A stretch of 64,000 nucleotides of DNA. Source: Candidatus Omnitrophota bacterium. GTDB taxonomy: Bacteria; Omnitrophota; Gorgyraeia; Gygaellales; Profunditerraquicolaceae. Each line of letters begins with the position of its first letter. Within the stretch, counting starts at the first letter, position 1. Positions 1 to 64,000 of the stretch are shown here, one piece after another. A program made the position numbers and the translations under genes. The stretch covers positions 86,846 to 150,845 of the forward strand of contig JAQTQJ010000002.1 in assembly GCA_028712255.1 (NCBI GenBank), written 5' to 3'. The notes under the pieces are model-generated. The model was given only the letters and a program-made list of their open reading frames with translations. It was not told where the DNA came from and did not search any database.

Positions 1-702
1 GGGTCAAGAGCAGGGTATTCTTACGGATCAGACCTTGAGGAGTCTCTTATGCTTACAGGGGATTTGAACATACTTGATGTGCGTTGGATTGTGCAATTTA
101 AGATAAAAGACCCTATAAAATTGCTTTTTGTCGTGCGTGACCCCCTTAAGGTTATAAGGGATGTTTCTGAAATAGTTATGCGCCGATTTGTGGGAGATTA
201 TACTGTGGATGAGGTATTAACCATCAAAAGAGAAGAAATAGACCATTTAGCCCAAGTCGAGATGCAAAAAATTCTGGATGATTATCAAACAGGAGTGCAG
301 GTTATTACAGTGAAATTACTAGATGTAAATCCTCCTGATAAAGTAAAGCCGGCTTTTAACGAAGTAAATGAGGCAAAGCAGGAAAAAGAAAAAATGATTA
401 ACCAGGCCTGGGAGGCATATAATAAAACCATACCAAAGGCCAGAGGAGAAGCGGAACGGACTATCCGCGAGGCAGAAGGGTATTCCCTCGATAAGATAAA
501 TAGGGCTAAGGGGGAGTCAGATCGGTTCTTGGTGACTTTAGGCGAATATAAAAAAGCTCCAGAGATTACCCGTAAGAGGCTGTATCTTGAGACCCTCGCC
601 GAAGTTTTACCCAAGGCAAAAGAAAAATATATCATTGATCCAAGGCAATCTTCCATATTGCCGTTATTAGATATAGGCAAGAAAGGAGGGCTTAAACAAT
701 GA
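1..702 (+). CDS. hflK: HflK-like SPFH/band-7 protease-modulator subunit, 5' end outside window (frame open to nt 1)
   Basis: SPFH domain sequence followed by Lys/Glu-rich coiled-coil tail; overlaps hflC start by 4 nt (ATGA); reading frame continues upstream of the listed ATG at 49. Confidence 0.75.
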   Translation, partial: GSRAGYSYGSDLEESLMLTGDLNILDVRWIVQFKIKDPIKLLFVVRDPLKVIRDVSEIVMRRFVGDYTVDEVLTIKREEIDHLAQVEMQKILDDYQTGVQVITVKLLDVNPPDKVKPAFNEVNEAKQEKEKMINQAWEAYNKTIPKARGEAERTIREAEGYSLDKINRAKGESDRFLVTLGEYKKAPEITRKRLYLETLAEVLPKAKEKYIIDPRQSSILPLLDIGKKGGLKQ

Positions 703-1658
703 AAGAAGGCAAATTGGGGACAATCTTAGGATTAGTTTCTTTCTTGGCTATAATTATTTTTCTTGCGTTTGCAAGCGGAACGTTATTTATTGTAGATGAA
801 ACTAAGCAAGTAGTGATTACTCAGTTTGGCAAACCGGTGGGAGAGCCGATAACATCCGCGGGCCTGCATTTTAAAACGCCTTTTATTCAACAGGCGCATT
901 ATTTTGAAAAAAGGCTTCTTGAATGGGATGGTGATCCGAACCAGATACCTACAAAAGATAAAAAATATATCTGGGTAGATACAATGGCGCGTTGGAAGAT
1001 AGTGGATGCGCTAAAGTTTTTACAGTCTGTAGGCAATGAGTTAAGCGCTAGCAGCCGCCTAAATGATATTATCAATTCAGCTACCAGAGACGCCGTTACC
1101 GGCAATCTTTTGGTTGAAGCGGTAAGGGATTCAAACCGTATATTGGAGAGTAAGGATCTTGGGGATGATGCTATTGTCAGTGAAGAAGCTTTGGAACGTA
1201 TTGAAACAGGAAGGCAAAAATTAACTCGCGCCATATTAGAAAAAGCAAAAGTCCTCGCTCCGCAATACGGGATTGAGATTATGGATGTACGCATAAAACG
1301 CATAAACTATGTGGAAGAGGTGCGCAATAAGGTATATGACCGGATGATTGCTGAAAGAAAGCGCGCTGCCGAGAAATACCGATCAGAAGGATTTGGAAAA
1401 TCTGCCGAGATTGAGGGACAAACCGGCAAAGAGTTAAAGCTGATTACTTCAGAAGCTTACCGGCAGGCGCAGTCTATCGTAGGGAAAGCTGATGCTGAGG
1501 CAATTAATATTTACGCCGGTTCTTATTCCCAGAATCCCGAATTTTACTCATTTCTTAAGACATTAGAAACATATAAAGGCACCATTGACGAAAATTCGGT
1601 ACTGGTTTTGACTACTGATAGCGATTACTATAAATACCTCAAGGCTTTAGATAAATAA
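699..1658 (+). CDS. hflC: HflC-like SPFH/band-7 membrane protein
   Basis: N-terminal TM helix, SPFH domain (ITQFGKP..., coiled-coil AERKRAAEKYRSEG); operon partner of hflK. Confidence 0.75.
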   Translation: MKEGKLGTILGLVSFLAIIIFLAFASGTLFIVDETKQVVITQFGKPVGEPITSAGLHFKTPFIQQAHYFEKRLLEWDGDPNQIPTKDKKYIWVDTMARWKIVDALKFLQSVGNELSASSRLNDIINSATRDAVTGNLLVEAVRDSNRILESKDLGDDAIVSEEALERIETGRQKLTRAILEKAKVLAPQYGIEIMDVRIKRINYVEEVRNKVYDRMIAERKRAAEKYRSEGFGKSAEIEGQTGKELKLITSEAYRQAQSIVGKADAEAINIYAGSYSQNPEFYSFLKTLETYKGTIDENSVLVLTTDSDYYKYLKALDK

Positions 1659-2078
1659 AAACTTAAAATCCTGCCGCTATAGATAAAAGGGTATACTGTG
1701 TTTGTTTTATCTAACTGTTTAATCGCCTTAGCGTGAATTCTGGATGTCGGATTTTCTATATTTTATTGGTTAATCTTAATCCGCGCTCTGATTAGTTGAG
1801 TTAGCCTCGATCCGCATAATTTCATAGTTCAGTTTCTATATAAGGCAACCGAACCAATATTTTATCCAATTAGGAAGATATTGCCTTTGAACTTGAAATT
1901 CGGTATATATCTCACCGATAATTGCGTCTTTGGTAATCATGTTTTTAAATCATTTTTAATAAGATCTCTAATTGATTTTACGGTGAAGCTAAGGTAGCTT
2001 GAATCTGCCGGTGGTTAGGGCATGGTTCGGTTATCTTTTTATCTGGATACTTGTTTTATTTATAGGAGGTAAGTTGTT

Positions 2079-3131
2079 ATGAATCTAAAGATTTTGGAGC
2101 AGGTATTTTTCGGTAATCGTATTTTAGATTACATCATTGCTTTATTAACATTAGCCCTGGGCATACTCTTTGTTAAAGTTATTGTGCGTTTCATTATAGG
2201 GCGGCTTAAGAAATTTGCCAGGATGACTACTACAACTTTTGACGATTTATTGGCGGAGATTCTCGAGAGAGTTGTTTTGCCTGCTTTATTCATTAGCTGT
2301 TTCTATTTGAGTCTAAAGACTTTGAAAATGCCCTTGGTGATAAACGGGGTAATTAATGTCCTGCAGTTAGTATTAGTTACCTTTTTTGCCACGCGGGCGA
2401 TTGTTATGTTTGTCAGCCATAGCCTAAATATCTATTTAACAAAAAAGCAAGAAGATACCACAGTGGTGCGAAGTCTCAGTGGAATGTTAAATGTGATGAA
2501 GTTCTTAATTTGGGCAATGGCGGTTATAATTTTATTGGATAACCTCGGTTATAAAGTCTCCACAATCATTGCCGGTTTAGGAATTGGTGGCATTGCTGTG
2601 GCTATAGCTGCACAAGCCCTTTTGAAAGATTTCTTCAGTTATTTTTCTATAGTATTCGACCGGCCCTTTAAACTGGGAGATTTTATTATAATCGGTGACT
2701 TTATGGGTACAGTTGAGTATATTGGAATTAAAACCACGCGCATACGTAGCTTAGGAGGGGAGCAGGTAATATTTTCCAATACGGACCTAACGGATTCACG
2801 GGTCAGAAATTATAAGCTTATGGAGAAAAGGCGTATCTTATTCCGGCTAGGCGTAACTTATCAAACTTCTCTTGGCCAGCTAAAAGAAATGCCCAAAATT
2901 ATTGAGCGTATCATTAAAAACACTAAGGATGTTGCTTTTGACCGCGCGCATTTTTTCAGCTACGGCGATTTTAGCCTAATATTTGAAGTCGTGTATTTTG
3001 TTTTGAATCCCGATTACAACAAATATATGGATATTCAACAAGAGATTAATTTTGCGATTAAAGAGGAGTTTGAAAAACGCGGTATAGAGTTTGCCTATCC
3101 TACGCAGACACTTTTTGTAACTAAACAATAA
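2079..3131 (+). CDS. MscS-family small-conductance mechanosensitive channel
   Basis: N-terminal TM helices, pore helix GLGIGGIAVAIAAQ, beta-domain DFIIIGDFMGTVEYIGIKTTRIRSLGGEQVIFSN matching MscS core. Confidence 0.8.
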   Translation: MNLKILEQVFFGNRILDYIIALLTLALGILFVKVIVRFIIGRLKKFARMTTTTFDDLLAEILERVVLPALFISCFYLSLKTLKMPLVINGVINVLQLVLVTFFATRAIVMFVSHSLNIYLTKKQEDTTVVRSLSGMLNVMKFLIWAMAVIILLDNLGYKVSTIIAGLGIGGIAVAIAAQALLKDFFSYFSIVFDRPFKLGDFIIIGDFMGTVEYIGIKTTRIRSLGGEQVIFSNTDLTDSRVRNYKLMEKRRILFRLGVTYQTSLGQLKEMPKIIERIIKNTKDVAFDRAHFFSYGDFSLIFEVVYFVLNPDYNKYMDIQQEINFAIKEEFEKRGIEFAYPTQTLFVTKQ

Positions 3132-3176
3132 TTAGATAATATTTATTTTAAAGTTGTTCAAAGGCATGCAAAATCT

Positions 3177-4304
3177 ATGAAGAAAATACTTCTTATTTCA
3201 TTTGAATATCCTACCGGCAAGTCATACTGTGGCGGCGTGGGCCAGATTGTAGAGCAGAGTAGGGATGCTCTTTTGGCTTTGGGTTATGAGACATATGTTC
3301 TTATAAGTTCTGGTTTTGCCAGGAAAGATCCCGTTAAGCTGCTGTTTTCAGATGGTTCCATAAAGAACTACCCTAATCTTGGTTCATTCCTAAGGGATTA
3401 TGACTGGTGTAATTTTGGCTATATAATCCATCATTTTGTTAATTGGACTAAAGAGCTTAAGAAGATTACGAGGCAAAAAGGAAGAAAGCCTAAGATTATA
3501 TATCATTTTCATAGTATATTAAGAAGAGAGAAAGAATCTGGATTTAGGACTTTAAACCACTTTTTACATAATCAGGAGAAAATGATTGAATTGGCAGATA
3601 GAATAATCTGTCCTTCTGCCTATGAATACGATAATTTTATCAGGTATTTCCCTTCTTTTATAGATAAGGTGGTTGTTATTGAAAATACGATTGAAGCCTT
3701 CAGTGCAGATAGAAAGAGAATGGAGGAGATAAGGGATAGGCATAAGATTAAAAAGAATGATATAGTTTCTCTCTATGTAGGCAGGCTTGAGAGAATAAAA
3801 GGGGCCCATATTTTGCTAAAGGAAGCGCCCAAGATTCTTAGGAAACAGCGGCATCTTAAACTTTTTTTTGTTGGGAGATCAATAGAGAAAGACCTATATA
3901 AGAAATTGTTAAGCGTATGCAGAAGGTTTCCCGGGCAGTTTTTCTATAAAAGGCATCTGGATAAAAACGAGTTGTTTCAGTATTATTATTTAAGCGATAT
4001 CTATATAAATAGCTCTTTAAGTGAGTCGTTTTCTTTGAGTACCCACGAAGGAGCATTTTGTGGTAGTTCATTGCTTTTAAATCGCCTGCCGGTCTTGGAA
4101 AAATTTAAGGATGCCGCGTTATTTTTTGACGCCAATAGTGGAGATTTTTCCGAAAAATACGATGTTTTGATAAGAAATCGTGTTTTAAGAAGAAAGCTTT
4201 CAAAAAGGGCAAGCGCGATTGCTGATAAATTAATTAGCAATAATAGGTTTAAAGATAACCTTTATAAGCTTCTTAATGGTTTTATGATCGAGAGTAAGAT
4301 TTAA
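3177..4304 (+). CDS. GT4-family glycosyltransferase
   Basis: GT-B fold; EX7E-like motif SLSESFSLSTHEGAFCGS; 375 aa. Confidence 0.65.
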   Translation: MKKILLISFEYPTGKSYCGGVGQIVEQSRDALLALGYETYVLISSGFARKDPVKLLFSDGSIKNYPNLGSFLRDYDWCNFGYIIHHFVNWTKELKKITRQKGRKPKIIYHFHSILRREKESGFRTLNHFLHNQEKMIELADRIICPSAYEYDNFIRYFPSFIDKVVVIENTIEAFSADRKRMEEIRDRHKIKKNDIVSLYVGRLERIKGAHILLKEAPKILRKQRHLKLFFVGRSIEKDLYKKLLSVCRRFPGQFFYKRHLDKNELFQYYYLSDIYINSSLSESFSLSTHEGAFCGSSLLLNRLPVLEKFKDAALFFDANSGDFSEKYDVLIRNRVLRRKLSKRASAIADKLISNNRFKDNLYKLLNGFMIESKI

Positions 4305-4540
4305 AAGTTTAAAATTAATGTTATTGTAAAAATAAAACCGGTTTAAGAAGGAAAAAGTATAAATAACTCACTGTCCACCTTAAGAGATGAACAGTAAGTT
4401 ATTGTTCTGTATCTAGTTATGATAAAAGACTGGTGCTTCTAGGCTTTATTTTTTAAAAGAATAGAATGGCCCTTCTTTGTTAACGAGATTTACTTAATAA
4501 GCATGGCAACGTGCACTGTGTACAGCATAGGTCAGGTATG

Positions 4541-4573
4541 GTTTCTCGATTAGATCGGAAAGTGTTTGCTTAT
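4541..4573. promoter_or_regulatory. conserved 31-33 nt motif copy A (GTTTCTYGATTAGATCGGAAAGTGTYTGCTT) abutting the -35 of the S2P gene promoter
   Basis: near-identical second copy at 5409-5439; followed by TGn-TATAAT at 4594-4602. Confidence 0.3.
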
Positions 4574-4651
4574 TTCGTTTTTCTTAAGTTTTCTTGTATA
4601 ATAGCCTAAGCCATGCAATAATGATATAATGATATAAGGAGGGGGGTACAG

Positions 4652-5284
4652 ATGGGATTAATATCGCTTTTGTTCAGTAATCCGGCTCTTTTTGTAATTC
4701 TGGCTGTCATACTTCTTTATTCGGTTATTTTACATGAAGTTGCCCATGGTTGGGTGGCGCATCTTTTTGGCGATGATACAGCTTTATATAACGGAAGATT
4801 GACTTTTAACCCTGCGTCACACCTTGATCCGATAGGTACGCTGATGCTTTTTCTGGTAGGATTTGGCTGGGCAAGGCCGGTGCCGGTAGATTACTCCAGA
4901 TTTAGTAATACTCGCTTCGGATTATTCTCTGTTGCCTTGGCAGGATGCTTAACGAACATACTCATCGCAGTAATTGCGCTGATTTTATTGCAATTTGATT
5001 TCATTAATGCTAATTCTGCCTTTTCGGTTATCCTGCCTATTGTCGTAAGGATTAATATTATTCTGGGAGCTTTTAATTTAATACCAATTCCTCCTCTTGA
5101 TGGCTCAAAGATACTCATGAGTTTTCTCCCCTACCAGGCACAAGAGAATCTAGCGAGCCTAGAGCCATATGGGTTTTTTATTTTAGTGATTTTGCTTTTT
5201 ACCGGTATATTGAATTCCGTGATAGCCTTTATGCAGAATTTAATTTACGGTATTATTAGCATATTGTTTAGTTTATTTAGATAA
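4652..5284 (+). CDS. small site-2 protease (peptidase M50 family) membrane metalloprotease
   Basis: HEVAHG zinc motif in TM helix, second motif LNLIPIPPLDG; 210 aa polytopic. Confidence 0.7.
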   Translation: MGLISLLFSNPALFVILAVILLYSVILHEVAHGWVAHLFGDDTALYNGRLTFNPASHLDPIGTLMLFLVGFGWARPVPVDYSRFSNTRFGLFSVALAGCLTNILIAVIALILLQFDFINANSAFSVILPIVVRINIILGAFNLIPIPPLDGSKILMSFLPYQAQENLASLEPYGFFILVILLFTGILNSVIAFMQNLIYGIISILFSLFR

Positions 5285-5408
5285 ATCTCAATAAGAAATA
5301 AAGGTATTAATTTAATTAAATAATGCAATTACTATATAAACTTAGTAAGAATAATTCCAGAGAAATATTACATAATCCGGAAATAAGTATGATGTCCCCA
5401 GAATTCCA

Positions 5409-5439
5409 GTTTCTTGATTAGATCGGAAAGTGTCTGCTT
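5409..5439. promoter_or_regulatory. conserved 31-nt motif copy B
   Basis: 29/31 identical to 4541-4573. Confidence 0.3.
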
Positions 5440-5644
5440 TAACGATCAATAGCCTTTTTTATACCTGTATTTAGAGAGTCTTCCCCTTGCGCCGTATTCC
5501 TGCCCGCCCTTACGAGGTTCACTCTCAAATTTCTATATATAATTCACTCTATTGTAGTAGAAAAAAGTCAATTAAATACTGAATTAAATCAATGAATCGG
5601 TTGTATTAATTTGTGAAAGATGTATAATAAAAATATAGGAATAA

Positions 5645-5738
5645 GAAATTAAGTGGTCCGGAGATAGCAAGTTGTTTCCGGAGGTGTTTCTTAGATGGTC
5701 GGGCCGCCATCTTGCATTTAATGCAGGGTGGTTTTTTT
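5645..5738 (+). ncRNA. candidate structured small RNA / terminator module, copy 1 (P1 hairpin UCCGGA...UCCGGA, P2 AGAUGG-UCGGGCCG-CCAUCU, terminal hairpin + U-run)
   Basis: own promoter-like TTGTAT-16-TATAAT at 5601-5628; paralogous copy at 12283-12362 with compensatory changes; ends in GGUGG+U7. Confidence 0.35.
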
Positions 5739-5755
5739 ATTTTAGGGGGCGATAA

Positions 5756-6318
5756 ATGGGCATTTCTTCAGCATTCTTTATTAATAATTTATTTGAAATT
5801 TTAGTTCCGGTTGGAATAATTATCTTAACTTTAATTTGCGGGTTTATTATAGGAAAAATTGTCTTTGTGCGTCTTAGTTACTGGTCAAAGCAGACTAAAA
5901 CTCAAATTGATGATATCGTTATAGACTCAATAATGTTGTATTGATTCCTAATGAGAAATTGACAAAAGCAATTGTTACCAATTATTACCTGCCGGAAAAG
6001 GAGATGATGGTTTTAGTAAATTTAGGGGTTCACTATAAAAGCGACCTAAAAGAAGTTGAGCAAATAACTTGTGAAGTCGCCAAGGAAGTCATGCAAGAAA
6101 TCCCCGGAGGCGTGCCTAAATTTGATCCGTTTATTAGTTATGGTGGTTTTGGGGATTCCAATATCAGCCTGACCGTTATTTTGAGGGCAAAGGAATTTGT
6201 AGGCCAATATTTAATTAAGCATGAATTTATAAAAAGGCTCCATGATCGTTATGCCAAAGAGGGCATTGTAATTTCTTATCCGATAAGAGCGATAAATTAT
6301 CAGCAGGAGGAGGAATAA
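5756..6318 (+). pseudogene. MscS-family channel remnant (frameshift at ~5941 plus loss of pore-helix/TM3 segment)
   Basis: 62-aa N-terminal TM fragment then, in another frame, the MscS beta-domain (IPNEKLTKAIVTNYY... cf. E. coli IPNGKIIAGNIINFS); together only ~187 aa versus ~350 aa for the intact paralog at 2079. Confidence 0.55.
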
Positions 6319-8550
6319 ATGAGACGACTACTCATATTTATATTGCCGATTTTGATTATTGTAGCCATTGGGTTTACGGTTTTTGGCATTATGCAAATCC
6401 GTTTTACTCAGGATAAATTGATGGATGATCTCCAAAAAAAGGCTAAAGCTGTTGCTGAAAGTATTGATTTTTCGGCAAAAACTATTCTTTTGAATAATGA
6501 TTTAAAATCCGCAAGCCGCCTTGTCGAGAGTTTCCAGAAGAGGGAGCGGCTGCAGGGGTGTATTATTTATGATAAGGAAGGAAAGGTTTTTGCGATTACG
6601 GAAAGATTCTCCGACTGGAAAGAGCAAGAAAAACCTTATCTTCAGGATATTCTGGCGAGTAAAACTCCCCGCGGAGTTTTGGAAAACTTCAAAGATTATG
6701 CGGTATATAGCTATATCATTCCTGTAAACGATGACGAAGGTAATATATTAGGAATGGTCGAAGTCATTTATGATACTTCTTATGTTTTTACGACGATGAC
6801 TGATCTCTGGAGGCGTTTGAGCGTCTCTTTAATATCTCTACTGGTCTTAATTGTATTGATAATGTTTTTGATTCAAAGGCAGATATTTACCCTGCCCGTT
6901 GTTAGGCTTACCAAGTGGTTCCAATATTTTCAAAGAGGGGAAACCGAGCAGGCGTATCCAATTAAAGGAAAAGATGAACTTGGAAAACTTGCGAGTGAAG
7001 TTGAGCAGGTAGCTTTAAGTTTAAGAGTGGCGCGTAAAGTTGTAAGTCAGAAGGCTACAGAGCGTATTGAGAAAGATGAGCTCTGGACTGAAAGCAAGCT
7101 CCGCGATCTTATTCACGCCCGCTTGGGAGAGAATGCCCTGTTTGTTGTGTCCAACAGGGAGCCTTACATGCATGTTATTGATGATGTTACCGGGCAGCCA
7201 AAGTGTATTAGGCCGGCCAGTGGTGTTGTTACCGCAATAGATCCAATATTGCGCGCTTGTGGAGGAACATGGGTTGGCCATGGTAGTGGAAACGCTGATA
7301 GGAAATTTGTAAATTCAAAAGATAAGCTTGGAGTGCCTCCCGGAGATAACCGGTATATTCTTAAAAGAGTTTGGTTATCTAAAGAAGAAGAGGAAGGTTA
7401 TTATTATGGTTTTGCTAATGAGGGATTGTGGCCTTTGTGTCATATGACGCATACAAGGCCGTTATTCAGAGAATCCGATTGGCAAATGTATAAAAAAGTA
7501 AATCAGAAGTTTGCGGATAGTATCTTGTCGGAATTGCCGGCAAAAAATCCTTTTGTATTTATTCAGGATTACCATTTTACTTTGCTTGCCATGATGATTA
7601 AAGAGAAACGTCCGGATGCAAGAATAGCTTTATTCTGGCACATTCCCTGGCCGAATCCGGAGGTTTTTTCAACCTGTCCGTATCATAAACAGATTTTGGA
7701 GGGTATGCTTGCCTGTGATTTGATTGGTTTTCATGTGCAAAGCCACTGCAATAATTTCCTTGAAACTTCAAATAGGTTGCTTGAATCCCGCGTTGATACA
7801 GAAAAATTCAGCATCGTTCGTTTGGGAAAGGAAACATTTGTCAGGGCGTTTCCCATAAGCGTTGATGGATATTTAAATCAAGGCAAGCAGGATTTAGGTT
7901 TAGCCGGTGAAATGGATAGAATCAAAAAGGAATTTGAATTGGAAGGAAAAATTGTAGCCATAGGCGTTGACAGAATTGATTATACAAAGGGTTTAATCGA
8001 GCGGATCCTTGCAGTGGATAGGTTTATAGAGAAAAATCCGCAATATAAAAACAAATTCGTTTTTATCCAGTTGGCCGCTCCCAGCAGGACGCACATTAAG
8101 CATTACCATGATTTAATGAATGAAGTTGATGAATTGGTAGAAAAAAAGAATTGGAAATACTCAGAAGGAGAGTGGCGTCCGATAGTTTATTTAAAAAAAC
8201 ATTTTTCTCCTGAGGAGATAAAGCCATATTATGCACTTGCCGACATATGTATTGTTAGCTCTCTTCATGATGGCATGAACCTCGTGGCTAAGGAGTATGT
8301 GGCATCAAAAAGCAGCCTTGACGGCGCGTTGATATTGAGCCGTTTTACCGGAGCTGCCAAGGAATTAACAGATTCAATTCTGATCAATCCTTACTCAATT
8401 GAAGAATTTTCGGATGCTATAAAATTAGCCATAGAAATGCCACTTGAGGAAAAAAGAAAACGGATGGAAAATATGCGCAAGATTGTTTCCGAGAATAACG
8501 TTTATCGCTGGGCAGGGAATATTGTTACAGAATTAACCGCATTAAAATAA
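6319..8550 (+). CDS. otsA: trehalose-6-phosphate synthase (GT20, OtsA) fused to an N-terminal TM-periplasmic sensor-TM-HAMP module
   Basis: C-terminal ~480 aa is canonical OtsA (LFVVSNREPY, IQDYHFTLLA, LFWHIPWPNPEVF); N-terminal 250 aa has two TM helices flanking a ~150 aa extracytoplasmic domain, then a HAMP-like amphipathic segment. Confidence 0.8.
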   Translation: MRRLLIFILPILIIVAIGFTVFGIMQIRFTQDKLMDDLQKKAKAVAESIDFSAKTILLNNDLKSASRLVESFQKRERLQGCIIYDKEGKVFAITERFSDWKEQEKPYLQDILASKTPRGVLENFKDYAVYSYIIPVNDDEGNILGMVEVIYDTSYVFTTMTDLWRRLSVSLISLLVLIVLIMFLIQRQIFTLPVVRLTKWFQYFQRGETEQAYPIKGKDELGKLASEVEQVALSLRVARKVVSQKATERIEKDELWTESKLRDLIHARLGENALFVVSNREPYMHVIDDVTGQPKCIRPASGVVTAIDPILRACGGTWVGHGSGNADRKFVNSKDKLGVPPGDNRYILKRVWLSKEEEEGYYYGFANEGLWPLCHMTHTRPLFRESDWQMYKKVNQKFADSILSELPAKNPFVFIQDYHFTLLAMMIKEKRPDARIALFWHIPWPNPEVFSTCPYHKQILEGMLACDLIGFHVQSHCNNFLETSNRLLESRVDTEKFSIVRLGKETFVRAFPISVDGYLNQGKQDLGLAGEMDRIKKEFELEGKIVAIGVDRIDYTKGLIERILAVDRFIEKNPQYKNKFVFIQLAAPSRTHIKHYHDLMNEVDELVEKKNWKYSEGEWRPIVYLKKHFSPEEIKPYYALADICIVSSLHDGMNLVAKEYVASKSSLDGALILSRFTGAAKELTDSILINPYSIEEFSDAIKLAIEMPLEEKRKRMENMRKIVSENNVYRWAGNIVTELTALK

Positions 8551-8568
8551 AGGTATGGGATAATAGTT

Positions 8569-9566
8569 ATGTTTAACCAGTTGTTTCATCATTTAACTAA
8601 TGTGACTATACCTAACCTTAATGGATTGTTGTTGGGGGTAATTCTATTTGCAGGAACCATAGGGGGTAGGACATTTCAGCGGTTCAAAATACCTCAAGTG
8701 GTCGGGTATGTGGTTACGGGAATTTTACTTGGGCAGAGCGGTTTTAAGATTATAGAAAAAAACATGATTCAGGTACTTGTGCCATTTAGCTATTTTGCTC
8801 TAGGGCTTATAGGCTTTATGATTGGCGGAGAACTTAAGAAAGAGTCATTCCGCCGTTATGGAAAACAGTTTACTTTTATTTTGCTTGCCGAAGGATTAGG
8901 AGCTTTTATACTAGTTTCGCTTTTTTAGGTTTAGTGGGGCAGTTTTTCTTGCCCAAAGGCGTAAATTATTGGGTGTTGGCGTTATTATTGGGGGCTATAT
9001 CTTCGGCTACCGCTCCTGCGGCAACAGTAGATGTACTCTGATATAAGACAGCAGGGCCGCTAACAACCATGGTTTTGGGAATCGTAGCTATGGATGATGG
9101 ATTGGCTTTAGTTTTATTTGCCTTTGCTTCTAGTATAGCTGCGGTAATGTTAGGGGGGGGCACTCTTTAGGATTATCCTCTTTTGATATTAAGGAATGCA
9201 TCATTAAATAGCGTACTTGATACCTTCGCTAATAGTGATTACAATAATTATCCAGTTGTAGATAAAGAGGAAAGATTATTAGGAATTATAACCGCGGAAA
9301 GCATAAGAGCTGCCTTTAAGCATAAAGATTTGGAAAATCTTGTTGTAGCCGAAGATATTATGGAACCCGTTATTACATATAATATACGGGGCCAAGATTT
9401 ATTGCGTAAAGCCAATGAATATATGGACAGACATAATTTTGAATATCTACCCATAGTTACTGATGAGTCAAAAATCGTTGGATTTATAGGGAAAAGAATA
9501 ATAAACAAATTTATCTCTACGAGATTGATGGAAATTGAACAAAAAATTAAATCTTTAGAGAAATGA
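8569..9566 (+). pseudogene. degraded monovalent cation:proton antiporter (CPA family) with C-terminal CBS pair; the CBS part (9183-9566, TTG start) may still be expressed
   Basis: TM fragment 8569-8928, frameshift, then same-frame segments interrupted by in-frame TGA (~9040) and TAG (9168-9170) just after a G8 homopolymer (9153-9160); total far shorter than intact CPA transporters. Confidence 0.55.
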
Positions 9567-9572
9567 AGGCCA

Positions 9573-10379
9573 TTGATTAATATGAAGTATCTATTTAAAA
9601 ACTGGGATGGAATTAAAAAAGATCTAAGCGATAACTATATTTTACTTTTTTTAGATTATGATGGTACTTTGGCTCCAATTGTCAGTACGCCAGAGGAGGC
9701 ATCTATTTCGCCAGAGGTAAAGGATCTACTGAGCGAATTATCAAAAAATCTCAATTGCAAATTAGCTATTATTAGCGGCAGGTCATTAAAAGATATAAAA
9801 AATATTATAGGCTTAAAAGAGGTTATTTATTCCGGAAATCACGGTTTAGAAATAGAAGGCCCAAAGATTAAATTTGAAGCCCAGGTTTTACCACGATTAA
9901 AATTGGTTATTCGAGCTATTGCCGCGGATATGAAAAAGCGATTTTTAGGCATTAAGGGTGTACTAATTGAGGATAAGGGTTTGACTTTGAGTATTCACTA
10001 TCGTAAGGTTAGTAAGAAGGATATGCCTGTATTTGAGAAGATTATTTTTGAAGTTACTAATCCTTATGTAGCGGGCGATAATATAAAGGTTAATTCCGGT
10101 AAAAAAGTTTATGAGATAAAACCGCCTATTAAATGGGATAAAGGCAAGGTAGTTTTGTGGCTTCTTGCAAGGCGGCAATTTATTTCGGGAGAGAAGAATG
10201 TTTTACCGGTTTATATCGGAGATGATGTAACCGATGAAGATGTTTTTAAGGCTTTAAAAAGAAAAGGATTGACGGTGTTCGTGGGAGAATCCGGGGATTC
10301 CAATGCTGATTATTATTTAAAGAATACAGAAGAAGTAACTAAATTTTTACGCTTAATATCGGACTTAAAGCATAATTAA
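9573..10379 (+). CDS. otsB: trehalose-6-phosphate phosphatase (HAD family)
   Basis: LFLDYDGTLAPIV HAD motif I, GDDVTDED motif; adjacent to otsA. Confidence 0.8.
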   Translation: MINMKYLFKNWDGIKKDLSDNYILLFLDYDGTLAPIVSTPEEASISPEVKDLLSELSKNLNCKLAIISGRSLKDIKNIIGLKEVIYSGNHGLEIEGPKIKFEAQVLPRLKLVIRAIAADMKKRFLGIKGVLIEDKGLTLSIHYRKVSKKDMPVFEKIIFEVTNPYVAGDNIKVNSGKKVYEIKPPIKWDKGKVVLWLLARRQFISGEKNVLPVYIGDDVTDEDVFKALKRKGLTVFVGESGDSNADYYLKNTEEVTKFLRLISDLKHN

Positions 10380-10381
10380 TT

Positions 10382-11050
10382 ATGTCGGAATTAATAAAAG
10401 CAAAAGAACCGTTTAAATTTTGCACGAGATTGCATTTATCGGAACTTACCGGATTGCGTGCTAATACCTTAGGCCAACTCTTAGCTCTTATTAAGGAAGT
10501 GCCTGGTTCATGTATTTATCACCACACACATAGATTCTTGCAGCAGCATCAGTTTCTCTCACCTGAGCCTCCTAATGACTTTGCTTACTGGGTAACGGAT
10601 ATTTTGGGAGAAGATGAGCTTGGCGAAAGGTTAGTTAGTATTGACACTATACAATACTCAACTATTCGTGATTTACGCGAAAAGATTGCCTCGACCATTG
10701 AGAATTATTTGAATGATAACCCGTTGGCTAAAATGAGGTTTGCCCGCCAAGGAGAAGAATTCCATTTTATTAAATCAATAAGTTTTGTCCTGCCAACAAA
10801 CTATGTAGCCTATGATTTAGAAGAGTTTACAGAAGTTTTAAATAAAATAACCATAGATTCTATTTATTTCCATATTTTTGAAGCTCGCCTAAGGCTTGAA
10901 AAACCAACAAATGATTTTTCGTTCTGGATAGAAAATTCTCTGGGAGACAAAAAATTAGCAAATAGCATCGCAAGTTTCGATCCTTATACGAGCACATTAG
11001 AAGATCTAAGAAAAAAGATTATCCGTATAATCGAGAGGAAAATATCATAA
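10382..11050 (+). CDS. hypothetical protein with two tandem ~100-aa internal repeats, embedded in the trehalose cluster
   Basis: repeat NDFAYWVTDILGEDELGERL... / NDFSFWIENSLGDKKLANSI...; no assignable catalytic motif. Confidence 0.45.
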   Translation: MSELIKAKEPFKFCTRLHLSELTGLRANTLGQLLALIKEVPGSCIYHHTHRFLQQHQFLSPEPPNDFAYWVTDILGEDELGERLVSIDTIQYSTIRDLREKIASTIENYLNDNPLAKMRFARQGEEFHFIKSISFVLPTNYVAYDLEEFTEVLNKITIDSIYFHIFEARLRLEKPTNDFSFWIENSLGDKKLANSIASFDPYTSTLEDLRKKIIRIIERKIS

Positions 11051-11054
11051 TAAA

Positions 11055-12269
11055 ATGGCAAAATTAGAGGCATATATCCCTTTGGTGGGACAATCAGTTA
11101 TAGATGATTTGAGCCTCCTTGGGGAAAGATTGAAAGGTAAACTTGTCCAGCATATTAATTCTACTCCTGTGGGTGGGGGGGTTGCTGAGATATTAAACCG
11201 CATGGTGCCTCTGTTGATTGAATTGGGGGTAGATACCAAATGGGATGTAATAAAAGGCGGCGAACAGTTTTTTGGAGTAACAAAGAAATTCCATAATGCC
11301 TTACACGGTAGAGCAGAAGAGATAACCCAAAGAGATTTTGAAGTATTTATGGAAACAAGCCGACAGAATATTGAAAATATTGATACCTATGGAGAAATAG
11401 TCTTTGTCCATGATCCGCAGCCAATAGCACTGATAAAAAAGAAGACTGCTAATAAATGGCTTTGGCGTTGCCATGTTGATGTATCTGATCCTAATGAAAA
11501 GGTTTGGGGATTTCTTATGGATTTTATCACTCAGTACGACTCAGCAGTGTTTTCTGCTCCTGCTTTTTCACGGAAATTGCCAATAAGGCAATTCTTGATT
11601 CCGCCTTCTATTGATCCGTTAAGCGATAAAAACAAGGAGTTGCCGCAGGAAACGATTAATTCGGTTCTAAGAAAATATGATATCAAAAAAGATAAGCCAA
11701 TTGTCATGCAGATATCTCGTTTTGATCGCTTAAAAGATCCGTTAGGTGTAATTGACGCATATTTACAGGTAAAAAAATATATTGATTGTCAACTAGTGTT
11801 AGCTGGCGGTACTGCGGAGGATGACCCTGAAGGATTTAAAGTTCTAGATGAGATTAAAGAAAAAGCTAAGGATGATCCGGATATTCATATTTTACTATTA
11901 CCCCAAAACGACATAGAAGTCAATGCATTGCAAAGGGCATCAGATGTAATTGTTCAGAAGTCTCTAAAAGAAGGATTTGGTTTAACGGTTGCAGAGGCCT
12001 TGTGGAAAGCAAAACCTGTAGTGGCTTCAAATGTTGGAGGTATCCCTTTACAAATAAAACATAAGTATTCGGGATTATTGTGTCATTCTGTTGGAGGAGC
12101 AAGTTTCGCTATAAAACAACTCTTAAGCAGCCCGGAATACGCCAAGAAACTAGGAGAAAATGGGAGGGAACATATAAAAAATAACTTTTTGATTACGCGT
12201 CATCTTAGGGATTATATGCTATTGTTTCTTTCGTTATATCATTCTGAGGATATCGTTCATCTCTGTTAA
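11055..12269 (+). CDS. TreT-like trehalose synthase / GT4-family glycosyltransferase
   Basis: GT-B fold with GGGVAEIL-type N-terminal motif and C-terminal EGFGLTVAEALWKAKPVV, resembling archaeal/bacterial TreT. Confidence 0.6.
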   Translation: MAKLEAYIPLVGQSVIDDLSLLGERLKGKLVQHINSTPVGGGVAEILNRMVPLLIELGVDTKWDVIKGGEQFFGVTKKFHNALHGRAEEITQRDFEVFMETSRQNIENIDTYGEIVFVHDPQPIALIKKKTANKWLWRCHVDVSDPNEKVWGFLMDFITQYDSAVFSAPAFSRKLPIRQFLIPPSIDPLSDKNKELPQETINSVLRKYDIKKDKPIVMQISRFDRLKDPLGVIDAYLQVKKYIDCQLVLAGGTAEDDPEGFKVLDEIKEKAKDDPDIHILLLPQNDIEVNALQRASDVIVQKSLKEGFGLTVAEALWKAKPVVASNVGGIPLQIKHKYSGLLCHSVGGASFAIKQLLSSPEYAKKLGENGREHIKNNFLITRHLRDYMLLFLSLYHSEDIVHLC

Positions 12270-12282
12270 TTTATAATACGAG

Positions 12283-12362
12283 GGTTCGGAAGCTATTTAT
12301 TTCCGGAGGATTCAGATGGTCGGGCCGCCATCTTGCATGTGAATGTAGGATGGCGTTTTTTA
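12283..12362 (+). ncRNA. candidate structured small RNA / terminator module, copy 2
   Basis: TATAAT at 12272-12277 just after treT stop; P1 UUCGGAA/UUCCGGA (G.U-compensated versus copy 1), identical P2 AGAUGGUCGGGCCGCCAUCU, alternative GCCAUC/GAUGGC terminator + U-run. Confidence 0.35.
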
Positions 12363-12378
12363 TTAAGAAAGGAATGGT

Positions 12379-12486
12379 ATGGATAAAGGAGTGCGTTTTA
12401 TATTTATTATAATGGGAGTTTGTATTTTGACAGGATATTGTATGGAATTTTTGCGACTACCCACAACATTAGATAAGGGGGTGTGA
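12379..12486 (+). CDS. small single-TM peptide 1 (35 aa)
   Basis: AAGGA RBS; MDKGVRFIFIIMGVCILTGYC...; first of four tandem micro-ORFs. Confidence 0.3.
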   Translation: MDKGVRFIFIIMGVCILTGYCMEFLRLPTTLDKGV

Positions 12487-12487
12487 A

Positions 12488-12625
12488 TTGAAGCTAAGCG
12501 GCTGGATATTTATGATAATTTCGTGGACATGTATTTTGAGTATGTTGGCCTTTTGTTACAATAGAATATTTAAAAAAGGCCTTGGAAGTGAGGATTCTAA
12601 AGTATTAAAGCGGCTTAAGGAATAG
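12488..12625 (+). CDS. small single-TM peptide 2 (46 aa from TTG, or 38 aa from ATG 12512)
   Basis: GGGGG RBS 7 nt upstream of TTG, overlapping previous stop; hydrophobic core then basic tail. Confidence 0.3.
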   Translation: MKLSGWIFMIISWTCILSMLAFCYNRIFKKGLGSEDSKVLKRLKE

Positions 12626-12666
12626 GGTGAGTGTATTGTAACAAATAAGTGAGGGAGGGGTAAATT

Positions 12667-12774
12667 GTGTGGTTAGTATCTTTAAAAAATCTGGTTTTAA
12701 GGGTAGCCACAACAATTACATATTTGGTTGTGATAATTGCAGTAATTTTTTTGATTTGTTTAATAATCTCTTAG
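12667..12774 (+). CDS. small single-TM peptide 3 (35 aa, GTG start)
   Basis: GAGGGAGGGG RBS 8 nt upstream; fully hydrophobic. Confidence 0.3.
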   Translation: MWLVSLKNLVLRVATTITYLVVIIAVIFLICLIIS

Positions 12775-12848
12775 TGAAGTTAAAGCTTAAATCCTGTTAA
12801 ACAGAGAATAAAACGATATAAACAACTGCGAAGGGGGGGGGATTAAAT

Positions 12849-12989
12849 ATGAATAATTTAAGTCAAGATTGGCCTGTGTTTGCAATGTTGGGATTATTTG
12901 TATCTTTCGTTATTTATGTAATCATTAAGGGGAACCAAGCCGAAAAAGAGAAAAAGGAAGCTCGACCGCAAGATAAGGTTAATAAATAA
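12849..12989 (+). CDS. small single-TM peptide 4 (46 aa)
   Basis: G9-tract RBS 8 nt upstream; TM helix then KGNQAEKEKKEARPQDKVNK tail. Confidence 0.35.
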   Translation: MNNLSQDWPVFAMLGLFVSFVIYVIIKGNQAEKEKKEARPQDKVNK

Positions 12990-12991
12990 GA

Positions 12992-13306
12992 ATGGATAGA
13001 AACACTATTTCGCTCGTTCTTTTTGTTTTGGCCTACTTTCTGTTTGTATTATTCCCCAAGGAAAAAGGTTTCTGATTGCAATAATTACAGCCATATTATT
13101 TTTATTAACTAAAGCACTTTCATTTCCCCAGGCTTTTTACTCCATAAATTGGAATGTTATGGGAATATTTATTGGCACGTTGGTTGTTGCAGATACTTTT
13201 ATGGAAAGCAGAGCACCGGCGTATATCGCAGAAATCATTGTTAATCGCGCAAAAAATACCGCATGGGCCTATGTAATTGAAAAGATTGGTTATGAAACAA
13301 GCTAAA
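12992..13306 (+). pseudogene. N-terminal remnant of an ArsB/NhaD-family anion permease (frameshift after ~27 aa, truncated after ~100 aa)
   Basis: MDRNTISLVLFVLAYFLF... then frame shift to ...AFYSINWNVMGIFIGTLVVADTFMESRAPAYIAEIIV, matching ArsB/NhaD TM1-2; ends where the phosphoesterase remnant begins. Confidence 0.5.
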
Positions 13307-13955
13307 ATTAAAGGCGTTATAAAAGTCAAAGACAAAGTTAATTTTATCAAGAAAATTTCATCATTTACCATCTTAGGTGATCCGGGCTGCGATGGTCTAG
13401 GCGTAGAAATAATGACCACATTTGCAAGAGCCATGAATTGCACCCATACCGATTTTAAAATTATATTAGGTGACCTTGTTCCATTTGGGTTGGAGGAGTT
13501 TTATAAACATATTTACGGAATTATTAATAATGTATCGCCAAATCCCATTTTACACTTTATGCGGAAATCATGATACTGACTATTATATGGCATATTTTGG
13601 CCTGGAAAATTATCTATTAGTAAATGATGATTTGTTGATTGTTATTTTAGATAATTCAAAGAGGATATTTGAAACCCATACCCTTAAGTTTCTCGAGTAA
13701 TTCCTTAAAGAATATAAGCGTAAAAATATCCTGGTATTATTTCATATACCCCCGCCAAACAGTTTTTCAACTAATAGCATGAAAAAGGAAAAGTGGCAGA
13801 AGTTGATAGCGGTTATGGACCTCTACAAAGACAATATTAAATATATACTCTCTGGGCACGTTCATTTCTTTTGTGGAAATACAGGCCGCTTGAATGGTGA
13901 ATTGGAACATTGCCCCATATGTGGAGCTCCTTTGGATAAAATTATTAAGATATAG
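13277..13955 (+). pseudogene. calcineurin-like metallophosphoesterase remnant (one frameshift ~13470-13573, one in-frame TAA at 13698-13700) with C-terminal CxxC zinc-ribbon
   Basis: motifs GDPGCDG, GDLVPFG, CGNHDTDY, GHVHF across three ORF pieces in two frames. Confidence 0.5.
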
Positions 13956-13966
13956 GAGGGTTTGAA

Positions 13967-14092
13967 ATGGCAGTTCAAAAAATAGGAGAGAAGTATCGGT
14001 GTAATGTTTGTGGTAATGAAGTTGCCGTAACAAAGGTGGGAGGCGGAGAACTCGTTTGTTGCAACCAGCCAATGGAGAAAATAGAAGGATAA
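13967..14092 (+). CDS. desulforedoxin-like small rubredoxin-type FeS4 protein (41 aa)
   Basis: C-x2-C ... C-C pattern YRCNVCGNEVAVTKVGGGELVCCNQPM matches desulforedoxin; GGAGG RBS. Confidence 0.6.
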   Translation: MAVQKIGEKYRCNVCGNEVAVTKVGGGELVCCNQPMEKIEG

Positions 14093-14106
14093 ATTTTTCA
14101 ATTGGG

Positions 14107-14547
14107 ATGATTATTTTATTTTTAGCTGTAGCAATAAATACATATGCCGCAGGCACCAGCTCTTCATCATGGGAACCTAAGGCGCAGGAAAATAAACCGG
14201 CGGTTTCCCTATATGACCAAGGGGTTCAAGCAAGTAAGGATAATAATTTTCAAAAAGCTTTGGATTTATTTAATCAAGCTTTACAGGCCAATCCCAGTAA
14301 CTCGGATATCTTTAATATGTTGGCTCATGTTCAACTAAAACTGGGAATGATCGATGAATCATTGGAAAACTATAAAAAAGCTTTAGAGTTAAGGCCAAAT
14401 TTTCCGGAGGCCAGGGAATATCTGGGGGAGGCATATATCCAGGCAGCGTTACGGGAAATAAAAACCCTTCAAAGTTATGGCGGGGAGGCGGGAGAAAATT
14501 TCGAAAACCTAACAAAGGCGTTTAAGGATGCCGCAGCTGGTTTATAA
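14107..14547 (+). CDS. secreted TPR-repeat protein
   Basis: signal peptide MIILFLAVAINTYAAG then 3 TPR units; start chosen at 14107 rather than track's 14056, which overlaps the desulforedoxin gene. Confidence 0.6.
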   Translation: MIILFLAVAINTYAAGTSSSSWEPKAQENKPAVSLYDQGVQASKDNNFQKALDLFNQALQANPSNSDIFNMLAHVQLKLGMIDESLENYKKALELRPNFPEAREYLGEAYIQAALREIKTLQSYGGEAGENFENLTKAFKDAAAGL

Positions 14548-14551
14548 AATA

Positions 14552-14598
14552 AGGACAGCGGATATTATTGGATAATATTCGCTGTCCTTATTTTATAT
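14552..14598 (+). terminator. rho-independent terminator after the TPR gene
   Basis: AGGACAGCG-N18-CGCTGTCCT hairpin followed by TTATTTTATATT. Confidence 0.55.
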
Positions 14599-14609
14599 TA
14601 TAACCATTG

Positions 14610-15545
14610 TCAAGTAACATTTTTAACCTCCTGTTCTTTGTGATATTTTAGCCAGTATTGATAGGGCGATAAGTTGTTTAATGCTTGATGCGGCCGGTAA
14701 AGGTTATAGAACCGTTCCCAGTTTGAGATCCGGTACTTCCAGGCATGAGGATTCTTAACCGGATTAAGGTTGTAGAACTCCTCATCATCAGTCCTGTGTG
14801 AGCGCTCAACCCTGCCGTTTGATTCAGGATGAGCCGTCCTATTGAGCCAATGACGGATATTCAGCCGTGCACACGCGCAAGTTAACGGATGATCAACCTT
14901 AAATGGGCCATAAGTAAACTCAACGCCATTATCAGTGCGCACGGTAGAGATTTTAAAGGGCAGCTTTTGTACTACCTCCTGTAAAAAACGGACTGTGTTC
15001 TGGGCAGATAGCTCATCGTAGATTCTGATTACGCGAAGCCTGGTAAAGCAATCAGTTGCAGTATATTGATAGAGCCGGTTAGGGAAGCCCGGTTTTGTAT
15101 CCAGGTACTTGGTATCCATTTGTACCGTATGTCCTGGATATGGCACTCGATAAGAGCGCATATTGCGTTTCTTCTTTTTGCGGTAGTGGTTACTCAATCC
15201 ATAACGCAATAACGTTTTATAGATGGCGTGCTCTGATACAAAGATGTCTCTCTTTGAGAGATAGAACTTAAGTCGTTTTGGCCCGTAATGCGTTCTTTTA
15301 CGAAGCCGAAGTATTGCTTTAGTTGTTTGTGGTTTTAAAGCCTTTGGATGTGGCGACTTAGGCTTATGGGATTGATCTAATAGCCCGTTGTTACCTTCAT
15401 GGTTAAATCTTTTGATCCAGCGGTAAACAGTTGTCCTTGAAGTACGGTATTGCCTGGCAATAACAGCAATCTTTAAGCGTTCTTTGTAGTCTTGAACCAT
15501 TAAATATCGTTGCCTGATGTAGAAGAGCTTGGTAGAATAAGTCAT
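14610..15545 (-). CDS. IS481-family transposase (HTH + rve integrase core, DDE)
   Basis: TTVYRWIKRF HTH; VQMDTKYL, ATDCFTR, RTDNGVEF, ESNGRVERSH core motifs. Confidence 0.85.
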   Translation of the reverse strand: MTYSTKLFYIRQRYLMVQDYKERLKIAVIARQYRTSRTTVYRWIKRFNHEGNNGLLDQSHKPKSPHPKALKPQTTKAILRLRKRTHYGPKRLKFYLSKRDIFVSEHAIYKTLLRYGLSNHYRKKKKRNMRSYRVPYPGHTVQMDTKYLDTKPGFPNRLYQYTATDCFTRLRVIRIYDELSAQNTVRFLQEVVQKLPFKISTVRTDNGVEFTYGPFKVDHPLTCACARLNIRHWLNRTAHPESNGRVERSHRTDDEEFYNLNPVKNPHAWKYRISNWERFYNLYRPHQALNNLSPYQYWLKYHKEQEVKNVT

Positions 15546-15724
15546 AGCCGCCTCCGCGTGCGCTTTGGGTATTCGATAAGACGATTATACCATAGCTTTA
15601 TTAGATTAAGCTGTGGGTCGTCACCAAGCTCAGGCTGGCGGCTTAATTCTTTTAAATAGTCGCCTCTTAAAGTGTAACGCATCAGTTCATATTGTACGTT
15701 TTTTAGCACATTTCCACTTGACAT
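15542..15724 (-). CDS. small ORF immediately upstream of and overlapping the transposase start (possible IS accessory ORF)
   Basis: 4-nt ATGA overlap with tnp start; GGAG RBS; no recognisable domain. Confidence 0.2.
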   Translation of the reverse strand: MSSGNVLKNVQYELMRYTLRGDYLKELSRQPELGDDPQLNLIKLWYNRLIEYPKRTRRRL

Positions 15725-15816
15725 ATCTCCAAGGGGGGGATAGAATTAAATAGATTTATATTGAGGAGGGTTAATGTATATTAGAACCGTTCCTATTTAT
15801 AATATATAATACTGGT

Positions 15817-15850
15817 CCCAAACAGATAATTCTGTTTGGGATTTTTTTTC
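15817..15850 (+). terminator. orphan rho-independent terminator directly outside the IS
   Basis: CCCAAACAG-ATAATT-CTGTTTGGG + T8; no upstream + strand gene. Confidence 0.45.
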
Positions 15851-15884
15851 GAAAAAATTTAACCTAAAAAAGGAGGTAAGCAAA

Positions 15885-16070
15885 ATGGCAACGTTAAAAA
15901 TGAATAATAAGGCAGGGTCCACTTGGTCGGATACGCAGTGTACCGAAGAGATCAGGAAAAAAGCTCAGGAGCTCTATGAGAAAAGTGGCCGTAAACCTGG
16001 TCGGGATATGGAGAATTGGTTGGAGGCTGAGAGGATTGTAAAGTCAAAGATATGTAGCTGGAAAAAATAA
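15885..16070 (+). CDS. DUF2934-family small protein
   Basis: IRKKAQELYEKSGRKPGRDMENWLEAERIV matches the DUF2934 signature. Confidence 0.5.
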   Translation: MATLKMNNKAGSTWSDTQCTEEIRKKAQELYEKSGRKPGRDMENWLEAERIVKSKICSWKK

Positions 16071-16115
16071 AGCATAACAGCTAAAAGACATACATAAGAG
16101 TAAAGGAGAAGTAAA

Positions 16116-16511
16116 ATGACGGATTTTAAAGACCTATTGCAAAGTGCTGATTGGAAGACAGAGAAACATGTTCCGGTTATAGAAGTACCTGCGGCCATAA
16201 AGTCAGGGGAATTTTTCAAGATTACGGTTTCGGTAGGTAAGGAAATCGCTCATCCCAATAAAACCGAACATCATATCCGTTGGATATCAGTGTATTTTCA
16301 GCCTAAAGAAGAAAAATTTCCTTATCAAATCGGTAAGGCAGAGTTTAGTGCCCATGGGGAATCTGCTAAGGGCCCCGATACTAGCTCTGTATATACCCAT
16401 CCTGAGGTTGTGTTAAATTTTAAAACAGAAAAATCCGGTACTATTTATGCCTCCAGTTACTGTAATATACATGGGCTTTGGCAAAGCGCTAAAGAAATAG
16501 AGGTTAAGTAA
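16116..16511 (+). CDS. sor: superoxide reductase, neelaredoxin type (1Fe-SOR, no desulforedoxin domain)
   Basis: EKHVPVIE, HHIRWISVY, CNIHGLW iron-ligand motifs. Confidence 0.8.
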   Translation: MTDFKDLLQSADWKTEKHVPVIEVPAAIKSGEFFKITVSVGKEIAHPNKTEHHIRWISVYFQPKEEKFPYQIGKAEFSAHGESAKGPDTSSVYTHPEVVLNFKTEKSGTIYASSYCNIHGLWQSAKEIEVK

Positions 16512-16610
16512 TCTGCAGGTATTAAGCAATTAGTATTTTAAGCAAATAAATCTCTCCGAATATACATTAGCACAAAGATAATTTTATTTGACATTGAGAG
16601 TAAAGTATAA

Positions 16611-17279
16611 GTGGGAAAATTGCGCATAGTTTCTCATAGTAGTGAATCTTTCAAAGACCGTAAGCATGCCGGTAGATTACTGGTAACTTATTTGAAAGAT
16701 TTGGGTGGGAAAGATACGGTAGTTTTGGGTATCCCGCGCGGAGGAATAGTGATTGCCAATGAGATTTCCCGGATCCTAAATTCAGAATTGGATATCGTAC
16801 TTTCACGTAAGATTGGCGCTCCTGATAATCCGGAGTTGGCAATCGGTTCAATTGGTGAGGATGGTAAACTTTTTCTTAATGAAGATCTATCTTTTCGAGT
16901 TGGCGCGGATAAAGATTATATTGCAGAAGAAAAAGCATTGCAGTTAAGAGAAATTGAGAATCGTATTGGTCTGTTTAGGCATTGCAAAGCAAAAATTACC
17001 TTAAAAGGAAAAACGGTTATTGTTACTGATGATGGAGTAGCTACCGGAGCAACAATGCAAGCGGCTCTTTGGGCAGCTGGAAAAGAAAATCCAAAAAAAC
17101 TTATTTCCGCTATTCCAGTAGGCGCTGAGGAATCTGTTAGGTTTCTGGCTAATTATGCTGATGAGGTAATAGTATTAAGGGTGCCTCTGGATCTTGGCGC
17201 AATAGGCCAATTCTACAAAAACTTTACGCAAATCCAAGATGAAGAGGTTTTGGAGATCTTGAAAGAGTCGGCTAAGTAA
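16611..17279 (+). CDS. type I phosphoribosyltransferase-family protein (COG1926-like)
   Basis: PRPP-binding loop VIVTDDGVATGATM; GTG start. Confidence 0.65.
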   Translation: MGKLRIVSHSSESFKDRKHAGRLLVTYLKDLGGKDTVVLGIPRGGIVIANEISRILNSELDIVLSRKIGAPDNPELAIGSIGEDGKLFLNEDLSFRVGADKDYIAEEKALQLREIENRIGLFRHCKAKITLKGKTVIVTDDGVATGATMQAALWAAGKENPKKLISAIPVGAEESVRFLANYADEVIVLRVPLDLGAIGQFYKNFTQIQDEEVLEILKESAK

Positions 17280-17311
17280 GTTTTTTGATCTGTTAGAATA
17301 ATCAAATAGTG

Positions 17312-18715
17312 TTAATTTGTGCATCCTACAGTTTGCGTTTTATCCCTGTCAAGATACCATAAATCAAGCCCTTTTTTATAGCCAAAGACAGATGTATCTA
17401 CCTTTGATTGGGAGTTTATTCCAAATTCCGGAAGGCCATATATATTATCTTTTTTAATAATTTTATGCTTTAGGATTATAAGGGAACCGATAATTTGAGC
17501 AGGCATACCCTTGCGCATTCCCTCTTGGTTATTTGCGTTACATATCGAAAGGTATTCGAGGTTTCCCGAAACAACACTAAGTATTTGAATCAAGATGGAT
17601 ATTGAAATAAGTGATATTAATATAAATCGAGTGATACCTCTTTTATGAAGGAAGACAAAAGCCGGTATTAACCATAGCGGAGCAGTTGGGACTAGGTATC
17701 TTGGGCCCCAGGACCAATTCCCATGCCAACCATACCAGGTAGAAGTCAGAAAAAAATTAATCAGAATAATAGAGAATAAAAAAATAGCTTCTTTTGGTGT
17801 TAATTTAAATAATTTGTAATAACCTAAGATCCCCAGGATAAACAAAGGGTTGTAAATGAATATTCCTTTATCAAGCCAATATAAGAGCTTGCCGGCATGT
17901 TGAAATATTCCCAATAAATAAAATTTTCCTGACTCTAATCCATATCCGAATTCAAAGATGTTGCCAAACCTCATATAATTTAATAGAAGAAGAAAAAATA
18001 AACCCAGTAGTGCTATTAATAGGAATATGGCTGGGCGTTTCAAGTTATCCTTTACATTCCCTTTATTTTTTATAAAAATGTATAAAATAAAAATAGGCAA
18101 GCAGCCAATGTAGAGGGCTTTTAATAAAAGCAGGTAGCAGAAGGATAATCCGCCTAGACTTAAGCTTTTGGGAGTATTTTTTAAAGTTAAGTATATGGAG
18201 AGGGTAAGAAAGAACATTTGCGTTACTTCAGAAAAATCCCAGATACTATAGCGCCAGCAGAAAGTCGCCAGTCCAAGCAATAAGGACATTATTAGAGAAT
18301 CTCTGTTTGAATTCGTGAAAAATTTAATAATATAGAACATTATAACGCAGGTACCTGCGCCAAAAAATATATTGTAGAAAGATAAAAAAAAATTTATCAG
18401 ATTATTCTGTGGCAGGCCTGTTAATGATGCTAAAAGATTAGCTGTAATAATATAGGGGATAAATAAAAAGGCTAGCCCCAATCCACTTCTGGAATAGTAT
18501 TTTCCGGTATCTATTGATTTAAAACAATGGCCTGGAAGACACTCTTCAATAGATAGGGAATGATTTGTAACAATTGCTTTGGCGGTTTGGATAGATGGGC
18601 AGGTATCTGTTATCTCAATACTACCTTTTACCGATAGAAAATATACTATAACAAATAAGGAAAATATTGAAATTACTATTTTTCTTTGATGATTCATTAT
18701 AATATTATAGGCCAT
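17312..18715 (-). CDS. polytopic membrane protein, possible GT-C-type glycosyltransferase
   Basis: ~12 predicted TM helices with large loops; no soluble domain. Confidence 0.4.
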   Translation of the reverse strand: MAYNIIMNHQRKIVISIFSLFVIVYFLSVKGSIEITDTCPSIQTAKAIVTNHSLSIEECLPGHCFKSIDTGKYYSRSGLGLAFLFIPYIITANLLASLTGLPQNNLINFFLSFYNIFFGAGTCVIMFYIIKFFTNSNRDSLIMSLLLGLATFCWRYSIWDFSEVTQMFFLTLSIYLTLKNTPKSLSLGGLSFCYLLLLKALYIGCLPIFILYIFIKNKGNVKDNLKRPAIFLLIALLGLFFLLLLNYMRFGNIFEFGYGLESGKFYLLGIFQHAGKLLYWLDKGIFIYNPLFILGILGYYKLFKLTPKEAIFLFSIILINFFLTSTWYGWHGNWSWGPRYLVPTAPLWLIPAFVFLHKRGITRFILISLISISILIQILSVVSGNLEYLSICNANNQEGMRKGMPAQIIGSLIILKHKIIKKDNIYGLPEFGINSQSKVDTSVFGYKKGLDLWYLDRDKTQTVGCTN

Positions 18716-18836
18716 AAAAAAAATATAAACAAGTCCAAAATCAAGGGGGGATGTCTTCTCTTATTTCAAAATAGCCTGGTAACAGTTTTTCTTAATGGTA
18801 TAATAAAAATATTGAACTTGCTAAAAAGGAGGGTAT

Positions 18837-19463
18837 ATGAAGAAGTTACTGCATATTATTGCTACACCACGCAGGGAGGAATCAAGGACTCTTAAGGTTA
18901 GTAGTTCTTTTCTTAAAGCTTTTACCGATAGCCATCCCGATTGGGAGGTAGAAGAATTTGATCTGGCAAAGGTGAAGTTGCCTGATTTGGCAGTAAAGCA
19001 GGTAAACGGGAAATACCTTCTTTTAAGCGGCAAGGATTTGACCGGCCCATTTAAGGCATCCTGGAAGGATATTTTAAAATATATCCAGCAGTTTCTGTCC
19101 GCTGACGGATACCTGCTTAGCACTCCCATGTGGAATTTTTCAATTCCGTATAAGTTAAAACATTATTTAGACGTAATTGTTCAACCTAAGTATCTTTTTC
19201 AATATACAAATACCGGTGTAGAAGGGTTGGTAAAAAATAAAAAGATGGTTGTTGTTGTTTCCAGAGGAGGAGATTATACATCAGAGCCCTTTACAAGCCG
19301 CGATCATCAGGAACCATATTTACGTTCAATTTTTGGATTTGTAGGGATCAGTGATATAAAATTTATTATCGCTCAACCGATGGATATGGGCAATGAGTTA
19401 CAGGAAAAAAGAATACAGGTTGCTCAAGGACTGGCAAAAGAAACCGCAAAAAATTTTGGATGA
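18837..19463 (+). CDS. azoR: FMN-dependent NADH-azoreductase / quinone reductase
   Basis: flavodoxin-like fold, LSTPMWNFSIPYKLKHYLD motif. Confidence 0.75.
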   Translation: MKKLLHIIATPRREESRTLKVSSSFLKAFTDSHPDWEVEEFDLAKVKLPDLAVKQVNGKYLLLSGKDLTGPFKASWKDILKYIQQFLSADGYLLSTPMWNFSIPYKLKHYLDVIVQPKYLFQYTNTGVEGLVKNKKMVVVVSRGGDYTSEPFTSRDHQEPYLRSIFGFVGISDIKFIIAQPMDMGNELQEKRIQVAQGLAKETAKNFG

Positions 19464-19469
19464 AATAAT

Positions 19470-19521
19470 GGGACCGTTTCTATTTTTCTCGAGCCTAATC
19501 TAAAAAAATAGAAACGGTCCC
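19470..19521. repeat. perfect 18-bp-stem hairpin GGGACCGTTTCTATTTTT-N16-AAAAATAGAAACGGTCCC (copy 1, followed by T-run; likely terminator)
   Basis: identical stems recur at 41660-41705. Confidence 0.6.
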
Positions 19522-19540
19522 ATTATTTCATTATTTTTTG

Positions 19541-19610
19541 TTGACATTGTATGCTATACGCATATAATAATATACAAATAGATATAACTATATGCATATA
19601 GCATACAATG
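19541..19610 (+). promoter_or_regulatory. sigma70-like promoter (TTGACA 19541-46, TATAAT 19563-68) overlapped by a 20-bp inverted-repeat operator
   Basis: arms TTGTATGCTATACGCATATA (19547-66) and TATATGCATATAGCATACAA (19589-19608), 19/20 complementary, right arm overlapping the HTH ORF start codon. Confidence 0.5.
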
Positions 19611-21179
19611 ATAAAACACATGAAAATCCTGAATAAAAATACAGTAAGGCTGCTTAAGCTTTTTTATGAGCATCCCGAAGGCCAATTTTATATCCAGGAG
19701 ATTGGCCGTCTATTAGGGAAGAAGCCTGGGGTATTCCAGAGGGCCTTGAATAATCTCCATAAAGATGGTTTGCTTTTGAGTGAATATAAGGCTAACGCCA
19801 GGTTTTTTAGGATTAACAAAAATTATTATATATATAATGAGTTAAAAAGTATTATAGAGAAGTCAGTAAAAATCTGTCTGATTATAACGGCATTTTTATT
19901 CTGTACTAATTTTTTATATGCCGGCCAGAAAAATTTTACCCTTAATGACGCCATTCAGATTGCATATAAAAGTAATAAAGATATTCAGATGCAAGAGCAG
20001 GAAATTACCGTTGCTAGCGCCAATATAGTAGAGGCCGCCAGCGTTTTCTATCCACAATTAAATTTAAAAGCTGTTTATACCCATAACAAAGCGGTACTTG
20101 ATGAAAATATTTTTTCCGGATATATCAATGATAATTTAATCCAACTTAATGCTACTCAGTCAGTTTATAGCGGAGGGGCAAATATGGCTACTTTTAAACA
20201 AGCCAAACTTTCTCTGGATGCGCAGAAGGAAACCCTGCGCGCTAAAAAGATGGATATTGAATTTGAAGCCAAGCGGCTTTATTACGGCCTCTTGCTTGCA
20301 TATGAAACAGAGCGTATTGCCAAAGATGCATTGAATCAGGCAATTGCGCATTATGAAAACGTAAAACAAATGTATAAACACGGCACAGTATCACGATTTG
20401 ATATGTTGCAATCCGGAGTCCAGGTTTCTTTACTTGAGCCGGATGTTGTAAAAGCAAAAAATGAAATCGATTCCCTGAAAGCAGACTTAAATAAGCTGCT
20501 GGGTTTAAAAATAGATTCTCCAATACAGCCTGAAGAAAAATTGACATATACTTTTATCGGAATAAAAGAAAATGAGTTTTTAAAAATTGCTTATCTTGAC
20601 CGCCCGGAGATGAAATTAAAATCTTTAGGCATCGATATCGATAACTGGGAAATTCAGATGGCTAGATCCGGATACCGGCCGACGGTTGATCTTTTGGTAG
20701 GTTACTCTGCCCGGTCAAATAATTTGGGCAATATATTGGAGAAAAGGCAAAGGAATTGGAATGCCGGTGTATCAGTAAATATTCCGATTTTTGAAGGGTT
20801 TTCAACCCGCGCTAAAGTTGACGCGGCTAAAGCTAAATATACGCAAGCAAAAATCGATAAGGATAATTTGGTTGACCAGATTGCCGTAGATGTACGTAAG
20901 GCATGCCTTAACCTTAGAGAATCTGCCTCAATTATCCAGTCTCAGAAAGATAATCTGGCCGAGGCAAAAGAAGCCTTAAGAATTTCCGAAGTAAGTTATG
21001 CTAATGGCGTGGCTATCAATTTAGATGTTTTGGATTCTCAAGTTTCGCTTGCCCAAATACAAAGAAACCTGGCGTCGGGTATTTATGATTATTTAATGGC
21101 ACAGGCTTATCTTGACCGTAGTATCGGTAAGTCTATAATCAGGGAAGCTTCACTAGATAAAGGAAACACCCCGCGCTAA
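19608..21179 (+). CDS. TolC-family outer-membrane efflux protein carrying an anomalous in-frame N-terminal ~85-aa winged-helix (HTH) domain
   Basis: residues 1-85 HTH-like; residues ~88-107 KICLIITAFLFCTNFLYA look like a signal peptide; remainder two-repeat TolC. No canonical start codon separates the two parts. Confidence 0.6.
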   Translation: MIKHMKILNKNTVRLLKLFYEHPEGQFYIQEIGRLLGKKPGVFQRALNNLHKDGLLLSEYKANARFFRINKNYYIYNELKSIIEKSVKICLIITAFLFCTNFLYAGQKNFTLNDAIQIAYKSNKDIQMQEQEITVASANIVEAASVFYPQLNLKAVYTHNKAVLDENIFSGYINDNLIQLNATQSVYSGGANMATFKQAKLSLDAQKETLRAKKMDIEFEAKRLYYGLLLAYETERIAKDALNQAIAHYENVKQMYKHGTVSRFDMLQSGVQVSLLEPDVVKAKNEIDSLKADLNKLLGLKIDSPIQPEEKLTYTFIGIKENEFLKIAYLDRPEMKLKSLGIDIDNWEIQMARSGYRPTVDLLVGYSARSNNLGNILEKRQRNWNAGVSVNIPIFEGFSTRAKVDAAKAKYTQAKIDKDNLVDQIAVDVRKACLNLRESASIIQSQKDNLAEAKEALRISEVSYANGVAINLDVLDSQVSLAQIQRNLASGIYDYLMAQAYLDRSIGKSIIREASLDKGNTPR

Positions 21180-21222
21180 GTGGAATTGCGCGGGTGTGCC
21201 CTTATGGGCTAGGAGACAAAAG

Positions 21223-22053
21223 ATGAAAAAAAGAATTAAATTTATTATTCTGGTGTTATTAGTTTTTATTGTTGGTGTAATTTCAATGCTTTATTATCTA
21301 AAAGAAAGAAACCATAGTAATGTTATAAAAGTATCTGGAAATATCGAAGGAGACCAGGTGCGAATTTCTTTCCGTGTGGATGGGCAGGTAGTTGAATTAC
21401 TTACCGATGAAGGAGAAGTTGTGAAGAAAGGAGATATAGTTGCTCGCTTAAATAAAGATGAGTTAACTAAGGAAAGAGATAATGCTGCGGCGTCGCTTAA
21501 GGCTGGACAATTCGATTATGAACTTGCCAAGATTGATTACCAAAGATCTAAAAATTTATTTAAAGAGGGGGCTGTTTCTGCGCAGAAGAGGGATCAGGAT
21601 AAAACCAGTAATGATGCAAGCTTGGCAAAGGTAGAACAACTGAAGGCTTCTTTAGATTTAGCTCAGACCCGCCTTGATTTTACAGAATTGGCTTCGCCTT
21701 TGGATGGGTTTATCTTGGTGAAGAGTAGCCTGGCCGGTGAGGTGGTCAAGGCTGGTACTCCTGTATTTACCGCAGTTGATCTTCATGATATCTGGGTTAC
21801 TGCTTATATTAATGAGAGGGACTTAGGGAGGGTAAAGCTTGGACAACATGCGGATGTGCTAACCGATACTTTCCCAGGCAAAAAATACAGCGGGCGGGTT
21901 TCGTTTATTTCTAGCCAAGCAGAGTTTACTCCTAAGTTTATTCAGACTCAGGAGGAAAGGGTAAAATTAGTTTATCGTATTAAGGTTACAGTAGATAATT
22001 CTAGCCTTGAGTTAAAACCCGGGATGCCGGCGGATGCTTACATAATCGAATAA
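21223..22053 (+). CDS. HlyD-family membrane fusion (periplasmic adaptor) protein
   Basis: TM anchor, coiled-coil, barrel-sandwich; AGGAG RBS before ATG 21223 (track start 21196 is GTG). Confidence 0.75.
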   Translation: MKKRIKFIILVLLVFIVGVISMLYYLKERNHSNVIKVSGNIEGDQVRISFRVDGQVVELLTDEGEVVKKGDIVARLNKDELTKERDNAAASLKAGQFDYELAKIDYQRSKNLFKEGAVSAQKRDQDKTSNDASLAKVEQLKASLDLAQTRLDFTELASPLDGFILVKSSLAGEVVKAGTPVFTAVDLHDIWVTAYINERDLGRVKLGQHADVLTDTFPGKKYSGRVSFISSQAEFTPKFIQTQEERVKLVYRIKVTVDNSSLELKPGMPADAYIIE

Positions 22054-22055
22054 AA

Positions 22056-22796
22056 ATGATTACTATTAAAGCTGATGGATTAACTAGAAAATTCGCTTCT
22101 CTTGTTGCCGTTGATAATCTAAATCTTCAAGTAGAGGAGGGAGAGATTTTTGGTTTAGTTGGACCGGATGGGGCAGGGAAATCCACGACTATGCGTTTAT
22201 TAACTAGTATACTCGACCCGACTACCGGAGAAGCTTGGGTCTATAACAAACATACCGTAAAAGAAGCAGAAGAGCTTAAGGAGTGTATTGCTTATATGTC
22301 TCAGCGCTTTGGCCTTTATGAAGAATTAACCGTAATCGAAAATATTAATTTTTACGCTGATGTTTATGGGGTTGCTAAAAATAAACGCCAGGATTCTATT
22401 GAGCGATTGCTTAGTTTTTCCGGATTGATACCTTTTAAAGAGCGTCTTGCAGGGAAACTTTCCGGGGGGATGAAACAAAAATTAGGGCTTGCCTGTTCTT
22501 TAATTCATACCCCTAAAGTTTTATTTTTAGATGAGCCTACCAACGGAGTCGATCCGGTTTCAAGGCGTGATTTTTGGAAGATCCTTTATGATCTTTTAAA
22601 AGAGAAGGTAACCATTTTTTGTTCCACTTGTTATCTTGATGAAGCCGAGCGTTGCCACCGGGTTGGCCTAATGCATAAAGGAAAACTATTGCGTTGTGAA
22701 AGCCCTGAGGCCATTAAAAATGAATGTAATGTCAAGACACTAGAAGAAGCATTTATTTCCATAATTAAAGAATATGAATCAAAACAATCAAAATAA
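22056..22796 (+). CDS. ABC transporter ATP-binding protein (first ATPase of YbhF/YhiH-like pair)
   Basis: Walker A GPDGAGKST, signature LSGGMKQK, Walker B LFLDEP. Confidence 0.8.
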   Translation: MITIKADGLTRKFASLVAVDNLNLQVEEGEIFGLVGPDGAGKSTTMRLLTSILDPTTGEAWVYNKHTVKEAEELKECIAYMSQRFGLYEELTVIENINFYADVYGVAKNKRQDSIERLLSFSGLIPFKERLAGKLSGGMKQKLGLACSLIHTPKVLFLDEPTNGVDPVSRRDFWKILYDLLKEKVTIFCSTCYLDEAERCHRVGLMHKGKLLRCESPEAIKNECNVKTLEEAFISIIKEYESKQSK

Positions 22797-23739
22797 TATT
22801 GCTGTGAGCGTTCAGAATCTTGAAAAGAAATTTGGCGCCTTTGTTGCGGTTAATAAAATTAATTTTGAGGTTAAACAGGGTGAAGTATATGGATTTTTGG
22901 GGCCAAACGGGGCTGGAAAATCCACAACTATCAGGATGCTTTGTGGAATTATTTCTCCTACCAGTGGCTCCGGCAAGGTAGGAGGTTATGACATTATAAG
23001 AGAACAAAATAAAATTAAGGAGCATATAGGGTATATGTCGCAGAAATTTTCTCTTTATAACGATTTGACTATAGAAGAAAATATTAATTTCTATAGCGGC
23101 ATATATAAGATTCCGAAAAAAGAAAAAAAAGCGCGATTCGATGAGGTTATTCAGGCTGCGGGCTTAGAAGGAATGCAAAATAACCTGACCGCTACTCTTG
23201 CCGGCGGGTGGAAGCAGCGTCTAGCCTTAGGGTGCGCACTTTTGCATAAACCAAAAATCCTATTTCTTGATGAGCCTACTTCAGGAGTTGACCCGATAAC
23301 CCGCGCTAATTTCTGGGGGATTATCAAAAAGTTGGCTTACGACGGAGTAACAGTATTTGTTACAACGCATTATATGGATGAAGCGGAGAATTGTAACCGC
23401 ATGGTTTTAATTTATCATGGGACAATTATTGCATCTGGTACGCCTCAGGAGATGAAGACCAATTGTATGAAAAATGAAGTTTTTGAAATCGTATTGCCTG
23501 ATTCTCAGGAGTGGCTGGAAAAAATAAGTAAACTTGATGGGATTAAGGATGCGGCGCTTTTTGGGTCAAATATACATGTTGTTGTTTTTGACAGCTCCAA
23601 GGCGGTCTTTGCCATAAAAGAATTTTTACAAAAAGAAAAAATCGAAAAATCCAGCGTTAATAAAATCACCCCGACATTAGAAGATGTATTTGTTTCTTCA
23701 ATTGAGGAATATGACCGGACAGAGCCTAAAAAGAATTAA
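22774..23739 (+). CDS. ABC transporter ATP-binding protein (second ATPase, with C-terminal extension)
   Basis: GPNGAGKST, LAGGWKQR, LFLDEP. Confidence 0.8.
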   Translation: MNQNNQNNIAVSVQNLEKKFGAFVAVNKINFEVKQGEVYGFLGPNGAGKSTTIRMLCGIISPTSGSGKVGGYDIIREQNKIKEHIGYMSQKFSLYNDLTIEENINFYSGIYKIPKKEKKARFDEVIQAAGLEGMQNNLTATLAGGWKQRLALGCALLHKPKILFLDEPTSGVDPITRANFWGIIKKLAYDGVTVFVTTHYMDEAENCNRMVLIYHGTIIASGTPQEMKTNCMKNEVFEIVLPDSQEWLEKISKLDGIKDAALFGSNIHVVVFDSSKAVFAIKEFLQKEKIEKSSVNKITPTLEDVFVSSIEEYDRTEPKKN

Positions 23740-24853
23740 GGCGGTAGCCTGGAAGGAATTCATTCAGATTAAGCGCGATGTGCGCAGTTTGGGATTAGCT
23801 ATTGCTATTCCCGTATTTATGCTTTTGATTTTCGGTTATGGGCTTTCCCTTGATATTGACCATGTACGCACTCTTATCTGGAACCAGGATGCCTCTTCGC
23901 AGCTTACCACTAATTTTTTACTTAATTTTAAAAATTCAAAATATTTTAATATAGTGGGTTATACCGATAACTACCGGGATATTACACGTAAAATTGATAA
24001 TGGTAAAATCATGATGGCCTTGGTTATCCCTAAGGATTTTTCGCATTTTATTGAGTCCGGTAAGATTGCTCCTTTACAGTTAATCGTAGATGGTAGTGAT
24101 GCCAATACCGCCTTAATTGCTTTGGGCTATGTGCGCTCGGTTGTTGCAAATTATAATGTGGAACTTTTAACGCAAGCCTTTTCCAGCCATGGGCTGAATC
24201 CGGTTAAATCCGTAGATGCTCATACCCGGGTTTGGTTTAATATGGGCTTAACCAGTACCTGGTTTATTATTCCGGGAGTTATCGCAATGATCATTATGAT
24301 TATTTCAGCGCTGCTTATTTCTATTACCATTGCCAGGGAATGGGAGAGGGGAACGATGGAGCAATTAATTTCCACTCCGGTAAAGGGGCCGGAGCTAATC
24401 ATTGGCAAATTAATACCGTATTTTATGATCGCGTTTTTTGACCTTCTGGTGGGAGTATTGATGGCAAGGTTTCTATTCGGGGTGCCTTTTAGGGGAAATT
24501 ATTTTCTCCTGCTAGGCTTGAGTTCTTTGTTTTTAATCGGTGCCCTGTCGCAAGGAATTTTGATTTCTGTTAATTCTAAAACTCAGCTTATGGCTACCCA
24601 GCTTGCCAGCCTTTCTACGCTTATACCGACGATGTTGTTATCCGGATTTATCTATCCGATTTTTAATATGCCCAAGTTTGTCCAGGCAATTACCTATTTG
24701 ATCCCGGCGCGTTATTATATTGTCGTATTAAGGGATTTATTTTTAAAGGGAAACGGCATCAATACTATTTGGGATGAGGCGCTTTTTCTTCTATTATTTG
24801 CTTTTGCTATGTTCATGCTTGCGATAAGGAAATTTAAGAAAAAGGTAGCGTAA
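23684..24853 (+). CDS. ABC-2 type permease
   Basis: 6 TM, ABC2_membrane architecture with large periplasmic loop. Confidence 0.75.
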   Translation: MYLFLQLRNMTGQSLKRIKAVAWKEFIQIKRDVRSLGLAIAIPVFMLLIFGYGLSLDIDHVRTLIWNQDASSQLTTNFLLNFKNSKYFNIVGYTDNYRDITRKIDNGKIMMALVIPKDFSHFIESGKIAPLQLIVDGSDANTALIALGYVRSVVANYNVELLTQAFSSHGLNPVKSVDAHTRVWFNMGLTSTWFIIPGVIAMIIMIISALLISITIAREWERGTMEQLISTPVKGPELIIGKLIPYFMIAFFDLLVGVLMARFLFGVPFRGNYFLLLGLSSLFLIGALSQGILISVNSKTQLMATQLASLSTLIPTMLLSGFIYPIFNMPKFVQAITYLIPARYYIVVLRDLFLKGNGINTIWDEALFLLLFAFAMFMLAIRKFKKKVA

Positions 24854-24866
24854 GGTTTATTAGTTG

Positions 24867-24953
24867 TGTCATTGCGACCCTGAGCGAAGCGAAGGGGAAG
24901 CAATCTTAAGGCATAGATTGCTTCGTCGGGCTTGGCCCTCCTCGCAATGACAC
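24867..24953. repeat. nested palindromic intergenic element (family A: GTGTCATTGCGA...GAAGCAATC | GATTGCTTC...TCGCAATGACAC)
   Basis: 12-bp outer and 10-bp inner perfectly complementary arms; right half is the exact reverse complement of the left half of the copy at 31415. Confidence 0.7.
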
Positions 24954-24972
24954 ATAGAGAATAAGGAGCTTA

Positions 24973-26100
24973 ATGTTTGAGCGTGCACGCGCGATCCTGA
25001 TAAAAGAGTTTAAACAAATTTTCCGTGATTCGCGGATGAAAACGATAATTTTTATCTCTCCGCTTATACAGATAGTCTTATTTGGTTATTCCGCAAATAA
25101 AGATATTACTTATGTGCCTACCGCAATTTACGATCGAGATAATACTTCAGAGAGTAGGGATCTTTTGCGCAAGTTCACATATTCTAAATATTTTGTCCCG
25201 GAGCATTATATTTTTAGCGATAAAGAGCAGGATCTTATGTTAGATAAGGGTTTAGTTAATACGGTTATCCGTATCGACCGCGGATTCGGCCGCGATCTCA
25301 ATGCCGGTAAAGACGCCAATATTCAATTAGTTTTTGACGGTACGGATTCAAACACAGCCATGGTTGTTATGGGTTATGCTAATACGATTATAAGCGATTA
25401 TCAACAAAACTTACTTAAGAATGAAGCGGAGGCAGCCGGGTTCTTAAACACTGTTCCCAGCGTAAAACTTCAGGACCGCGCCTGGTTCAATGGTAATCTT
25501 ATTTCAAGGAACTATTATTTACCCGGGGTAATCGCTACTATTGTTACGATGATGTCTCTTATGTTGACTGCCATGGCTATCGTTAAAGAAAAGGAAATTG
25601 GTACTATGGAGCAATTGACAGTTAGTCCATTGCGGCCGCTTGAACTTATTATAGGAAAGTTGCTGCCTTTTGGTTTAATTGCGCTTATTCAGGTTCTTCT
25701 AATTACCATATTGGGGGTGTTCTGGTTTAGTATACCTTTAAGGGGGAATGTTTTATTTTTATTATTTTCTACCTGCATATATTTATTTACTACTTTAGGA
25801 ATTGGTTTATTTATTTCGACGATATCCTCCACTCAACAGGAAGCGAATATGGCGGTTTTCCTTTTTTATTTACCTACAGTTTTACTTTCCGGATTTGCCT
25901 ATCCGATTGCCAATATGCCGCAAATTATTCAATGGTTTACGATTTTTAATCCTATGCGTTATTTTATGGTGGTTATCAGAAGTATCTTTTTAAAAGGCGT
26001 AGGTATGGATGTTCTTTGGCCACAATTGTTGCCGTTATTAATTATCGGTTTAACCGTTATTAGCTTGAGCGCTTTGCGGTTCAGGAGAAAACTTACTTGA
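24973..26100 (+). CDS. ABC-2 type permease (paralog)
   Basis: paralogous to 23684-24853. Confidence 0.75.
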   Translation: MFERARAILIKEFKQIFRDSRMKTIIFISPLIQIVLFGYSANKDITYVPTAIYDRDNTSESRDLLRKFTYSKYFVPEHYIFSDKEQDLMLDKGLVNTVIRIDRGFGRDLNAGKDANIQLVFDGTDSNTAMVVMGYANTIISDYQQNLLKNEAEAAGFLNTVPSVKLQDRAWFNGNLISRNYYLPGVIATIVTMMSLMLTAMAIVKEKEIGTMEQLTVSPLRPLELIIGKLLPFGLIALIQVLLITILGVFWFSIPLRGNVLFLLFSTCIYLFTTLGIGLFISTISSTQQEANMAVFLFYLPTVLLSGFAYPIANMPQIIQWFTIFNPMRYFMVVIRSIFLKGVGMDVLWPQLLPLLIIGLTVISLSALRFRRKLT

Positions 26101-26507
26101 TGAAGGGTAAGATTGATTTAATTATCGCCGCTATAATTTCTCTTCTTTTTATCTTTGCGAATATATATGCAGTCAGGAAGATATTTGACTATGGCACACA
26201 AGTTTACCTGTATGATAAACTACTAGTTGCTTATCAGGTAGGAGGCAGGTCGGCTCTTGTTAATGAGTTAGACAGGGTACTTTCAGAAGATAAACTGCAT
26301 CAAGAGCTGGTATCTGCTGAACGTTTCAAAAAAAACCTTATTAATATCAATGATCCTGAGAAATATTTAAAAAATATTTCAGCAAAGAAAAAGTTAAAAA
26401 TTAATCAATTAAGAAATATGCGTAGTGCGGTCTTTATTTTACTTCTACTAATTTTCTTAATAAGGATTATAATAAAAAGAAAAAGCATAAAATTTATATC
26501 TGTATAA
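26097..26507 (+). CDS. hypothetical two-TM protein
   Basis: ATGA overlap with upstream gene; no domain recognised. Confidence 0.4.
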   Translation: MMKGKIDLIIAAIISLLFIFANIYAVRKIFDYGTQVYLYDKLLVAYQVGGRSALVNELDRVLSEDKLHQELVSAERFKKNLININDPEKYLKNISAKKKLKINQLRNMRSAVFILLLLIFLIRIIIKRKSIKFISV

Positions 26508-26523
26508 TTACAAGGGAGGATCA

Positions 26524-27177
26524 GTGAAGAAATTTTTATGGATTTTTATATCTACGCTAATGTTTTTAGTCGCAGCACTTAATTTTTTTATTTATCAGTA
26601 CCGTCTTAACGATACTTTTAACCGAACTCGACAACGGCTAATCTCCATTGCTTCTAATGTCGTCCTTTCCATAGACGCACAGGAGGTTTTAAAAATACCG
26701 CTAGAGCAAAGAAGCGAAGGCACTCCGGAATATCTGGCTATTTATTATAAATTAGAAGAGATTAAAAATAAAAATTTACCCTTTGTAAAATATATTTACA
26801 TTATGACTACAACAGTGAAGCCGGGAATTTTACAATATGTAGTTGATGCTGATCCTGTCCCGCAGATAATAACAGCAAGGTGTCCTACGTCTCTACCTGG
26901 TGATAAATACGATGCCCGCCAGCTCCCTGAGATGCTGGAAGCTTATAATGCTCCTACTGCGGATAGAAAAATTACAACTGATGCGTGGGGTACATTTATT
27001 TCAGGATATGCACCTATTCGCGATACCACTGGAGTGACTATTGCGATACTGGGCGTAGATAGCGATGGTACTTCTATACAGATTATGCAAAAAAGTACCA
27101 AGACGCGCGGAATAATTGTATTATTTACAGGTTTACTATTTATTATTTCGTTTACGACTTTAATAAAATATCATTAA
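26524..27177 (+). CDS. stand-alone TM-Cache-like periplasmic sensor domain-TM protein with no cytoplasmic output domain
   Basis: periplasmic segment ends in DAWGTFISGYAPIRDTTGVTIAILGVDSD, typical of Cache domains, resembling the N-terminus of the histidine kinase at 49321. Confidence 0.45.
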   Translation: MKKFLWIFISTLMFLVAALNFFIYQYRLNDTFNRTRQRLISIASNVVLSIDAQEVLKIPLEQRSEGTPEYLAIYYKLEEIKNKNLPFVKYIYIMTTTVKPGILQYVVDADPVPQIITARCPTSLPGDKYDARQLPEMLEAYNAPTADRKITTDAWGTFISGYAPIRDTTGVTIAILGVDSDGTSIQIMQKSTKTRGIIVLFTGLLFIISFTTLIKYH

Positions 27178-27180
27178 TTT

Positions 27181-28443
27181 ATGAGAATTAATTTAATCTT
27201 AATATTATTTTGTTTAATCTGTTTTAACAGGGTATCTGCCGAGGAAAAACTTAATTGGGGTGATTGTATTAAAGAGGCTGCTAAGAATCACCCTGATTTA
27301 ATTGCTGCTTTGGAAACTGTTAAACAATCCGAGGCTTCTAAGCAGCAAACTGTAAGCGGCTTATTTCCTCAAATAACCGCGGATGCAAGTGGAACTAGAG
27401 CAAAAACTACAGGTAGCTCAGGCAGCACAACTACTGATACGTATAGTTATGGAGTAACTGGTACGCAGCTAATTTTCGACGGGGCCAAGACAATTAACAA
27501 TGTAAAGGCGGCTGCTGAAAACATATCTGCGGCAAAACAGGGTTTTAAATTTACCTCCACCACGGTTAGGTTTAGATTGCGTTCGGCGTTCATTGATCTC
27601 TTGAAAGCTCAGGAGTTGTTGCGTATTACTGAAGAGATTTATAATATACGTAGGGATAATTTAGAGTTAATTACTTTACGTTATAGTTCCGGGCTTGAAC
27701 ATAAAGGCGCCTTATTAACTGCCGAGGCGGATCTTGCTCAGGCAAAATACGGGATTTCCCAAAATAAGAGAGAAGTTGAGGTTGCCCAGAGAGAATTGGT
27801 TAAAGAAATGGGAAGAAAAGAGTTGACGCAGATATATGTTAATGGTGATTTCCAGGTAAAAGACAGTGCTGCAGAACAGCCTGATTTTACGAAATTGGCT
27901 AAAAACAATCCATCTTTACAACAACTTATTGCTCAGAAACGTTCAGCCGAATTTAGTTTAAAATCTACTTACGCTAACTTTTTTCCGGAACTTACCGGAA
28001 CTGCGGTGGCAAATAGAACAGGATCTCATTGGGCTCCCAGGCAAGATCAGTGGAGTTTAGGGTTAGGATTATCTTTGCCTTTATTTGAAGGTGGTTTAAG
28101 GATTGCGCAGGTTTCTCAGGCTAGTGCTTTAGTAAGGCAATTGAAGGAAAATCAGAGGAGTGCCTACGATGGAGCAATTTTGACATTACAGCAAACTTGG
28201 GCGTCTTTGCAGGATGCGATAGAAAATGTTTCTGTGCAGTATAAGGTGTTGATTGCTACGCAAGAACGTTCTAAGATTGCTCAGGCGCAATATTCAATCG
28301 GGCTGGTTAGTTTTGATAACTGGACGATCATTGAGGATAATTTGGTAAAAGCCAAAAGTAATTATTTAGATGCTCAAGCGGCTGCGTTGCTAGCCGAAGC
28401 AAAGTGGATTCAGGCCAAAGGGGAGGTTTTAGAATATGAATAA
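27181..28443 (+). CDS. TolC-family outer-membrane efflux protein
   Basis: signal peptide, two TolC repeats. Confidence 0.75.
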   Translation: MRINLILILFCLICFNRVSAEEKLNWGDCIKEAAKNHPDLIAALETVKQSEASKQQTVSGLFPQITADASGTRAKTTGSSGSTTTDTYSYGVTGTQLIFDGAKTINNVKAAAENISAAKQGFKFTSTTVRFRLRSAFIDLLKAQELLRITEEIYNIRRDNLELITLRYSSGLEHKGALLTAEADLAQAKYGISQNKREVEVAQRELVKEMGRKELTQIYVNGDFQVKDSAAEQPDFTKLAKNNPSLQQLIAQKRSAEFSLKSTYANFFPELTGTAVANRTGSHWAPRQDQWSLGLGLSLPLFEGGLRIAQVSQASALVRQLKENQRSAYDGAILTLQQTWASLQDAIENVSVQYKVLIATQERSKIAQAQYSIGLVSFDNWTIIEDNLVKAKSNYLDAQAAALLAEAKWIQAKGEVLEYE

Positions 28444-29407
28444 AAAATTAAAAATAGGTTTAATTGCCGTAGGAGTTTTGATTGTTATCGTTTTTATCGT
28501 GATGAAGTTTAAGCCTAAGGTGGATACGGATAGTGTTGTTAGAGAGATAAATCCTGTTCGCGGCTCAATCCAGGCGATTATATCGACTACCGGGACAGTT
28601 TTACCTAAAAACCGGCTTGAAATTAAACCTCCGGTTGGCGGACGGGTAGAAAGTGTTTTAGTTAAAGAAGGCCAAAAGGTTAAAGCAGGACAGATACTTG
28701 CCTGGATGAGTTCAACTGAAAGGGCGGCCCTTCTTGATGCTGCACGCGGCCAAGGGGAAGAAAAATTAAAATATTGGCAGGAGGCTTATAAACCAATAGC
28801 TTTGTTGGCTCCTATCAATGCAGAGGTTATTGTGGCTACGACTCAACCCGGGCAAACCGTAACTACCGCGGATGCAGTGGTTGTTTTGTCAGACAAGCTT
28901 ATCGCTCGGGCTCAGGTTGATGAAACAGATATAGGAAAAGTAAAGCTTGGGCAGAAAGCGATGGTTATTCTTGATGCTTACCCCAATACGAAGATTAAGG
29001 CTGCGGTTGAGCACATATATTATGAATCACAAACCGTAAATAATGTAACCATATATCCGGTTGACCTTCTTCCCGATAAAGTTCCGGAGTTTTTTCGTTC
29101 CGGGATGAATGCTACATTAGATTTTGTAGAGAAAAGTAAAGAAGATGTCCTGCTTGTTCCGGTGGGGGCTGTATATAGAGATAAACAAAAAAGTTTTGTT
29201 TTAATCAAAAAGGAAAACCAAGTTGAACCTGTGGTTCAAATGGTTGAATTGGGCATAACTGATGACAAAAATGTTGAGGTTATTTCCGGGGTTACCGAAA
29301 AAAATACGTTAATATTGAAAAATAAGCGATTTGTTCTTCCAAAAAGCAATACAGGCAGTAGTCCGTTTACGCCGTTTGGCCAGAAAAAAGAAGCGCCTAA
29401 AAAATAG
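28436..29407 (+). CDS. MacA-like periplasmic adaptor (HlyD/RND MFP family)
   Basis: TM anchor, lipoyl-like/beta-barrel domains; precedes macB. Confidence 0.75.
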   Translation: MNKKLKIGLIAVGVLIVIVFIVMKFKPKVDTDSVVREINPVRGSIQAIISTTGTVLPKNRLEIKPPVGGRVESVLVKEGQKVKAGQILAWMSSTERAALLDAARGQGEEKLKYWQEAYKPIALLAPINAEVIVATTQPGQTVTTADAVVVLSDKLIARAQVDETDIGKVKLGQKAMVILDAYPNTKIKAAVEHIYYESQTVNNVTIYPVDLLPDKVPEFFRSGMNATLDFVEKSKEDVLLVPVGAVYRDKQKSFVLIKKENQVEPVVQMVELGITDDKNVEVISGVTEKNTLILKNKRFVLPKSNTGSSPFTPFGQKKEAPKK

Positions 29408-29413
29408 TTTAAA

Positions 29414-31387
29414 ATGATTGAAATTAAAAATATATTTAAAACCTATTCCATGGGCCAGTCAGAGGTTAAGGCCCTAAATGATGTGTCTTTAAAGATCTCA
29501 TCCGGAGAGTTTGTAGCTATTATGGGGGCTTCTGGAAGCGGTAAGTCTACGCTCATGCATATTTTAGGTTTACTTGACCGTCCGGATTCAGGTTCTTATT
29601 ATTTGGGTGGCCGTGAGATTACCAAGTTGTCTGATGAAGAGTTGGCTACTTTACGAAACAGGACTATCGGTTTTGTTTTTCAGCAGTTTCATCTGTTGCC
29701 GCGTATGACTGCTCTTGAAAATGCTGAATTGCCTTTAATTTATGCGGGTAAAAGGCATTTAAAAGCAAGGGCTAAACAGGAGCTTGAGGATGTGGGTTTA
29801 AAAGAAAGAATTCTGCATCGGCCTAATGAAATGTCAGGAGGTCAGCAGCAGAGAGTTGCAATCGCCCGCTCTTTGGTTAACGAGCCTTTGATTATATTTG
29901 CGGATGAGCCTACTGGTAACCTGGATTCAAAAAGTAAAACCGAAATAATTACTATATTGCAAAAACTCAACCAAAAAGGAAAGACGGTAGTTATTGTCAC
30001 GCACGAACCAGAGATTGCTTCTTACTGCCGCAGAGTTATTCAGATGCGTGACGGGATAATTATTTCCGATGAGCGCAGGCAGCAAGAATCAAGAACAACC
30101 GAAGTGATTTCTATAGAGGATAATTTGGTAAATAGTATTCTCTCTAAACCGAGAAAAATTTCCGGAGAAACTAAATTCCTCGATTATCTACGCCAGGCAG
30201 TATCGGCTATGTTCTCCCATAAGATGCGTTCAGTTCTGTCTATTCTAGGTATATTAATTGGAGTTGCCGCGGTTATTGCTATGTTGGCATTAGGCCAAGG
30301 TGCTAAGGATGCTATTGAAAAACAATTGGCATCTTTAGGATCTAATCTTTTGGTAATTAGGCCTGGTTCTTCAAGGCTTCACGGTGTAGCAATGCAGACA
30401 GGTACGGTTACGCGCTTTACTCTAGAAGATGTGGCTGCTATTGGAAGGTTAACTGACGTGGTTAAGAGCGCTAGTCCTTCGGTGAGTGGACGCGGCCAGA
30501 TGGTTTACGGGAATACTAATTGGAATACACGGGTTGAAGGGGTGGGGGCTGAATATGAATTTATCCGTGCGACATCTCCGCCAGTAGGGAGATTTTTTAG
30601 TGAGAGTGAAGTAAAGATGAGAGATAAGGTTGTTTTACTTGGCACAACAGTAGTTAAAGAATTATTCGGAGAAGCCGATCCTATCGGCCAAACTATAAAA
30701 ATAAATCTGCTTAATTTTAAGGTAATCGGAATCCTACCTGCTAAAGGGGCTAATACTTTTCAAGATCAGGATGATACAGCGATTATTCCGATTACCACGG
30801 CTATGTTTCGGGTTTTTGGCAAGGAGTATGTTGATACTATTTACGTGGAAGCAAAAAGCCCGGATTTGATTGATATAGCTCAAACTGAAATATCTGATTT
30901 AATCATTAGGCTGCATCGGATTAATCCTAAAGAAGCAGGTGATTCATTCCAGATCCGTAATATGGCCGATATTAAGGATACGCTTGAGGCTACTACTAAA
31001 ACGATGTCATTGCTATTAGGCGCAATTGCTGCGATATCGCTTCTTGTCGGCGGCATTGGTATTATGAATATTATGCTTGTTTCGGTAACCGAACGAACGC
31101 GTGAGATCGGATTACGTAAGGCAATCGGAGCAACCAATAAAGATATTATGGTGCAGTTTCTTATTGAAGCGATGTTGATGTCATTTTTGGGTGGAGTCTT
31201 TGGCGTGGCGTCAGGATGGGCGGTAGCTTCCTTGATTACAATCTTTGCCGGATGGAGCGTAAAAGTTTCATTATTTTCTGTGCTTTTATCGACCATATTT
31301 TCTTTAGCCATCGGAATAATCTTCGGCATTTGGCCTGCCAAAAAAGCTTCCGGCCTTGATCCTATTGAAGCATTGCGTTATGAATAA
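29414..31387 (+). CDS. macB: MacB-type ABC transporter (fused ATPase + FtsX permease)
   Basis: GASGSGKST, MSGGQQQRVAIARS, IFADEPTGNLD; C-terminal 4-TM FtsX domain. Confidence 0.85.
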   Translation: MIEIKNIFKTYSMGQSEVKALNDVSLKISSGEFVAIMGASGSGKSTLMHILGLLDRPDSGSYYLGGREITKLSDEELATLRNRTIGFVFQQFHLLPRMTALENAELPLIYAGKRHLKARAKQELEDVGLKERILHRPNEMSGGQQQRVAIARSLVNEPLIIFADEPTGNLDSKSKTEIITILQKLNQKGKTVVIVTHEPEIASYCRRVIQMRDGIIISDERRQQESRTTEVISIEDNLVNSILSKPRKISGETKFLDYLRQAVSAMFSHKMRSVLSILGILIGVAAVIAMLALGQGAKDAIEKQLASLGSNLLVIRPGSSRLHGVAMQTGTVTRFTLEDVAAIGRLTDVVKSASPSVSGRGQMVYGNTNWNTRVEGVGAEYEFIRATSPPVGRFFSESEVKMRDKVVLLGTTVVKELFGEADPIGQTIKINLLNFKVIGILPAKGANTFQDQDDTAIIPITTAMFRVFGKEYVDTIYVEAKSPDLIDIAQTEISDLIIRLHRINPKEAGDSFQIRNMADIKDTLEATTKTMSLLLGAIAAISLLVGGIGIMNIMLVSVTERTREIGLRKAIGATNKDIMVQFLIEAMLMSFLGGVFGVASGWAVASLITIFAGWSVKVSLFSVLLSTIFSLAIGIIFGIWPAKKASGLDPIEALRYE

Positions 31388-31414
31388 TAGGGACAGCGAC
31401 CGTTTATTTTTAAA

Positions 31415-31498
31415 GTGTCATTGCGAGGAGGGCCAAGCCCGACGAAGCAATCCATGCATTAGATTGCTTCGCTCGCTACCGCTCGCTCGCAATGACAC
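31415..31498. repeat. nested palindromic intergenic element (family A)
   Basis: GTGTCATTGCGAGGAGGGCCAAGCCCGACGAAGCAATC ... GATTGCTTCGCTCG...CTCGCAATGACAC. Confidence 0.7.
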
Positions 31499-31514
31499 AT
31501 AAAATTTTAAAATA

Positions 31515-32633
31515 ATGAAAATTTTAACCCAATTTGAAAGAAAACCTCTTTTATTTCAGGATCCGGAATTTATCATATCCTGCACGGATCCGGAATTTTT
31601 TGTAAAAAGTTTTGAGGGTATCGAGAGTGCTCTTGATAAAGGTTATTATTTGGCCGGGTTTATTTCTTATGAGGCTGGGTATTATTTTGAGAAAAAATTA
31701 TACAAAGATAAACAATATGATTTTCCGCTTATCTATTTAGGGGCATATAGGAGGCCGCAGAAAAATAAAATTCATTATTCTAGAGAGATTCCTGTAGGCT
31801 ATTTGGAAAATCTATCGTTAAACATTACCCGTAAGCAGTATTCTTTAGATATAGAAACAATCCGCGACTATATTGCCAAAGGTGATGTATACCAGATTAC
31901 TTATTGCATTAAACTTCTTTTTAAATATTGCGCCGACCCGCTGCGCCTTTATTATCAGCTTTTTAATGAACAGCCTGTGCCGTATCCTGCCTATATTCAA
32001 ACAGATAAATTTCATATTCTTTCATTATCACCGGAATTATTTCTCAAGAAGAATTATACTTGCCTGGTAACTAAACCGATGAAAGGCACCTGGCCGCGGG
32101 GAGTAAATATCTTTTCTGACCTATTTGCTCCCATACACCTTAAATATGACAAAAAAAACCGGGCAGAAAATGTAATGATTGCTGATCTTTTAAGAAATGA
32201 CTTAGGAAGGCTTGGAGTTAGTATTAAGGCGCCGACATTATTTGAGGTAGCCAGGTATAAAACTCTTTGCCAGATGACCTCTACCGTGACTGCTAAGATA
32301 GACAAAAGGATATCTATCTACAAACTTTTTTCTTCAGTTTTTCCTTCCGGATCGGTTACCGGGGCTCCGAGGATTCGCGCTATGCAGGTAATAAATGAGC
32401 TAGAGAGACAGGAGCGCAAGATTTACACTGGTGCTATCGGATATATCAGCCCAGATAGGGATCTATTTTTTAATATTCCTATTCGTACACTTTTAATCCA
32501 GGGGGATCAGGGAGAGATGGGTATAGGCGGTGGGATTGTCTGGGATTCGACGCCTGAGGGGGAGTGGAATGAGGGATTGCTTAAGGCTAAGTTCCTTACC
32601 GGTCTTTCCAAAGCGCCTTTTACTCCAGAATAG
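31515..32633 (+). CDS. pabB: chorismate-utilising enzyme, aminodeoxychorismate/anthranilate synthase component I-like
   Basis: chorismate-binding C-terminal motifs PSGSVTGAPRIRAMQVINELE, GIGGGIVWDS. Confidence 0.65.
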   Translation: MKILTQFERKPLLFQDPEFIISCTDPEFFVKSFEGIESALDKGYYLAGFISYEAGYYFEKKLYKDKQYDFPLIYLGAYRRPQKNKIHYSREIPVGYLENLSLNITRKQYSLDIETIRDYIAKGDVYQITYCIKLLFKYCADPLRLYYQLFNEQPVPYPAYIQTDKFHILSLSPELFLKKNYTCLVTKPMKGTWPRGVNIFSDLFAPIHLKYDKKNRAENVMIADLLRNDLGRLGVSIKAPTLFEVARYKTLCQMTSTVTAKIDKRISIYKLFSSVFPSGSVTGAPRIRAMQVINELERQERKIYTGAIGYISPDRDLFFNIPIRTLLIQGDQGEMGIGGGIVWDSTPEGEWNEGLLKAKFLTGLSKAPFTPE

Positions 32634-32729
32634 TTTGAAAAAAGTGACAGTCACTGTCGTGTCTAATTTAATTATGGTTGACAAGCCGGATTTAAGGGGT
32701 ATAATATAATAAAGATTAGAGAATTTTAC

Positions 32730-32766
32730 GCCGCCAAGGACACCAACTAACCTTTGCGGCTTTTTT
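32730..32766 (+). terminator. rho-independent terminator (probably for pabB)
   Basis: GCCGCCAAGG-N11-CCTTTGCGGC + TTTTTT; preceded at 32678-32705 by a TTGACA-16-TATAAT promoter-like sequence. Confidence 0.5.
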
Positions 32767-32946
32767 ATGGTTTTATGGGTTAAGGAGGTGCAAGATCAAA
32801 AAAATAAAGACTTCACTCAAAGGAAGAAAATGTAAATATTTACACTGTAAGAACATTCTGAGTATTTATAATCATGAATCTTATTGTCATATTCACCTGG
32901 GTCTTTTAGCTTATGATGATAAACCTAAGATGATGGCTAAAGCCGC

Positions 32947-34224
32947 ATGAATAGCAAGCCGATAATTACAAATAATACTGTACAAGTTAGCGCTAATTTT
33001 TATGGTTTAGGTATCGCTCCGAAAATCTTAGATATTTTAGAGCGTATGAAATTTAAAGTACCTACGCCTATTCAGCTAAAAGCAATACCTCTTGCCCTCG
33101 AAGGGAAGGATATTGTGGGCATTGCCCAGACTGGAACCGGCAAGACACATTCTTTTGCTATTCCGATGGTGCAGCGTCTTGTGCAGAAAAAGGGAATAGG
33201 GCTTGTGCTTGCTCCGACCAGAGAATTGGCGATTCAGATTGATGAAGCTTTTCAGGAAATTGCCCGCGCATTTAGCATGAAAACTGCTTGCCTTATTGGC
33301 GGAGCGCCGATGCCTCCTCAGGTGCAGGCTTTGCGCAGGGATCCGCATATAGTTATTGCAACACCCGGAAGGTTAATTGACCATATGTCGCAGTGGAATT
33401 TTATGCCGGATAGTGTGGTTATGCTTGTGCTTGATGAAGCCGACCGTATGCTGGATATGGGTTTTGCTCCGCAGATCGAGAAAATCCTACGTTTCCTGCC
33501 TAAAGACCGGCAAACGATGTTGTTTTCAGCGACTATGCCCAAAGAGATTATGAATATTGCCGCTAAATATATGAAATTGCCTTTGAGCGTTGAGATTGCC
33601 CCTTCAGGTACTACTGCCGAGCGCGTTACTCAGGAATTATTTATTGTTAAAAAAGAGGCCAAGACCCAATTATTAAAAAAATTGCTTGCTCAATATCATG
33701 GGGCAGTTTTATTATTTTCACGCACAAAATATAATGCCAAAAAAATCGTCAGATCCATCAGAGATATGGGGTATTCGGCTTCGGAGATACATTCCAATCG
33801 GTCCTTAGCCCAGCGCAGGGATGCCTTGGAAGGTTTTAAATCCGGTAAATACAGGGTATTGGTTGCTACTGATATTGCTTCCCGCGGAATTGACGTTACT
33901 GGTATTGAGTTAGTAGTTAATTATGATTTACCTGAGGATGCGGAGAATTATGTGCATCGTATCGGGCGCACTGCCCGCGCAGGGCATAAAGGGCACGCTA
34001 TTTCCTTTGCTACTCCTGATCAAGGTCATGATGTGCGTGATATTGAAAAACTTATTAAGGCAACACTTCCGGTATCAAAACATGCTGAGCTTACCCTTGA
34101 TAAATTTAGTGAATCCAGCCGTCAGTTTGGCCGCGCTTCAAACCATCAATCAAGAAATGGGCAGCCAAGGTATGCACAGGCGAAAAAACCCTTTCGATAT
34201 CCCAAACCTAAATTTTATCGTTAG
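32947..34224 (+). CDS. DEAD-box ATP-dependent RNA helicase
   Basis: Q-motif, AQTGTGKT, PTRELA, DEAD, SAT, HRIGRTARAG; basic C-terminal tail. Confidence 0.85.
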   Translation: MNSKPIITNNTVQVSANFYGLGIAPKILDILERMKFKVPTPIQLKAIPLALEGKDIVGIAQTGTGKTHSFAIPMVQRLVQKKGIGLVLAPTRELAIQIDEAFQEIARAFSMKTACLIGGAPMPPQVQALRRDPHIVIATPGRLIDHMSQWNFMPDSVVMLVLDEADRMLDMGFAPQIEKILRFLPKDRQTMLFSATMPKEIMNIAAKYMKLPLSVEIAPSGTTAERVTQELFIVKKEAKTQLLKKLLAQYHGAVLLFSRTKYNAKKIVRSIRDMGYSASEIHSNRSLAQRRDALEGFKSGKYRVLVATDIASRGIDVTGIELVVNYDLPEDAENYVHRIGRTARAGHKGHAISFATPDQGHDVRDIEKLIKATLPVSKHAELTLDKFSESSRQFGRASNHQSRNGQPRYAQAKKPFRYPKPKFYR

Positions 34225-34420
34225 CAGGGTCAAAGGTGATAGTCATCTTTTTTGTTATATAATAATTCCCGCCACAAAGATTCCCGCCACAAATCCCAGC
34301 GCAGCCGCCAATTCTTATGGCGCAGGCGGGTCCTCCAAAGCAGTAATGGCGGAAATTTCTTGTTTTTTTAATCTCTCACCCTATAATAGGTATATCTGTT
34401 TTGGTTCCTTAACTTAAAAT

Positions 34421-35179
34421 ATGAAGAAAATAAACATAAAGAAATTATTATTTTTTAGTTTATTACTTTTTTTCTTTATTGCTTTAGCGATAGGTTCATT
34501 TACCGTATTTTTTGATCAGGCAGTAATTGTAAGAAGGGATACGATTTATCGCGTTCCTTCTAAAGAAAAAGTAGTAGCTTTGACCTTTGATGACGGCCCG
34601 TCTTTGATCTGGACTCCTCAAATCTTAGCTGTACTTAAGGCGGAGGATGTTAAGGCGACATTTTTTATGATTGGTGAACATGTTCAGCAATTTCCGGAAT
34701 TAGCCATGAGTGTTGCCGAGGCAGGCCATGAGGTAGGTAATCATACTTATGATCACCACGGTATATTTTATTATAAGCCTGATGAATTAAATAAAGAAGT
34801 GGAGGAGGCGGAAAAGATAATAAAGATTGCTACAGGTGTTAAAACTAAATATTTTCGCCCGCCTAAGGCTTGGCTTACGAAACAAGAGAAGCAACAGCTC
34901 AAGGATATGGGTTATGAAACTGTACTCTGGTCGTTAAATTCCAAAGATTGGGTTACTTTTGATGATCGTTATATCGTAAACTATATATTGCATCATATTC
35001 GTCCGGGAGATATACTTCTTTTTCATGATAGTGGAGGAGTATTTAAGCCTGAGGGCGGAAACCGTAAGGAAACAGTAAAAGCAGTAAGCCGTTTGATTGA
35101 GAAACTAAAACAGCGCGGTTACAGGTTTGTAACTATTAGCCAGCTTCTGGGGCTACAGGTAAAAGATGAAAAGCAATAA
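34421..35179 (+). CDS. polysaccharide deacetylase (NodB homology) with N-terminal TM anchor
   Basis: LTFDDGP, HEVGNHTYDHH motifs. Confidence 0.75.
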   Translation: MKKINIKKLLFFSLLLFFFIALAIGSFTVFFDQAVIVRRDTIYRVPSKEKVVALTFDDGPSLIWTPQILAVLKAEDVKATFFMIGEHVQQFPELAMSVAEAGHEVGNHTYDHHGIFYYKPDELNKEVEEAEKIIKIATGVKTKYFRPPKAWLTKQEKQQLKDMGYETVLWSLNSKDWVTFDDRYIVNYILHHIRPGDILLFHDSGGVFKPEGGNRKETVKAVSRLIEKLKQRGYRFVTISQLLGLQVKDEKQ

Positions 35180-36821
35180 ATTTATAAAACATATTATTGT
35201 TTTAGCTATCCTTTCATATTTTTGTTTTATGTTTGGCAACGGTTTGCTTAGCCTTACTATCCCCGATGAAGTTTTTTATGCTCAAACTGCTAAAGAGATG
35301 GCCCAGCAGCATAGCTGGATGACTCCTTATTTATTTGGCCAGCCGCAGTTTGAAAAACCGATATTTCTTTATTGGTTGCTAAGATTAGGATTTATGATTT
35401 TTGGGATAACCAGTTTTGCTGCCAGGTTTTTCCCTGCATTATTTGGAATAATAGGAGTAATTGCTGTCTATCTACTTGGAAGGATAGGTTTTAAGGATCC
35501 AAATAAAGCTTTTATTTCAGCAATAGTTTTGATGACTGGTGGGCTCTATATAGGCTTGGCCCGTACCGTATTTACGGATTTGATTTTTGGTGTATTTATT
35601 CTGCTATCTTTATTATTCTTTTATTGGGGGTATTCATTTGTCAACAGAAAAGGCTTAGGAATAAAGTTATTTTTTGTTTTTGCGGCCTTGGCAACTTTAA
35701 CTAAGGGGCCTTTAGGTTTACTCATTCCCTTCTTAACTGTAGCCTCATTTTTGTTTATCAAAAATGATTTAAAATATTTGATTGATCGGTATTGGCTTGG
35801 GGGATTATTAATTTTTGGATTAATCGCTTTGCCTTGGTATTTGCTGATGTTTAAGCTCTATGGCAATACTTTTATTCAGGAATTTTTCTATAATGATCAT
35901 TTTAGAAGAATTATTGAAGCCGAGCATATTGGAAATGATACCTGGTATTTTTATCCTTTATCTATGGTAGGCTGTATTTTTCCCTGGAGTATTTTTTTTA
36001 TAGCTTCCTTATTTTTCCTGCCGAGATATTTAAAACAGAAAGATAATCATTTTTACGTTTTTTTAATCTGCTTGATAGCCGCTGTTTTGATTATTTTTCA
36101 GAGCGCGCATTCCAAATTAGTAAGTTATATTTTTCCGCTTTTTCCTGCGCTAGCGTTATTAACGGGTAATTTTATTATTGATTTAATCACTAAAGAGAAG
36201 AAGCGGCTAATTTACTCTATTTTATTCTCTTGTTTGTTCATTGTTTTCCTAGTTCCTGTAGCTTTCAAAGTTGTTTCTTTTTGGTTTAAGGGTTATTTGA
36301 ATCCTTATATCCCATCGCAATTACTAATTAATTTTTTTATTTTTATATTTTTGGTATTCGGTTTCACCATGTTTTTTTTAATAATAAAAAGAAAAATATT
36401 AAAAAGTATTTATTGCCTAGCTTTGTTTGTTCCTTTAACGTTATACTTTACTCCATTTGTTAAAAACGATATCGAGCCTTATCTTTCTCCTAAATACTCC
36501 TGTGAATATCTGTTTAAGAATTATAAAATTGATAACATGATTTTGAGTTCTAAGTTTTTTGTGCGTGGGGTAAAGTATTATACGGATAAAGAAGTAGCAG
36601 TAATTGATGTACCGGGGACTCCTTTTTTTAGTCCGCATCCGATACCTTTTTTAAACTCTGAAATTAAGATACGTGATTTTTTACGTAAGCAGAAAATCAC
36701 TTATTGTGTTTTAAAGGAAAGTTCAGTGGAAGATATTCAACGTATTACTTCAGGTTTATTTAAATATACGGTGCTAAAGGTTATCGGCAACGAATATATC
36801 CTAAAGATCGAAACGCTCTAG
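35166..36821 (+). CDS. ArnT/PMT-family GT-C glycosyltransferase (undecaprenyl/dolichyl-phosphate-sugar dependent)
   Basis: N-terminal loop DE motif (IPDEVFYAQTAKEM), ~12 TM, C-terminal periplasmic domain. Confidence 0.7.
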   Translation: MKSNKFIKHIIVLAILSYFCFMFGNGLLSLTIPDEVFYAQTAKEMAQQHSWMTPYLFGQPQFEKPIFLYWLLRLGFMIFGITSFAARFFPALFGIIGVIAVYLLGRIGFKDPNKAFISAIVLMTGGLYIGLARTVFTDLIFGVFILLSLLFFYWGYSFVNRKGLGIKLFFVFAALATLTKGPLGLLIPFLTVASFLFIKNDLKYLIDRYWLGGLLIFGLIALPWYLLMFKLYGNTFIQEFFYNDHFRRIIEAEHIGNDTWYFYPLSMVGCIFPWSIFFIASLFFLPRYLKQKDNHFYVFLICLIAAVLIIFQSAHSKLVSYIFPLFPALALLTGNFIIDLITKEKKRLIYSILFSCLFIVFLVPVAFKVVSFWFKGYLNPYIPSQLLINFFIFIFLVFGFTMFFLIIKRKILKSIYCLALFVPLTLYFTPFVKNDIEPYLSPKYSCEYLFKNYKIDNMILSSKFFVRGVKYYTDKEVAVIDVPGTPFFSPHPIPFLNSEIKIRDFLRKQKITYCVLKESSVEDIQRITSGLFKYTVLKVIGNEYILKIETL

Positions 36822-36832
36822 AATAATTAGGT

Positions 36833-38044
36833 ATGAATAATCACAAAAAATCTGCATTTCAATTAATTCTGCTTTTCGGGCTGGTTAGCCTTTTTGGAGA
36901 TATGGTTTATGAGGGGGCCCGTTCTGTCAATGGGCCGTACCTTAAAACGCTCGGAGCCAATGCTGCGATAGTTGGATTGGTTGCCGGGGTTGCTGAATTC
37001 TTAGGGTATGCGATACGCCTGCTGTCAGGATATTTTGCCGATAAGACAAGAGCCTATTGGCTTTTTACCTTTTTAGGTTATGGGTTGTTAATCAGTGTGC
37101 CTTTACTTTCTTTGGCCGGAATATGGCAGGTTGCGGTTATTTTTATCATTATGGAAAGATTAGGCAAGGCTTTGCGTAGCCCGGCAAGGGATACTATTCT
37201 TTCACAAGCCACTAAGCAGGTAGGTACGGGGATTGGTTTTGCCATAGCTGAGGTACTTGATCAGATTGGAGCAATCAGCGGCCCGTTAATTTTTACCTTA
37301 CTTTTTGTGATTCTCGGTAAAGGGGAACGCAACCTAGTAGACTATCAGCGTGGTTATGTTTTACTTTGGGTTCCGTTGATTTTAGTTTTACTCTGTCTTA
37401 TTTTTGCCTGGCGCCGAATACCTCATCCTGAAGTTTTAGAGGAAGCAGCGATTAAAAATCCGCCAACAGATAAACTAAGTAAAGTTTTTTGGATTTATAC
37501 CATTTTTACTTTTGTTACTACACTTGGGTTTGCTAATTTTGCTTTAATCGGTTATCACCTGAAAGCCAAGCATGTACTTACTGATGCGCAGATTCCTTTA
37601 TTTTACGCTTTGGCTATGGGGGTTGACGCCGTAGCAGCTTTGGCCATTGGAAAGATCTACGACGTTTTTAAGTTAAGGCACGATAATGAAAAGGCAGGTT
37701 TAATTACTTTAATTGCTATCCCGGTTTTTTCGTTATTTATTCCCTTGCTTGTTTTTTCTAACAGTTTTTCTTTAGTTTTAACAGGAGCAATTATCTGGGG
37801 TGTCGTTATGGGCTGTCATGAAACAGTGATGAGGTCCGCAATCGCAGACACTACTGCATTAAAGAAAAGAGGAACAGGTTATGGCATATTTAATACCGCT
37901 TATGGCTTGGCAGTCTTTATTGGTAGCGTGTTCGTAGGCTTGCTATATGAGCATTCTATATTTGCGGTTATTGCTATTAGTATTATTATTGAAATAGCGG
38001 CGATATTTGTATTTTTTATTTTGAAAAAAGAAGTTTTAAAATAA
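36833..38044 (+). CDS. MFS transporter
   Basis: 12 TM, two 6-TM halves. Confidence 0.75.
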   Translation: MNNHKKSAFQLILLFGLVSLFGDMVYEGARSVNGPYLKTLGANAAIVGLVAGVAEFLGYAIRLLSGYFADKTRAYWLFTFLGYGLLISVPLLSLAGIWQVAVIFIIMERLGKALRSPARDTILSQATKQVGTGIGFAIAEVLDQIGAISGPLIFTLLFVILGKGERNLVDYQRGYVLLWVPLILVLLCLIFAWRRIPHPEVLEEAAIKNPPTDKLSKVFWIYTIFTFVTTLGFANFALIGYHLKAKHVLTDAQIPLFYALAMGVDAVAALAIGKIYDVFKLRHDNEKAGLITLIAIPVFSLFIPLLVFSNSFSLVLTGAIIWGVVMGCHETVMRSAIADTTALKKRGTGYGIFNTAYGLAVFIGSVFVGLLYEHSIFAVIAISIIIEIAAIFVFFILKKEVLK

Positions 38045-38045
38045 T

Positions 38046-38729
38046 ATGCATATTCCTGATGGATATCTGGGCCCGGTAACATGCGGATTTTTTTATGCTG
38101 TAATGCTGCCGATATGGGGAATAGCTTCAAAGGTTGTGAAGAAAACACTCCTGGTGCGCCAGATTCCCATGTTGGCAATTGGGGCGGCATTTAGTTTTGT
38201 AATAATGATGCTTAATCTTCCTGTCCCGGGAGGGACAACGGCGCATGCGGTAGGGGGCGTTATAGTGGCAATATTACTGGGGCCCTGGGCTGCTTGTATT
38301 GCCGTAACTGTTACTTTAGTCATTCAAGCATTCTTATTTGGTGATGGGGGTATTACCGCTATCGGCGCCAATTCTTTTAATATGGCTTTTATTTTACCCT
38401 TTAGCGGATATTATATTTATAAAGCAATTAGTTATAAATCCCTTTTAAATTCAAAAAGAAGGATTATTGCTGCCGGGGTTGCCGGTTATCTTGCTATAAC
38501 CTTAGCAGCTTTATTCACCGGAATTGAGCTGGGCTTGCAGCCGTTGTTGTATCAGCCAAGCGAACAGGTTTTTTATTTTCCTTATGGATTAAAAATAGTT
38601 TTGCCGGCAATGCTAGGTGGGCATCTCTTGCTAATAGGCTGGGTAGAAGCGGTTATGACTGGTTTGGTAATAAAATATTTACAAAAATATTCTTCGAAAC
38701 TTTTTGCAGAAAGTAAGGGAAATTCTTAA
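38046..38729 (+). CDS. CbiM/NikM-like ECF-transporter S component (Ni/Co uptake)
   Basis: N-terminal MHIPDGYL signature of CbiM/NikM, 6-7 TM. Confidence 0.55.
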   Translation: MHIPDGYLGPVTCGFFYAVMLPIWGIASKVVKKTLLVRQIPMLAIGAAFSFVIMMLNLPVPGGTTAHAVGGVIVAILLGPWAACIAVTVTLVIQAFLFGDGGITAIGANSFNMAFILPFSGYYIYKAISYKSLLNSKRRIIAAGVAGYLAITLAALFTGIELGLQPLLYQPSEQVFYFPYGLKIVLPAMLGGHLLLIGWVEAVMTGLVIKYLQKYSSKLFAESKGNS

Positions 38730-38785
38730 ACAAAAAAAGTAATTTATGATATAATTTCTAAATTACTTAATTTTATAAAAATCCT

Positions 38786-39859
38786 GTGTTAAAAACTCCA
38801 CTTTACGATATTCATCTTGCGCTCGGCGCAAAAATTGCTCCTTTTGGCGGATGGCTGATGCCTATTCAATATCAGGGGATTTTGGCTGAGCACTCCCATA
38901 TCCGCAATGCAGTTGGCGTATTCGATATCTGCCATATGGGAGAGTTTATGCTTGAGGCGGACCTGGCTTTAAGCGGCCTGGACCGTATTGTTACGCAGAA
39001 TATAATTTCAATGCCGCAAGGTTCCTGCCGTTATGGTTTTATGCTCAATGATCAAGGGGGAATCCTGGATGACCTTGTCGTATACCGTGTTAATGAAAAT
39101 AATTGGATGCTGGTAGTTAATGCCGCAACTACCTTGAGTGATTATGAACATCTAAAAAGAAATCTTTCAGGCCAATATATCCTGGAGGATGTTTCCAGCA
39201 AAACAGGAAAACTTGATGTCCAGGGGCCGCAATCACTGGATGTGCTGAAAAATATTTTTGGCGGCGGCATATTAAAACTTAAATATTATACTTCTTCTGA
39301 ATTCTTTTTTCAAAACCAACGTTGTATAGTTAGCCGTACCGGTTATACCGGAGAGCTTGGGTTTGAAATATATATATCAACCGATTATGTTATAAAACTA
39401 TGGGAAGTTTTACTTAAAGATGGGCGTGTAAAACCCGCTGGCCTTGGCTGTCGTGATACTCTGCGGCTTGAGATGGGGTATCCTCTTTATGGACAGGATT
39501 TGGATATAAATCATACGCCGTTATCTGCTGGCCTTATCAAGTTTGTGGATTTATCTAAGAATTTTATTGGCAAGGATGGCTTGTTAAAGGAGCAAAAGAG
39601 CGGCTCAAAAGAGTATTTAATTTATTTTCAGGCGGATTCGCGTAGAGCACCGCGGCATGGTTTTGCAATCTTTGCAAATGATCAACGTGTGGGCACAGTA
39701 ACTAGCGGTTCATTTTCACCCAGTCTTTCTGTGGGTATTGGGATGGGATATGTTTCGGGTAATTATGATATTGGCGCAGAGCTTATTGTTAAAGAGGCAG
39801 GCATAGAAATTCCGGTAAAAGTTGCCAGGAAGCCTTTTAAAAAATTGACTTCGTTATAA
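38786..39859 (+). CDS. gcvT: glycine cleavage system T protein (aminomethyltransferase)
   Basis: TPLYDIHLALGAKIAPFGGWLMPIQY N-terminus; GTG start. Confidence 0.85.
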   Translation: MLKTPLYDIHLALGAKIAPFGGWLMPIQYQGILAEHSHIRNAVGVFDICHMGEFMLEADLALSGLDRIVTQNIISMPQGSCRYGFMLNDQGGILDDLVVYRVNENNWMLVVNAATTLSDYEHLKRNLSGQYILEDVSSKTGKLDVQGPQSLDVLKNIFGGGILKLKYYTSSEFFFQNQRCIVSRTGYTGELGFEIYISTDYVIKLWEVLLKDGRVKPAGLGCRDTLRLEMGYPLYGQDLDINHTPLSAGLIKFVDLSKNFIGKDGLLKEQKSGSKEYLIYFQADSRRAPRHGFAIFANDQRVGTVTSGSFSPSLSVGIGMGYVSGNYDIGAELIVKEAGIEIPVKVARKPFKKLTSL

Positions 39860-39920
39860 CAACTTCAATGGGGACAGTCATTTACTAGTAAATGACTGTC
39901 CCCATTGAAAAAGGAGAGAT

Positions 39921-40313
39921 TTGATGAATATACCAAAAGATCTTTTTTATACCAAGGACCATGAATGGGCGCGTATTGATGGAGATACTGCTTATATCGG
40001 GATTACTGATTATGCCCAGCATTCCCTAGGTGATATTACTTTTGTGGAGTTGCCAAAAAAAAGTGAGGAGCTCAAGCAATCCAGATATTGCGCTACTGTT
40101 GAATCGGTTAAAGCTGCATCCGAAGTCTATGCGCCTTTATCGGGCAAGGTTTTATCCAATAATGAGCAGTTAGCGGCTCATCCGGAATTAATTAATCAGT
40201 CTGCATACGAAAAAGGTTATTTTTTCTCAATGCAGATTTCAAATGAAGCTGAAAAAGAAAAACTTATGGATGCAGTAAGTTATGAGCGTTATCTGGAAGG
40301 GCTTGCCAAATGA
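39921..40313 (+). CDS. gcvH: glycine cleavage system H protein
   Basis: lipoyl-lysine motif ESVKAASEVYAP. Confidence 0.85.
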   Translation: MMNIPKDLFYTKDHEWARIDGDTAYIGITDYAQHSLGDITFVELPKKSEELKQSRYCATVESVKAASEVYAPLSGKVLSNNEQLAAHPELINQSAYEKGYFFSMQISNEAEKEKLMDAVSYERYLEGLAK

Positions 40314-41641
40314 GCTATACCCCGCATACGCAGGAAGATATTAAACAGATGCTCTCGGCAATAGGAGCCAAGAGTATTGATGATCTTTTTCAAGATATCC
40401 CAGCGGCGCTTGCTCCAAAATCTTTTAATATTCCTGCTCCAAAATCGGAATTCGTTGTAACCCAGATTCTGCATAAGCTTTCTTTAAAGAATGCTACTAA
40501 CCTGGTTAATTTTGTCGGCGGCGGTTTCTATGATCATTTTATTCCTGCTTCAGTTGAAGCTATTGTTAGCCGACCGGAGTTTTATACCGCTTATACTCCG
40601 TATCAGCCGGAATGTTCCCAGGGGTGGTTGCAGGCAATCTATGAATATCAGAGTATTATTTGTCAGCTAACCGCTCTTGATGTTTCAAATGCTTCTTTGT
40701 ATGACGGTGGCACCGCTCTTTTTGAGGCGATGATGATAGCAATTAGGCAGACCGGGCGCAAAAAAATAATTTTGGATAGCGGAGTGAATCTAATTTATCG
40801 CACGATGCTTTATACTTATACAAAAAATCTTTCCGTAGAATTTATAGAGATTCCGGTTGCGCACGGCCAGAGCAGCAGAGAGGAATTAGTTAAATATTTA
40901 GATGATAAAACCGCCGCGGTAATTTTACAGAATCCTAATTTTTTCGGCGCTATTGATGACCATACTGATATAGTTGAAAAGGTTCATAAGTTTGGTGCTT
41001 TGGCAATTGCTTCGGTATATCCGGTTTCTTTGGGTATGTTAAAGTCTCCAGGAGAAATGGGGTTTGATATCGCTACAGGAGAAGGACAAAGTTTAGGGAT
41101 TCCGCTTTTTTTTGGCGGCCCTTATTTGGGGTTTATGGCTGTAAAAAGTCAATTAGTGCGTCAGATGCCTGGTAGAATTGTAGGGGCTACGGTTGATAGC
41201 GATGGAAAAAGAGGGTTTGTATTAACTCTTCAGACACGCGAGCAGCATATTCGCCGCCAGAAAGCAACTTCTAACATTTGTTCAAATGAGGCTCTTTGCG
41301 CATTACGGGCAGCAGTGTTTGTTTCTCTCTTGGGCAGGGAAGGCTTAAAGGAATTAGCCGAGCATAACTATTCAAAAGCAGAATTTGCCAAAGAGCAACT
41401 ATCGCGCATTAGCGGTGTGCAGGTGAAACGTTCTTCTCCGACTTTTAATGAATTTACGGTGTTATTGCCAAAAGGCGCCGATGAAGTAGTGCACCGGATG
41501 ATTGATAAAGGTTTTGCCTGTGGTTTTCCGCTGGGCAGGTTCTATAAAGGGATGGATAATTATTTATTGATTGCTGTTACCGAGAAGAGGACTAAAGAAG
41601 AGATTCGTAGGCTTGTCGATAGCCTGGAGGCAGTGCTATGA
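40310..41641 (+). CDS. gcvPA: glycine dehydrogenase (decarboxylating) subunit 1
   Basis: GcvP N-terminal half; operon position. Confidence 0.85.
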   Translation: MSYTPHTQEDIKQMLSAIGAKSIDDLFQDIPAALAPKSFNIPAPKSEFVVTQILHKLSLKNATNLVNFVGGGFYDHFIPASVEAIVSRPEFYTAYTPYQPECSQGWLQAIYEYQSIICQLTALDVSNASLYDGGTALFEAMMIAIRQTGRKKIILDSGVNLIYRTMLYTYTKNLSVEFIEIPVAHGQSSREELVKYLDDKTAAVILQNPNFFGAIDDHTDIVEKVHKFGALAIASVYPVSLGMLKSPGEMGFDIATGEGQSLGIPLFFGGPYLGFMAVKSQLVRQMPGRIVGATVDSDGKRGFVLTLQTREQHIRRQKATSNICSNEALCALRAAVFVSLLGREGLKELAEHNYSKAEFAKEQLSRISGVQVKRSSPTFNEFTVLLPKGADEVVHRMIDKGFACGFPLGRFYKGMDNYLLIAVTEKRTKEEIRRLVDSLEAVL

Positions 41642-41659
41642 TTTTTCTTTTAAAAACAT

Positions 41660-41705
41660 GGGACCGTTTCTATTTTTCTAAATTTAGAAAAATAGAAACG
41701 GTCCC
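41660..41705. repeat. 18-bp-stem hairpin GGGACCGTTTCTATTTTT...AAAAATAGAAACGGTCCC (copy 2, between gcvPA and gcvPB, no T-run)
   Basis: stems identical to 19470-19521. Confidence 0.6.
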
Positions 41706-41732
41706 AAGATTCAACATGAAAGCGGGTGCGGG

Positions 41733-43190
41733 GTGAAATTAATTTTTGAAAAACATAAAGAGGGAAGGCGGGGATTTTTATATGGCAAGTGTGATGTCGA
41801 TAAGCCTAAGCCTTTGGCAGAAAAATACTGCCGTAAAACCCAGGCGCATTTAGCTTCTCTTAGCGAGCTGGACGTTGTGCGTCACTATACGAATATGTCC
41901 CGCTTTAATTTTTCTGTTGATACTCACTTCTATCCGCTTGGTTCATGTACCATGAAATATAACCCAAAATTCTGCGAACGGATTGCGTCATTTGAAGGAT
42001 TTTCTGGCGTGCATCCTTTATTGCCTCAGCTTTCAGGTGGCGGTATGCTTGCGCAGGGTTCGTTGGAAGTTTTGTATGAAACAGAAAAGCTGCTTTGTGA
42101 AATTACCGGAATGAAAGCTTTCTCGATGCAGCCTTTAGCCGGAGCCCATGGTGAATTAACCGGAGTAATGCTTATTGCTGCATATCATAAAGATAAAGGA
42201 AACCGGCGTAAATATATAATTGTGCCGGATTCATCGCATGGCACAAATCCTTCCAGTGCCGCTATTGCCGGTTATGAGATTAAAGTTATCCCAACAGGCT
42301 TAGATGGCTATATGGACTTGGATGAATATAAAAAACAGTTGAATAACGAAGTGGCAGCTGTGATGTTGACTTGTCCGGATACCTTGGGGATTTTCAATCC
42401 GCGCATTAAAGAAATTGCTGATTTGGCGCATAAGTGCGCAGCTCTGATGTATTATGACGGAGCCAATCTCAATGCTATGCTTGGTAAGGCTCGTCCTGGG
42501 GATATTGGTTTTGATGTTATGCATATAAATTTGCATAAGACATTTGCTACGCCTCATGGAGGAGGCGGCCCGGGGGCAGGCCCAGTGGGGGTGAGTGAAA
42601 AGTTAGTTGAGTTTCTGCCGATTTCCCGGATTAAGAAGCGCGATGACGGCACCTATGCTTTGGATTATCATCAACAGAAATCAATCGGTTATATCGCTCC
42701 TTTTTACGGAAATTTCGGAGTGATTCTTAAAGCATATGCTTATATATTGGTTTTGGGTAAGGAAGGCTTGATTAAGGCAACAGAGATGGCGGTGTTAAAC
42801 GCCAATTATTGCCAGGCAATCCTTAAGGATTATTATGAGCTGCCTTTTGATAAAAGGTGTATGCATGAATGTGTTTTTTCTGCCGTACGCCAGGCAAAAA
42901 ATGGAGTTGCTGCTTTAGATATTGCCAAATATTTAATTGATAAAGGATATCATCCTCCGACAATATATTTTCCTTTAATCGTTAAAGAGGCATTGATGAT
43001 TGAGCCGACAGAAACAGAGTCAAAGGAAACCATTGATGCTTTTATTGAGGTAATGATTGAGATTGCTCATCTGGCGCAAGAGAATCCAACTGCTGTAAAT
43101 TGTGCACCTGTTAATATGCCGATAAAACGGCTCGATGAAGTAAGGGCAGCTCGACAGCCTGATCTTTGCTGGAAGGAGGAGTCATCCTGA
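41733..43190 (+). CDS. gcvPB: glycine dehydrogenase (decarboxylating) subunit 2 (PLP-dependent)
   Basis: PLP-lysine region NLHKTFATPHGGGGPG. Confidence 0.85.
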   Translation: MKLIFEKHKEGRRGFLYGKCDVDKPKPLAEKYCRKTQAHLASLSELDVVRHYTNMSRFNFSVDTHFYPLGSCTMKYNPKFCERIASFEGFSGVHPLLPQLSGGGMLAQGSLEVLYETEKLLCEITGMKAFSMQPLAGAHGELTGVMLIAAYHKDKGNRRKYIIVPDSSHGTNPSSAAIAGYEIKVIPTGLDGYMDLDEYKKQLNNEVAAVMLTCPDTLGIFNPRIKEIADLAHKCAALMYYDGANLNAMLGKARPGDIGFDVMHINLHKTFATPHGGGGPGAGPVGVSEKLVEFLPISRIKKRDDGTYALDYHQQKSIGYIAPFYGNFGVILKAYAYILVLGKEGLIKATEMAVLNANYCQAILKDYYELPFDKRCMHECVFSAVRQAKNGVAALDIAKYLIDKGYHPPTIYFPLIVKEALMIEPTETESKETIDAFIEVMIEIAHLAQENPTAVNCAPVNMPIKRLDEVRAARQPDLCWKEESS

Positions 43191-43262
43191 GCTATGAGCA
43201 AAGCGAATGGCCAAGGATCTCGATTTAGATTCTTCAGTCGCTTGCGCTCCTTCAGAATGACG
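43181..43262. repeat. nested palindromic element (family B: GTCATCCTGAG...GAAGGATCT | AGATTCTTC...TTCAGAATGAC), overlapping the last 10 nt of gcvPB
   Basis: arms complementary with G.U-type substitutions. Confidence 0.65.
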
Positions 43263-43273
43263 AATTTTATTAA

Positions 43274-44032
43274 ATGAAAACATTTAAGTTAATTCGATCC
43301 CCGGCACAAAGCGCCGCTTATAACATGGCGCTTGATGAAAAAATATTTGAGCATTATTTAGAGGATGGTGTTGGAGTGTTTAGAGTGTATCGTTGGCAGA
43401 TGCCGTCTTTTACGTATGGTTTTTCCCAAAACCCTCAAAATGAAATCAATTTAGCCCGATGTGCCTCTGATGGAGTGCAAATTGCTAAAAGAATGACTGG
43501 AGGAGGAATTCTTTTTCATGATGATGAAATGACTTATAGTTTTGTCTGTAGTAAGGAGGATGTAGGAGAGCCTGACCGTGTATTTGTTTCTTACCGCGGT
43601 ATTTGTAAATTTCTCATCCGGTTTTATGAATCGCTTAAGCTTCTCCCTAGCTTTGCCCTTGAGTCAGAAGGTTTTAAAGATAAATGTGCCGCACATGAGC
43701 TTTGCAGCGCCTCGCATGAAAAATATGATATTGTTATTGGCGCAAAAAAAATCGGCGGGAATGCTCAGAAAAGAAAAAGGCAAGTTATTTTTCAGCATGG
43801 TTCAATTCCTTTAAGTGTCAATTGGGATTTTGTGCGTAAGTATCTTAATTCTTTGCCTAATGATATCTCTGGACATGTAACAACACTTAGTGAGCAGCTA
43901 AAGGTAATTCCGGGAAGAGACATCCTTGAGCAAAAACTAATAGATACATTTGCTTACACATTTAACATAAATTTTTTGAATTACAGTCATTGCGAGCCCG
44001 CCATTGATTTGGTGGCGGGCGAAGCAATCTAA
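43274..44032 (+). CDS. lipoate-protein ligase / octanoyltransferase family protein (BPL/LPL catalytic domain)
   Basis: BPL_LplA_LipB fold motifs (KRMTGGGILFHDDE, GAKKIGGNAQKR); C-terminal 16 aa encoded by a palindromic element. Confidence 0.65.
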   Translation: MKTFKLIRSPAQSAAYNMALDEKIFEHYLEDGVGVFRVYRWQMPSFTYGFSQNPQNEINLARCASDGVQIAKRMTGGGILFHDDEMTYSFVCSKEDVGEPDRVFVSYRGICKFLIRFYESLKLLPSFALESEGFKDKCAAHELCSASHEKYDIVIGAKKIGGNAQKRKRQVIFQHGSIPLSVNWDFVRKYLNSLPNDISGHVTTLSEQLKVIPGRDILEQKLIDTFAYTFNINFLNYSHCEPAIDLVAGEAI

Positions 44033-44402
44033 AGTTATGGCCGTAAAGTATGGCTATATTTATATTTTAACTAATAGCACAGATATAGTTATTTATACTG
44101 GCGTTACGAGTAATTTACAGAAACGCGTATATGAACATAAGAAAAATTTAGTTAAAGGGTTTACTAGTAAATATAGCGTACATAAGCTTGTTTATTATGA
44201 AGTATTTGATAGTATGGAAGATGCTATAATTAGAGAAAAACAAATTAAGGGTGGTTCTCGAAAGAAGAAGGTTGATTTGATAAAAAATTTTAATCCGGAG
44301 TTTAAAGATTTGTATGGTGAATTATGAGATTGCGCAGCCTGTTGCGAGCCCGTTTTTGAGATTGCTTCGTCGTCCCGCTTTTGGCGGGACTCCTCGCAAT
44401 GA
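43985..44402 (+). mobile_element. candidate autonomous member of the palindromic-element family: complete terminal arms with a GIY-YIG nuclease gene replacing the short loop
   Basis: left: GTCATTGCGAG-hairpin CCCGCCATTGATTTGGTGGCGGG-CGAAGCAATC; right: GATTGCTTCG-hairpin GTCCCGCTTTTGGCGGGAC-TCCTCGCAATGAC; same arm order as the 74-90 bp miniature copies. Confidence 0.4.
44037..44327 (+). CDS. small GIY-YIG nuclease-family protein (~96 aa)
   Basis: YGYIYILTN...IYTGVTSNLQKRVYEHK GIY-YIG motif, conserved R and E; start taken at ATG 44037 (track's 44004 is a TTG inside the repeat arm). Confidence 0.7.
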   Translation: MAVKYGYIYILTNSTDIVIYTGVTSNLQKRVYEHKKNLVKGFTSKYSVHKLVYYEVFDSMEDAIIREKQIKGGSRKKKVDLIKNFNPEFKDLYGEL

Positions 44403-44443
44403 CGGGCGAAGCAATCGGTTCGTCCCCTCGCAATGACTGGTTT

Positions 44444-45280
44444 ATGAGGCCTGCTTGGTTAAATAAAAAAATCAGCCTTCAAAATTGCTCCGTAATGAAG
44501 AGGGCTCTGCGTGATTTGCGGGTAGAGACGGTTTGTGAGCAGGCAATGTGCCCGAATATGGGGGAGTGTTTTGCGCGTAATGAAGCGACATTTTTGATTC
44601 TGGGCCGCAGTTGCACGCGTATGTGCAGTTTTTGTAATATTAATAAATCTGCGCCAATTGCGCCTGATTTAGATGAACCCAACCGCGTTGCGCAGGCAGT
44701 TAGAGAACTTGGTTTAAAACATGTTGTGATTACTAGTGTTACTCGGGATGATCTTGTTGATGGAGGCGCAGGTATTTTTGCTCAGACTGTTTTGTGTGTT
44801 AAGCAGAAGTCACCAAATGTGCTTATTGAAATTCTGATTCCTGATTTTAAGCTTTCTTTAGATGCTTTAGGGGTCGTTGTAGAATCCGGGCCGCATATTA
44901 TTGCGCATAATATTGAAACAGTACCGTCACTTTATCGATTGGTGCGCCAGGGTGCAAATTATGCGCGATCGTTTAGCCTGCTGCGCACGCTTAAGAAAAT
45001 ATCTCCAACACTTAAGACTAAATCCGGCCTGATGCTGGGTTTAGGAGAAAAAGAAGAAGAGGTTATTTTGGTTATGGAGCATTTGCGTTCGGTTGATTGC
45101 GATTTTTTAAGTATTGGCCAGTATTTGGCGCCGAGTAAACAGCATTATCCGGTTAAGGAATATGTCAGGCCGGCGCAGTTTGATTACTACAAAGAAAAAG
45201 GTAATGAGCTTGGATTTTTACATATTGAAAGCGCCCCATATGTGCGTAGTTCATATATGGCAGCCCGATATTTATCTTAG
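44444..45280 (+). CDS. lipA: lipoyl synthase (radical SAM)
   Basis: CPNMGEC and CTRMCSFC cysteine clusters; start at ATG 44444 (track's 44381 start lies inside the repeat element). Confidence 0.85.
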   Translation: MRPAWLNKKISLQNCSVMKRALRDLRVETVCEQAMCPNMGECFARNEATFLILGRSCTRMCSFCNINKSAPIAPDLDEPNRVAQAVRELGLKHVVITSVTRDDLVDGGAGIFAQTVLCVKQKSPNVLIEILIPDFKLSLDALGVVVESGPHIIAHNIETVPSLYRLVRQGANYARSFSLLRTLKKISPTLKTKSGLMLGLGEKEEEVILVMEHLRSVDCDFLSIGQYLAPSKQHYPVKEYVRPAQFDYYKEKGNELGFLHIESAPYVRSSYMAARYLS

Positions 45281-45304
45281 AAAATAATGATAAATAAGCT
45301 ATAA

Positions 45305-45348
45305 GTTGTAAGCTATAAGTTTTAAGCTTAAAACTTATAGCTTACAAC
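45305..45348. repeat. perfect 44-bp palindrome (19-bp stems around central AAGCTT); probable bidirectional terminator between lipA and thyX
   Basis: GTTGTAAGCTATAAGTTTT-AAGCTT-AAAACTTATAGCTTACAAC; preceded by direct repeat AGCTATAAGTT. Confidence 0.5.
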
Positions 45349-45386
45349 TTTGTTAGTATTTCGAGTTAATATAGGGGGGATTAATT

Positions 45387-46106
45387 ATGTCTAAAGTTAC
45401 AATGAATGTTAAATTATTAGAGATGAGCCAGAATGCGATATCGCTTATCTATGTTGCCTGCCGGCAGTGTTATTCCGATAAATTCGCAGGTGAAGTTTTT
45501 TCTGATACGGAGGCGGACACTAAAAAGCAAGAGGAGTTTGTAAAAAAGATTGTGGCTTCGGGACACCTTAGCCCGCTTGAGCATGTTAAGTTTACATTTG
45601 CTATTGAGGGAGTATCTCGGGCACTTACACATCAATTGGTGCGGCATCGCCTGGCTTCATATAGCCAGCAGAGCCAGCGTTATGTTAAAGAAAAAGATTT
45701 TGATTACATTGTTCCGCCTGCTATTGAAAGAAATCTTGAGGCAAAAAATGAGTTTGATAAACTGATGGTTACGATTCAGCAAAGCTATACTAAATTACTC
45801 TTATTTTTAGGCAAAGACAATGTTAGCGGGGAGGCAGCAAACCAGGATGCGCGTTTTGCGCTTCCGCAGGCAGCCGAAACCAAAATTGTTGTGACCATGA
45901 ATTGCCGTGAGTTATTACATTTTTTTGAGCATCGTTGTTGCTCTCGAGCGCAATGGGAGATACGTAGGTTAGCAAATAAAATGCTGGATATCTGCCGTAA
46001 GGAATTGCTAGCGGTTTTTTCGGTTGCCGGGGCCAAATGTGAAGCGCTAGAGTATTGCCCGGAAGGTGAAAAATTTTGCTGCGGAAAATATCCTGTAAAG
46101 GTTTAG
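45387..46106 (+). CDS. thyX: flavin-dependent thymidylate synthase
   Basis: ThyX motif RHRLASYSQQSQRY. Confidence 0.85.
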   Translation: MSKVTMNVKLLEMSQNAISLIYVACRQCYSDKFAGEVFSDTEADTKKQEEFVKKIVASGHLSPLEHVKFTFAIEGVSRALTHQLVRHRLASYSQQSQRYVKEKDFDYIVPPAIERNLEAKNEFDKLMVTIQQSYTKLLLFLGKDNVSGEAANQDARFALPQAAETKIVVTMNCRELLHFFEHRCCSRAQWEIRRLANKMLDICRKELLAVFSVAGAKCEALEYCPEGEKFCCGKYPVKV

Positions 46107-46131
46107 GTAGTTAATGTTAAGAACCTCTTTT

Positions 46132-46211
46132 CGTCATCCTAAGGAGCGAAGCGACGAAGGATCTCAAGAGATTCTTCGTCAGCCGCCTATGGCGGCTTCC
46201 TCAGAATGACG
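46132..46211. repeat. nested palindromic element (family B)
   Basis: GTCATCCTAAGG...GAAGGATCT-CAAG-AGATTCTTC...GCCGCCTATGGCGGC...TCAGAATGAC. Confidence 0.65.
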
Positions 46212-46225
46212 ATAGATGGTAAAAA

Positions 46226-46984
46226 ATGAAGAACAATAACTTTATTCAACATTCTATCATCGAAGCCTTGGCATTCTTAAAAGAGCTGATTTTTGCTGAA
46301 GAGCTTGCTATGCGAGGAGGATTTTTGCAGTCGCTGGATCCAAGGTTTAAGGCGGTTACTTTTTTACTAATTATTATCCAATTACTGTTTACTCGTAATA
46401 TTTTTATTTTGTTCTTTTTTTATGCGCTGTGCCTGCTACTCGTATTAATCTCTAAGATAAATTTAGGATTTTTCTTAAAAAGAACATGGATCTTTATTCC
46501 GTTGTTTTCATTATTTATTGCAATTCCTGCCTTTTTTATTAATTTCTCTGCGGCTTTGATTTTCGTTACGCGTGTGCTTATTTGTGTGTCTTATGCTGTG
46601 CTTTTAAGTATCACTACGAAGCATTTTGAATTATTAAAAGTTTTGCGTATTTTTAAAATCCCGCAGATTTTTGTGATGATTTTAGGGATGTGTTATCGAT
46701 ATATATATCTGTTTGTCGAAATAATTGAGCACACATATTTGGCGGTTAGAAGCCGAGTGGGTAAGGTTGTAAATTATAAATTTGGCCAGAATATTGTTGC
46801 CTGGAATGTGGTGTCTCTTTGGAACCGCTCAGTTAAACTTAATGAGGAAGTGTATGGGGCGATGCTTTCCCGGGGGTTTCGGGGAGAGGCAGTAGCCTGG
46901 AATGATTTCAAGATTAAGGGAAGGGATTGGTTGTGGTTAGTTACGGTACTAATAATCATTATAGTTGCTGCAAGGCAATGGTAG
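46226..46984 (+). CDS. ECF transporter T component (CbiQ/EcfT family)
   Basis: 5 TM, conserved C-terminal ARG motif region LSRGFRGE. Confidence 0.7.
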   Translation: MKNNNFIQHSIIEALAFLKELIFAEELAMRGGFLQSLDPRFKAVTFLLIIIQLLFTRNIFILFFFYALCLLLVLISKINLGFFLKRTWIFIPLFSLFIAIPAFFINFSAALIFVTRVLICVSYAVLLSITTKHFELLKVLRIFKIPQIFVMILGMCYRYIYLFVEIIEHTYLAVRSRVGKVVNYKFGQNIVAWNVVSLWNRSVKLNEEVYGAMLSRGFRGEAVAWNDFKIKGRDWLWLVTVLIIIIVAARQW

Positions 46985-47058
46985 TGTGTCATTGCGAGGA
47001 GCCGTAGGCGGCGAAGCAATCTTTTAGATTGCTTCGCCCTTTGGGCTCGCAATGACAC
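46985..47058. repeat. nested palindromic element (family A)
   Basis: GTGTCATTGCGAGGAGCCGTAGGCGGCGAAGCAATC-TTTTA-GATTGCTTCGCCCTTTGGGCTCGCAATGACAC. Confidence 0.7.
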
Positions 47059-47076
47059 GGATTTTAGGGTGTTATT

Positions 47077-47895
47077 ATGAATAATGTAATTTTTGAATTA
47101 AACGATGTTCATTTTTCTTACTTGGGCCAGTTTCCTGCTTTATGTGGTGTTGACATTGGAATTAATCAAGGCCAAAAGATAACTATAATCGGAGCAAACG
47201 GCTCAGGTAAGTCCACTTTTTTACAGATACTTGACGGGCTTATATTTGCTGGCAAGGGAAGGGTGGTTTTCTGTGGGGAAGAATTAAACGAAGAAATTTT
47301 TAATGATGATAAATTTTCGTTTAATTTCAGGCGAAGGGTAGGTTTTATTTTTCAGAATCCTGACGCACAGTTATTTTGTCCGACAGTAAAAGAGGATATA
47401 GTTTTTGGTCCGCTGCAGCTGGGTTTTCCAAAGGACCAAATTCAGCAACGTTTAGATAAACTTATCGATATTTTAGGGATTCAGGAATTATTAAATCGTT
47501 TGCCGCATCAATTAAGTATTGGAGAGAAGCGTAAAGTAGCTATTGCTTCTGTTTTGATAATTGAGCCGGAAATTATTATTTTAGATGAGCCGACTGCCGG
47601 CCTTGACCCGTTAACCTCCCGGCATATCATTGATTTGCTGATTGATGAGAATTCTAATGGTAAGACAATTATCACCTCGACCCATGATTTACATATTGTG
47701 GAAGAAATATCCGATATAGTTTATGTTTTTGATAGCCAAAAGAAAATTGCCGCTTTTGGGCATCCTGATGTGATTCTTCAGGATAACGCTTTGCTTCAGG
47801 CAAATAACTTAGTGCATATTCATAGCCACAGGCATAAGGATAAAATACATATTCATCCTCATTTACACCTGGAGCATCACGGAGAGGATCATTAG
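47077..47895 (+). CDS. ECF/cobalt-type ABC ATPase (CbiO/EcfA) with C-terminal His-rich tail
   Basis: GANGSGKST, LSIGEKRKVAIA, IILDEP; tail HIHSHRHKDKIHIHPHLHLEHHGEDH. Confidence 0.8.
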   Translation: MNNVIFELNDVHFSYLGQFPALCGVDIGINQGQKITIIGANGSGKSTFLQILDGLIFAGKGRVVFCGEELNEEIFNDDKFSFNFRRRVGFIFQNPDAQLFCPTVKEDIVFGPLQLGFPKDQIQQRLDKLIDILGIQELLNRLPHQLSIGEKRKVAIASVLIIEPEIIILDEPTAGLDPLTSRHIIDLLIDENSNGKTIITSTHDLHIVEEISDIVYVFDSQKKIAAFGHPDVILQDNALLQANNLVHIHSHRHKDKIHIHPHLHLEHHGEDH

Positions 47896-47899
47896 ATTT

Positions 47900-48223
47900 A
47901 TGGTAAAAGAGAAGGTTTTTTCTGTAGAGTTAAAAGGTAATCAAAAGTTTACGCGGCTTTTTGGCGATTCTTCTAAACCTAAAGGATTACGAAGTGGGTT
48001 TGTTACCTTGAAACCCAAAGAATCTGTAGGGTTACATAATACCGGATCAAGCGAAGAGGTTATTTTTATAATTACCGGAACAGCCGTAATTTATTACGGA
48101 ACAAGGAAGAGAATTAGTGTAAAGAAAAATTCGTTTATTTATATCCCGCCTAAAACACCGCATAATATTAGTAATTCAGGTAGTAAATGTTTAAAGTACG
48201 TATATATTGCTGCTAGAGCTTGA
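47900..48223 (+). CDS. cupin-domain protein
   Basis: small beta-barrel with GxxxH...YIPPKTPHNISN pattern. Confidence 0.5.
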   Translation: MVKEKVFSVELKGNQKFTRLFGDSSKPKGLRSGFVTLKPKESVGLHNTGSSEEVIFIITGTAVIYYGTRKRISVKKNSFIYIPPKTPHNISNSGSKCLKYVYIAARA

Positions 48224-48356
48224 AAAGTGGCAAAAGGGGGCGTTCCCTAGGAGGGGAAACCCTCCCTTTTTACTTTTCCAATAAATACTTGCAATATATA
48301 TCTATTAAGGTAAAATAATTTAGTTAATCTTGTTAAATGTTAGTTTTCCTATTAAG

Positions 48357-49337
48357 ATGAAGAAAGAAGCTAGCTTTATTATTGGAATATTCCTGGTTTT
48401 GGTGGTTAGCGGCTGCGTTCAACAACCGAAAAAGCTAACAAAGGTTAATATTGCCTTCCAGTCTTGGGTAGGCTATGGCCCATTTTATCTGGGGCAGGAA
48501 AAAGGATTCTTTAAGGATGAAGGAATAGATTTAATCTTTGTGGATGAACAGTCGGATGGTGGCCGTAGGGATGCCTTTAAAGCCGGCATGCTTGATTGCG
48601 AGGCTGGGACAATTGATTTGTTGGTTTCTAAAAAATCCCAAGATACGCCAATCGTAGCGGTTCTGGAAATTGACCGTTCTTTTGGCGGCGATGCCGTAGT
48701 AGTAAATAAGGAGATTAAAAACCTGGAAGATCTAATTGGGAAAAAGATAGTTTTTTCTCGAGATAATGTCGGAGAGGCATTCATCGCGTATCTTTTTTAT
48801 AAAAACGGATTATCTCTTAAGGATATTACCATTGTTTCCTGTAGCCCCGAGGATGTAGCCTCCTCTTTTTTAAACGAAGATGCGGTTGCGGTAGTTACTT
48901 GGGAGCCATGGGTTTCTAAAGCCTTGAGCAAGCCGGGTGCTTATATTTTGATTTCTAGCAAAGAAGCCCCGGGTATAATTATAGATACTCTTAATGTCAG
49001 GGAACAGTTAGTGAAAAATAATCCTGAACTGGTTAAGGCTTTGATGCGGGCGTGGTTTAGGTCTGTAGGCTATTACAAAAAACATCCTGAGGAAGCAAAT
49101 CGAATTATCGCCAAGTATTTTAATATTAGTCCTGAAGCCTACAGTAGAAGCGTTAATAGTTTGAGATGGACTGAATATAAAGAACAGATTAATTTTGGAA
49201 AATCCGGGAAATGGCAGGAGGCATTTGATATAATTACCAAGATCAAATTTGAGAACGGCAGGATTACTAAAAAGCCAGAAGCAAATAGTTCCATAAACAC
49301 TATGTTAATTCAACAAATCTATGAAAATAGCCAATAA
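48357..49337 (+). CDS. ABC-type (NMT1/SsuA/TauA-like) periplasmic substrate-binding lipoprotein
   Basis: lipobox LVVSGC; NMT1-like fold; start at ATG 48357. Confidence 0.6.
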   Translation: MKKEASFIIGIFLVLVVSGCVQQPKKLTKVNIAFQSWVGYGPFYLGQEKGFFKDEGIDLIFVDEQSDGGRRDAFKAGMLDCEAGTIDLLVSKKSQDTPIVAVLEIDRSFGGDAVVVNKEIKNLEDLIGKKIVFSRDNVGEAFIAYLFYKNGLSLKDITIVSCSPEDVASSFLNEDAVAVVTWEPWVSKALSKPGAYILISSKEAPGIIIDTLNVREQLVKNNPELVKALMRAWFRSVGYYKKHPEEANRIIAKYFNISPEAYSRSVNSLRWTEYKEQINFGKSGKWQEAFDIITKIKFENGRITKKPEANSSINTMLIQQIYENSQ

Positions 49338-51606
49338 AATATCCCTCCTTTTTTTAATTCCTACAATTGCCTTTACCTTTATTACTTCGTTAGCCATTTA
49401 TTTAATTGCCAAAAGTAACCTTCAGAGCGCGATTTACTCGCAGTTGGGGATAACCGCGGAGGAAAACGTCCGGCATATCGAAACATATTTGGAGTTAATA
49501 AAAATTTCGATAGCGCAGTTTTCAAAAAGTGTAGTTTTAGAGAATTTTCTGATAACGCTAAAAGATGCGCCTGAAGGCGATAAAGAAGCATTTGGTATAG
49601 CGATGAAACGGTTAAGGCGGACCAAAGAGGTTAATCCGGAAGTATATGAATTTTTACTTTTAGACTCAACCGGACGCATAGTTGCATCTTCTAATGAACA
49701 TAATATCGGGATAGATAAATCAGCAGATATTATGTTTACCGCTGGGCAAAAAGGTCTTTTTATTAAAGACGCCTATTATTCTGAAGAGTTAAAAGAGCGT
49801 TTAATTACTACCTCAGCGCCAATATCGGATAGCCAAACGGGAAAATTACTTGGGGTATTAGCTGCTCGCGTGAAATTATCAGGGCTGGATAAAATAGCCT
49901 TAGATACAGGTAATCTGAGTAGAACTGAGGAGGTCTATATTGTAAATAAATATGGTTATATGGTTACGCCATCTTTATTTTTAAAGGATACTTTCTTAAA
50001 ACAAAAAGTTGATGTTGTGGATGTCAAGAATCTTCTGCTCCGTCAAGGGCAAAATACTGCTAGCCTTAACAGGGCAAATGTGGTTCTTTTTTCAAGCTAC
50101 CTCGGCGTAAAAGTCCTAGGTACATATAGGTATATCCCTGAAATGCAGTGGTATGTCTTTGCGGAAATAGACGAAAAAGAGGCATTTGCGCCCTTAGTGA
50201 AATTGCGTATTCTTTTCTTGCTTATATTGTTTATTGTGCCGTTTTCTGCCTACTTATTAGAAATGTACCTTGCCAAACTCGTTACGGAACCGATCCATAA
50301 GCTGCATAAAGGAACGGAGATAATCGGAAGGGGCAACCTAGATTATAAAGTAGGTACAGATGTGGATGATGAGATTGGCCAGCTTTCCCGGGCATTTGAT
50401 ACGATGACGGTTAGGTTAAAAACCTCTACAACCTCTCTTAAAAATCTTAATCTAGAAATTATTGAACGTAAGAGAGCGCAGGAAGGGCTAAGGCAAGCTG
50501 CCGTAGAATGGCAGAGAACATTTGATTCTATGGAGGATATGATTTTCATTCAGGATAGAGATTATAATATTATTAAGGCTAATAAGAGTTTTTTAGATTT
50601 TTTTAAGCTTAAACCCGAAGATGTGGTGGGAGTAAAGTGTTTTGAATTGGTCCATCATTTAGGCCACCCTTGGCCAAATTGTCCTTTTGCAGAAACTCGC
50701 TGCGACCTAAAAGCCCACACAGAGGAGGTGGATGATCCTGGCTTAGGCGGCGTTATGCTATTGATAACTACTTCTCCGATCTTTGAAGAAAATGGCGAAT
50801 TTTTTGGGTGTGTCCATATTGCTAGAAATATTACTCGATTAAAAAAATACCAACAAGAATTGGAGGTCAAAAATAAAGAGCTGGAAAAACTCGATAAGCT
50901 CAAATCGGAGTTTGTTTCTATCGTTTCCCATGAATTACGCACTCCCCTTTCGATAACCAAAGAAGGGATCAGTTTGATTTTAGATGGGGTAGTCGGCGAT
51001 ATTAATCCTAAGCAGAACAAGATTTTGATTACCTCTAAGAATAATATTGACCGTTTGGCTAGGATTATTAATAGCCTGTTGGATATCTCTAGGATTGAAT
51101 CAGGCAAGATGGAACTAAAAAATAAGAATGTTGATCTTAAGAACTTGATTGCTAATGTTGTTGCTTTATTTGCATTGAAGGTGAAGGAGAAAGGATTGGA
51201 GCTAAGAGTTAATTTGCCACAAAATAAGGAATTGAGCTTTTATATTGATGAAGATAAACTTATTCAGGTTTTTACTAACCTAATTGATAATTCTTTTAAG
51301 TTTACCGAGAAAGGCTATATTTGTATTTCGTTGATTGAGAAAGAGGATGAGTTGGAATTTGCAGTTACTGATACTGGTATTGGTATTGCTCCGGAAAATC
51401 TTCCTAAAGTATTCAACAAATTTATGCAGTTTGGGCGCACTGCCGGAGCAGGGGAAAAGGGTACGGGCTTAGGACTTTCTATTGCTAAGGGTTTGGTTGA
51501 GTTGTACGGTGGTAGGATTTGGGTAGAAAGTGAAGTAGGCCGTGGCTCAAAATTTATTTTTACACTGCCTAAACATTTCACAGATAAAATATCGGAGGGG
51601 CTATGA
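49321..51606 (+). CDS. sensor histidine kinase: TM-Cache-like periplasmic domain-TM-HAMP-PAS-HisKA-HATPase
   Basis: H-box FVSIVSHELRTPL; N, G1, G2 boxes; PAS segment WQRTFDSMEDMIFIQD. Confidence 0.85.
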   Translation: MKIANKISLLFLIPTIAFTFITSLAIYLIAKSNLQSAIYSQLGITAEENVRHIETYLELIKISIAQFSKSVVLENFLITLKDAPEGDKEAFGIAMKRLRRTKEVNPEVYEFLLLDSTGRIVASSNEHNIGIDKSADIMFTAGQKGLFIKDAYYSEELKERLITTSAPISDSQTGKLLGVLAARVKLSGLDKIALDTGNLSRTEEVYIVNKYGYMVTPSLFLKDTFLKQKVDVVDVKNLLLRQGQNTASLNRANVVLFSSYLGVKVLGTYRYIPEMQWYVFAEIDEKEAFAPLVKLRILFLLILFIVPFSAYLLEMYLAKLVTEPIHKLHKGTEIIGRGNLDYKVGTDVDDEIGQLSRAFDTMTVRLKTSTTSLKNLNLEIIERKRAQEGLRQAAVEWQRTFDSMEDMIFIQDRDYNIIKANKSFLDFFKLKPEDVVGVKCFELVHHLGHPWPNCPFAETRCDLKAHTEEVDDPGLGGVMLLITTSPIFEENGEFFGCVHIARNITRLKKYQQELEVKNKELEKLDKLKSEFVSIVSHELRTPLSITKEGISLILDGVVGDINPKQNKILITSKNNIDRLARIINSLLDISRIESGKMELKNKNVDLKNLIANVVALFALKVKEKGLELRVNLPQNKELSFYIDEDKLIQVFTNLIDNSFKFTEKGYICISLIEKEDELEFAVTDTGIGIAPENLPKVFNKFMQFGRTAGAGEKGTGLGLSIAKGLVELYGGRIWVESEVGRGSKFIFTLPKHFTDKISEGL

Positions 51607-52001
51607 ACAAGATAAAGGTATTAGTTGTCGACGATGAAGTTGATTATTTGGCCTTAATACAGGAGCATATTGAGTCTTGGGGGTATGATGTACTTTTGGC
51701 AGAAAGCGGTAAGGAGGCTTTAGCCATAATTAAAGAAAAGAAGCCTGATATTGTGGTTTTGGATTATCTTATGCCGAATATGGACGGTACGTCAGTTTTA
51801 AAGGAAATAAGAAAATCTGATAAAGATTTATTTGTAATTATGCTTACTGCTTATGCGGATATTAACAACATAAAAGCCGCGCAGGAGTTAGGGGTAAGCG
51901 CTTTTATCCCTAAGCTGAACATTTATTCTCCGGATATACAGGCAACCTTGATGTCGGTATTGGATTTACTGCGTAATAAAATTAACGAGGGCAAGGTTTA
52001 A
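51603..52001 (+). CDS. single-domain response regulator (REC only)
   Basis: VLVVDDE...VVLDYLMPNMDG...KP. Confidence 0.75.
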   Translation: MNKIKVLVVDDEVDYLALIQEHIESWGYDVLLAESGKEALAIIKEKKPDIVVLDYLMPNMDGTSVLKEIRKSDKDLFVIMLTAYADINNIKAAQELGVSAFIPKLNIYSPDIQATLMSVLDLLRNKINEGKV

Positions 52002-52005
52002 GGTT

Positions 52006-52377
52006 ATGGATAAGAAAAAGATACTTGTTGTTGATGATGAGCCGGAACTGGTAGAGATGCTTACCATAAGGCTAGAGGCAAACGATTATCAAGTGATTAA
52101 ATCTTTTGACGGACAGGATGCCCTGGATAAGGCGCGCAAAGAAAAACCGGATTTAATTATTCTTGATCTTATGCTTCCTAAGCTTGATGGGTATAGTGTC
52201 TGCCGTCAGTTAAAATTTGATGAAAAATATAAACAGATTCCGATTATGCTTTTTACCGCCCGCACCCAGGAAACCGATATGGAATTAGGTAAAGAAGTGG
52301 GGGCGGATGCCTATATTGTTAAACCATTTGAGGCAAGTATTTTTTTAGCCAAGGTAGCTGAGCTTTTGAATAAATAG
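52006..52377 (+). CDS. single-domain response regulator (REC only)
   Basis: ILVVDDEPE...IILDLMLPKLDG...KP. Confidence 0.75.
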   Translation: MDKKKILVVDDEPELVEMLTIRLEANDYQVIKSFDGQDALDKARKEKPDLIILDLMLPKLDGYSVCRQLKFDEKYKQIPIMLFTARTQETDMELGKEVGADAYIVKPFEASIFLAKVAELLNK

Positions 52378-52390
52378 TTTTAATTTGTAC

Positions 52391-52479
52391 GTCATTCTGA
52401 GCCCGCCATCAATTTAGTGGCGGGCGAAGAATCTAAAAACAAGATCCTTCCCTTTCGCTCCGCTCAAGGTCAGGATGAC
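52391..52479. repeat. nested palindromic element (mixed family; internal hairpin CCCGCCATCAATTTAGTGGCGGG near-identical to the one in the GIY-YIG-bearing copy)
   Basis: GTCATTCTGAG-hairpin-CGAAGAATCT...AGATCCTTC...TCAGGATGAC. Confidence 0.6.
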
Positions 52480-52521
52480 TAAGAATAGTATTTTATAATG
52501 GTTTCATAGGGAGGTGACCAG

Positions 52522-52902
52522 ATGCAGAAAAAAATTCTGATTGTTGATGATGAACATAGCTTAGTGGATTTTGTACGACTGAGACTTGAAGCAAATAATT
52601 ATCAGGTGGTTTCTGCTGCTGATGGAGAGGAGGCGCTTAGGGTTTTTGCTAAAGAAAAACCGGATTTGGTGTTGTTGGATATTCTAATGCCAAAGATAGA
52701 TGGTTTTAAAGTGTGCCAAGTACTCAAAAAAGATCCATCTAGCTCTAGTATCCCCATAATTATGCTTACCGCTAAAGACCGCACGGATGACATAAAAAAA
52801 GCTCATGAATCAGGGGCGGATGCTTATATTATTAAGCCTTTTGATGCCTCCACTCTACTTCTTGATATTAAAGATCAGTTGACTAAGGTAAAGAAAGGTT
52901 AG
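52522..52902 (+). CDS. single-domain response regulator (REC only)
   Basis: ILIVDDEHS...VLLDILMPKIDG...KP. Confidence 0.75.
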   Translation: MQKKILIVDDEHSLVDFVRLRLEANNYQVVSAADGEEALRVFAKEKPDLVLLDILMPKIDGFKVCQVLKKDPSSSSIPIIMLTAKDRTDDIKKAHESGADAYIIKPFDASTLLLDIKDQLTKVKKG

Positions 52903-52911
52903 TTATTAACA

Positions 52912-54237
52912 ATGTATAATAAATTTCTACTCATAGGTTCTGGGCCTTCGATCTACGAAATCAAAGAGGTATTATCCAACCTTGCTTTGGAGGTGGAGAT
53001 AGCCAACGTTTATAATGAAATAACTCCAAGGTTAAGAAAGGCACAGATAGTTATTTTTGATAAAGATTCCTACCTATCGAATCCCCGCTTGCTAAAGAAT
53101 ATTCTTAATACCCTTGTCCGATCCAAAAAAGATTTTGTGGTATTGTCGAGTGAAAAATCAATTTCAGCTGTCCTTGCGGCTAAAGCAGCGGGCGCCTCAG
53201 ATTATATCCTTAAGCCTTATAATGTGCGTGAAGTAAATCTCAGGCTAAGCGCGATCTTGAACAATAAAAAAATAATTTCTTGTGTCGGCGGCGGGACAGG
53301 GTTATTTAACCTTCTTTTGGGTATTAAGAGTTTGCCGGCTATTCTGCCTATTTCTATTGTTAGTACAACTGATGATGGAGGCTCATCCGGTAGATTGCGG
53401 GATTCTTTTGGAATCTTGCCTCCTGGAGATATACGCCGGAGCTTAGTTGCCCTTTCCAACGCGCCCGAGATAATGAATAAAATTATCCAGTATAGGTTTA
53501 GCAAGGGGGAGGGTTTTAGGGGGCATAGTTTTGGCAACCTTCTCTTAACTGTGCTCAGTGACATTGAAGGCTCGATGTCCAATGCGACAAGAGGCGTAGG
53601 AGATATACTCAACATTAACGGCATAGTCTATCCTATTGCTTCTACAGAATCTATTTTGTATGCTAAGTTTGAAGATGGGAGTATGGTTAAGGGCGAGAAT
53701 AATATTGATCTGTGTAAAGGCCGCTCGCCTGAATTACGTATAAAGAAATGCTGGCATAAACCGCTTCCAAAATGCGACATCAATGCCTATTCCGCTATTA
53801 TTAATTCCGATATTGTTACTATAGGCCCTGGCGATCTTTATACCAGCGTTATAACTAACCTTTTAATCAAAGATATTCGCCAGGCAATAGTTAAGAGCCG
53901 GGCGAAAAAGATTTATATTTGTAATTTAATGACTAAACCGGGAGAGACCTTTGGTTATGATGCTTTTGACCATATTAGCCAAATCCTGCGCTATTTAGAG
54001 AAAGATTGCCTTGATTATATTATTCTTGCTGACAATAGTAAACTACACACAGAGGCACTTCTTAAGTACGCCAAGAAGGGGCAGTTTCCGGTTCAGATAG
54101 GAAATTTGGCTAAGATCAGAAAGCTTACCAGGGCTAGTATTATAATTACCGATTTATCTGATGAGCAGGAGTTGATTCGCCATGATGCCCAGAAGATAAG
54201 AAACCAAATTGCCAAGATTATTAACGGGAGAGCTTAA
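52912..54237 (+). CDS. fusion: degenerate receiver-like domain + YvcK/CofD-family (UPF0052) domain
   Basis: N-terminal ~115 aa REC-like (KP present, acidic DD pocket replaced by GSG); C-terminal SCVGGGTGLFNLLLG...TDDGGSSGRLR is the YvcK/CofD signature. Confidence 0.6.
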   Translation: MYNKFLLIGSGPSIYEIKEVLSNLALEVEIANVYNEITPRLRKAQIVIFDKDSYLSNPRLLKNILNTLVRSKKDFVVLSSEKSISAVLAAKAAGASDYILKPYNVREVNLRLSAILNNKKIISCVGGGTGLFNLLLGIKSLPAILPISIVSTTDDGGSSGRLRDSFGILPPGDIRRSLVALSNAPEIMNKIIQYRFSKGEGFRGHSFGNLLLTVLSDIEGSMSNATRGVGDILNINGIVYPIASTESILYAKFEDGSMVKGENNIDLCKGRSPELRIKKCWHKPLPKCDINAYSAIINSDIVTIGPGDLYTSVITNLLIKDIRQAIVKSRAKKIYICNLMTKPGETFGYDAFDHISQILRYLEKDCLDYIILADNSKLHTEALLKYAKKGQFPVQIGNLAKIRKLTRASIIITDLSDEQELIRHDAQKIRNQIAKIINGRA

Positions 54238-54239
54238 TT

Positions 54240-55622
54240 ATGAATGATTCGCATATTTTGGTTATTGATGACGATAAAGAAGCAACAGCTTTGATTTCCG
54301 TAAGACTAAAACGCCATGGTTTCCAAGTATCTGTCGTCAATATTCCGGAGGAGGCGATTGAATTCCTAAAGAAAGATGTGCCTGATCTTGTAATTCTTGA
54401 TTTAGTAATGCCAGGGATAGACGGTTATGAAATTTTACGTAAAATCCGGCTTGATGAAACTACTAAAGCAGTTCCTGTTATAGTGCTTACCGCAAAATCG
54501 GACCAATCGGACAGGGTGAATGCGTTTAATATGGGCGCGCAGGATTATATTACCAAGCCTTACGAGCCAGAGGAGTTTTTGGCAAGGATTAAAGCCGCGC
54601 TAAGAAGGGTAAATCATGAGGTGGTTACGAAGAAAATTAAGAATGTATTGATTACCGGAGGCGCAGGATTTATTGGCTCGGCTTTGGCAAGGCGGCTTCT
54701 GGCCGAAGAATATAAAATAACCGTTATCGATGATTTTTCTACCGGAAGCAGAGAAAATATTCAGGATATGCTTAATAATAAGAATTTTAATCTGATAGTC
54801 GGCTCAATAACCGACGAGACGATATTGAGCAAGGCGATAGAAGAGAGTGATTTAATTTATCATTTGGCCGCCACTGTTGGGGTTAAAAATGTGATTGAGA
54901 AGCCGCTGGATACCGTTATCTATGATACTATCGGTACCAGTATTATCTTAAAATATGCTTCATCAAAAGGCGTAAAGGTGGTTTTAACATCGACTTCAGA
55001 AGTATATGGCAAATCTAATAAGTATCCTTTTAAAGAAGATGATGATGTTGTGATTGGGCCTCCTGACGTGAACAGATGGAGTTATGCCTGTTCGAAATTA
55101 CTGGATGAATTTTTTGCTATTGGATATTATCGTGAAAGAGGGCTGCCGGTTGTAATTGTCAGGTTTTTTAATATAGTCGGCCCCAGGCAGGTGGGCCGTT
55201 ACGGGATGGTTATCCCGAGGTTTTTTAAGAGCGCCTTACAAAATCAGCCTATCTATGTATATGGAAATGGGAAACAGTCTCGGTGTTTTACTTATATTGA
55301 TGACGCTATAAATATAATACTGAAACTTGCACAGAATCAACAGGCTGTTGGCCAGGTTATTAATCTTGGCTCCAATAACCTGATTTCAATTAAGGATCTG
55401 GCTTGTGAAATAAAGCGCATTACTAAAAGTTCTTCTAAAATAGTCTTTGAGCCGTATCAGAAATATTACGGCAACAGGTTTGAGGATATAAAAAAGAGGA
55501 TTCCGGACTTAACTAAATTAAAGAAGATTTCCGGAGTTACCCCTGAGACTACGATACCGCAGATACTTAAGAAGATGAAAGATTATTTTGAAGAGAACCC
55601 GAAAGAGCTGGATAGAATATAG
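54240..55622 (+). CDS. fusion: response-regulator receiver + NAD-dependent sugar epimerase/dehydratase (extended SDR, UDP-glucuronate decarboxylase-like)
   Basis: REC with ILVIDDD, VILDLVMPGIDG, KP; SDR with GGAGFIGS Rossmann motif and catalytic YACSK. Confidence 0.75.
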   Translation: MNDSHILVIDDDKEATALISVRLKRHGFQVSVVNIPEEAIEFLKKDVPDLVILDLVMPGIDGYEILRKIRLDETTKAVPVIVLTAKSDQSDRVNAFNMGAQDYITKPYEPEEFLARIKAALRRVNHEVVTKKIKNVLITGGAGFIGSALARRLLAEEYKITVIDDFSTGSRENIQDMLNNKNFNLIVGSITDETILSKAIEESDLIYHLAATVGVKNVIEKPLDTVIYDTIGTSIILKYASSKGVKVVLTSTSEVYGKSNKYPFKEDDDVVIGPPDVNRWSYACSKLLDEFFAIGYYRERGLPVVIVRFFNIVGPRQVGRYGMVIPRFFKSALQNQPIYVYGNGKQSRCFTYIDDAINIILKLAQNQQAVGQVINLGSNNLISIKDLACEIKRITKSSSKIVFEPYQKYYGNRFEDIKKRIPDLTKLKKISGVTPETTIPQILKKMKDYFEENPKELDRI

Positions 55623-55637
55623 AACGAAAGGAGCACA

Positions 55638-56021
55638 ATGGAAAAGAAAAAAATATTGCTGGTGGATGATGAGGTAGATTTTTTGCAGTTATTAAAACTT
55701 AGATTAGAGGCCAATGACTATAACGTTATTACTGCGATGAATGGTAAGGAGGCTTTGGAAAAATTTAAACGGGAAAAGCCGGACATGCTTATTCTTGACG
55801 TAATGATGCCGGAAATAAATGGCCTTGAAGTTTTAAGGGAAATAAGAAAAGATGACCAGAAAATACCTATATTTATAATTACGGCATTCAGTAATGAAGA
55901 AAGATTTAAAGAAGCTAATCAATTTAATGCCTCTGGGTTCATTATGAAGACCAGCGATCTACAAACTGAGATAGATAAGATAAGCAATACTTTGGGGATA
56001 GCGCCAAAGCATAAAAAATGA
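55638..56021 (+). CDS. single-domain response regulator (REC only)
   Basis: ILLVDDEVD...LILDVMMPEINGLE. Confidence 0.75.
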   Translation: MEKKKILLVDDEVDFLQLLKLRLEANDYNVITAMNGKEALEKFKREKPDMLILDVMMPEINGLEVLREIRKDDQKIPIFIITAFSNEERFKEANQFNASGFIMKTSDLQTEIDKISNTLGIAPKHKK

Positions 56022-56851
56022 GAAAATGTATCATTTTTATTTTTACGCTGATATTTATCGCGCCTTTGATTGTTTACGCATCCGGCGAATCTCCGACTGA
56101 ACAAATGTTAAGGACAGTTTTACCTGCGCCAAGCATTGTAAAAGAGCAAGTAGAGGCCAAGGGAGAGATTCTAGTTGATTCTTATTATGAACCTAGCAAG
56201 GTAGTGCAGGGGTCCCGTCCCGGAAGGTGGAGGGAGATTACTAACCGGATAGGCTACAGATACAAGAATGTTCAGGGATATCTTACTATGTCGCAATGGA
56301 ATCGGTTTAGCGTGAATAACTATACGGCGTATTTGGGCACTTATCTTAGTTTTCCGAATTCCTACGCGCATGTCGAAGCAGGCTGGGGCTGGGATGTTAC
56401 CTATATGTATAAATTTCAATCTATCATTGAATACGGCCATCGGATTAAAAACGGCCTCTATTGGCAGGCGGGATATAATTTCCGCAATTACGCTATTAAT
56501 GATACTCATATGGTTTATCCGGGGTTGATATATTATTTTGGGGATAATTATGTCAGCGTAGATTATGGCATGACTCTTACTGAGAGCCGAGGTGTAGCGC
56601 ATTTTGGTACAGTAAAAGGAAATTTTGCGTTGGGTAAACGTTTTTCTCTGTTGTTAGGAGCGGCTGCAGGCAGGCGGCTTTATGACATTTTTGAGCTGCC
56701 GGCATATGATCAGTTTGGTTATATAGTTTTTACCGGGCTCAACTTCAATATTTGCTCTTGGGCTACCGCTAGGATTGGCTATTCTTACGGGACAGAGAAA
56801 CCCGATTTTATTAAGCGCAGCATCAATACTTCTATATCACTTAAATTTTAA
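56018..56851 (+). CDS. secreted putative outer-membrane beta-barrel protein (YaiO-like)
   Basis: signal peptide, alternating aromatic beta-strand pattern, C-terminal ...ISLKF. Confidence 0.45.
   Translation: MRKCIIFIFTLIFIAPLIVYASGESPTEQMLRTVLPAPSIVKEQVEAKGEILVDSYYEPSKVVQGSRPGRWREITNRIGYRYKNVQGYLTMSQWNRFSVNNYTAYLGTYLSFPNSYAHVEAGWGWDVTYMYKFQSIIEYGHRIKNGLYWQAGYNFRNYAINDTHMVYPGLIYYFGDNYVSVDYGMTLTESRGVAHFGTVKGNFALGKRFSLLLGAAAGRRLYDIFELPAYDQFGYIVFTGLNFNICSWATARIGYSYGTEKPDFIKRSINTSISLKF

Positions 56852-64000: not shown

Follow-up and report, generated by a model that had tools for sequence, protein, structure and literature searches.

Both copies of a structured RNA motif in the window, by which we mean the whole 64,000-nucleotide stretch of DNA analyzed here, belong to the nhaA-I riboswitch family, a known class rather than a new motif. 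We consider it very likely that both act in cis as transcriptional ON switches for which Na+ is the likeliest ligand, with copy 1 serving a trehalose operon and copy 2 the region beyond treT. This reading draws on family membership, alternative structures, covariation, and gene contexts together with their conservation, each observed in the present analysis. The two copies predicted at 5645-5738 and 12283-12362 were borne out by sequence and alignment, and the Rfam model RF03057 (nhaA-I) scores copy 1 at 45.7 bits (5654-5712) and copy 2 at 47.3 bits (12282-12333) against a gathering score of 37 bits, with E = 3e-6 and 7e-6 for the two copies across the whole 64-kb window. Both matches span model positions 1-55 of 55. 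Given these matches, each copy counts as a cis-acting member of an already described riboswitch class; the structured motif of the original prediction is real but not new, and its view that copy 1 is more than a plain gene terminator is upheld. Beyond the two copies, the Rfam model search returned nothing in the window at E <= 1, and no Rfam family besides nhaA-I matches either copy at E <= 1. No third copy came up when the window was scanned with Rfam at a low threshold; the only other matches are sub-threshold miRNA-model matches at a palindrome (19545-19610).

Inspection of the pairwise alignment reveals an identical block, AGATGGTCGGGCCGCCATCTTGCAT, plus TTTCCGGAGG common to both copies. 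The P2 hairpin with its near-invariant GGUCGGGCCGCC is identical to the nhaA-I model consensus in both, in agreement with the predicted identity of P2. Each copy carries AGG 3' of P1, while the 5' joint reads GGGU in copy 2 and UGGU after AAG in copy 1. P1, likewise predicted for both copies, is intact in the folds (Table 1). The compensatory P1 change proposed between the copies did not hold up, as the basal pair (C-G versus U.G) differs on one side and no double change is seen. Covariation does emerge in a larger alignment of 39 sequences, which combines the copies with family members from the literature and from genomes: 94.5% of cells are paired, compared with 77.7% for shuffled and 26-69% for slid controls, and P1 shows double changes at 6/6 pairs with 92.7% of cells paired (alignment A2). 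Across 20 related loci, no Rfam family other than nhaA-I matches the aptamers at its gathering score, and the copy 2 orthologue in an Omnitrophica MAG (L116) scores 56.3 bits against RF03057.

Table 1. Features of the two riboswitch copies and the surrounding operon (coordinates within the window).
Feature	Position	Strand	Basis or detail
Gene-free gap before copy 1	5285-5755		471 bp
Likely sigma-70-type promoter, copy 1	5601..5628	+	-35-like TTGTAT 5601-5606, 16-nt spacer, TG and TATAAT 5621-5628; sequence and comparison with relatives
Riboswitch aptamer copy 1, nhaA-I 'AAGUGGU' subtype	5651..5712	+	Rfam RF03057, fold
Copy 1 P1	5657-5666/5673-5682	+	Fold of aptamer part alone
Copy 1 conserved AGG	5682-5684	+	
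Copy 1 P2	5693-5699/5706-5712	+	Loop CGGGCC 5700-5705; fold of aptamer part alone
Copy 1 expression platform, intrinsic terminator	5706..5738	+	12-bp stem 5706-5732, T-run 5732-5738 (T7)
MscS pseudogene	5756..6318	+	Two ORF fragments, 5756-5944 and 5941-6318; Pfam MS_channel_3rd, tblastn
Membrane sensor-OtsA fusion, trehalose-6-phosphate synthase (GT20)	6319..8550	+	Pfam Glyco_transf_20, 2e-123
Decayed Na+/H+ exchanger	within 8569..9566	+	Fragments 8569-8928, 8934-9041, 9069-9170; Pfam, tblastn
CBS-domain ORF	9183-9566	+	Pfam
OtsB	9573-10379	+	Pfam
DUF5752	10382-11050	+	Pfam
TreT	11055-12269	+	Stop 12267-12269; Pfam TreT_GT1, 2.3e-53
Riboswitch aptamer copy 2, nhaA-I 'GGGU' subtype	12282..12333	+	Rfam RF03057, fold
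Copy 2 P1	12285-12292/12300-12307	+	Fold of aptamer part alone
Copy 2 AGG	12307-12309	+	
Copy 2 P2	12314-12320/12327-12333	+	Loop 12321-12326; fold of aptamer part alone
Copy 2 expression platform, intrinsic terminator	12326..12361	+	13-bp stem 12326-12355, T-run 12356-12361 (T6)
Small membrane-protein ORFs downstream of copy 2	12379-12486, 12488-12625, 12849-12989	+	
CitMHS/NhaD-superfamily transporter gene remnant, former copy 2 cargo	12992..13305	+	tblastn

Each aptamer is followed by an intrinsic terminator that uses the 3' arm of P2 as its own 5' arm, such that GCCAUCU is common to P2 and terminator in both copies. When the downstream sequence is included, the minimum-energy fold swaps P2 for the 12-13 bp hairpin, giving full-length folds of -34.0 and -33.3 kcal/mol (z about -4.5), with 0/200 shuffles as stable. 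The two terminator stems are the two top sites in 8 kb in a terminator scan. The mutually exclusive, riboswitch-like platform of the original prediction is thus upheld, as the terminators overlap the P2 3' arm and dominate the full-length fold. Of 101 distinct related platforms, about 95% keep the terminator hairpin, which averages 11.4 bp and -17.7 kcal/mol; the metagenome contigs had been collected with an invariant 23-mer as seed, which freezes P2 and half of the terminator. The single variable pair of the hairpin covaries (UA 55, GC 10, CG 10, UG 5). A further closing helix, pairing the AAG 5' of UGGU with the linker end (UAAG/CUUA in copy 1), was considered and dropped because many relatives lack the complementarity, as judged by inspection of the sequences and not by a formal test.

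Both copies lie in sense orientation upstream of osmotic and cation-transport genes, all classes of which appear in the published nhaA-I association table: otsA (16), mscS (3), nhaD (6), citrate transporter (5) and glycosyl transferase (5). As predicted, copy 1 sits in a gene-free gap of about 470 bp, 370 nt beyond the previous gene at the 5' end of the operon, and the first coding sequence behind it is an MscS remnant, which corresponds to aa 1-59 and 222-349, in different frames, of a 351-aa orthologue (L231; tblastn). The first intact gene is the sensor-OtsA fusion, whose N-terminal part has weak Pfam matches to Cache/HAMP. The exchanger remnant that follows covers aa 7-173 of a 393-aa homologue (L181) at 34-47% identity in two frames (tblastn). 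Copy 2 comes directly after the treT stop, again as predicted, with TreT identified by Pfam. The three small membrane ORFs behind it match no Pfam family above the curated cut-off; they are kept in L116 at 79%, 82% and 46% amino-acid identity, and similar ORFs stand behind many related aptamers. Next is the transporter remnant: aa 1-25 of the L116 protein align at 12992-13066 and aa 23-92 at 13060-13269, in different frames (tblastn), and the L116 protein matches Pfam CitMHS at 5e-14. Since the MscS and CitMHS/NhaD-type genes are pseudogenes, some of the genes under riboswitch control no longer function, and copy 2 may be under relaxed selection in this genome. The riboswitch assignment explains both the 'empty' 471-bp gap and the structured treT 3' region.

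Relatives share this layout. The window has 82% nucleotide identity to an Omnitrophica MAG (PCRK01000131), and the related metagenome contigs with this layout are Omnitrophota-related. The otsB-DUF5752-treT gene order is kept in many metagenome contigs, three of which (L137, L233, L148) have the gene order of the trehalose operon of the window, and the whole operon with a riboswitch at either end is found again in contigs such as L146, where the aptamers are 5 kb apart. In relatives a riboswitch stands directly upstream of sensor-OtsA, and the genes behind terminator-type relatives encode sensor-OtsA, MscS, Na_H_Exchanger, DUF1646 and Band 7 proteins; the L181 operon also includes Na_H_Exchanger, Na_Pi_cotrans and Na_Ca_ex genes.

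We infer cation binding, ON polarity and ion identity by homology with the tested D. propionicus RNA. On this model, a bound monovalent cation would stabilize the aptamer, comprising P1, the (G)GGU and AGG joints, and P2 with the GGUCGGGCCGCC hairpin. GCCAUCU would then be held in P2, the terminator 5' arm could not form, and RNA polymerase would read through. With no ion bound, the terminator, being more stable, would form and a transcript of about 100 nt would be released. Copy 1, expressed from its own promoter, would govern the MscS remnant, sensor-OtsA, the exchanger remnant and CBS ORF, OtsB, DUF5752 and TreT, so its output would be trehalose synthesis, an osmoprotectant response; a rise in salt would most likely switch on this operon by blocking the terminator. 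Copy 2 would belong to the same transcription unit just past treT. Its OFF state would mark the end of the operon and treT transcript, and its ON state would extend transcription into the small membrane ORFs and the former CitMHS/NhaD-type cation transporter. The riboswitches indicate that this Omnitrophota-related organism ties trehalose synthesis to its intracellular cation level via RNA.

The nature of the ion turns on what is known of the class. nhaA-I has been validated as a Li+-sensing class (Li+-I), whereas its rare terminator-bearing variants sense Na+ (Na+-II; White et al. 2022, Sci Rep 12:19145, PMC9646797). Full-length transcription from the D. propionicus riboswitch rises with Na+ (PMC9646797), and the Na+-II class is defined by selectivity for Na+, with a KD in the low mM range and a weak Li+ response (White et al. 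2022, PMC9646797). That selectivity is linked to C54, just 5' of the CGGGCC loop, and changing this C to U (C54U) gave a mutant responsive to Li+, Na+ and NH4+ (PMC9646797). With position 54 placed from the M4 template GTTAG*T*CGGGCC (Supplementary Table II, PMC9646797), both window copies read GAUGG-U-CGGGCC; that is, the equivalent position is U and the Na+-II C is absent, while the terminator platform and the lower-P1 sequence are shared with the D. propionicus Na+-II RNA. Given this U and the broad response of the C54U mutant, sequence by itself does not assign the ion. Taken together with the homology, Na+ is most likely the physiological ion, and Li+ may also be sensed.

There is a small chance that the copies are instead strictly Li+-selective Li+-I riboswitches that sense toxic Li+, with trehalose and the transporters forming a Li+ defence. 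Most Li+-I RNAs share the U 5' of CGGGCC with both copies, where the Na+-II representative has C, and White et al. 2022 (PMC9646797) explicitly left a Li+ response of otsA-associated members possible, leaving Na+ versus Li+ open for them. Against a strict Li+ switch, the C54U mutant is broadly responsive and not Li+-specific (PMC9646797), and terminator platforms are reported solely for Na+-responsive variants (White et al. 2022, PMC9646797). Among the matches listed, and scored partly by eye, terminators follow 10/17 aptamers with the D. propionicus-like lower P1 (GGGU-YC...GR-AGG) but 0/20 with the canonical GGGU-GC...GC-AGG, and NhaA genes stand behind the canonical type only (5/10 examined, among the matches listed). 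The cargo of the window copies and their relatives is osmotic, namely trehalose synthesis, MscS and Na+-coupled transporters. A clean split of nhaA and osmotic cargo by P1-base type was rejected: the trend holds, but a GC..GC-type aptamer from Anaeromyxobacter (L064) precedes an OtsA gene. A genome scan with GRTGGYCGGGCCGCCAYC, designed to take U and C variants, is blind to the D. propionicus RNA because the P2 stem there differs; its GGCCGGG matches, among the matches listed, are all chance occurrences in high-GC coding DNA, which makes the scan uninformative on the frequency of the C variant.

Each copy had been predicted to carry its own -10 box, a TATAAT 7-10 nt upstream, and to be a candidate sRNA. 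The hexamers are present (5623-5628 and 12272-12277), but end 25 nt (copy 1) and 4 nt (copy 2) upstream of the Rfam aptamer starts. TATAAT occurs in the AT-rich window at chance frequency (123 found versus 116 +/- 10 expected), and a generic -35/-10 promoter scan returned no passing site for copy 1 or copy 2. The -10 box of copy 1 fits its relatives: in 46 related 'type A' aptamers a -10-like hexamer peaks 22-29 nt upstream of UGGU (25 nt in the window), preceded by TTGA-type -35 boxes to give a TTGA-N17-TATAAT-like promoter. The copy 1 promoter is thus comparatively conserved and likely of sigma-70 type. Transcription usually starts about 7 nt past the -10 hexamer. As the copy 2 hexamer ends 4 nt before GGGU, a start at the usual distance would fall within the aptamer. 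By eye, with no scripted tally, this TATAAT is present in the window, L134 and L225 and absent from most of the treT-downstream orthologues inspected (among them L128, L129, L130, L148, L190, L209, L215, L230); it is probably fortuitous. It is very improbable that the copies are trans-acting sRNAs, two independent genes about 90 nt long that each have their own promoter and terminator and target other mRNAs. A TATAAT 5' and a strong terminator 3' of each copy would suit such genes, and the discrete short RNA expected in the OFF state is all that speaks for the sRNA claim; both copies, however, are full-length matches to a cis-regulatory family whose homologues stand consistently in sense, directly upstream of osmotic and cation genes. 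Hardly any probability attaches to a dispersed terminator-only or REP-like repeat without sensing function: copy 2 is located where a treT terminator is expected and the terminator sequence CCAUCUUGCAU is common to both copies, but conservation reaches about 50 nt 5' of the terminator and matches the covariation-supported aptamer model, copy 1 is at an operon 5' end, and 64 kb hold no third copy.

With cis-acting riboswitches as the preferred reading, the copies represent two subtypes. The 'AAGUGGU' subtype has an extra U within GGGU, a longer P1 and a promoter always directly upstream, and the copy 1-type UGGU is preceded by AAG in 45/45 distinct relatives. In mixed pairs on related contigs, AAGUGGU comes before GGGU in all 7 of 7, either in tandem about 135 nt apart or at the two ends of a trehalose operon. 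There is a modest chance that the two copies are non-equivalent, with subtypes that differ in ion specificity or affinity and provide two-input or two-threshold control. One subtype might then, for instance, respond to Na+ and the other to Li+ or NH4+, or the two might have separate thresholds; the trehalose genes would be induced first, and the genes for ion handling only once the cation load is higher or different. On this view, nhaA-I RNAs with U54 and a terminator would be physiological Na+/osmotic sensors outside Deltaproteobacteria. White et al. 2022 (PMC9646797) left tandem arrangements uncharacterised, for which the fixed AAGUGGU-GGGU order offers a concrete hypothesis. Terminator-type nhaA-I riboswitches with the Li+-I-like U are abundant outside Deltaproteobacteria, being found in MAGs labelled Omnitrophota, Nitrospirae, Elusimicrobia and Clostridia. 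The motif itself is in Rfam and experimentally validated, and its links to otsA, mscS and nhaD/citrate-transporter genes are published; the value of the present assignment is chiefly that of annotation and small as discovery, with two modest additions for specialists.

Among known systems, Na+-I (the DUF1646 motif) has a similar overall two-hairpin consensus and is an ON switch, commonly with terminators, associated with Na+ and osmotic gene sets, but is a distinct family by its lower P1 and P2 loop (White et al. 2022, PMC9646797); the Rfam scan matches neither copy to any family but nhaA-I at E <= 1. With Li+-I (RF03057) the copies share a score above the family threshold, the same two-stem architecture and an identical GGUCGGGCCGCC hairpin including the U, and otsA, mscS and citrate-transporter/nhaD are among the rarer Li+-I gene associations. 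Canonical members differ in having GGGU-GC...GC-AGG at the P1 base; the majority probably work through the ribosome-binding site, usually ahead of nhaA (White et al. 2022, PMC9646797), whereas the copies in the window rely on terminators and stand ahead of trehalose and MscS-type genes. The Na+-II RNA of D. propionicus ('hypo'; sequence from Supplementary Table II, PMC9646797) has the two-hairpin aptamer with GGGU-CC...GG-AGG at the P1 base, the CGGGCC P2 loop, an intrinsic terminator that takes the P2 3' arm into its own 5' arm and is followed by a U-run, a short leader behind an AT-rich promoter, and linkage to hypothetical small genes and osmotic functions, all as in the window. In contrast, the P2 stem is GAUGG/CCAUC in the window versus GUUAG/CUAAC in D. 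propionicus, copy 1 begins AAGUGGU and not GGGU, and the host is Omnitrophota-related rather than a member of the Deltaproteobacteria. The window copies also have U, not C, 5' of CGGGCC, which makes them natural counterparts of the C54U mutant, and RNAs of this type are natural test cases for Na+ versus Li+ sensing by otsA-associated members.

Scanned against Rfam, the whole window gave exactly two matches above family threshold, both to RF03057 (nhaA-I; gathering score 37 bits), with 47.3 bits at 12282-12333 (copy 2) and 45.7 bits at 5654-5712 (copy 1), and the model was matched full-length. A permissive Rfam scan revealed no third copy or competing family in the window, and 20 of 20 related loci pass the nhaA-I threshold. 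The original prediction of a structured RNA is upheld: the structural observation is correct, and the two elements are new members of a riboswitch class already known, not a new kind. Comparative genomics had yielded nhaA-I as a candidate cis-regulatory RNA related to sodium (Weinberg et al. 2017, PMC5737381), and White et al. (2022, PMC9646797) validated it as a riboswitch class that responds to Li+, named Li+-I. Rare variants use an intrinsic terminator as expression platform and were found by those authors only in Deltaproteobacteria; for the Desulfobulbus propionicus representative, Na+ switches expression ON in single-round transcription, and the variant was named Na+-II (PMC9646797).

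Pairwise alignment of the two elements, which lie in the window sequence where originally placed, identifies an identical 25-nt block, AGATGGTCGGGCCGCCATCTTGCAT, surrounded by diverged flanks; TTTCCGGAGG is also common to both. The aptamer part folded alone forms hairpins P1 and P2 in each copy. When downstream sequence is added, P2 gives way in the minimum-energy fold of both copies to a hairpin of 12-13 bp with a T-run behind it, with full-fold energies of -34.0 and -33.3 kcal/mol (z ~ -4.5) and 0 of 200 shuffles equally stable. A terminator scan across the 8-kb region places 12326-12355 and 5706-5732 as its top two sites. Together, these folds and the scan bear out the predicted architecture, including the mutual exclusivity of P2 and the terminator.

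Positions of features in the window
Feature	Position	Remarks
MscS paralogue	2079-3131	intact
Peptidase M50 gene	4652-5284	
Copy 1 P1	5657-5666/5673-5682	aptamer part folded alone
Copy 1 P2	5693-5699/5706-5712	aptamer part folded alone; loop CGGGCC
MscS pseudogene	5756-6318	aa 1-59 and 222-349 of 351-aa orthologue, different frames; internal deletion ~162 codons
Membrane sensor-OtsA fusion	6319-8550	743 aa
Na+/H+ exchanger fragments	8569-9170	aa 7-173 of 393-aa homologue, two frames
CBS-domain ORF	9183-9566	
OtsB	9573-10379	
DUF5752	10382-11050	
TreT	11055-12269	
Copy 2 P1	12285-12292/12300-12307	aptamer part folded alone
Copy 2 P2	12314-12320/12327-12333	aptamer part folded alone
Small membrane ORFs	12379-12486, 12488-12625, 12849-12989	
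CitMHS/NhaD-type transporter remnant	12992-13305	frameshifted, ~92 codons
ORFs adjoining transporter remnant	13277-13573, 13470-13700	overlapping, different frames; no Pfam match
IS481-family transposase gene	14610-15545 (-)	HTH + rve domains
Inverted repeat	19460-19531	33-nt arms, 94% complementary
Inverted repeat	19545-19610	29-nt arms, 90% complementary

The structure was examined in an alignment that joined the two copies to 33 aptamers from genomes, the published Na+-II RNA of D. propionicus and three Li+-I sequences already published (P. monteilii, R. eutropha and a reporter construct). Standard pairs occupy 94.5% of cells in this alignment, versus 77.7% for column shuffles and 26-69% for slid partners. 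Two-sided changes occur at 6 of 6 P1 pairs; P2 variation is constrained by the search pattern. A metagenome scan with a 23-mer common to both copies matched at least 120 contigs, with 131 aptamers among the matches listed. Among these matches, a T-run follows every aptamer with a resolvable P1 (111 distinct GGGU- or UGGU-type sequences), and over 101 distinct platforms the terminator has on average 11.4 bp and -17.7 kcal/mol, its single unconstrained pair covarying.

Inspection of the gene context places copy 1 within a 471-bp gap after the peptidase M50 gene and copy 2 13 nt past the treT stop. Behind copy 2 come three small membrane ORFs, then the frameshifted beginning of a CitMHS/NhaD-superfamily transporter. 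In the locus under riboswitch control, each of the three ion-transport genes is a pseudogene, and the trehalose genes are intact. The transposase gene and the ORFs adjoining the transporter remnant, which on reading of the sequence only resemble a split metallophosphoesterase, fit ongoing gene decay in the region. Further along, two back-to-back, near-perfect inverted repeats sit between an ORF ending at 19463 and a 523-aa ORF starting at 19608, the second giving rise to sub-threshold miRNA-model matches in the Rfam scan. In the sensor-OtsA fusion a GT20 domain follows an N-terminal transmembrane/extracytoplasmic region whose Cache-/HAMP-like matches are weak and sub-threshold; this architecture is kept in riboswitch-linked operons (related loci L107, L010, L137, L222 and others) and suggests that OtsA receives a second sensory input at the protein level. 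Very small (32-46 aa) single-pass membrane ORFs, such as MDKGxRxIFIIMGVCI... and MxLSGWIFMIISWTCILSML..., are conserved directly 3' of GGGU-type aptamers (window, L116, L128, L130, L134, L190, L225 and others). They match no Pfam family above curated cut-off and may correspond to the 'hypothetical' genes that Na+-II riboswitches are reported to carry as cargo.

The genome scan recovered a syntenic contig (L116, 'Candidatus Omnitrophica bacterium CG23_combo...41_10'; 82% identity over 2.5 kb) with the order OtsB, DUF5752, TreT, riboswitch, small ORFs, CitMHS. Aptamers of the terminator type are also present in MAGs labelled Nitrospirae, Elusimicrobia, Omnitrophota and Clostridia, 5' of genes for sensor-OtsA, MscS, Na_H_Exchanger, DUF1646, OmpA and Band 7. 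An order shared by many contigs is riboswitch, (MscS), sensor-OtsA, (CBS, Na_H_Exchanger), OtsB, DUF5752, TreT, riboswitch. In L146, 5 kb separates the two aptamers, an arrangement like that of the window; in L181 they lie in tandem where an operon begins that runs on into Na+/Pi and Na+/Ca transporters. Given this recurrent synteny, the window shows the ordinary form of a widespread locus, three of its ion-transport genes having decayed here. In relatives, the first gene behind a GGGU-type aptamer often encodes a 96-aa P-II-like protein (L181 1045-1335; also L143, L175, L184, L206 and others), which the window lacks. The L181 protein, the only one scanned, matches Pfam P-II at 1.8e-7, and its gene is followed by another hairpin and T-run, then OtsA.

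Metagenome aptamers of this terminator-bearing clade among the matches listed (loci L121-L240) fall into two sharply separate 5' subtypes, 66 distinct sequences starting with GGGU and 45 with UGGU, the latter with a longer P1 and preceded by AAG in 45 of 45. Copy 1 (5651-5657) is of the AAGUGGU type, which has its own putative promoter, and copy 2 (12282-12285) of the GGGU type. Where both types share contig and strand, AAGUGGU precedes GGGU in 7 of 7 pairs among the matches listed, window included, a count whose independence is overstated because many paired loci are orthologous; the matches listed also hold four GGGU-then-GGGU pairs and none in the order GGGU-then-AAGUGGU. The two members of a mixed pair are separated by ~135 nt or flank the trehalose operon, one at each end. 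White et al. had noted tandem aptamers in environmental sequences and assigned them no specificity (PMC9646797).

Each copy had been credited with its own -10 box. TATAAT occurs at chance frequency in the window, and a generic promoter scan identified no promoter at copy 1 or copy 2. Across 46 distinct copy 1 relatives, -10-like hexamers are most frequent at 22-29 nt before the aptamer, with TTGA-type -35 boxes in front of them, and copy 1 retains its box because its sequence conforms (TTGTAT, a 16-nt spacer, then TG-TATAAT with its end 25 nt before the aptamer). The copy 2 box is not retained: the hexamer ends 4 nt 5' of the conserved GGGU and is missing in most treT-downstream orthologues, whose flanks were inspected by eye. 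Read-through from treT is therefore the simplest source of copy 2 transcription.

Alongside the observed family membership, competing structures, covariation and conserved context, the tested homologue provides a model in which cation binding would stabilise P2, block the terminator and turn expression ON. Two such switches would act in series, copy 1 governing entry into the trehalose operon and copy 2 the choice between a transcript end after treT and extension into the membrane/transport genes. Leaving Na+ versus Li+ aside, we regard serial cation-responsive ON-switches as a highly probable reading by analogy.

As to the ion, position 54, the nucleotide directly 5' of the CGGGCC loop as located from the M4 (C54U) template, is C in D. 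propionicus (GUUAG-C-CGGGCC; templates in Supplementary Table II of White et al.); most nhaA-I RNAs have U there (PMC9646797). Both window copies read GAUGG-U-CGGGCC and so lack the only sequence signature published for Na+-II. The C54U mutant of the D. propionicus RNA showed a response to Li+, Na+ and NH4+ (PMC9646797); therefore the ion is not readable from the sequence of the window copies. Because the cargo is osmotic, Na+ is judged their most likely physiological signal, and strictly Li+-selective riboswitches, with which the U at position 54 would agree, are unlikely. A trans-acting sRNA, to which the TATAAT before each copy and the terminator after it would be suited, is very improbable beside family membership and conserved cargo. 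A terminator-only repeat, sharing just the platform, is hardly credible next to the full-length aptamer matches.

The window copies share with the D. propionicus RNA its terminator platform and P1 base (GGGU-CC/UC...GG-AGG), in contrast to canonical Li+-I RNAs, where that base is GGGU-GC...GC-AGG. In the genome sample, terminators follow 10 of 17 aptamers with a D. propionicus-like base (GGGU-YC...GR-AGG) versus 0 of 20 with a canonical base, L042 and a few others being read by eye. Of 10 canonical aptamers examined, 5 have an NhaA gene (PF06965) downstream, against 0 of 15 others with downstream ORFs listed, the 15 being judged from ORF sequences and 8 of them Pfam-scanned. The split is imperfect, L064 having a canonical base upstream of an OtsA gene. 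The published nhaA-I association table lists otsA (16), nhaD (6), citrate transporter (5), glycosyl transferase (5) and mscS (3), and White et al. discuss otsA-associated members as possible Na+ sensors in osmotic stress (PMC9646797).

Follow-up and report, generated by a model that had tools for sequence, protein, structure and literature searches.

Organization of the locus

The window analysed here is a stretch of 64,000 nt from a Candidatus Omnitrophota genome, and all features mapped below at the fusion locus lie on its forward strand. At 6319..8550 (ATG to stop, stop codon included) it contains a single ORF encoding a protein of 743 aa, which is identical to MDD5108205.1 at NCBI. Following the cytoplasmic residues MRR, the protein consists of a first transmembrane helix (TM1, 6328..6390, ~aa 4-24), an extracytoplasmic, WalK-like single-Cache/PDC sensor domain of ~140 aa (6394..6813, aa 26-165), a second transmembrane helix (TM2, 6814..6879, aa 166-187), a HAMP domain (6880..7038, aa 188-240), a conserved, family-specific linker of 33 aa (7039..7137, aa 241-273) and a GT20 catalytic domain of the OtsA type (7138..8547, aa 274-743). 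Both TM segments are recognizable as hydrophobic stretches in the sequence. A preliminary description of this DNA had proposed that a GT20 domain is preceded by TM1, an extracytoplasmic domain, TM2 and HAMP. This is confirmed by Pfam, NCBIfam, hhalign and AlphaFold/Foldseek, and the peptide quoted there is found at residues 170-229. In the databases the family is plainly named “trehalose-6-phosphate synthase”, so that current annotation does not reveal its sensor half. The fusion gene is the only GT20 gene within the window.

Directly upstream lies the remnant of a gene for an MscS-type mechanosensitive channel, split into two fragments (5756..6318, i.e. 5756..5944 and 5941..6318). Using tblastn with an intact orthologue of 351 aa (L063), only residues 15-60 and 223-350 are recovered, in two frames, and Pfam assigns MS_channel_3rd to the second fragment. 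In 25 of 80 loci the gene directly preceding the fusion gene is an intact MscS gene. Downstream, a Na+/H+ exchanger-CBS gene (NhaP, 8569..9566) is fragmented too. Here tblastn recovers residues 25-145, 116-201 and 438-564 of an intact homologue of 565 aa (L055), again in two frames, and the fragments match Na_H_Exchanger and CBS in Pfam. With MscS and NhaP disrupted on either side of the fusion gene, the locus is considered partly decayed in this genome.

The exchanger remnant is followed by a trehalose-6-phosphate phosphatase gene (OtsB, 9573..10379; TIGR00685, 171 bits vs a cut-off of 68; Pfam Trehalose_PPase, E = 6.5e-45), which is found downstream of the fusion gene in 70/80 loci. Next are a DUF5752 protein as a conserved partner (10382..11050; PF19027, E = 6e-70; 63/80 loci) and a TreT-like GT4 glycosyltransferase of the trehalose glycosyl-transferring synthase family (11055..12269; 60/80 loci). 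The latter matches Pfam TreT_GT1 (E = 2e-53) and Glycos_transf_1 and reaches 373 bits with the NCBIfam model TreT, which is below the cut-off of 775.

The operon is preceded by a riboswitch

An aptamer of the nhaA-I class (Li+-I / Na+-II type) is located at 5654..5712. It scores 45.7 bits with Rfam RF03057 (gathering score 37) and 69 bits with our own covariance model. A terminator scan revealed an intrinsic terminator hairpin with T-run as expression platform (5706..5742), consisting of a 12-pair stem (5706..5732) and the subsequent TTTTTTTATTT. A second riboswitch of the same class with its own terminator (12282..12355; aptamer 12282..12333, terminator 12326..12355) begins 13 nt past the TreT stop codon and scores 47.3 bits vs the same gathering score of 37 (RF03057). 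Copies of it exist at the matching position in the loci L002, L010 and L076. Two tiny ORFs beyond this second riboswitch have no match in Pfam. At both riboswitches the motif GCCATC, as read from the sequence, belongs to the terminator as well as to the 3’ arm of stem P2 in the aptamer. Homologous riboswitches are found upstream of the fusion gene, or of MscS plus fusion gene, in ~44 of 74 related loci: at a distance of 8-103 nt from the fusion gene in 23 loci, with an intact MscS gene in between in 12 further loci, and at other upstream distances in 9.

The nhaA-I RNAs constitute the Li+-I class, of which terminator-bearing Na+-II variants respond to Na+ (PMC9646797). The hallmark of these variants, which bind Na+ selectively, is a C instead of a U at the equivalent of D. 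propionicus nucleotide 54 (PMC9646797). So far, Na+-II variants have been reported from Deltaproteobacteria only, where the genes behind them are of unknown function. An occasional association with trehalose-6-phosphate synthase genes was already noted (PMC9646797). Like the Na+-II variants, both RNAs of the window exhibit an intrinsic terminator overlapping the aptamer (PMC9646797). Unlike the variants reported so far, the motif described here occurs commonly in Omnitrophota, where it is located in front of a defined trehalose operon. The predicted ligand is a cation (Li+ or Na+), probably Na+.

The preliminary description had assumed regulation at the enzyme rather than transcriptional control. 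This is wrong at the locus, since an nhaA-I-class riboswitch overlapping a terminator (5654..5732) is situated just upstream of the operon. Control is therefore layered and not exclusively exerted at the enzyme; it comprises the RNA level plus, probably, the enzyme level.

The N-terminal module resembles the input module of histidine kinases

The NCBIfam WalK model spans residues 5-241 of the fusion protein (E = 4e-14), and a profile of the fusion family retrieves the WalK extracellular domain from the PDB (E = 9e-6). Using hhalign, the N-terminal module aligns to kinases with bona fide HAMP domains over 283 columns from TM1 through HAMP (99.9%, E = 5e-32). The AlphaFold model (pLDDT 79.8) consists of a TM helix, a PDC domain, another TM helix and a helix-connector-helix element in this order, whereby one continuous helix (residues 2-59) covers TM1. 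A PDC fold, for which we required a long N-terminal helix, a five-stranded antiparallel sheet and flanking helices between TM helices, is predicted between TM1 and TM2 with pLDDT values of 79-93 in the sensor region. Foldseek matches the model to that of full-length WalK over 269 columns (E = 3e-11) and to structures of the WalK extracellular domain (5is1, 7dud, 4ywz) with TM scores of 0.72-0.74 (E = 5e-7 to 3.5e-6). Other sensor folds such as DcuS (TM 0.70) and CitA (TM 0.71-0.80) are retrieved as well. Residues R75, E76, G80, Y84, P135, G145, D152 and Y155 of the sensor are conserved in the family.

Pfam scores of this region are below threshold for both sCache_3_2 (residues 31-149, 23-26 bits vs a cut-off of 28.4) and dCache_1 (21-23 bits vs 45), and sCache_3_2 matches 24 of 46 family members at E < 0.01. 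In the domain search suggested in the preliminary description, Glyco_transf_20 exceeds its Pfam cut-off, whereas HAMP and Cache do not. Nevertheless the latter hits are real and the region does possess sensor homology, as the WalK model, hhalign and Foldseek all match the N-terminal module.

The closest relatives of the module outside of GT20 proteins are classical kinases composed of sCache_3_2 or Cache_WalK, HAMP, HisKA and HATPase_c, the HAMP of which scores above the Pfam cut-off (43-58 bits). In the 743-aa protein neither HisKA nor HATPase_c was found with Pfam and NCBIfam, and the GT20 domain starts ~33 residues past HAMP. Judged from sequence, its relationship to kinases is limited to the input module. 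The N-terminal module is hence homologous to a WalK-like histidine-kinase input, and GT20 replaces the kinase core. The layout of TM1, single extracytoplasmic Cache/PDC domain, TM2 and HAMP is shared with WalK (YycG)-type or sCache-HAMP kinases. Unlike these, the fusion protein exhibits neither DHp and ATPase domain nor phospho-acceptor histidine nor an evident partner response regulator. Its output is a metabolic GT-B glycosyltransferase, joined at the point where the DHp helix of a WalK-type kinase would begin. We know of no established small-molecule ligand for WalK-type extracellular domains.

The preliminary description had also seen a resemblance of the periplasmic domain to two other proteins encoded in the window. 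None is detectable for the protein at 26524 (BLASTP, E = 2.0), which has no Pfam match even at E ≤ 1. For the kinase at 49321 the BLASTP alignment is restricted to the HAMP stretch (E = 0.005), and Pfam shows its sensor to be a double dCache_1 of ~245 aa, so that the proposed similarity is not borne out.

HAMP and linker connect sensor and enzyme in a fixed geometry

Pfam HAMP (PF00672) matches residues 191-236 with 17.5-19.6 bits, which is below the cut-off of 25, and detects only 7 of 46 family members at E < 0.01; for a few orthologues PF00672 is part of the precomputed annotation. The region directly follows TM2 and has the order AS1-connector-AS2. AS1 extends from the invariant P193 to the nearly invariant G207 and is followed by the connector, while AS2 opens with D219-E-L-G and includes the invariant E227. 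Invariant throughout the family are P193, W200, E227, A232 and A238, and the hallmark columns align by hhalign with those of the kinases possessing bona fide HAMP domains. In the AlphaFold model described above, a helix of residues 154-205 represents TM2 running into AS1, followed by the connector and a second helix (220-251). A full-length monomer model is of low confidence in HAMP and linker (pLDDT 56-63). The models continue the AS2 helix into the linker up to ~250, where it breaks at W256-T257 before another helix is formed (258-269). A246 and L261 of the linker are invariant, W256 and T257 nearly so.

The distances between conserved positions are nearly constant and remain so where the N-terminal parts are less than 30% identical: 48 residues from G145 to P193 (208/215 members), 29 from E227 to W256 (202/215) and 22 from W256 to S278 (213/215). 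Length variation between sensor and enzyme is confined to the HAMP connector, and the junction itself is among the most conserved regions of the protein. Among 73 orthologues the mean identity rises from 0.64 in the periplasmic domain to 0.69 in HAMP and 0.77 in GT20. For the closest pair dN of these three regions amounts to 0.08, 0.06 and 0.07, respectively, at a dS of ~1.4-1.8, with ~1.4 for the sensor, that renders the ratios rough; synonymous sites are saturated even among the closest orthologues (dS ~1.4 to >3, undefined for several pairs). These values indicate that the sensor region is under purifying selection. Given this selection and the nearly invariant spacing of the helices between sensor and enzyme, signalling is more likely than mere anchoring. 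The receptor-type architecture of the preliminary description (TM1, Cache-like domain, TM2, HAMP and canonical GT20) is thus borne out, and its conservation argues for a signal that is passed to the enzyme.

The strongest competitor of a signalling function is a passive tether, i.e. a module left over from a sensor kinase, whose remaining role is to anchor or dimerise OtsA at the membrane and which transmits no signal. It might place OtsA next to channels or transporters or serve a local protection of the membrane. We regard this as rather unlikely. The sub-threshold HAMP and Cache scores of the window protein in Pfam are in line with it, and the RNA-level switch of the operon could account for regulation. 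Moreover, to our knowledge there is no established route by which a dimeric HAMP controls a GT-B enzyme, unlike for kinases or cyclases. However, a tether could do without a conserved fold outside the cytoplasm, without invariance of the HAMP hallmark residues and without a linker length fixed to the residue across members less than 30% identical. Moreover, dN of sensor and HAMP is as low as that of the enzyme.

The catalytic domain is of a diverged, probable OtsA type

Pfam Glyco_transf_20 (PF00982) covers residues 274-740 of the protein and positions 3-472 of the 473 profile positions (E = 2e-123, 413 bits vs a cut-off of 32.5), and OtsA structures in the PDB match this domain with E = 1e-83 to 1e-61. 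In a pairwise alignment with OtsA of E. coli MG1655 all 11 active-site residues checked are identical (R10, G23, Y77, W86, D131, H155, R263, K268, R301, D362 and E370 with the initial Met counted; Arg9, Gly22, Tyr76, Trp85, Asp130, His154, Arg262, Lys267, Arg300, Asp361 and Glu369 of the mature enzyme). Characterised OtsA enzymes are soluble, ~450-500 aa in length and regulated by allosteric metabolites or ions, or via transcription. The full GT20 domain and the checked residues are common to the fusion protein, OtsA of E. coli (1GZ5/1UQU) and OtsA of mycobacteria (5JIJ), and OtsB follows. Unlike the soluble enzymes, the fusion protein has an N-terminal transmembrane receptor module of 273 aa and an SNREP motif. 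This motif is specific to the family; other OtsA enzymes show SNRLP or SNRIA.

The NCBIfam models TIGR02400 (OtsA equivalog, 430 bits vs 564.85) and PRK14501 (481 bits vs 634) stay below their cut-offs, and the GgpS model TIGR02398 yields 311 bits. Because the equivalog score is below the cut-off, we infer substrate specificity from residues and context. The protein represents a diverged subfamily. Its putative reaction, from NDP-glucose and glucose-6-phosphate to trehalose-6-phosphate, is supported by the adjacent OtsB gene. That it has a different chemistry (e.g. glucosylglycerol phosphate) or is non-catalytic like the eukaryotic TPS-like regulatory subunits appears improbable to us. The scores of TIGR02400 and TIGR02398, SNREP in place of SNRLP or SNRIA and the second, TreT-like trehalose route encoded in the operon would be compatible with such a role. 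Yet the substrate-binding and catalytic residues are those of OtsA in 11 of 11 cases, the OtsA models outscore the GgpS model, and the gene that follows in 70/80 loci encodes a trehalose-phosphatase scoring above its equivalog cut-off.

The fusion is widespread in Omnitrophota

One genome scan alone revealed the protein family in at least 80 species. Of 80 genomes of related species, predominantly Candidatus Omnitrophota, 78 have both modules on a single uninterrupted ORF. Clustering at 50% identity results in at least 32 clusters with the sensor-GT20 architecture, some of them labelled Acidobacteriota, Elusimicrobiota or Planctomycetota. As a search with the N-terminal 294 aa yielded partial proteins only, full-length members were taken from the genome scan, a representative search and a second protein search. 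An artefact, in which a sequencing error deleting a stop codon joined a truncated sensor and otsA, would fit to the neighbouring genes broken by frameshifts or deletions, which show that this contig is not free of errors or decay, but it is ruled out by the same ORF and conserved junction in 78 of 80 independently assembled genomes and by the same fusion in the diverged clusters. A literature search of partial coverage on the fusion and its components returned no description of this architecture, although one may exist elsewhere.

Discussion

Our data suggest, with moderate confidence, that the fusion gene encodes a receptor-type trehalose-6-phosphate synthase within a riboswitch-controlled stress operon, in which regulation would extend to the enzyme level. 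The protein would probably be a homodimer in the inner membrane. The WalK-like single-Cache domain may sense an external or envelope cue, and the signal would run via TM2 and the four-helix bundle of HAMP. A rigid linker of fixed length might then adjust how active the GT20 (OtsA) domain at the C-terminus is, presumably by a change in catalytic rate in one or the other direction. In evolutionary terms, a histidine-kinase input module would have had its DHp/ATPase core swapped for an enzyme.

Within what is seen as a conserved salt/osmotic-stress operon, the fusion protein is the first enzyme, the order being riboswitch, (MscS channel), sensor-OtsA, OtsB, DUF5752 and TreT-like glycosyltransferase. 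A cation-sensing, nhaA-I-type riboswitch (probably for Na+) may turn on the operon by anti-termination. With riboswitch control and receptor-enzyme control combined, trehalose synthesis would therefore be gated twice: the cytoplasmic cation level would act on the RNA and an extracytoplasmic signal on the enzyme. A trehalose synthase/glycosyltransferase/MscS stress operon has been documented in Thermoproteus tenax (PMC3634074). As in our case, a trehalose synthesis enzyme, a glycosyltransferase (GT4) and an MscS-type channel are grouped, being co-transcribed in the TPSP-GT-MSC operon. Post-translational control of the synthase, as predicted for the fusion protein, is achieved there by complex formation (PMC3634074). 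In T. tenax, however, the controlled enzyme is a TPS-TPP fusion and the controlling GT partner a soluble protein of its own, the system comprises neither membrane sensor nor HAMP, and no riboswitch is reported (PMC3634074).

Whether the protein stands for an undescribed class of one-protein receptor glycosyltransferases, in which Cache, HAMP and linker allosterically gate a GT-B enzyme on top of a Na+-sensing riboswitch, appears evenly balanced to us. If so, an external cue would switch the synthesis of a compatible solute within seconds. Direct control of a fused catalytic domain by sensor and HAMP is established for class III adenylate cyclases of the Rv3645 type, HAMP-GGDEF diguanylate cyclases and HAMP-PP2C phosphatases. 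These receptor enzymes share the logic of a transmembrane sensor, HAMP and a catalytic domain in a single protein. They produce or degrade a signalling molecule, with an activity that is set by the geometry of the dimer interface. In the fusion protein, by contrast, the output is a bulk metabolite, a compatible-solute precursor, and the active site lies within one subunit; in GT-B glycosyltransferases it is formed between two Rossmann-like domains of one chain.

The known outputs of HAMP/Cache receptors (kinases, chemoreceptor arrays, nucleotide cyclases and phosphatases) all serve signalling. If our reading is true, bacteria can also couple the sensing of their environment directly to a biosynthetic enzyme, thereby bypassing phosphorelay and transcription. 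HAMP could then control a GT-B enzyme with its active site off the dimer interface. Such coupling is not known to occur in kinases, cyclases or chemoreceptors and would raise a new and specific structural question. For osmoadaptation the locus would offer a compact, testable system with two separable layers, the cation riboswitch and the receptor-enzyme. A riboswitch class for which an association with trehalose has been noted but not explained (PMC9646797) would thereby gain a physiological target, and the operon would constitute a widely conserved stress module in the uncultivated phylum Omnitrophota.

The sensor-OtsA fusion and its distribution

An ATG-to-stop reading frame was found exactly at 6319..8550 (+) with a product of 743 aa, and the peptide quoted in the preliminary description lies at residues 170-229 of it. 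The fused architecture proposed there is confirmed by the reading frame together with a GT20 domain (Pfam) and a WalK-like N-terminal module (NCBIfam, profile alignment and fold). Scanning one genome for each species returned 576 relatives. The best 80 of these all cover residues ~1-743 at identities of 64-87%, and their loci come almost all from groundwater and sediment MAGs of Candidatus Omnitrophota. Both modules share one unbroken reading frame in 78 of the 80 loci, which rules out an assembly artefact. At NCBI an identical protein (MDD5108205.1, encoded on a contig of 168 kb) goes by the sole name "trehalose-6-phosphate synthase", and for over 100 close clusters the precomputed Pfam annotation gives GT20 alone in most cases.

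An exhaustive HMMER search with query residues 1-274 yielded 146 clusters at 50% identity (E ≤ 1e-10). Counted only among those long enough to judge, 32 representatives run on into GT20, joining it at residue 266-337 and mostly at 270-277. They include full-length proteins of 739-761 aa with N-terminal halves 23-30% identical to the window protein. The NCBI names of some fusion members refer to MAGs of Acidobacteriota, Elusimicrobia and Planctomycetota. Longer variants also occur. In the protein P0132 (913 aa) the extracytoplasmic sensor region is duplicated ahead of HAMP and GT20; two others, P0403 and P0405, reach 826-827 aa, and the cluster of the ~826 aa variants includes members named from Acidobacteria/Terriglobales MAGs.

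The enzyme half is OtsA-like

A complete Glyco_transf_20 domain spans residues 274-740 (Pfam, E = 2e-123) and is matched by solved OtsA structures with E-values of 1e-83 to 1e-61. Pairwise alignment shows 11 of 11 OtsA active-site residues to be identical to E. coli K-12 OtsA, namely, in mature numbering, Arg9, Gly22, Tyr76, Trp85, Asp130, His154, Arg262, Lys267, Arg300, Asp361 and Glu369. The OtsA equivalog model (NCBIfam) scores 430 bits against a strict cut-off of 565, and the glucosylglycerol-phosphate synthase model scores lower (311 bits). The trehalose-phosphatase encoded downstream exceeds its equivalog cut-off; a second GT20 gene was not found in the window.

The motif SNREP at aa 278-282 (7150-7164) is near-invariant in the fusion family (211/215), E. 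coli OtsA reading SNRIA. Its E281 is invariant, specific to the fusion family and close to the phosphate-binding Arg.

The N-terminal module resembles a sensor-kinase input

Within the N-terminal 273 residues, sub-threshold Pfam hits were obtained for sCache_3_2 (residues 31-149, 23-26 bits, cut-off 28.4), HAMP (residues 191-236, 17.5-19.6 bits, cut-off 25), dCache_1 and CHASE8. Since such single-sequence hits were not enough to settle the Cache and HAMP identity, stronger evidence was drawn on. The WalK kinase model aligns through its N-terminal portion with residues 5-241 (NCBIfam, E = 4e-14), and several other HAMP-containing sensor kinases in NCBIfam likewise match this region. Relatives of the module without GT20 are classical histidine kinases of ~490-500 aa, composed of sCache_3_2 or Cache_WalK, HAMP (43-58 bits, well over the cut-off), HisKA and HATPase_c. 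Profile-to-profile alignment over 283 columns matches the fusion family to these kinases at a probability of 99.9% (E = 5e-32), running from TM1 through sensor, TM2 and HAMP to the helix leading to the kinase DHp.

The structure of residues 1-294 was predicted using AlphaFold (pLDDT 79.8). TM1 extends into a long helix (residues 2-59), which is followed by a domain of a helix and a five-stranded sheet (residues 62-152). TM2 with the HAMP AS1 helix occupies residues 154-205, and a HAMP connector of 14 residues leads to AS2 and its extension helix (residues 220-251). A short linker helix is located at residues 258-269. The best Foldseek match of this model is a full-length WalK model (269 columns, E = 3e-11), followed by WalK extracellular domains from crystal structures (TM 0.72-0.74, rmsd 3.1-3.4 Å) and, after these, by KinD, DcuS and CitA. 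From sequence alone, the family profile also finds the PDB entry for the WalK extracellular domain (E = 9e-6). HAMP hallmarks are conserved family-wide, with an invariant P193 at the start of AS1, G207 at its end and D219-E-L-G at the start of AS2; across the fusion family E227 is likewise invariant, and A232, A238 and A246 are conserved small residues. Judged by profile and predicted fold, the N-terminal module is a genuine sensor-kinase input with a single Cache/PDC and HAMP, and GT20 sits in the place of the kinase core.

Two resemblances suggested previously did not hold. No sequence similarity is detectable between the periplasmic domain and the protein at 26524-27177 (BLASTP E = 2.0), which itself shows no Pfam match at E ≤ 1, so that its Cache label is putative. 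This protein is neighboured by a 136-aa ORF, located after a multi-pass membrane protein (24973-26100), on one side and by long ORFs at 27181-28443 and 28436-29407 on the other. Nor is a resemblance to the sensor of the histidine kinase at 49321 detectable: the latter is a double dCache_1 (residues 37-281), and only the HAMP segments of both proteins align, weakly (E = 0.005).

Signal transmission is favoured over anchoring

Measured against the window protein, 73 orthologues average an identity of 0.64 for the periplasmic domain, 0.69 for HAMP, 0.62 for the linker and 0.77 for GT20. In the closest pair dN amounts to 0.08, 0.06, 0.07 and 0.07, respectively; dS is saturated (~1.4-1.8), leaving dN/dS ratios rough. 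As far as these substitution patterns indicate, the sensor of the fusion protein is clearly not decaying.

Spacing was compared in 215 sequences, including 54 with an N-terminal identity below 40%. The distance from G145 to P193 is 48 residues in 208 of them, that from E227 to W256 is 29 in 202 and that from W256 to S278 is 22 in 213; only the HAMP connector varies in length, at 32-37. In the linker A246, W256, T257, L261 and L269 are invariant or almost so, even in the remotest members. A helical register kept to the exact residue is expected if rotation or piston motions are passed on, as at HAMP-kinase junctions, whereas a module serving as passive tether would not need it. Conservation, fixed geometry and a conserved linker are three results that favour signal transmission over anchoring. 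The fusion protein would dimerise, and a stimulus would alter catalysis in one direction or the other. In the full-length monomer model HAMP and linker reach a pLDDT of only 56-63.

The fusion protein would follow the same working logic as HAMP-coupled receptor enzymes. The input belongs to the Cache-HAMP sensor family by homology and fold and the output, with its OtsA-like residues, to GT20, but the protein is not a histidine kinase, having neither a DHp nor an ATPase domain. A paper describing a Cache-HAMP-GT20 protein was not found in the searchable literature, and Omnitrophota genome papers speak of "trehalose synthesis" only; the fusion sequences are public and many, with the sensor half unannotated. 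Read from the genes of an uncultivated host, a known input logic appears joined to an unprecedented class of output.

The operon and its surroundings

The gene order sensor-OtsA, OtsB, DUF5752, TreT-like GT4 is conserved, with OtsB present in 70, DUF5752 in 63 and TreT in 60 of the 80 loci; in some loci OtsB is the last gene. In 25/80 loci an intact MscS-type channel (~350-390 aa) is encoded directly 5' of the fusion gene. The window carries a remnant at this site (5756-6318), two fragments in two frames matching residues 15-60 and 223-350 of an intact 351-aa orthologue. A second, intact MscS paralogue at 2121..3113 is 28% identical to the operon type. Between otsA and otsB, a Na+/H+ exchanger-CBS gene lies in several pieces and two frames (8569-9566); its intact homologue in the related locus L055 has 565 aa. 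Most related loci are without this insertion, otsB directly following otsA.

Just 5' of the locus a GT4 glycosyltransferase is encoded at 3177-4304. The ORF at 4652-5284 contains a HEVAHG motif and may encode an M50/site-2-type metalloprotease. An IS481-family transposase (HTH and rve integrase core) is found at 14610-15545 (-), and the nearby ORFs at ~12.4-14.5 kb are short or fragmentary; both fit local gene decay or rearrangement.

The DUF5752 protein (10382-11050) is conserved in its place between OtsB and the TreT-like GT in 63/80 loci, and DUF5752 is not mentioned in the searchable literature. A characterised precedent is the Thermoproteus tenax operon with trehalose synthase, GT4 and MscS (PMC3634074). 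By analogy to the T. tenax TPSP-GT complex, the synthase might have the DUF5752 protein or the TreT-like GT as a protein partner.

A pair of nhaA-I riboswitches brackets the operon

Two nhaA-I RNAs (RF03057) score over the Rfam gathering score, at 5654..5712 and 12282..12333, and bracket the trehalose operon; with their terminators they extend over 5654-5742 and 12282-12365. Intrinsic terminators with trailing T-runs, at 5706..5732 and 12326..12355, overlap the respective aptamers. The stretch GCCATC is common to each terminator and the 3' arm of the P2 stem in the aptamer, hence ligand-bound aptamer and terminator should be mutually exclusive, and the window RNA would act as an ON switch via anti-termination. 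The preliminary description had placed control at the enzyme rather than at transcription, a contrast that fails with a riboswitch and terminator upstream of the operon, here and in related loci.

With a covariance model built from eleven riboswitch copies, 49 copies were located across the 80 related loci, each on the same strand as the gene. Positions were counted in the 74 loci whose upstream sequence is 400 nt or longer. The RNA lies 8-103 nt ahead of the fusion start in 23 of them; in 12 it is further upstream with an intact MscS in between, in ten cases directly before MscS, at ~1.1-1.4 kb from where the fusion gene starts, and in the loci L006 and L030 ~2 kb further up. Other distances (423 nt to 6.4 kb) account for 9/74, and in 30/74 the search found no RNA upstream. 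In all, about 44 of the 74 loci have a riboswitch ahead of the fusion gene or of MscS-plus-fusion, for instance L001 (7894-7953) and L011 (7841-7898); L008 has two tandem copies (7230-7289 and 7373-7424).

The second copy of the window is shared by L002, L010 and L076, 17-18 nt past the end of the TreT reading frame. In the window it is followed by just two tiny hydrophobic ORFs of 35 and 45 aa (12379-12625), neither with a Pfam match. No ORF of at least 50 aa starts between this riboswitch and ~13.1 kb, and the sole + strand ORF of at least 90 aa within 12.3-13.7 kb starts at 13277. The second riboswitch may regulate the gene of a small membrane protein, or its gene may have been lost.

nhaA-I RNAs are Li+-responsive (Li+-I), and rare variants with terminator platforms, reported only from Deltaproteobacteria, respond to Na+ ("Na+-II") (PMC9646797). 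The window riboswitches are like Na+-II in that the aptamer overlaps an intrinsic terminator, yet they come from Omnitrophota and not from Deltaproteobacteria. Trehalose-6-phosphate synthase genes were described as occasionally associated with the class, and a Na+/osmotic role was suggested (PMC9646797). In Omnitrophota the association of riboswitch and trehalose synthase is now concrete and frequent.

Follow-up and report, generated by a model that had tools for sequence, protein, structure and literature searches.

Within a stretch of 64,000 nucleotides from an Omnitrophota MAG, referred to here as the window, we identified a 96-aa GIY-YIG ORF held between two inverted hairpin units, a cassette in which the nuclease belongs to the Ssn family and the determinants of hairpin recognition are conserved. 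The ORF is very probably an ssnA-type gene, and the arms that flank it its cognate SRM. The association of a GIY-YIG gene with such hairpins is already published as the Ssn/SRM system (Chenal et al., Nat Commun 2025, PMC11893778), whose authors also noted the IS-like NTS-ssnA-NTS architecture and the analogy with RAYT/REP. The main value of the present analysis is therefore one of correct filing, an apparent new “GIY-YIG REPtron” being the Ssn/SRM system of 2025. What is new here is a composite class of SRM, conserved only in its 5-bp basal stem, its tag and its 3′ C.

An Ssn-family nuclease gene in the window

The ORF and its arms (Table 1) lie within 1–2 nt of the positions given by a previous sequence-only reading of the window. 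That reading had linked the nuclease to the repeats in a REP/RAYT-like arrangement with a GIY-YIG in place of the HUH enzyme, and the units flanking the gene at other loci and in other phyla confirm this link. A GIY-YIG domain (Pfam PF01541, E 3.5e-17, residues 5–78) is the only domain detected in the 96-aa protein, which is 44% identical (pairwise, E 5e-29) to a 94-aa N. gonorrhoeae ORF, taken as the SsnA ortholog by its length, residue positions and NTS flanks and not by accession. A tblastn search of the window protein on the N. gonorrhoeae locus gave E 1e-17, and homology to Neisseria SsnA lies below the E < 1e-10 that defines the family (PMC11893778). Residues Y9, Y20 and E67 align with Y6, Y17 and E64 of SsnA, all three of which cleavage requires according to mutagenesis (PMC11893778), and by homology the window enzyme is presumably able to cleave as well.

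An NCBI Omnitrophica MAG protein matched the window protein at 100%, and the NCBIfam search returned only a sub-threshold match to a group I intron endonuclease. Kinship with UPF0213/YhbQ-type proteins, a comparison that the sequence-only reading had proposed, proved to be distant only (BH0048, PDB 1ZG2, E 1e-4); this type is also a stand-alone GIY-YIG domain of similar size. Literature searches on GIY-YIG with REP or MITE, on the arm sequences and on YhbQ/UPF0213/COG2827 returned nothing relevant. Characterized Ssn enzymes are single-domain GIY-YIG nucleases whose binding to SRM-type hairpins is restricted to ssDNA and whose cleavage falls immediately upstream of the hairpin (PMC11893778).

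The leader between the left unit and ssn opens with TAA (44030–44032), the stop codon of an upstream lplA-like ORF that reads through the left unit, and the junction CGAAGCAATC-TAAAGTT-ATG is also present in L001, L004 and L009, three of the homologous loci compared below. The ssn gene lacks its own promoter and is apparently co-transcribed, possibly translationally coupled, with housekeeping genes. The 32-nt spacer that follows it is missing in the clean cassettes of L001 and L004, but the ssn-less allele L099 retains 30/32 of it, inverted.

Table 1. Hairpin units, gene and dimers located in the window (positions are those of the window)
Feature	Position	Strand	Details	Basis
Inverted dimer, gene-less	24868..24951	.	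two TGC-type units	
Inverted dimer, gene-less	31417..31496	.	TGC/TGC	
Inverted dimer	43181..43261	.	CCT (degenerate)/TCT; gcvPB-lplA gap	
Left SRM-type hairpin unit	43986..44029	+	GTCATTGCGAG / CCCGCCATTGATTTGGTGGCGGG / CGAAGCAATC	sequence, ssDNA fold, unit scanner
Parts of left unit	43986..44029		GTC tag 43986-43988; basal stem ATTGC/GCAAT, 5 bp; GA-rich internal loop; 3′ C 44029	
Variable apical hairpin of left unit	within 43986..44029	+	CCCGCCA..TGGCGGG	
Leader	44030..44036	+	TAAAGTT, 7 nt	
ssn gene	44037..44327	+	single-domain GIY-YIG nuclease of the Ssn family, 96 aa	Pfam, SsnA comparison
Spacer	44328..44359	.	32 nt, ssn stop codon to right unit	
Right SRM-type hairpin unit	44360..44403	-	inverted, tag outward; apical hairpin GTCCCGCC..GGCGGGAC	
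Truncated or chimeric unit	44404..44437	-	outer arm and mis-oriented inner arm	
Mixed inverted dimer	46133..46210	.	CCT/TCT; thyX-cbiQ gap	
Inverted dimer	46988..47056	.	TGC/TGC; gap between cbiQ and ABC ATPase gene	
Mixed inverted dimer	52391..52479	.	TCT/CCT	
Mixed inverted dimer	60236..60311	.	CCT/TCT	

Composite structure of the hairpin units

The real repeat unit is a single hairpin, two of which, independent of each other, form the palindrome as a dimer. On either side of the gene, the sequence-only reading had seen a left half only and a right half only of one palindrome. Since ATTGC, the core of the outer arm, pairs with GCAAT, that of the inner arm, each of these halves is a complete self-folding unit, as indicated by the ssDNA folds (−13.6 kcal/mol, z −4.0 for the left unit; −10.8 kcal/mol, z −4.1 for the right one), by the existence of dimers of mixed type and by single units that are identical between dimers. 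The sequence-only reading had itself listed such completeness of the halves among the outcomes that would contradict it. The units (30–44 nt in total) are composite: a covarying basal stem of 5 bp is separated by an internal loop (GA/GAA) from a hypervariable apical hairpin of 9–23 nt. They start with (C/T)GTC followed by AT..; in 15/15 window units the stem is immediately preceded by GTC and immediately followed by C, and the same basal stem was predicted in all 14 units folded. In the window, the outer arm (≤ 1 mismatch) occurs in 9 copies against 0.55 expected and the inner arm in 14 copies against 3.8 expected, counts that no shuffle reached. Across loci, among candidates chosen by their 5′ tag alone, the exact reverse-complement partner with a C downstream was present in 105 of 138, compared with 4.6% for swapped partners.

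These features coincide with published determinants, the GTC position being critical for cleavage and the 3′ C for binding according to mutagenesis; the SRM loop can moreover be removed or extended with cleavage kept (PMC11893778), which fits the variable apical hairpins observed here. The published degenerate pattern, HGTCWYN(0-2)YYVSBRHN(0-5)WNVSBRGN(0-2)RNCYNB (PMC11893778), which is a search tool and not a definition of the SRM, had no match in the window, and the same regular expression retrieved 9 NTS from the Neisseria locus and 4 from that of Azospirillum. The window units thus represent a divergent composite class, for which it would be an extrapolation to assume that a stem of 5 bp followed by an internal loop is recognized, and the published association figures (71%/42%, PMC11893778) may understate the link between gene and hairpins, since the pattern misses this class.

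Since the units are stable hairpins that occupy the short spaces separating co-directional genes, they could also be taken for RNA-level elements (terminators, ribozymes or regulatory hairpins) lying beside a nuclease gene by coincidence, but this is extremely improbable. The units lack the T-run signature of terminators, and a terminator and promoter scan around the cassette gave counts not above those of shuffled sequences; every dimer has both orientations; Rfam searches, at gathering thresholds and then at E ≤ 10, returned no family for the units; RNA is not bound by SsnA (PMC11893778); and orientation-specific flanking of ssn at 51–67 of 80 loci cannot be due to chance. A ribozyme or K-turn reading, based on a hammerhead-like GUC...CUGA..GAA core, was ruled out, with no three-way junction and no CUGANGA core.

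Gene-less dimers across the window

Seven gene-less inverted dimers are built from the same units as the cassette, bringing the total to eight inverted pairs per 64 kb (Table 1). Three are TGC/TGC palindromes, in which the arm order described by the sequence-only reading is borne out. Its list of palindromes was accurate and incomplete, as four further dimers of sister types, with arms GTCATCCTGAG..CGAAGGATC and GTCATTCTGAG..CGAAGAATC, were added here. The right unit of dimer 24868–24951 is identical to the left unit of dimer 31417–31496, and the left-unit apical hairpin of dimer 52391–52479 is 87% identical to that of the left unit of ssn, on a different basal stem. Dimer 43181–43261 provides the TGA stop codon of gcvPB and is missing in the syntenic relative L001, which has only a solo GTCATTGCGAG at the position of dimer 46988–47056. 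Three basal-stem types (TGC, CCT and TCT) coexist in the window with one ssn gene only, flanked by TGC units; as SRM recognition depends on sequence as well as on structure (PMC11893778), the CCT/TCT dimers probably need a second enzyme, not visible in the window. An ssn gene with CCT/TCT units on its flanks is present at L018, L034, L061 and L065.

Homologous loci and co-variation of nuclease and hairpin

Across 80 loci from at least 15 phyla carrying an ssn homolog, a + unit upstream and a − unit downstream of the gene were found at 51 loci, and one of the two at 16 more, for a background density of 0.15 units/kb; these counts come from a relaxed scanner that still misses some variants recognized by eye, the strict one under-calling variants (both flanks at 39/80). 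The most distant homologs recovered (L085–L087, < 45% identity) have no flanking units. The composite SRM class is widespread, occurring in Omnitrophota, CPR, Chloroflexota, Nitrospirota and other phyla. No relatives were found on viral contigs, and 50,697 phage records yielded only 4 weak matches. Furthermore, protein clade covaries with hairpin unit type: in 51/65 cases a protein shared its unit class with its nearest neighbour, where 26 were expected and 1000 permutations gave 41 at most. This covariation is a source of ready enzyme/site pairs for the ssDNA-cutting applications under development for the family.

In Alpha- and Betaproteobacteria, the ssn gene lies between two whole dimers, one on each side, and not in one loop, so that the earlier picture of a gene in the loop of a single palindrome does not hold. 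This arrangement also weighs on the reading of ssn as a free-standing homing endonuclease gene, according to which the dimers came first, the ORF invaded the loops of some of them and the units serve as homology arms. We consider this reading unlikely, even though it would account for the placement of the Omnitrophota-type ORF, which occupies precisely the interval from one inner arm to the other, is preceded by a constant 7-nt leader and ends in a stop codon that adjoins the right unit, for a bare dimer with the same boundaries (L094), and for flanking apical hairpins that vary between orthologous cassettes with a conserved ORF. Classical GIY-YIG homing enzymes such as I-TevI and Seg share with Ssn the GIY-YIG catalytic domain and the location of a small ORF squeezed in among conserved genes, but possess a separate DNA-binding domain and cut dsDNA, whereas Ssn is single-domain and ssDNA-specific. 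Cleavage by the characterized Ssn enzymes takes place outside the unit, on the 5′ side of the tag, and in ssDNA only; it would consequently produce no double-strand break in the loop.

Gain and loss of the cassette

Presence/absence at a conserved locus, anticipated by the sequence-only reading, was found at the lplA–lipA junction, which displays four states in relatives: empty, a 24-nt footprint (L100, GTCATT..CAATGAC), a bare dimer (L094) and the full cassette. The outer boundaries of the cassette (GTCAT...ATGAC) are constant, and those of the dimer and of the footprint are the same. L001, with a full cassette, and L097, with no ssn, are 96% identical in GcvPB. Similarly, the sufB–sufC cassette of Azospirillum lipoferum 4B is missing in relatives with 95–96% identical flanks; Sinorhizobium meliloti is, like A. 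lipoferum 4B, a cultivable carrier. The cassette is thus gained and lost at lplA–lipA and at another locus, and it recurs with the same junctions at unrelated loci (lplA–lipA, fmt–galT, sufB–sufC and hflX–mazG). Occurring naturally at a single housekeeping junction, the lplA–lipA allelic series constitutes comparative evidence for a mobility that the original authors only hypothesized. Mobility is supported by this series, its mechanism being unproven.

By homology with the characterized enzymes, each unit would fold into a hairpin when DNA becomes single-stranded (during replication, repair or uptake), and Ssn would recognize the tag (GTC), the basal stem of 5 bp and the C on the 3′ side, nicking a few nt 5′ of the tag, while being inactive on dsDNA, RNA and the complementary strand. 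Not being read, the apex of the hairpin would be free to vary. The two units of the cassette, like those of the gene-less dimers, are on opposite strands and point their tags outward, so that the cassette or dimer would be bracketed by the predicted nicks. Ssn may have driven the spread of the units.

The unit-ssn-unit cassette could then be an autonomous mobile element, with the dimers as its miniatures, moved by a GIY-YIG ssDNA nickase together with host replication or repair, a possible but doubtful reading. Of the autonomous element already proposed by the sequence-only reading, presence/absence and the copies at unrelated loci stand; its autonomy is made less certain by the hydrolytic chemistry of GIY-YIG enzymes, the lack of a target-site duplication and the restriction of incoming ssDNA in Neisseria as the only biological role demonstrated. 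In its strict form, where Ssn is a transposase that also mobilizes the gene-less dimers in trans, as non-autonomous miniatures (MITE/REPIN analogs), whether through ssDNA excision and reinsertion or through copying, the transposon is a tentative proposal. It is favoured by the recurrence of the same cassette and junctions at the four loci, the high identity of Ssn proteins between phyla, the exact outer boundaries shared by the L094 dimer and the L100 footprint, the closeness of L001 and L097, the window dimers missing from syntenic L001 and the predicted nicks just outside both ends. Against it, GIY-YIG enzymes hydrolyse DNA without a covalent intermediate, and nucleases of this fold are not known to form those used in strand transfer. 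For the Ssn family, ssDNA nicking is the only activity documented. Comparisons of the window with L001 and other relatives, and of Azospirillum with its relatives, revealed no target-site duplication and no definable clean empty-versus-filled junction, the flanks (71–96% identical) being too diverged. In addition, Ssn is 82% identical between the window and L001 for 71–81% in the neighbouring genes, a divergence with which old vertical inheritance and repeated loss fit as well as transposition; dimer halves assort independently; and no transposition is reported in the discussion of the Ssn paper (PMC11893778). If the mobile-element reading were true, the cassette would be a prokaryotic transposable element without DDE, HUH, serine or tyrosine enzyme, Ssn would be the “missing transposase” of CGTC-tagged REPs, and the lplA–lipA series (full, dimer, 24-nt footprint, empty) would record a pathway of excision or decay.

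A domesticated host function without current mobility, in which Ssn and the hairpins process or restrict ssDNA and the cassette layout is a relic, is a serious possibility that falls short of being probable. The only demonstrated in vivo role of the family, the restriction of incoming ssDNA in Neisseria with less integration of SRM-bearing transforming DNA (PMC11893778), is of this kind. The insertions at lplA–lipA and fmt–galT are kept across species with 76–82% protein identity, the gene depends on apparent co-transcription with housekeeping genes, and prepilin-type proteins are also encoded in the window. However, domestication leaves unexplained how hundreds of units, along with several cassettes, spread inside genomes and across phyla, as well as the repeated gain and loss at one site, and Omnitrophota have no known competence.

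Relation to known repeat systems

The window cassette resembles the Ssn/SRM-NTS system of N. meningitidis SsnA (PMC11893778) in its single-domain GIY-YIG enzyme of ~95 aa with conserved catalytic residues, in the position of the gene between oriented hairpins with a (C/T)GTC tag, an AT-starting stem and a 3′ C, and in repeats that are scattered over the genome, mostly as inverted dimers. It differs in its composite hairpin, missed by the published pattern, in its three basal-stem types, mixed dimers included, in its gene lying between single units and not in an NTS cluster, and in its host, an Omnitrophota MAG. The main text of that paper names neither Omnitrophota nor Patescibacteria.

The window repeats also belong to the superfamily of CGTC-tagged REPs, which includes Neisseria dRS3 and Rickettsia RPE-4/RPE-6 and which Di Nocera et al. 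(BMC Genomics 2013, PMC3733652) define by its tag, by a stem whose first complementary pairs are A-T and T-A, and by a predominance of inverted dimers. The window units have all three features, sharing the CGTC/TGTC tag, the AT-starting stem, the short 3′ tail starting with C and the mainly inverted intergenic dimers. The classical families CGTC-1 to CGTC-4, in contrast, have a continuous 8–9-bp stem with a 4–5-nt loop (PMC3733652), so that the window units, which lack such a stem, fall in none of the four. Di Nocera et al. concluded that CGTC-tagged REPs had no dedicated enzyme (PMC3733652), a role that Ssn now fills.

The resemblance to RAYT/REP-REPIN (HUH Y1 TnpA_REP) is in architecture only, both systems having a hairpin with an unpaired 5′ tag recognized as ssDNA, inverted doublets genome-wide and an enzyme gene between its own repeats. 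The folds are unrelated, RAYT being an HUH tyrosine enzyme with a covalent intermediate and the window enzyme a GIY-YIG hydrolase, and the tags differ (GTAG versus GTC). Likewise, the IS200/IS605 “peel and paste” elements have subterminal hairpins read in ssDNA and cleavage offset from the hairpin, but their hairpins lie on the same strand and are served by a Y1 transposase, whereas those of the window lie on opposite strands with no strand-transfer enzyme evident.

Directly downstream of the right unit, the additional inner- and outer-arm fragment that the sequence-only reading had taken as a sign of nested or repeated insertion is present (44404–44437), and we read it as the remnant of a neighbouring dimer. 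Its basal stem cannot form, the inner arm being mis-oriented. The same fragment recurs in L099, and similar tandem fragments occur in L008.

Architecture of the repeat units

Re-reading of the window sequence bore out the arrangement first described at 43985-44440, in which a GIY-YIG gene (hereafter ssn, encoding Ssn) is enclosed by two inverted hairpin units of the TGC type. The gene is single-copy in the 64 kb of the window, and neither a promoter nor a terminator specific to it could be recognised. The arms of these units recur far beyond chance in the window (outer arm, 9 occurrences for 0.55 expected; inner arm, 14 for 3.8 expected). A repeat search combined with a pattern scan also recovered four further dimers with the sister arms GTCATCCTGAG...CGAAGGATC and GTCATTCTGAG...CGAAGAATC, which are mixed dimers, since each pairs a CCT-type with a TCT-type unit. 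All window dimers occupy short gaps between co-directional genes, two of them providing the stop codon of the upstream ORF (gcvPB and lplA), and Rfam held no family matching the units.

Features of the ssn locus and of other repeats in the window
Feature	Position	Remark
lplA-like ORF	starts 43274	runs into left unit
Left unit, GTCATTGCGAG-CCCGCCATTGATTTGGTGGCGGG-CGAAGCAATC	43986-44029	
TAAAGTT	directly 3' of left unit	TAA (44030-44032) is the lplA-like stop codon
ssn ORF, 96-aa GIY-YIG	44037-44327	Pfam, E 3.5e-17
Spacer, 32 nt	between ssn ORF and right unit	
Right unit, inverted, GATTGCTTCG-TCGTCCCGCTTTTGGCGGGACTC-CTCGCAATGAC	44360-44403	
Extra fragment	44404-44437	then lipA
Gene-less palindrome	24868-24951	arms as at ssn
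Gene-less palindrome	31417-31496	arms as at ssn
Gene-less palindrome	46988-47056	arms as at ssn; TGC/TGC dimer, cbiQ/ABC ATPase gene
Mixed CCT/TCT dimers	43181, 46133, 52391, 60236	
gcvPB stop codon	43188-43190	from a dimer
gcvPA-gcvPB site	41640-41737	
AAATAGAAACGGTCCC-family palindromes	19460-19531, 41644-41721	the latter 78 nt, near-perfect, at gcvPA-gcvPB
AAATAGAAACGGTCCC-family degenerate copies	15783-15798, 31396-31411	
Long palindromes unrelated to the units	45303-45350, 14543-14597, 19545-19610	
nhaA-I RNA (RF03057)	5654-5712, 12282-12333	45.7 and 47.3 bits
Paralogous 60-nt repeats	59763-59822, 62306-62365, 63152-63211	60-70% identical
Direct-repeat families	51610-55810	

The sequence-only reading had taken the palindrome halves as parts of one element, a view that did not hold: the true repeat is one hairpin, the palindrome is a pair of them, and each half is complete. 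In every window unit, the pentamer following GTC is reverse-complementary to the one preceding the final C (ATTGC/GCAAT, ATTCT/AGAAT or ATCCT/AGGAT), so that each half folds on itself. A unit thus reads as a GTC tag, a 5-bp basal stem, a GA / GA(A) internal loop, a variable apical hairpin and a 3' C; tag and 3' C are present in 15/15 window units, and ssDNA folding returned the identical basal stem in all 14 units tested. Units assort independently: the dimers at 24868 and 31417 share one unit exactly (right in the former, left in the latter) but have different partners for it, and the apical hairpin of the left ssn unit reappears at 52391 on another basal stem. Covariation was assessed over 80 related loci on candidates chosen by their 5' tag alone, hence without circularity: 105 of 138 had the exact complementary 5-mer plus C downstream, against 4.6% when 5-mers were swapped among candidates.

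Relationship to Ssn nucleases and CGTC-tagged REPs

On sequence grounds, the feature is of an already described kind, namely an Ssn nuclease with its cognate hairpins (Ssn-related motifs, SRM). Di Nocera et al. 2013 (PMC3733652) defined the CGTC-tagged REPs as elements tagged CGTC or TGTC, with AT at the start of the stem, a short tail and a predominance of inverted dimers; they include Neisseria dRS3 and Rickettsia RPE-4/6 and were said to "apparently lack a dedicated transposase". Tblastn against annotated plasmid/replicon records detected homologs of Ssn in Sinorhizobium meliloti, Azospirillum lipoferum 4B, Neisseria gonorrhoeae and Sphingobium, all hosts named in that study, and classical CGTC hairpin dimers flank the homologs in all four.

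Chenal et al. 2025 (Nat Commun 16:2388, PMC11893778) characterized N. meningitidis SsnA, a 94-aa single-domain GIY-YIG protein (cd10448) that binds the Neisseria SRM (NTS, CGTCATTCCCGCGMAVGCGGGAATCYRG) as ssDNA only and cuts a few nucleotides upstream, being inactive on dsDNA, RNA and the reverse strand. Cleavage is set by three nucleotides 5' of the palindrome and binding by the C directly 3', while loop removal or extension is tolerated. SRM lie near 71% of SsnA homologs and on both sides of 42%; in vivo, SsnA lowers the integration of transforming DNA bearing NTS, and the authors likened NTS-ssnA-NTS to an IS and compared it with RAYT/REP. The GIY-YIG/REP-like reading proposed from the window holds in part, gene and repeats being associated, and that paper had largely anticipated it.

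The N. gonorrhoeae ORF (94 aa; Y6, Y17, E64), lying amid NTS repeats, is 44% identical to the window protein (E 5e-29), in which Y9/Y20/E67 occupy the equivalent positions. Its record, L088 (NZ_CP119140.1, 2.17 Mb), is labelled "plasmid" in PLSDB and is evidently the chromosome; the SsnA ortholog, within an NTS/dRS3 repeat cluster, is unannotated in the PLSDB gene table. The sole relative in PDB is distant (UPF0213 1ZG2, E 1e-4). The published degenerate SRM search sequence, which finds the Neisseria and Azospirillum repeats, matched 0 of 15 window units; with the GTC/C determinants retained, these form a divergent, composite SRM class, consistent with the loop-extension tolerance reported for SsnA (PMC11893778). 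The composite hairpin and the coexisting stem types are the variant features here.

Association of gene and units among homologs

One Candidatus Omnitrophica MAG protein at NCBI matches the window protein at 100% identity. A word-indexed protein search gave at least 8000 matches, and exhaustive phmmer recovered 11,982 clusters (50% identity) at E <= 1e-3 (3,728 at E <= 1e-10). An 82%-identical homolog (L001-L003) shares the locus gcvP-lplA-ssn-lipA-thyX and an 81%-identical one (L004-L007) lies between fmt and galT; both have the window arms and the CGAAGCAATC-TAAAGTT-ATG junction, their stop codon touches the right unit, and their apical hairpins differ.

Scanning one genome per species (80 loci, at least 15 phyla, 38-79% identity) with a relaxed scanner confirmed the expected flanking of homologs elsewhere: 51/80 loci had units on both sides (+ upstream, - downstream) and 16 more had one of the two, for a background of 0.15 units/kb in the remainder of the loci. 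The most distant homologs in this set (<45% identity) had no units. Other covarying stems occur, e.g. ATCCC/GGGAT, ATTCC/GGAAT and GCCCT/AGGGC, and unit type follows protein relatedness, the class being the same in the nearest protein neighbour for 51/65 (expected 26; maximum 41 in 1000 permutations). Mixed CCT/TCT pairs flank several homologs in other genomes (L018, L034, L061, L065), and the four mixed window dimers probably rely on a paralog encoded outside the window in the same genome.

Gain and loss of the cassette

The presence/absence polymorphism sought at a conserved locus was found at the lplA-lipA junction, in a series obtained from LplA homologs and their contigs. The junction is empty in L095 and L096, where lplA overlaps lipA; it holds a 24-nt GTCATTATGCACACTCTCAATGAC footprint in L100, a plain TGC/TGC dimer with unchanged outer boundaries in L094, a complex dimer without ssn in L099 and the full unit-ssn-unit cassette in L001 and the window. 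Three segments of the window recur inverted within the L099 dimer: the extra fragment, the right unit and the 32-nt spacer. In L097, an unrelated 165-nt palindromic insert (2930-3095, with the long inverted repeat CAGTAGACAGTGTATG...CATACACTGTCTACG at its ends, unrelated to SRM units) suggests that the junction is a hotspot for different small elements. GcvPB is 96% identical between L001 and L097, which lacks ssn, and the window is nearer to the alleles that are empty or hold a dimer (86-87%) than to L001 (81%); the cassette has thus been lost or gained repeatedly at this junction.

Elsewhere, the 43181 and 46988 dimers of the window are missing from L001. In place of the latter dimer, L001 has only a solo GTCATTGCGAG within the cbiQ 3' end (~5765-5777), which may represent a leftover or a half-site that was already there. 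In A. lipoferum 4B, a ~530 bp dimer-ssn-dimer cassette separates sufB from sufC and is missing in four relatives with flanks up to 96% identical. Such gains and losses are useful comparative evidence, and that the window enzyme moves the repeats is a hypothesis. Ssn has diverged between L001 and the window (82% identity) about as much as adjacent genes have, and old vertical inheritance with repeated loss would account for this as well as transposition. Comparisons of relatives yielded no definable target-site duplication or clean junction, and phage records contain almost no members of the family.

Other elements in the vicinity

In L098, the closest relative (LplA 92% identical), a second, different GIY-YIG gene (662-964; 100 aa, 38% identical to Ssn) lies between gcvPA and gcvPB, overlapping its neighbours at start and stop (ATGA, GTGA) and devoid of CGTC-type units. 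At this site the window has a AAATAGAAACGGTCCC-family palindrome, and the following ~35 nt match the 3' end of the L098 gene; gcvPA and gcvPB overlap directly in five other relatives. This may be a second case of nuclease/palindrome replacement. The AAATAGAAACGGTCCC core has 6 window matches for 0.7 expected, and a T-rich run follows the 19460 copy, which resembles a bidirectional terminator.

One of the long palindromes unrelated to the units, perfect over its 48 nt (24+24 nt with no spacer), lies between lipA and thyX. Both nhaA-I RNAs, typed by Rfam as cis-regulatory riboswitches, score above the gathering threshold. The direct-repeat families look like response-regulator receiver paralogs, and the three 60-nt repeats resemble, on inspection of the sequence, the coding segments of prepilin-type N-termini (type IV pilin/pseudopilin); such putative pilins may be relevant should Ssn act on DNA that the cell takes up.
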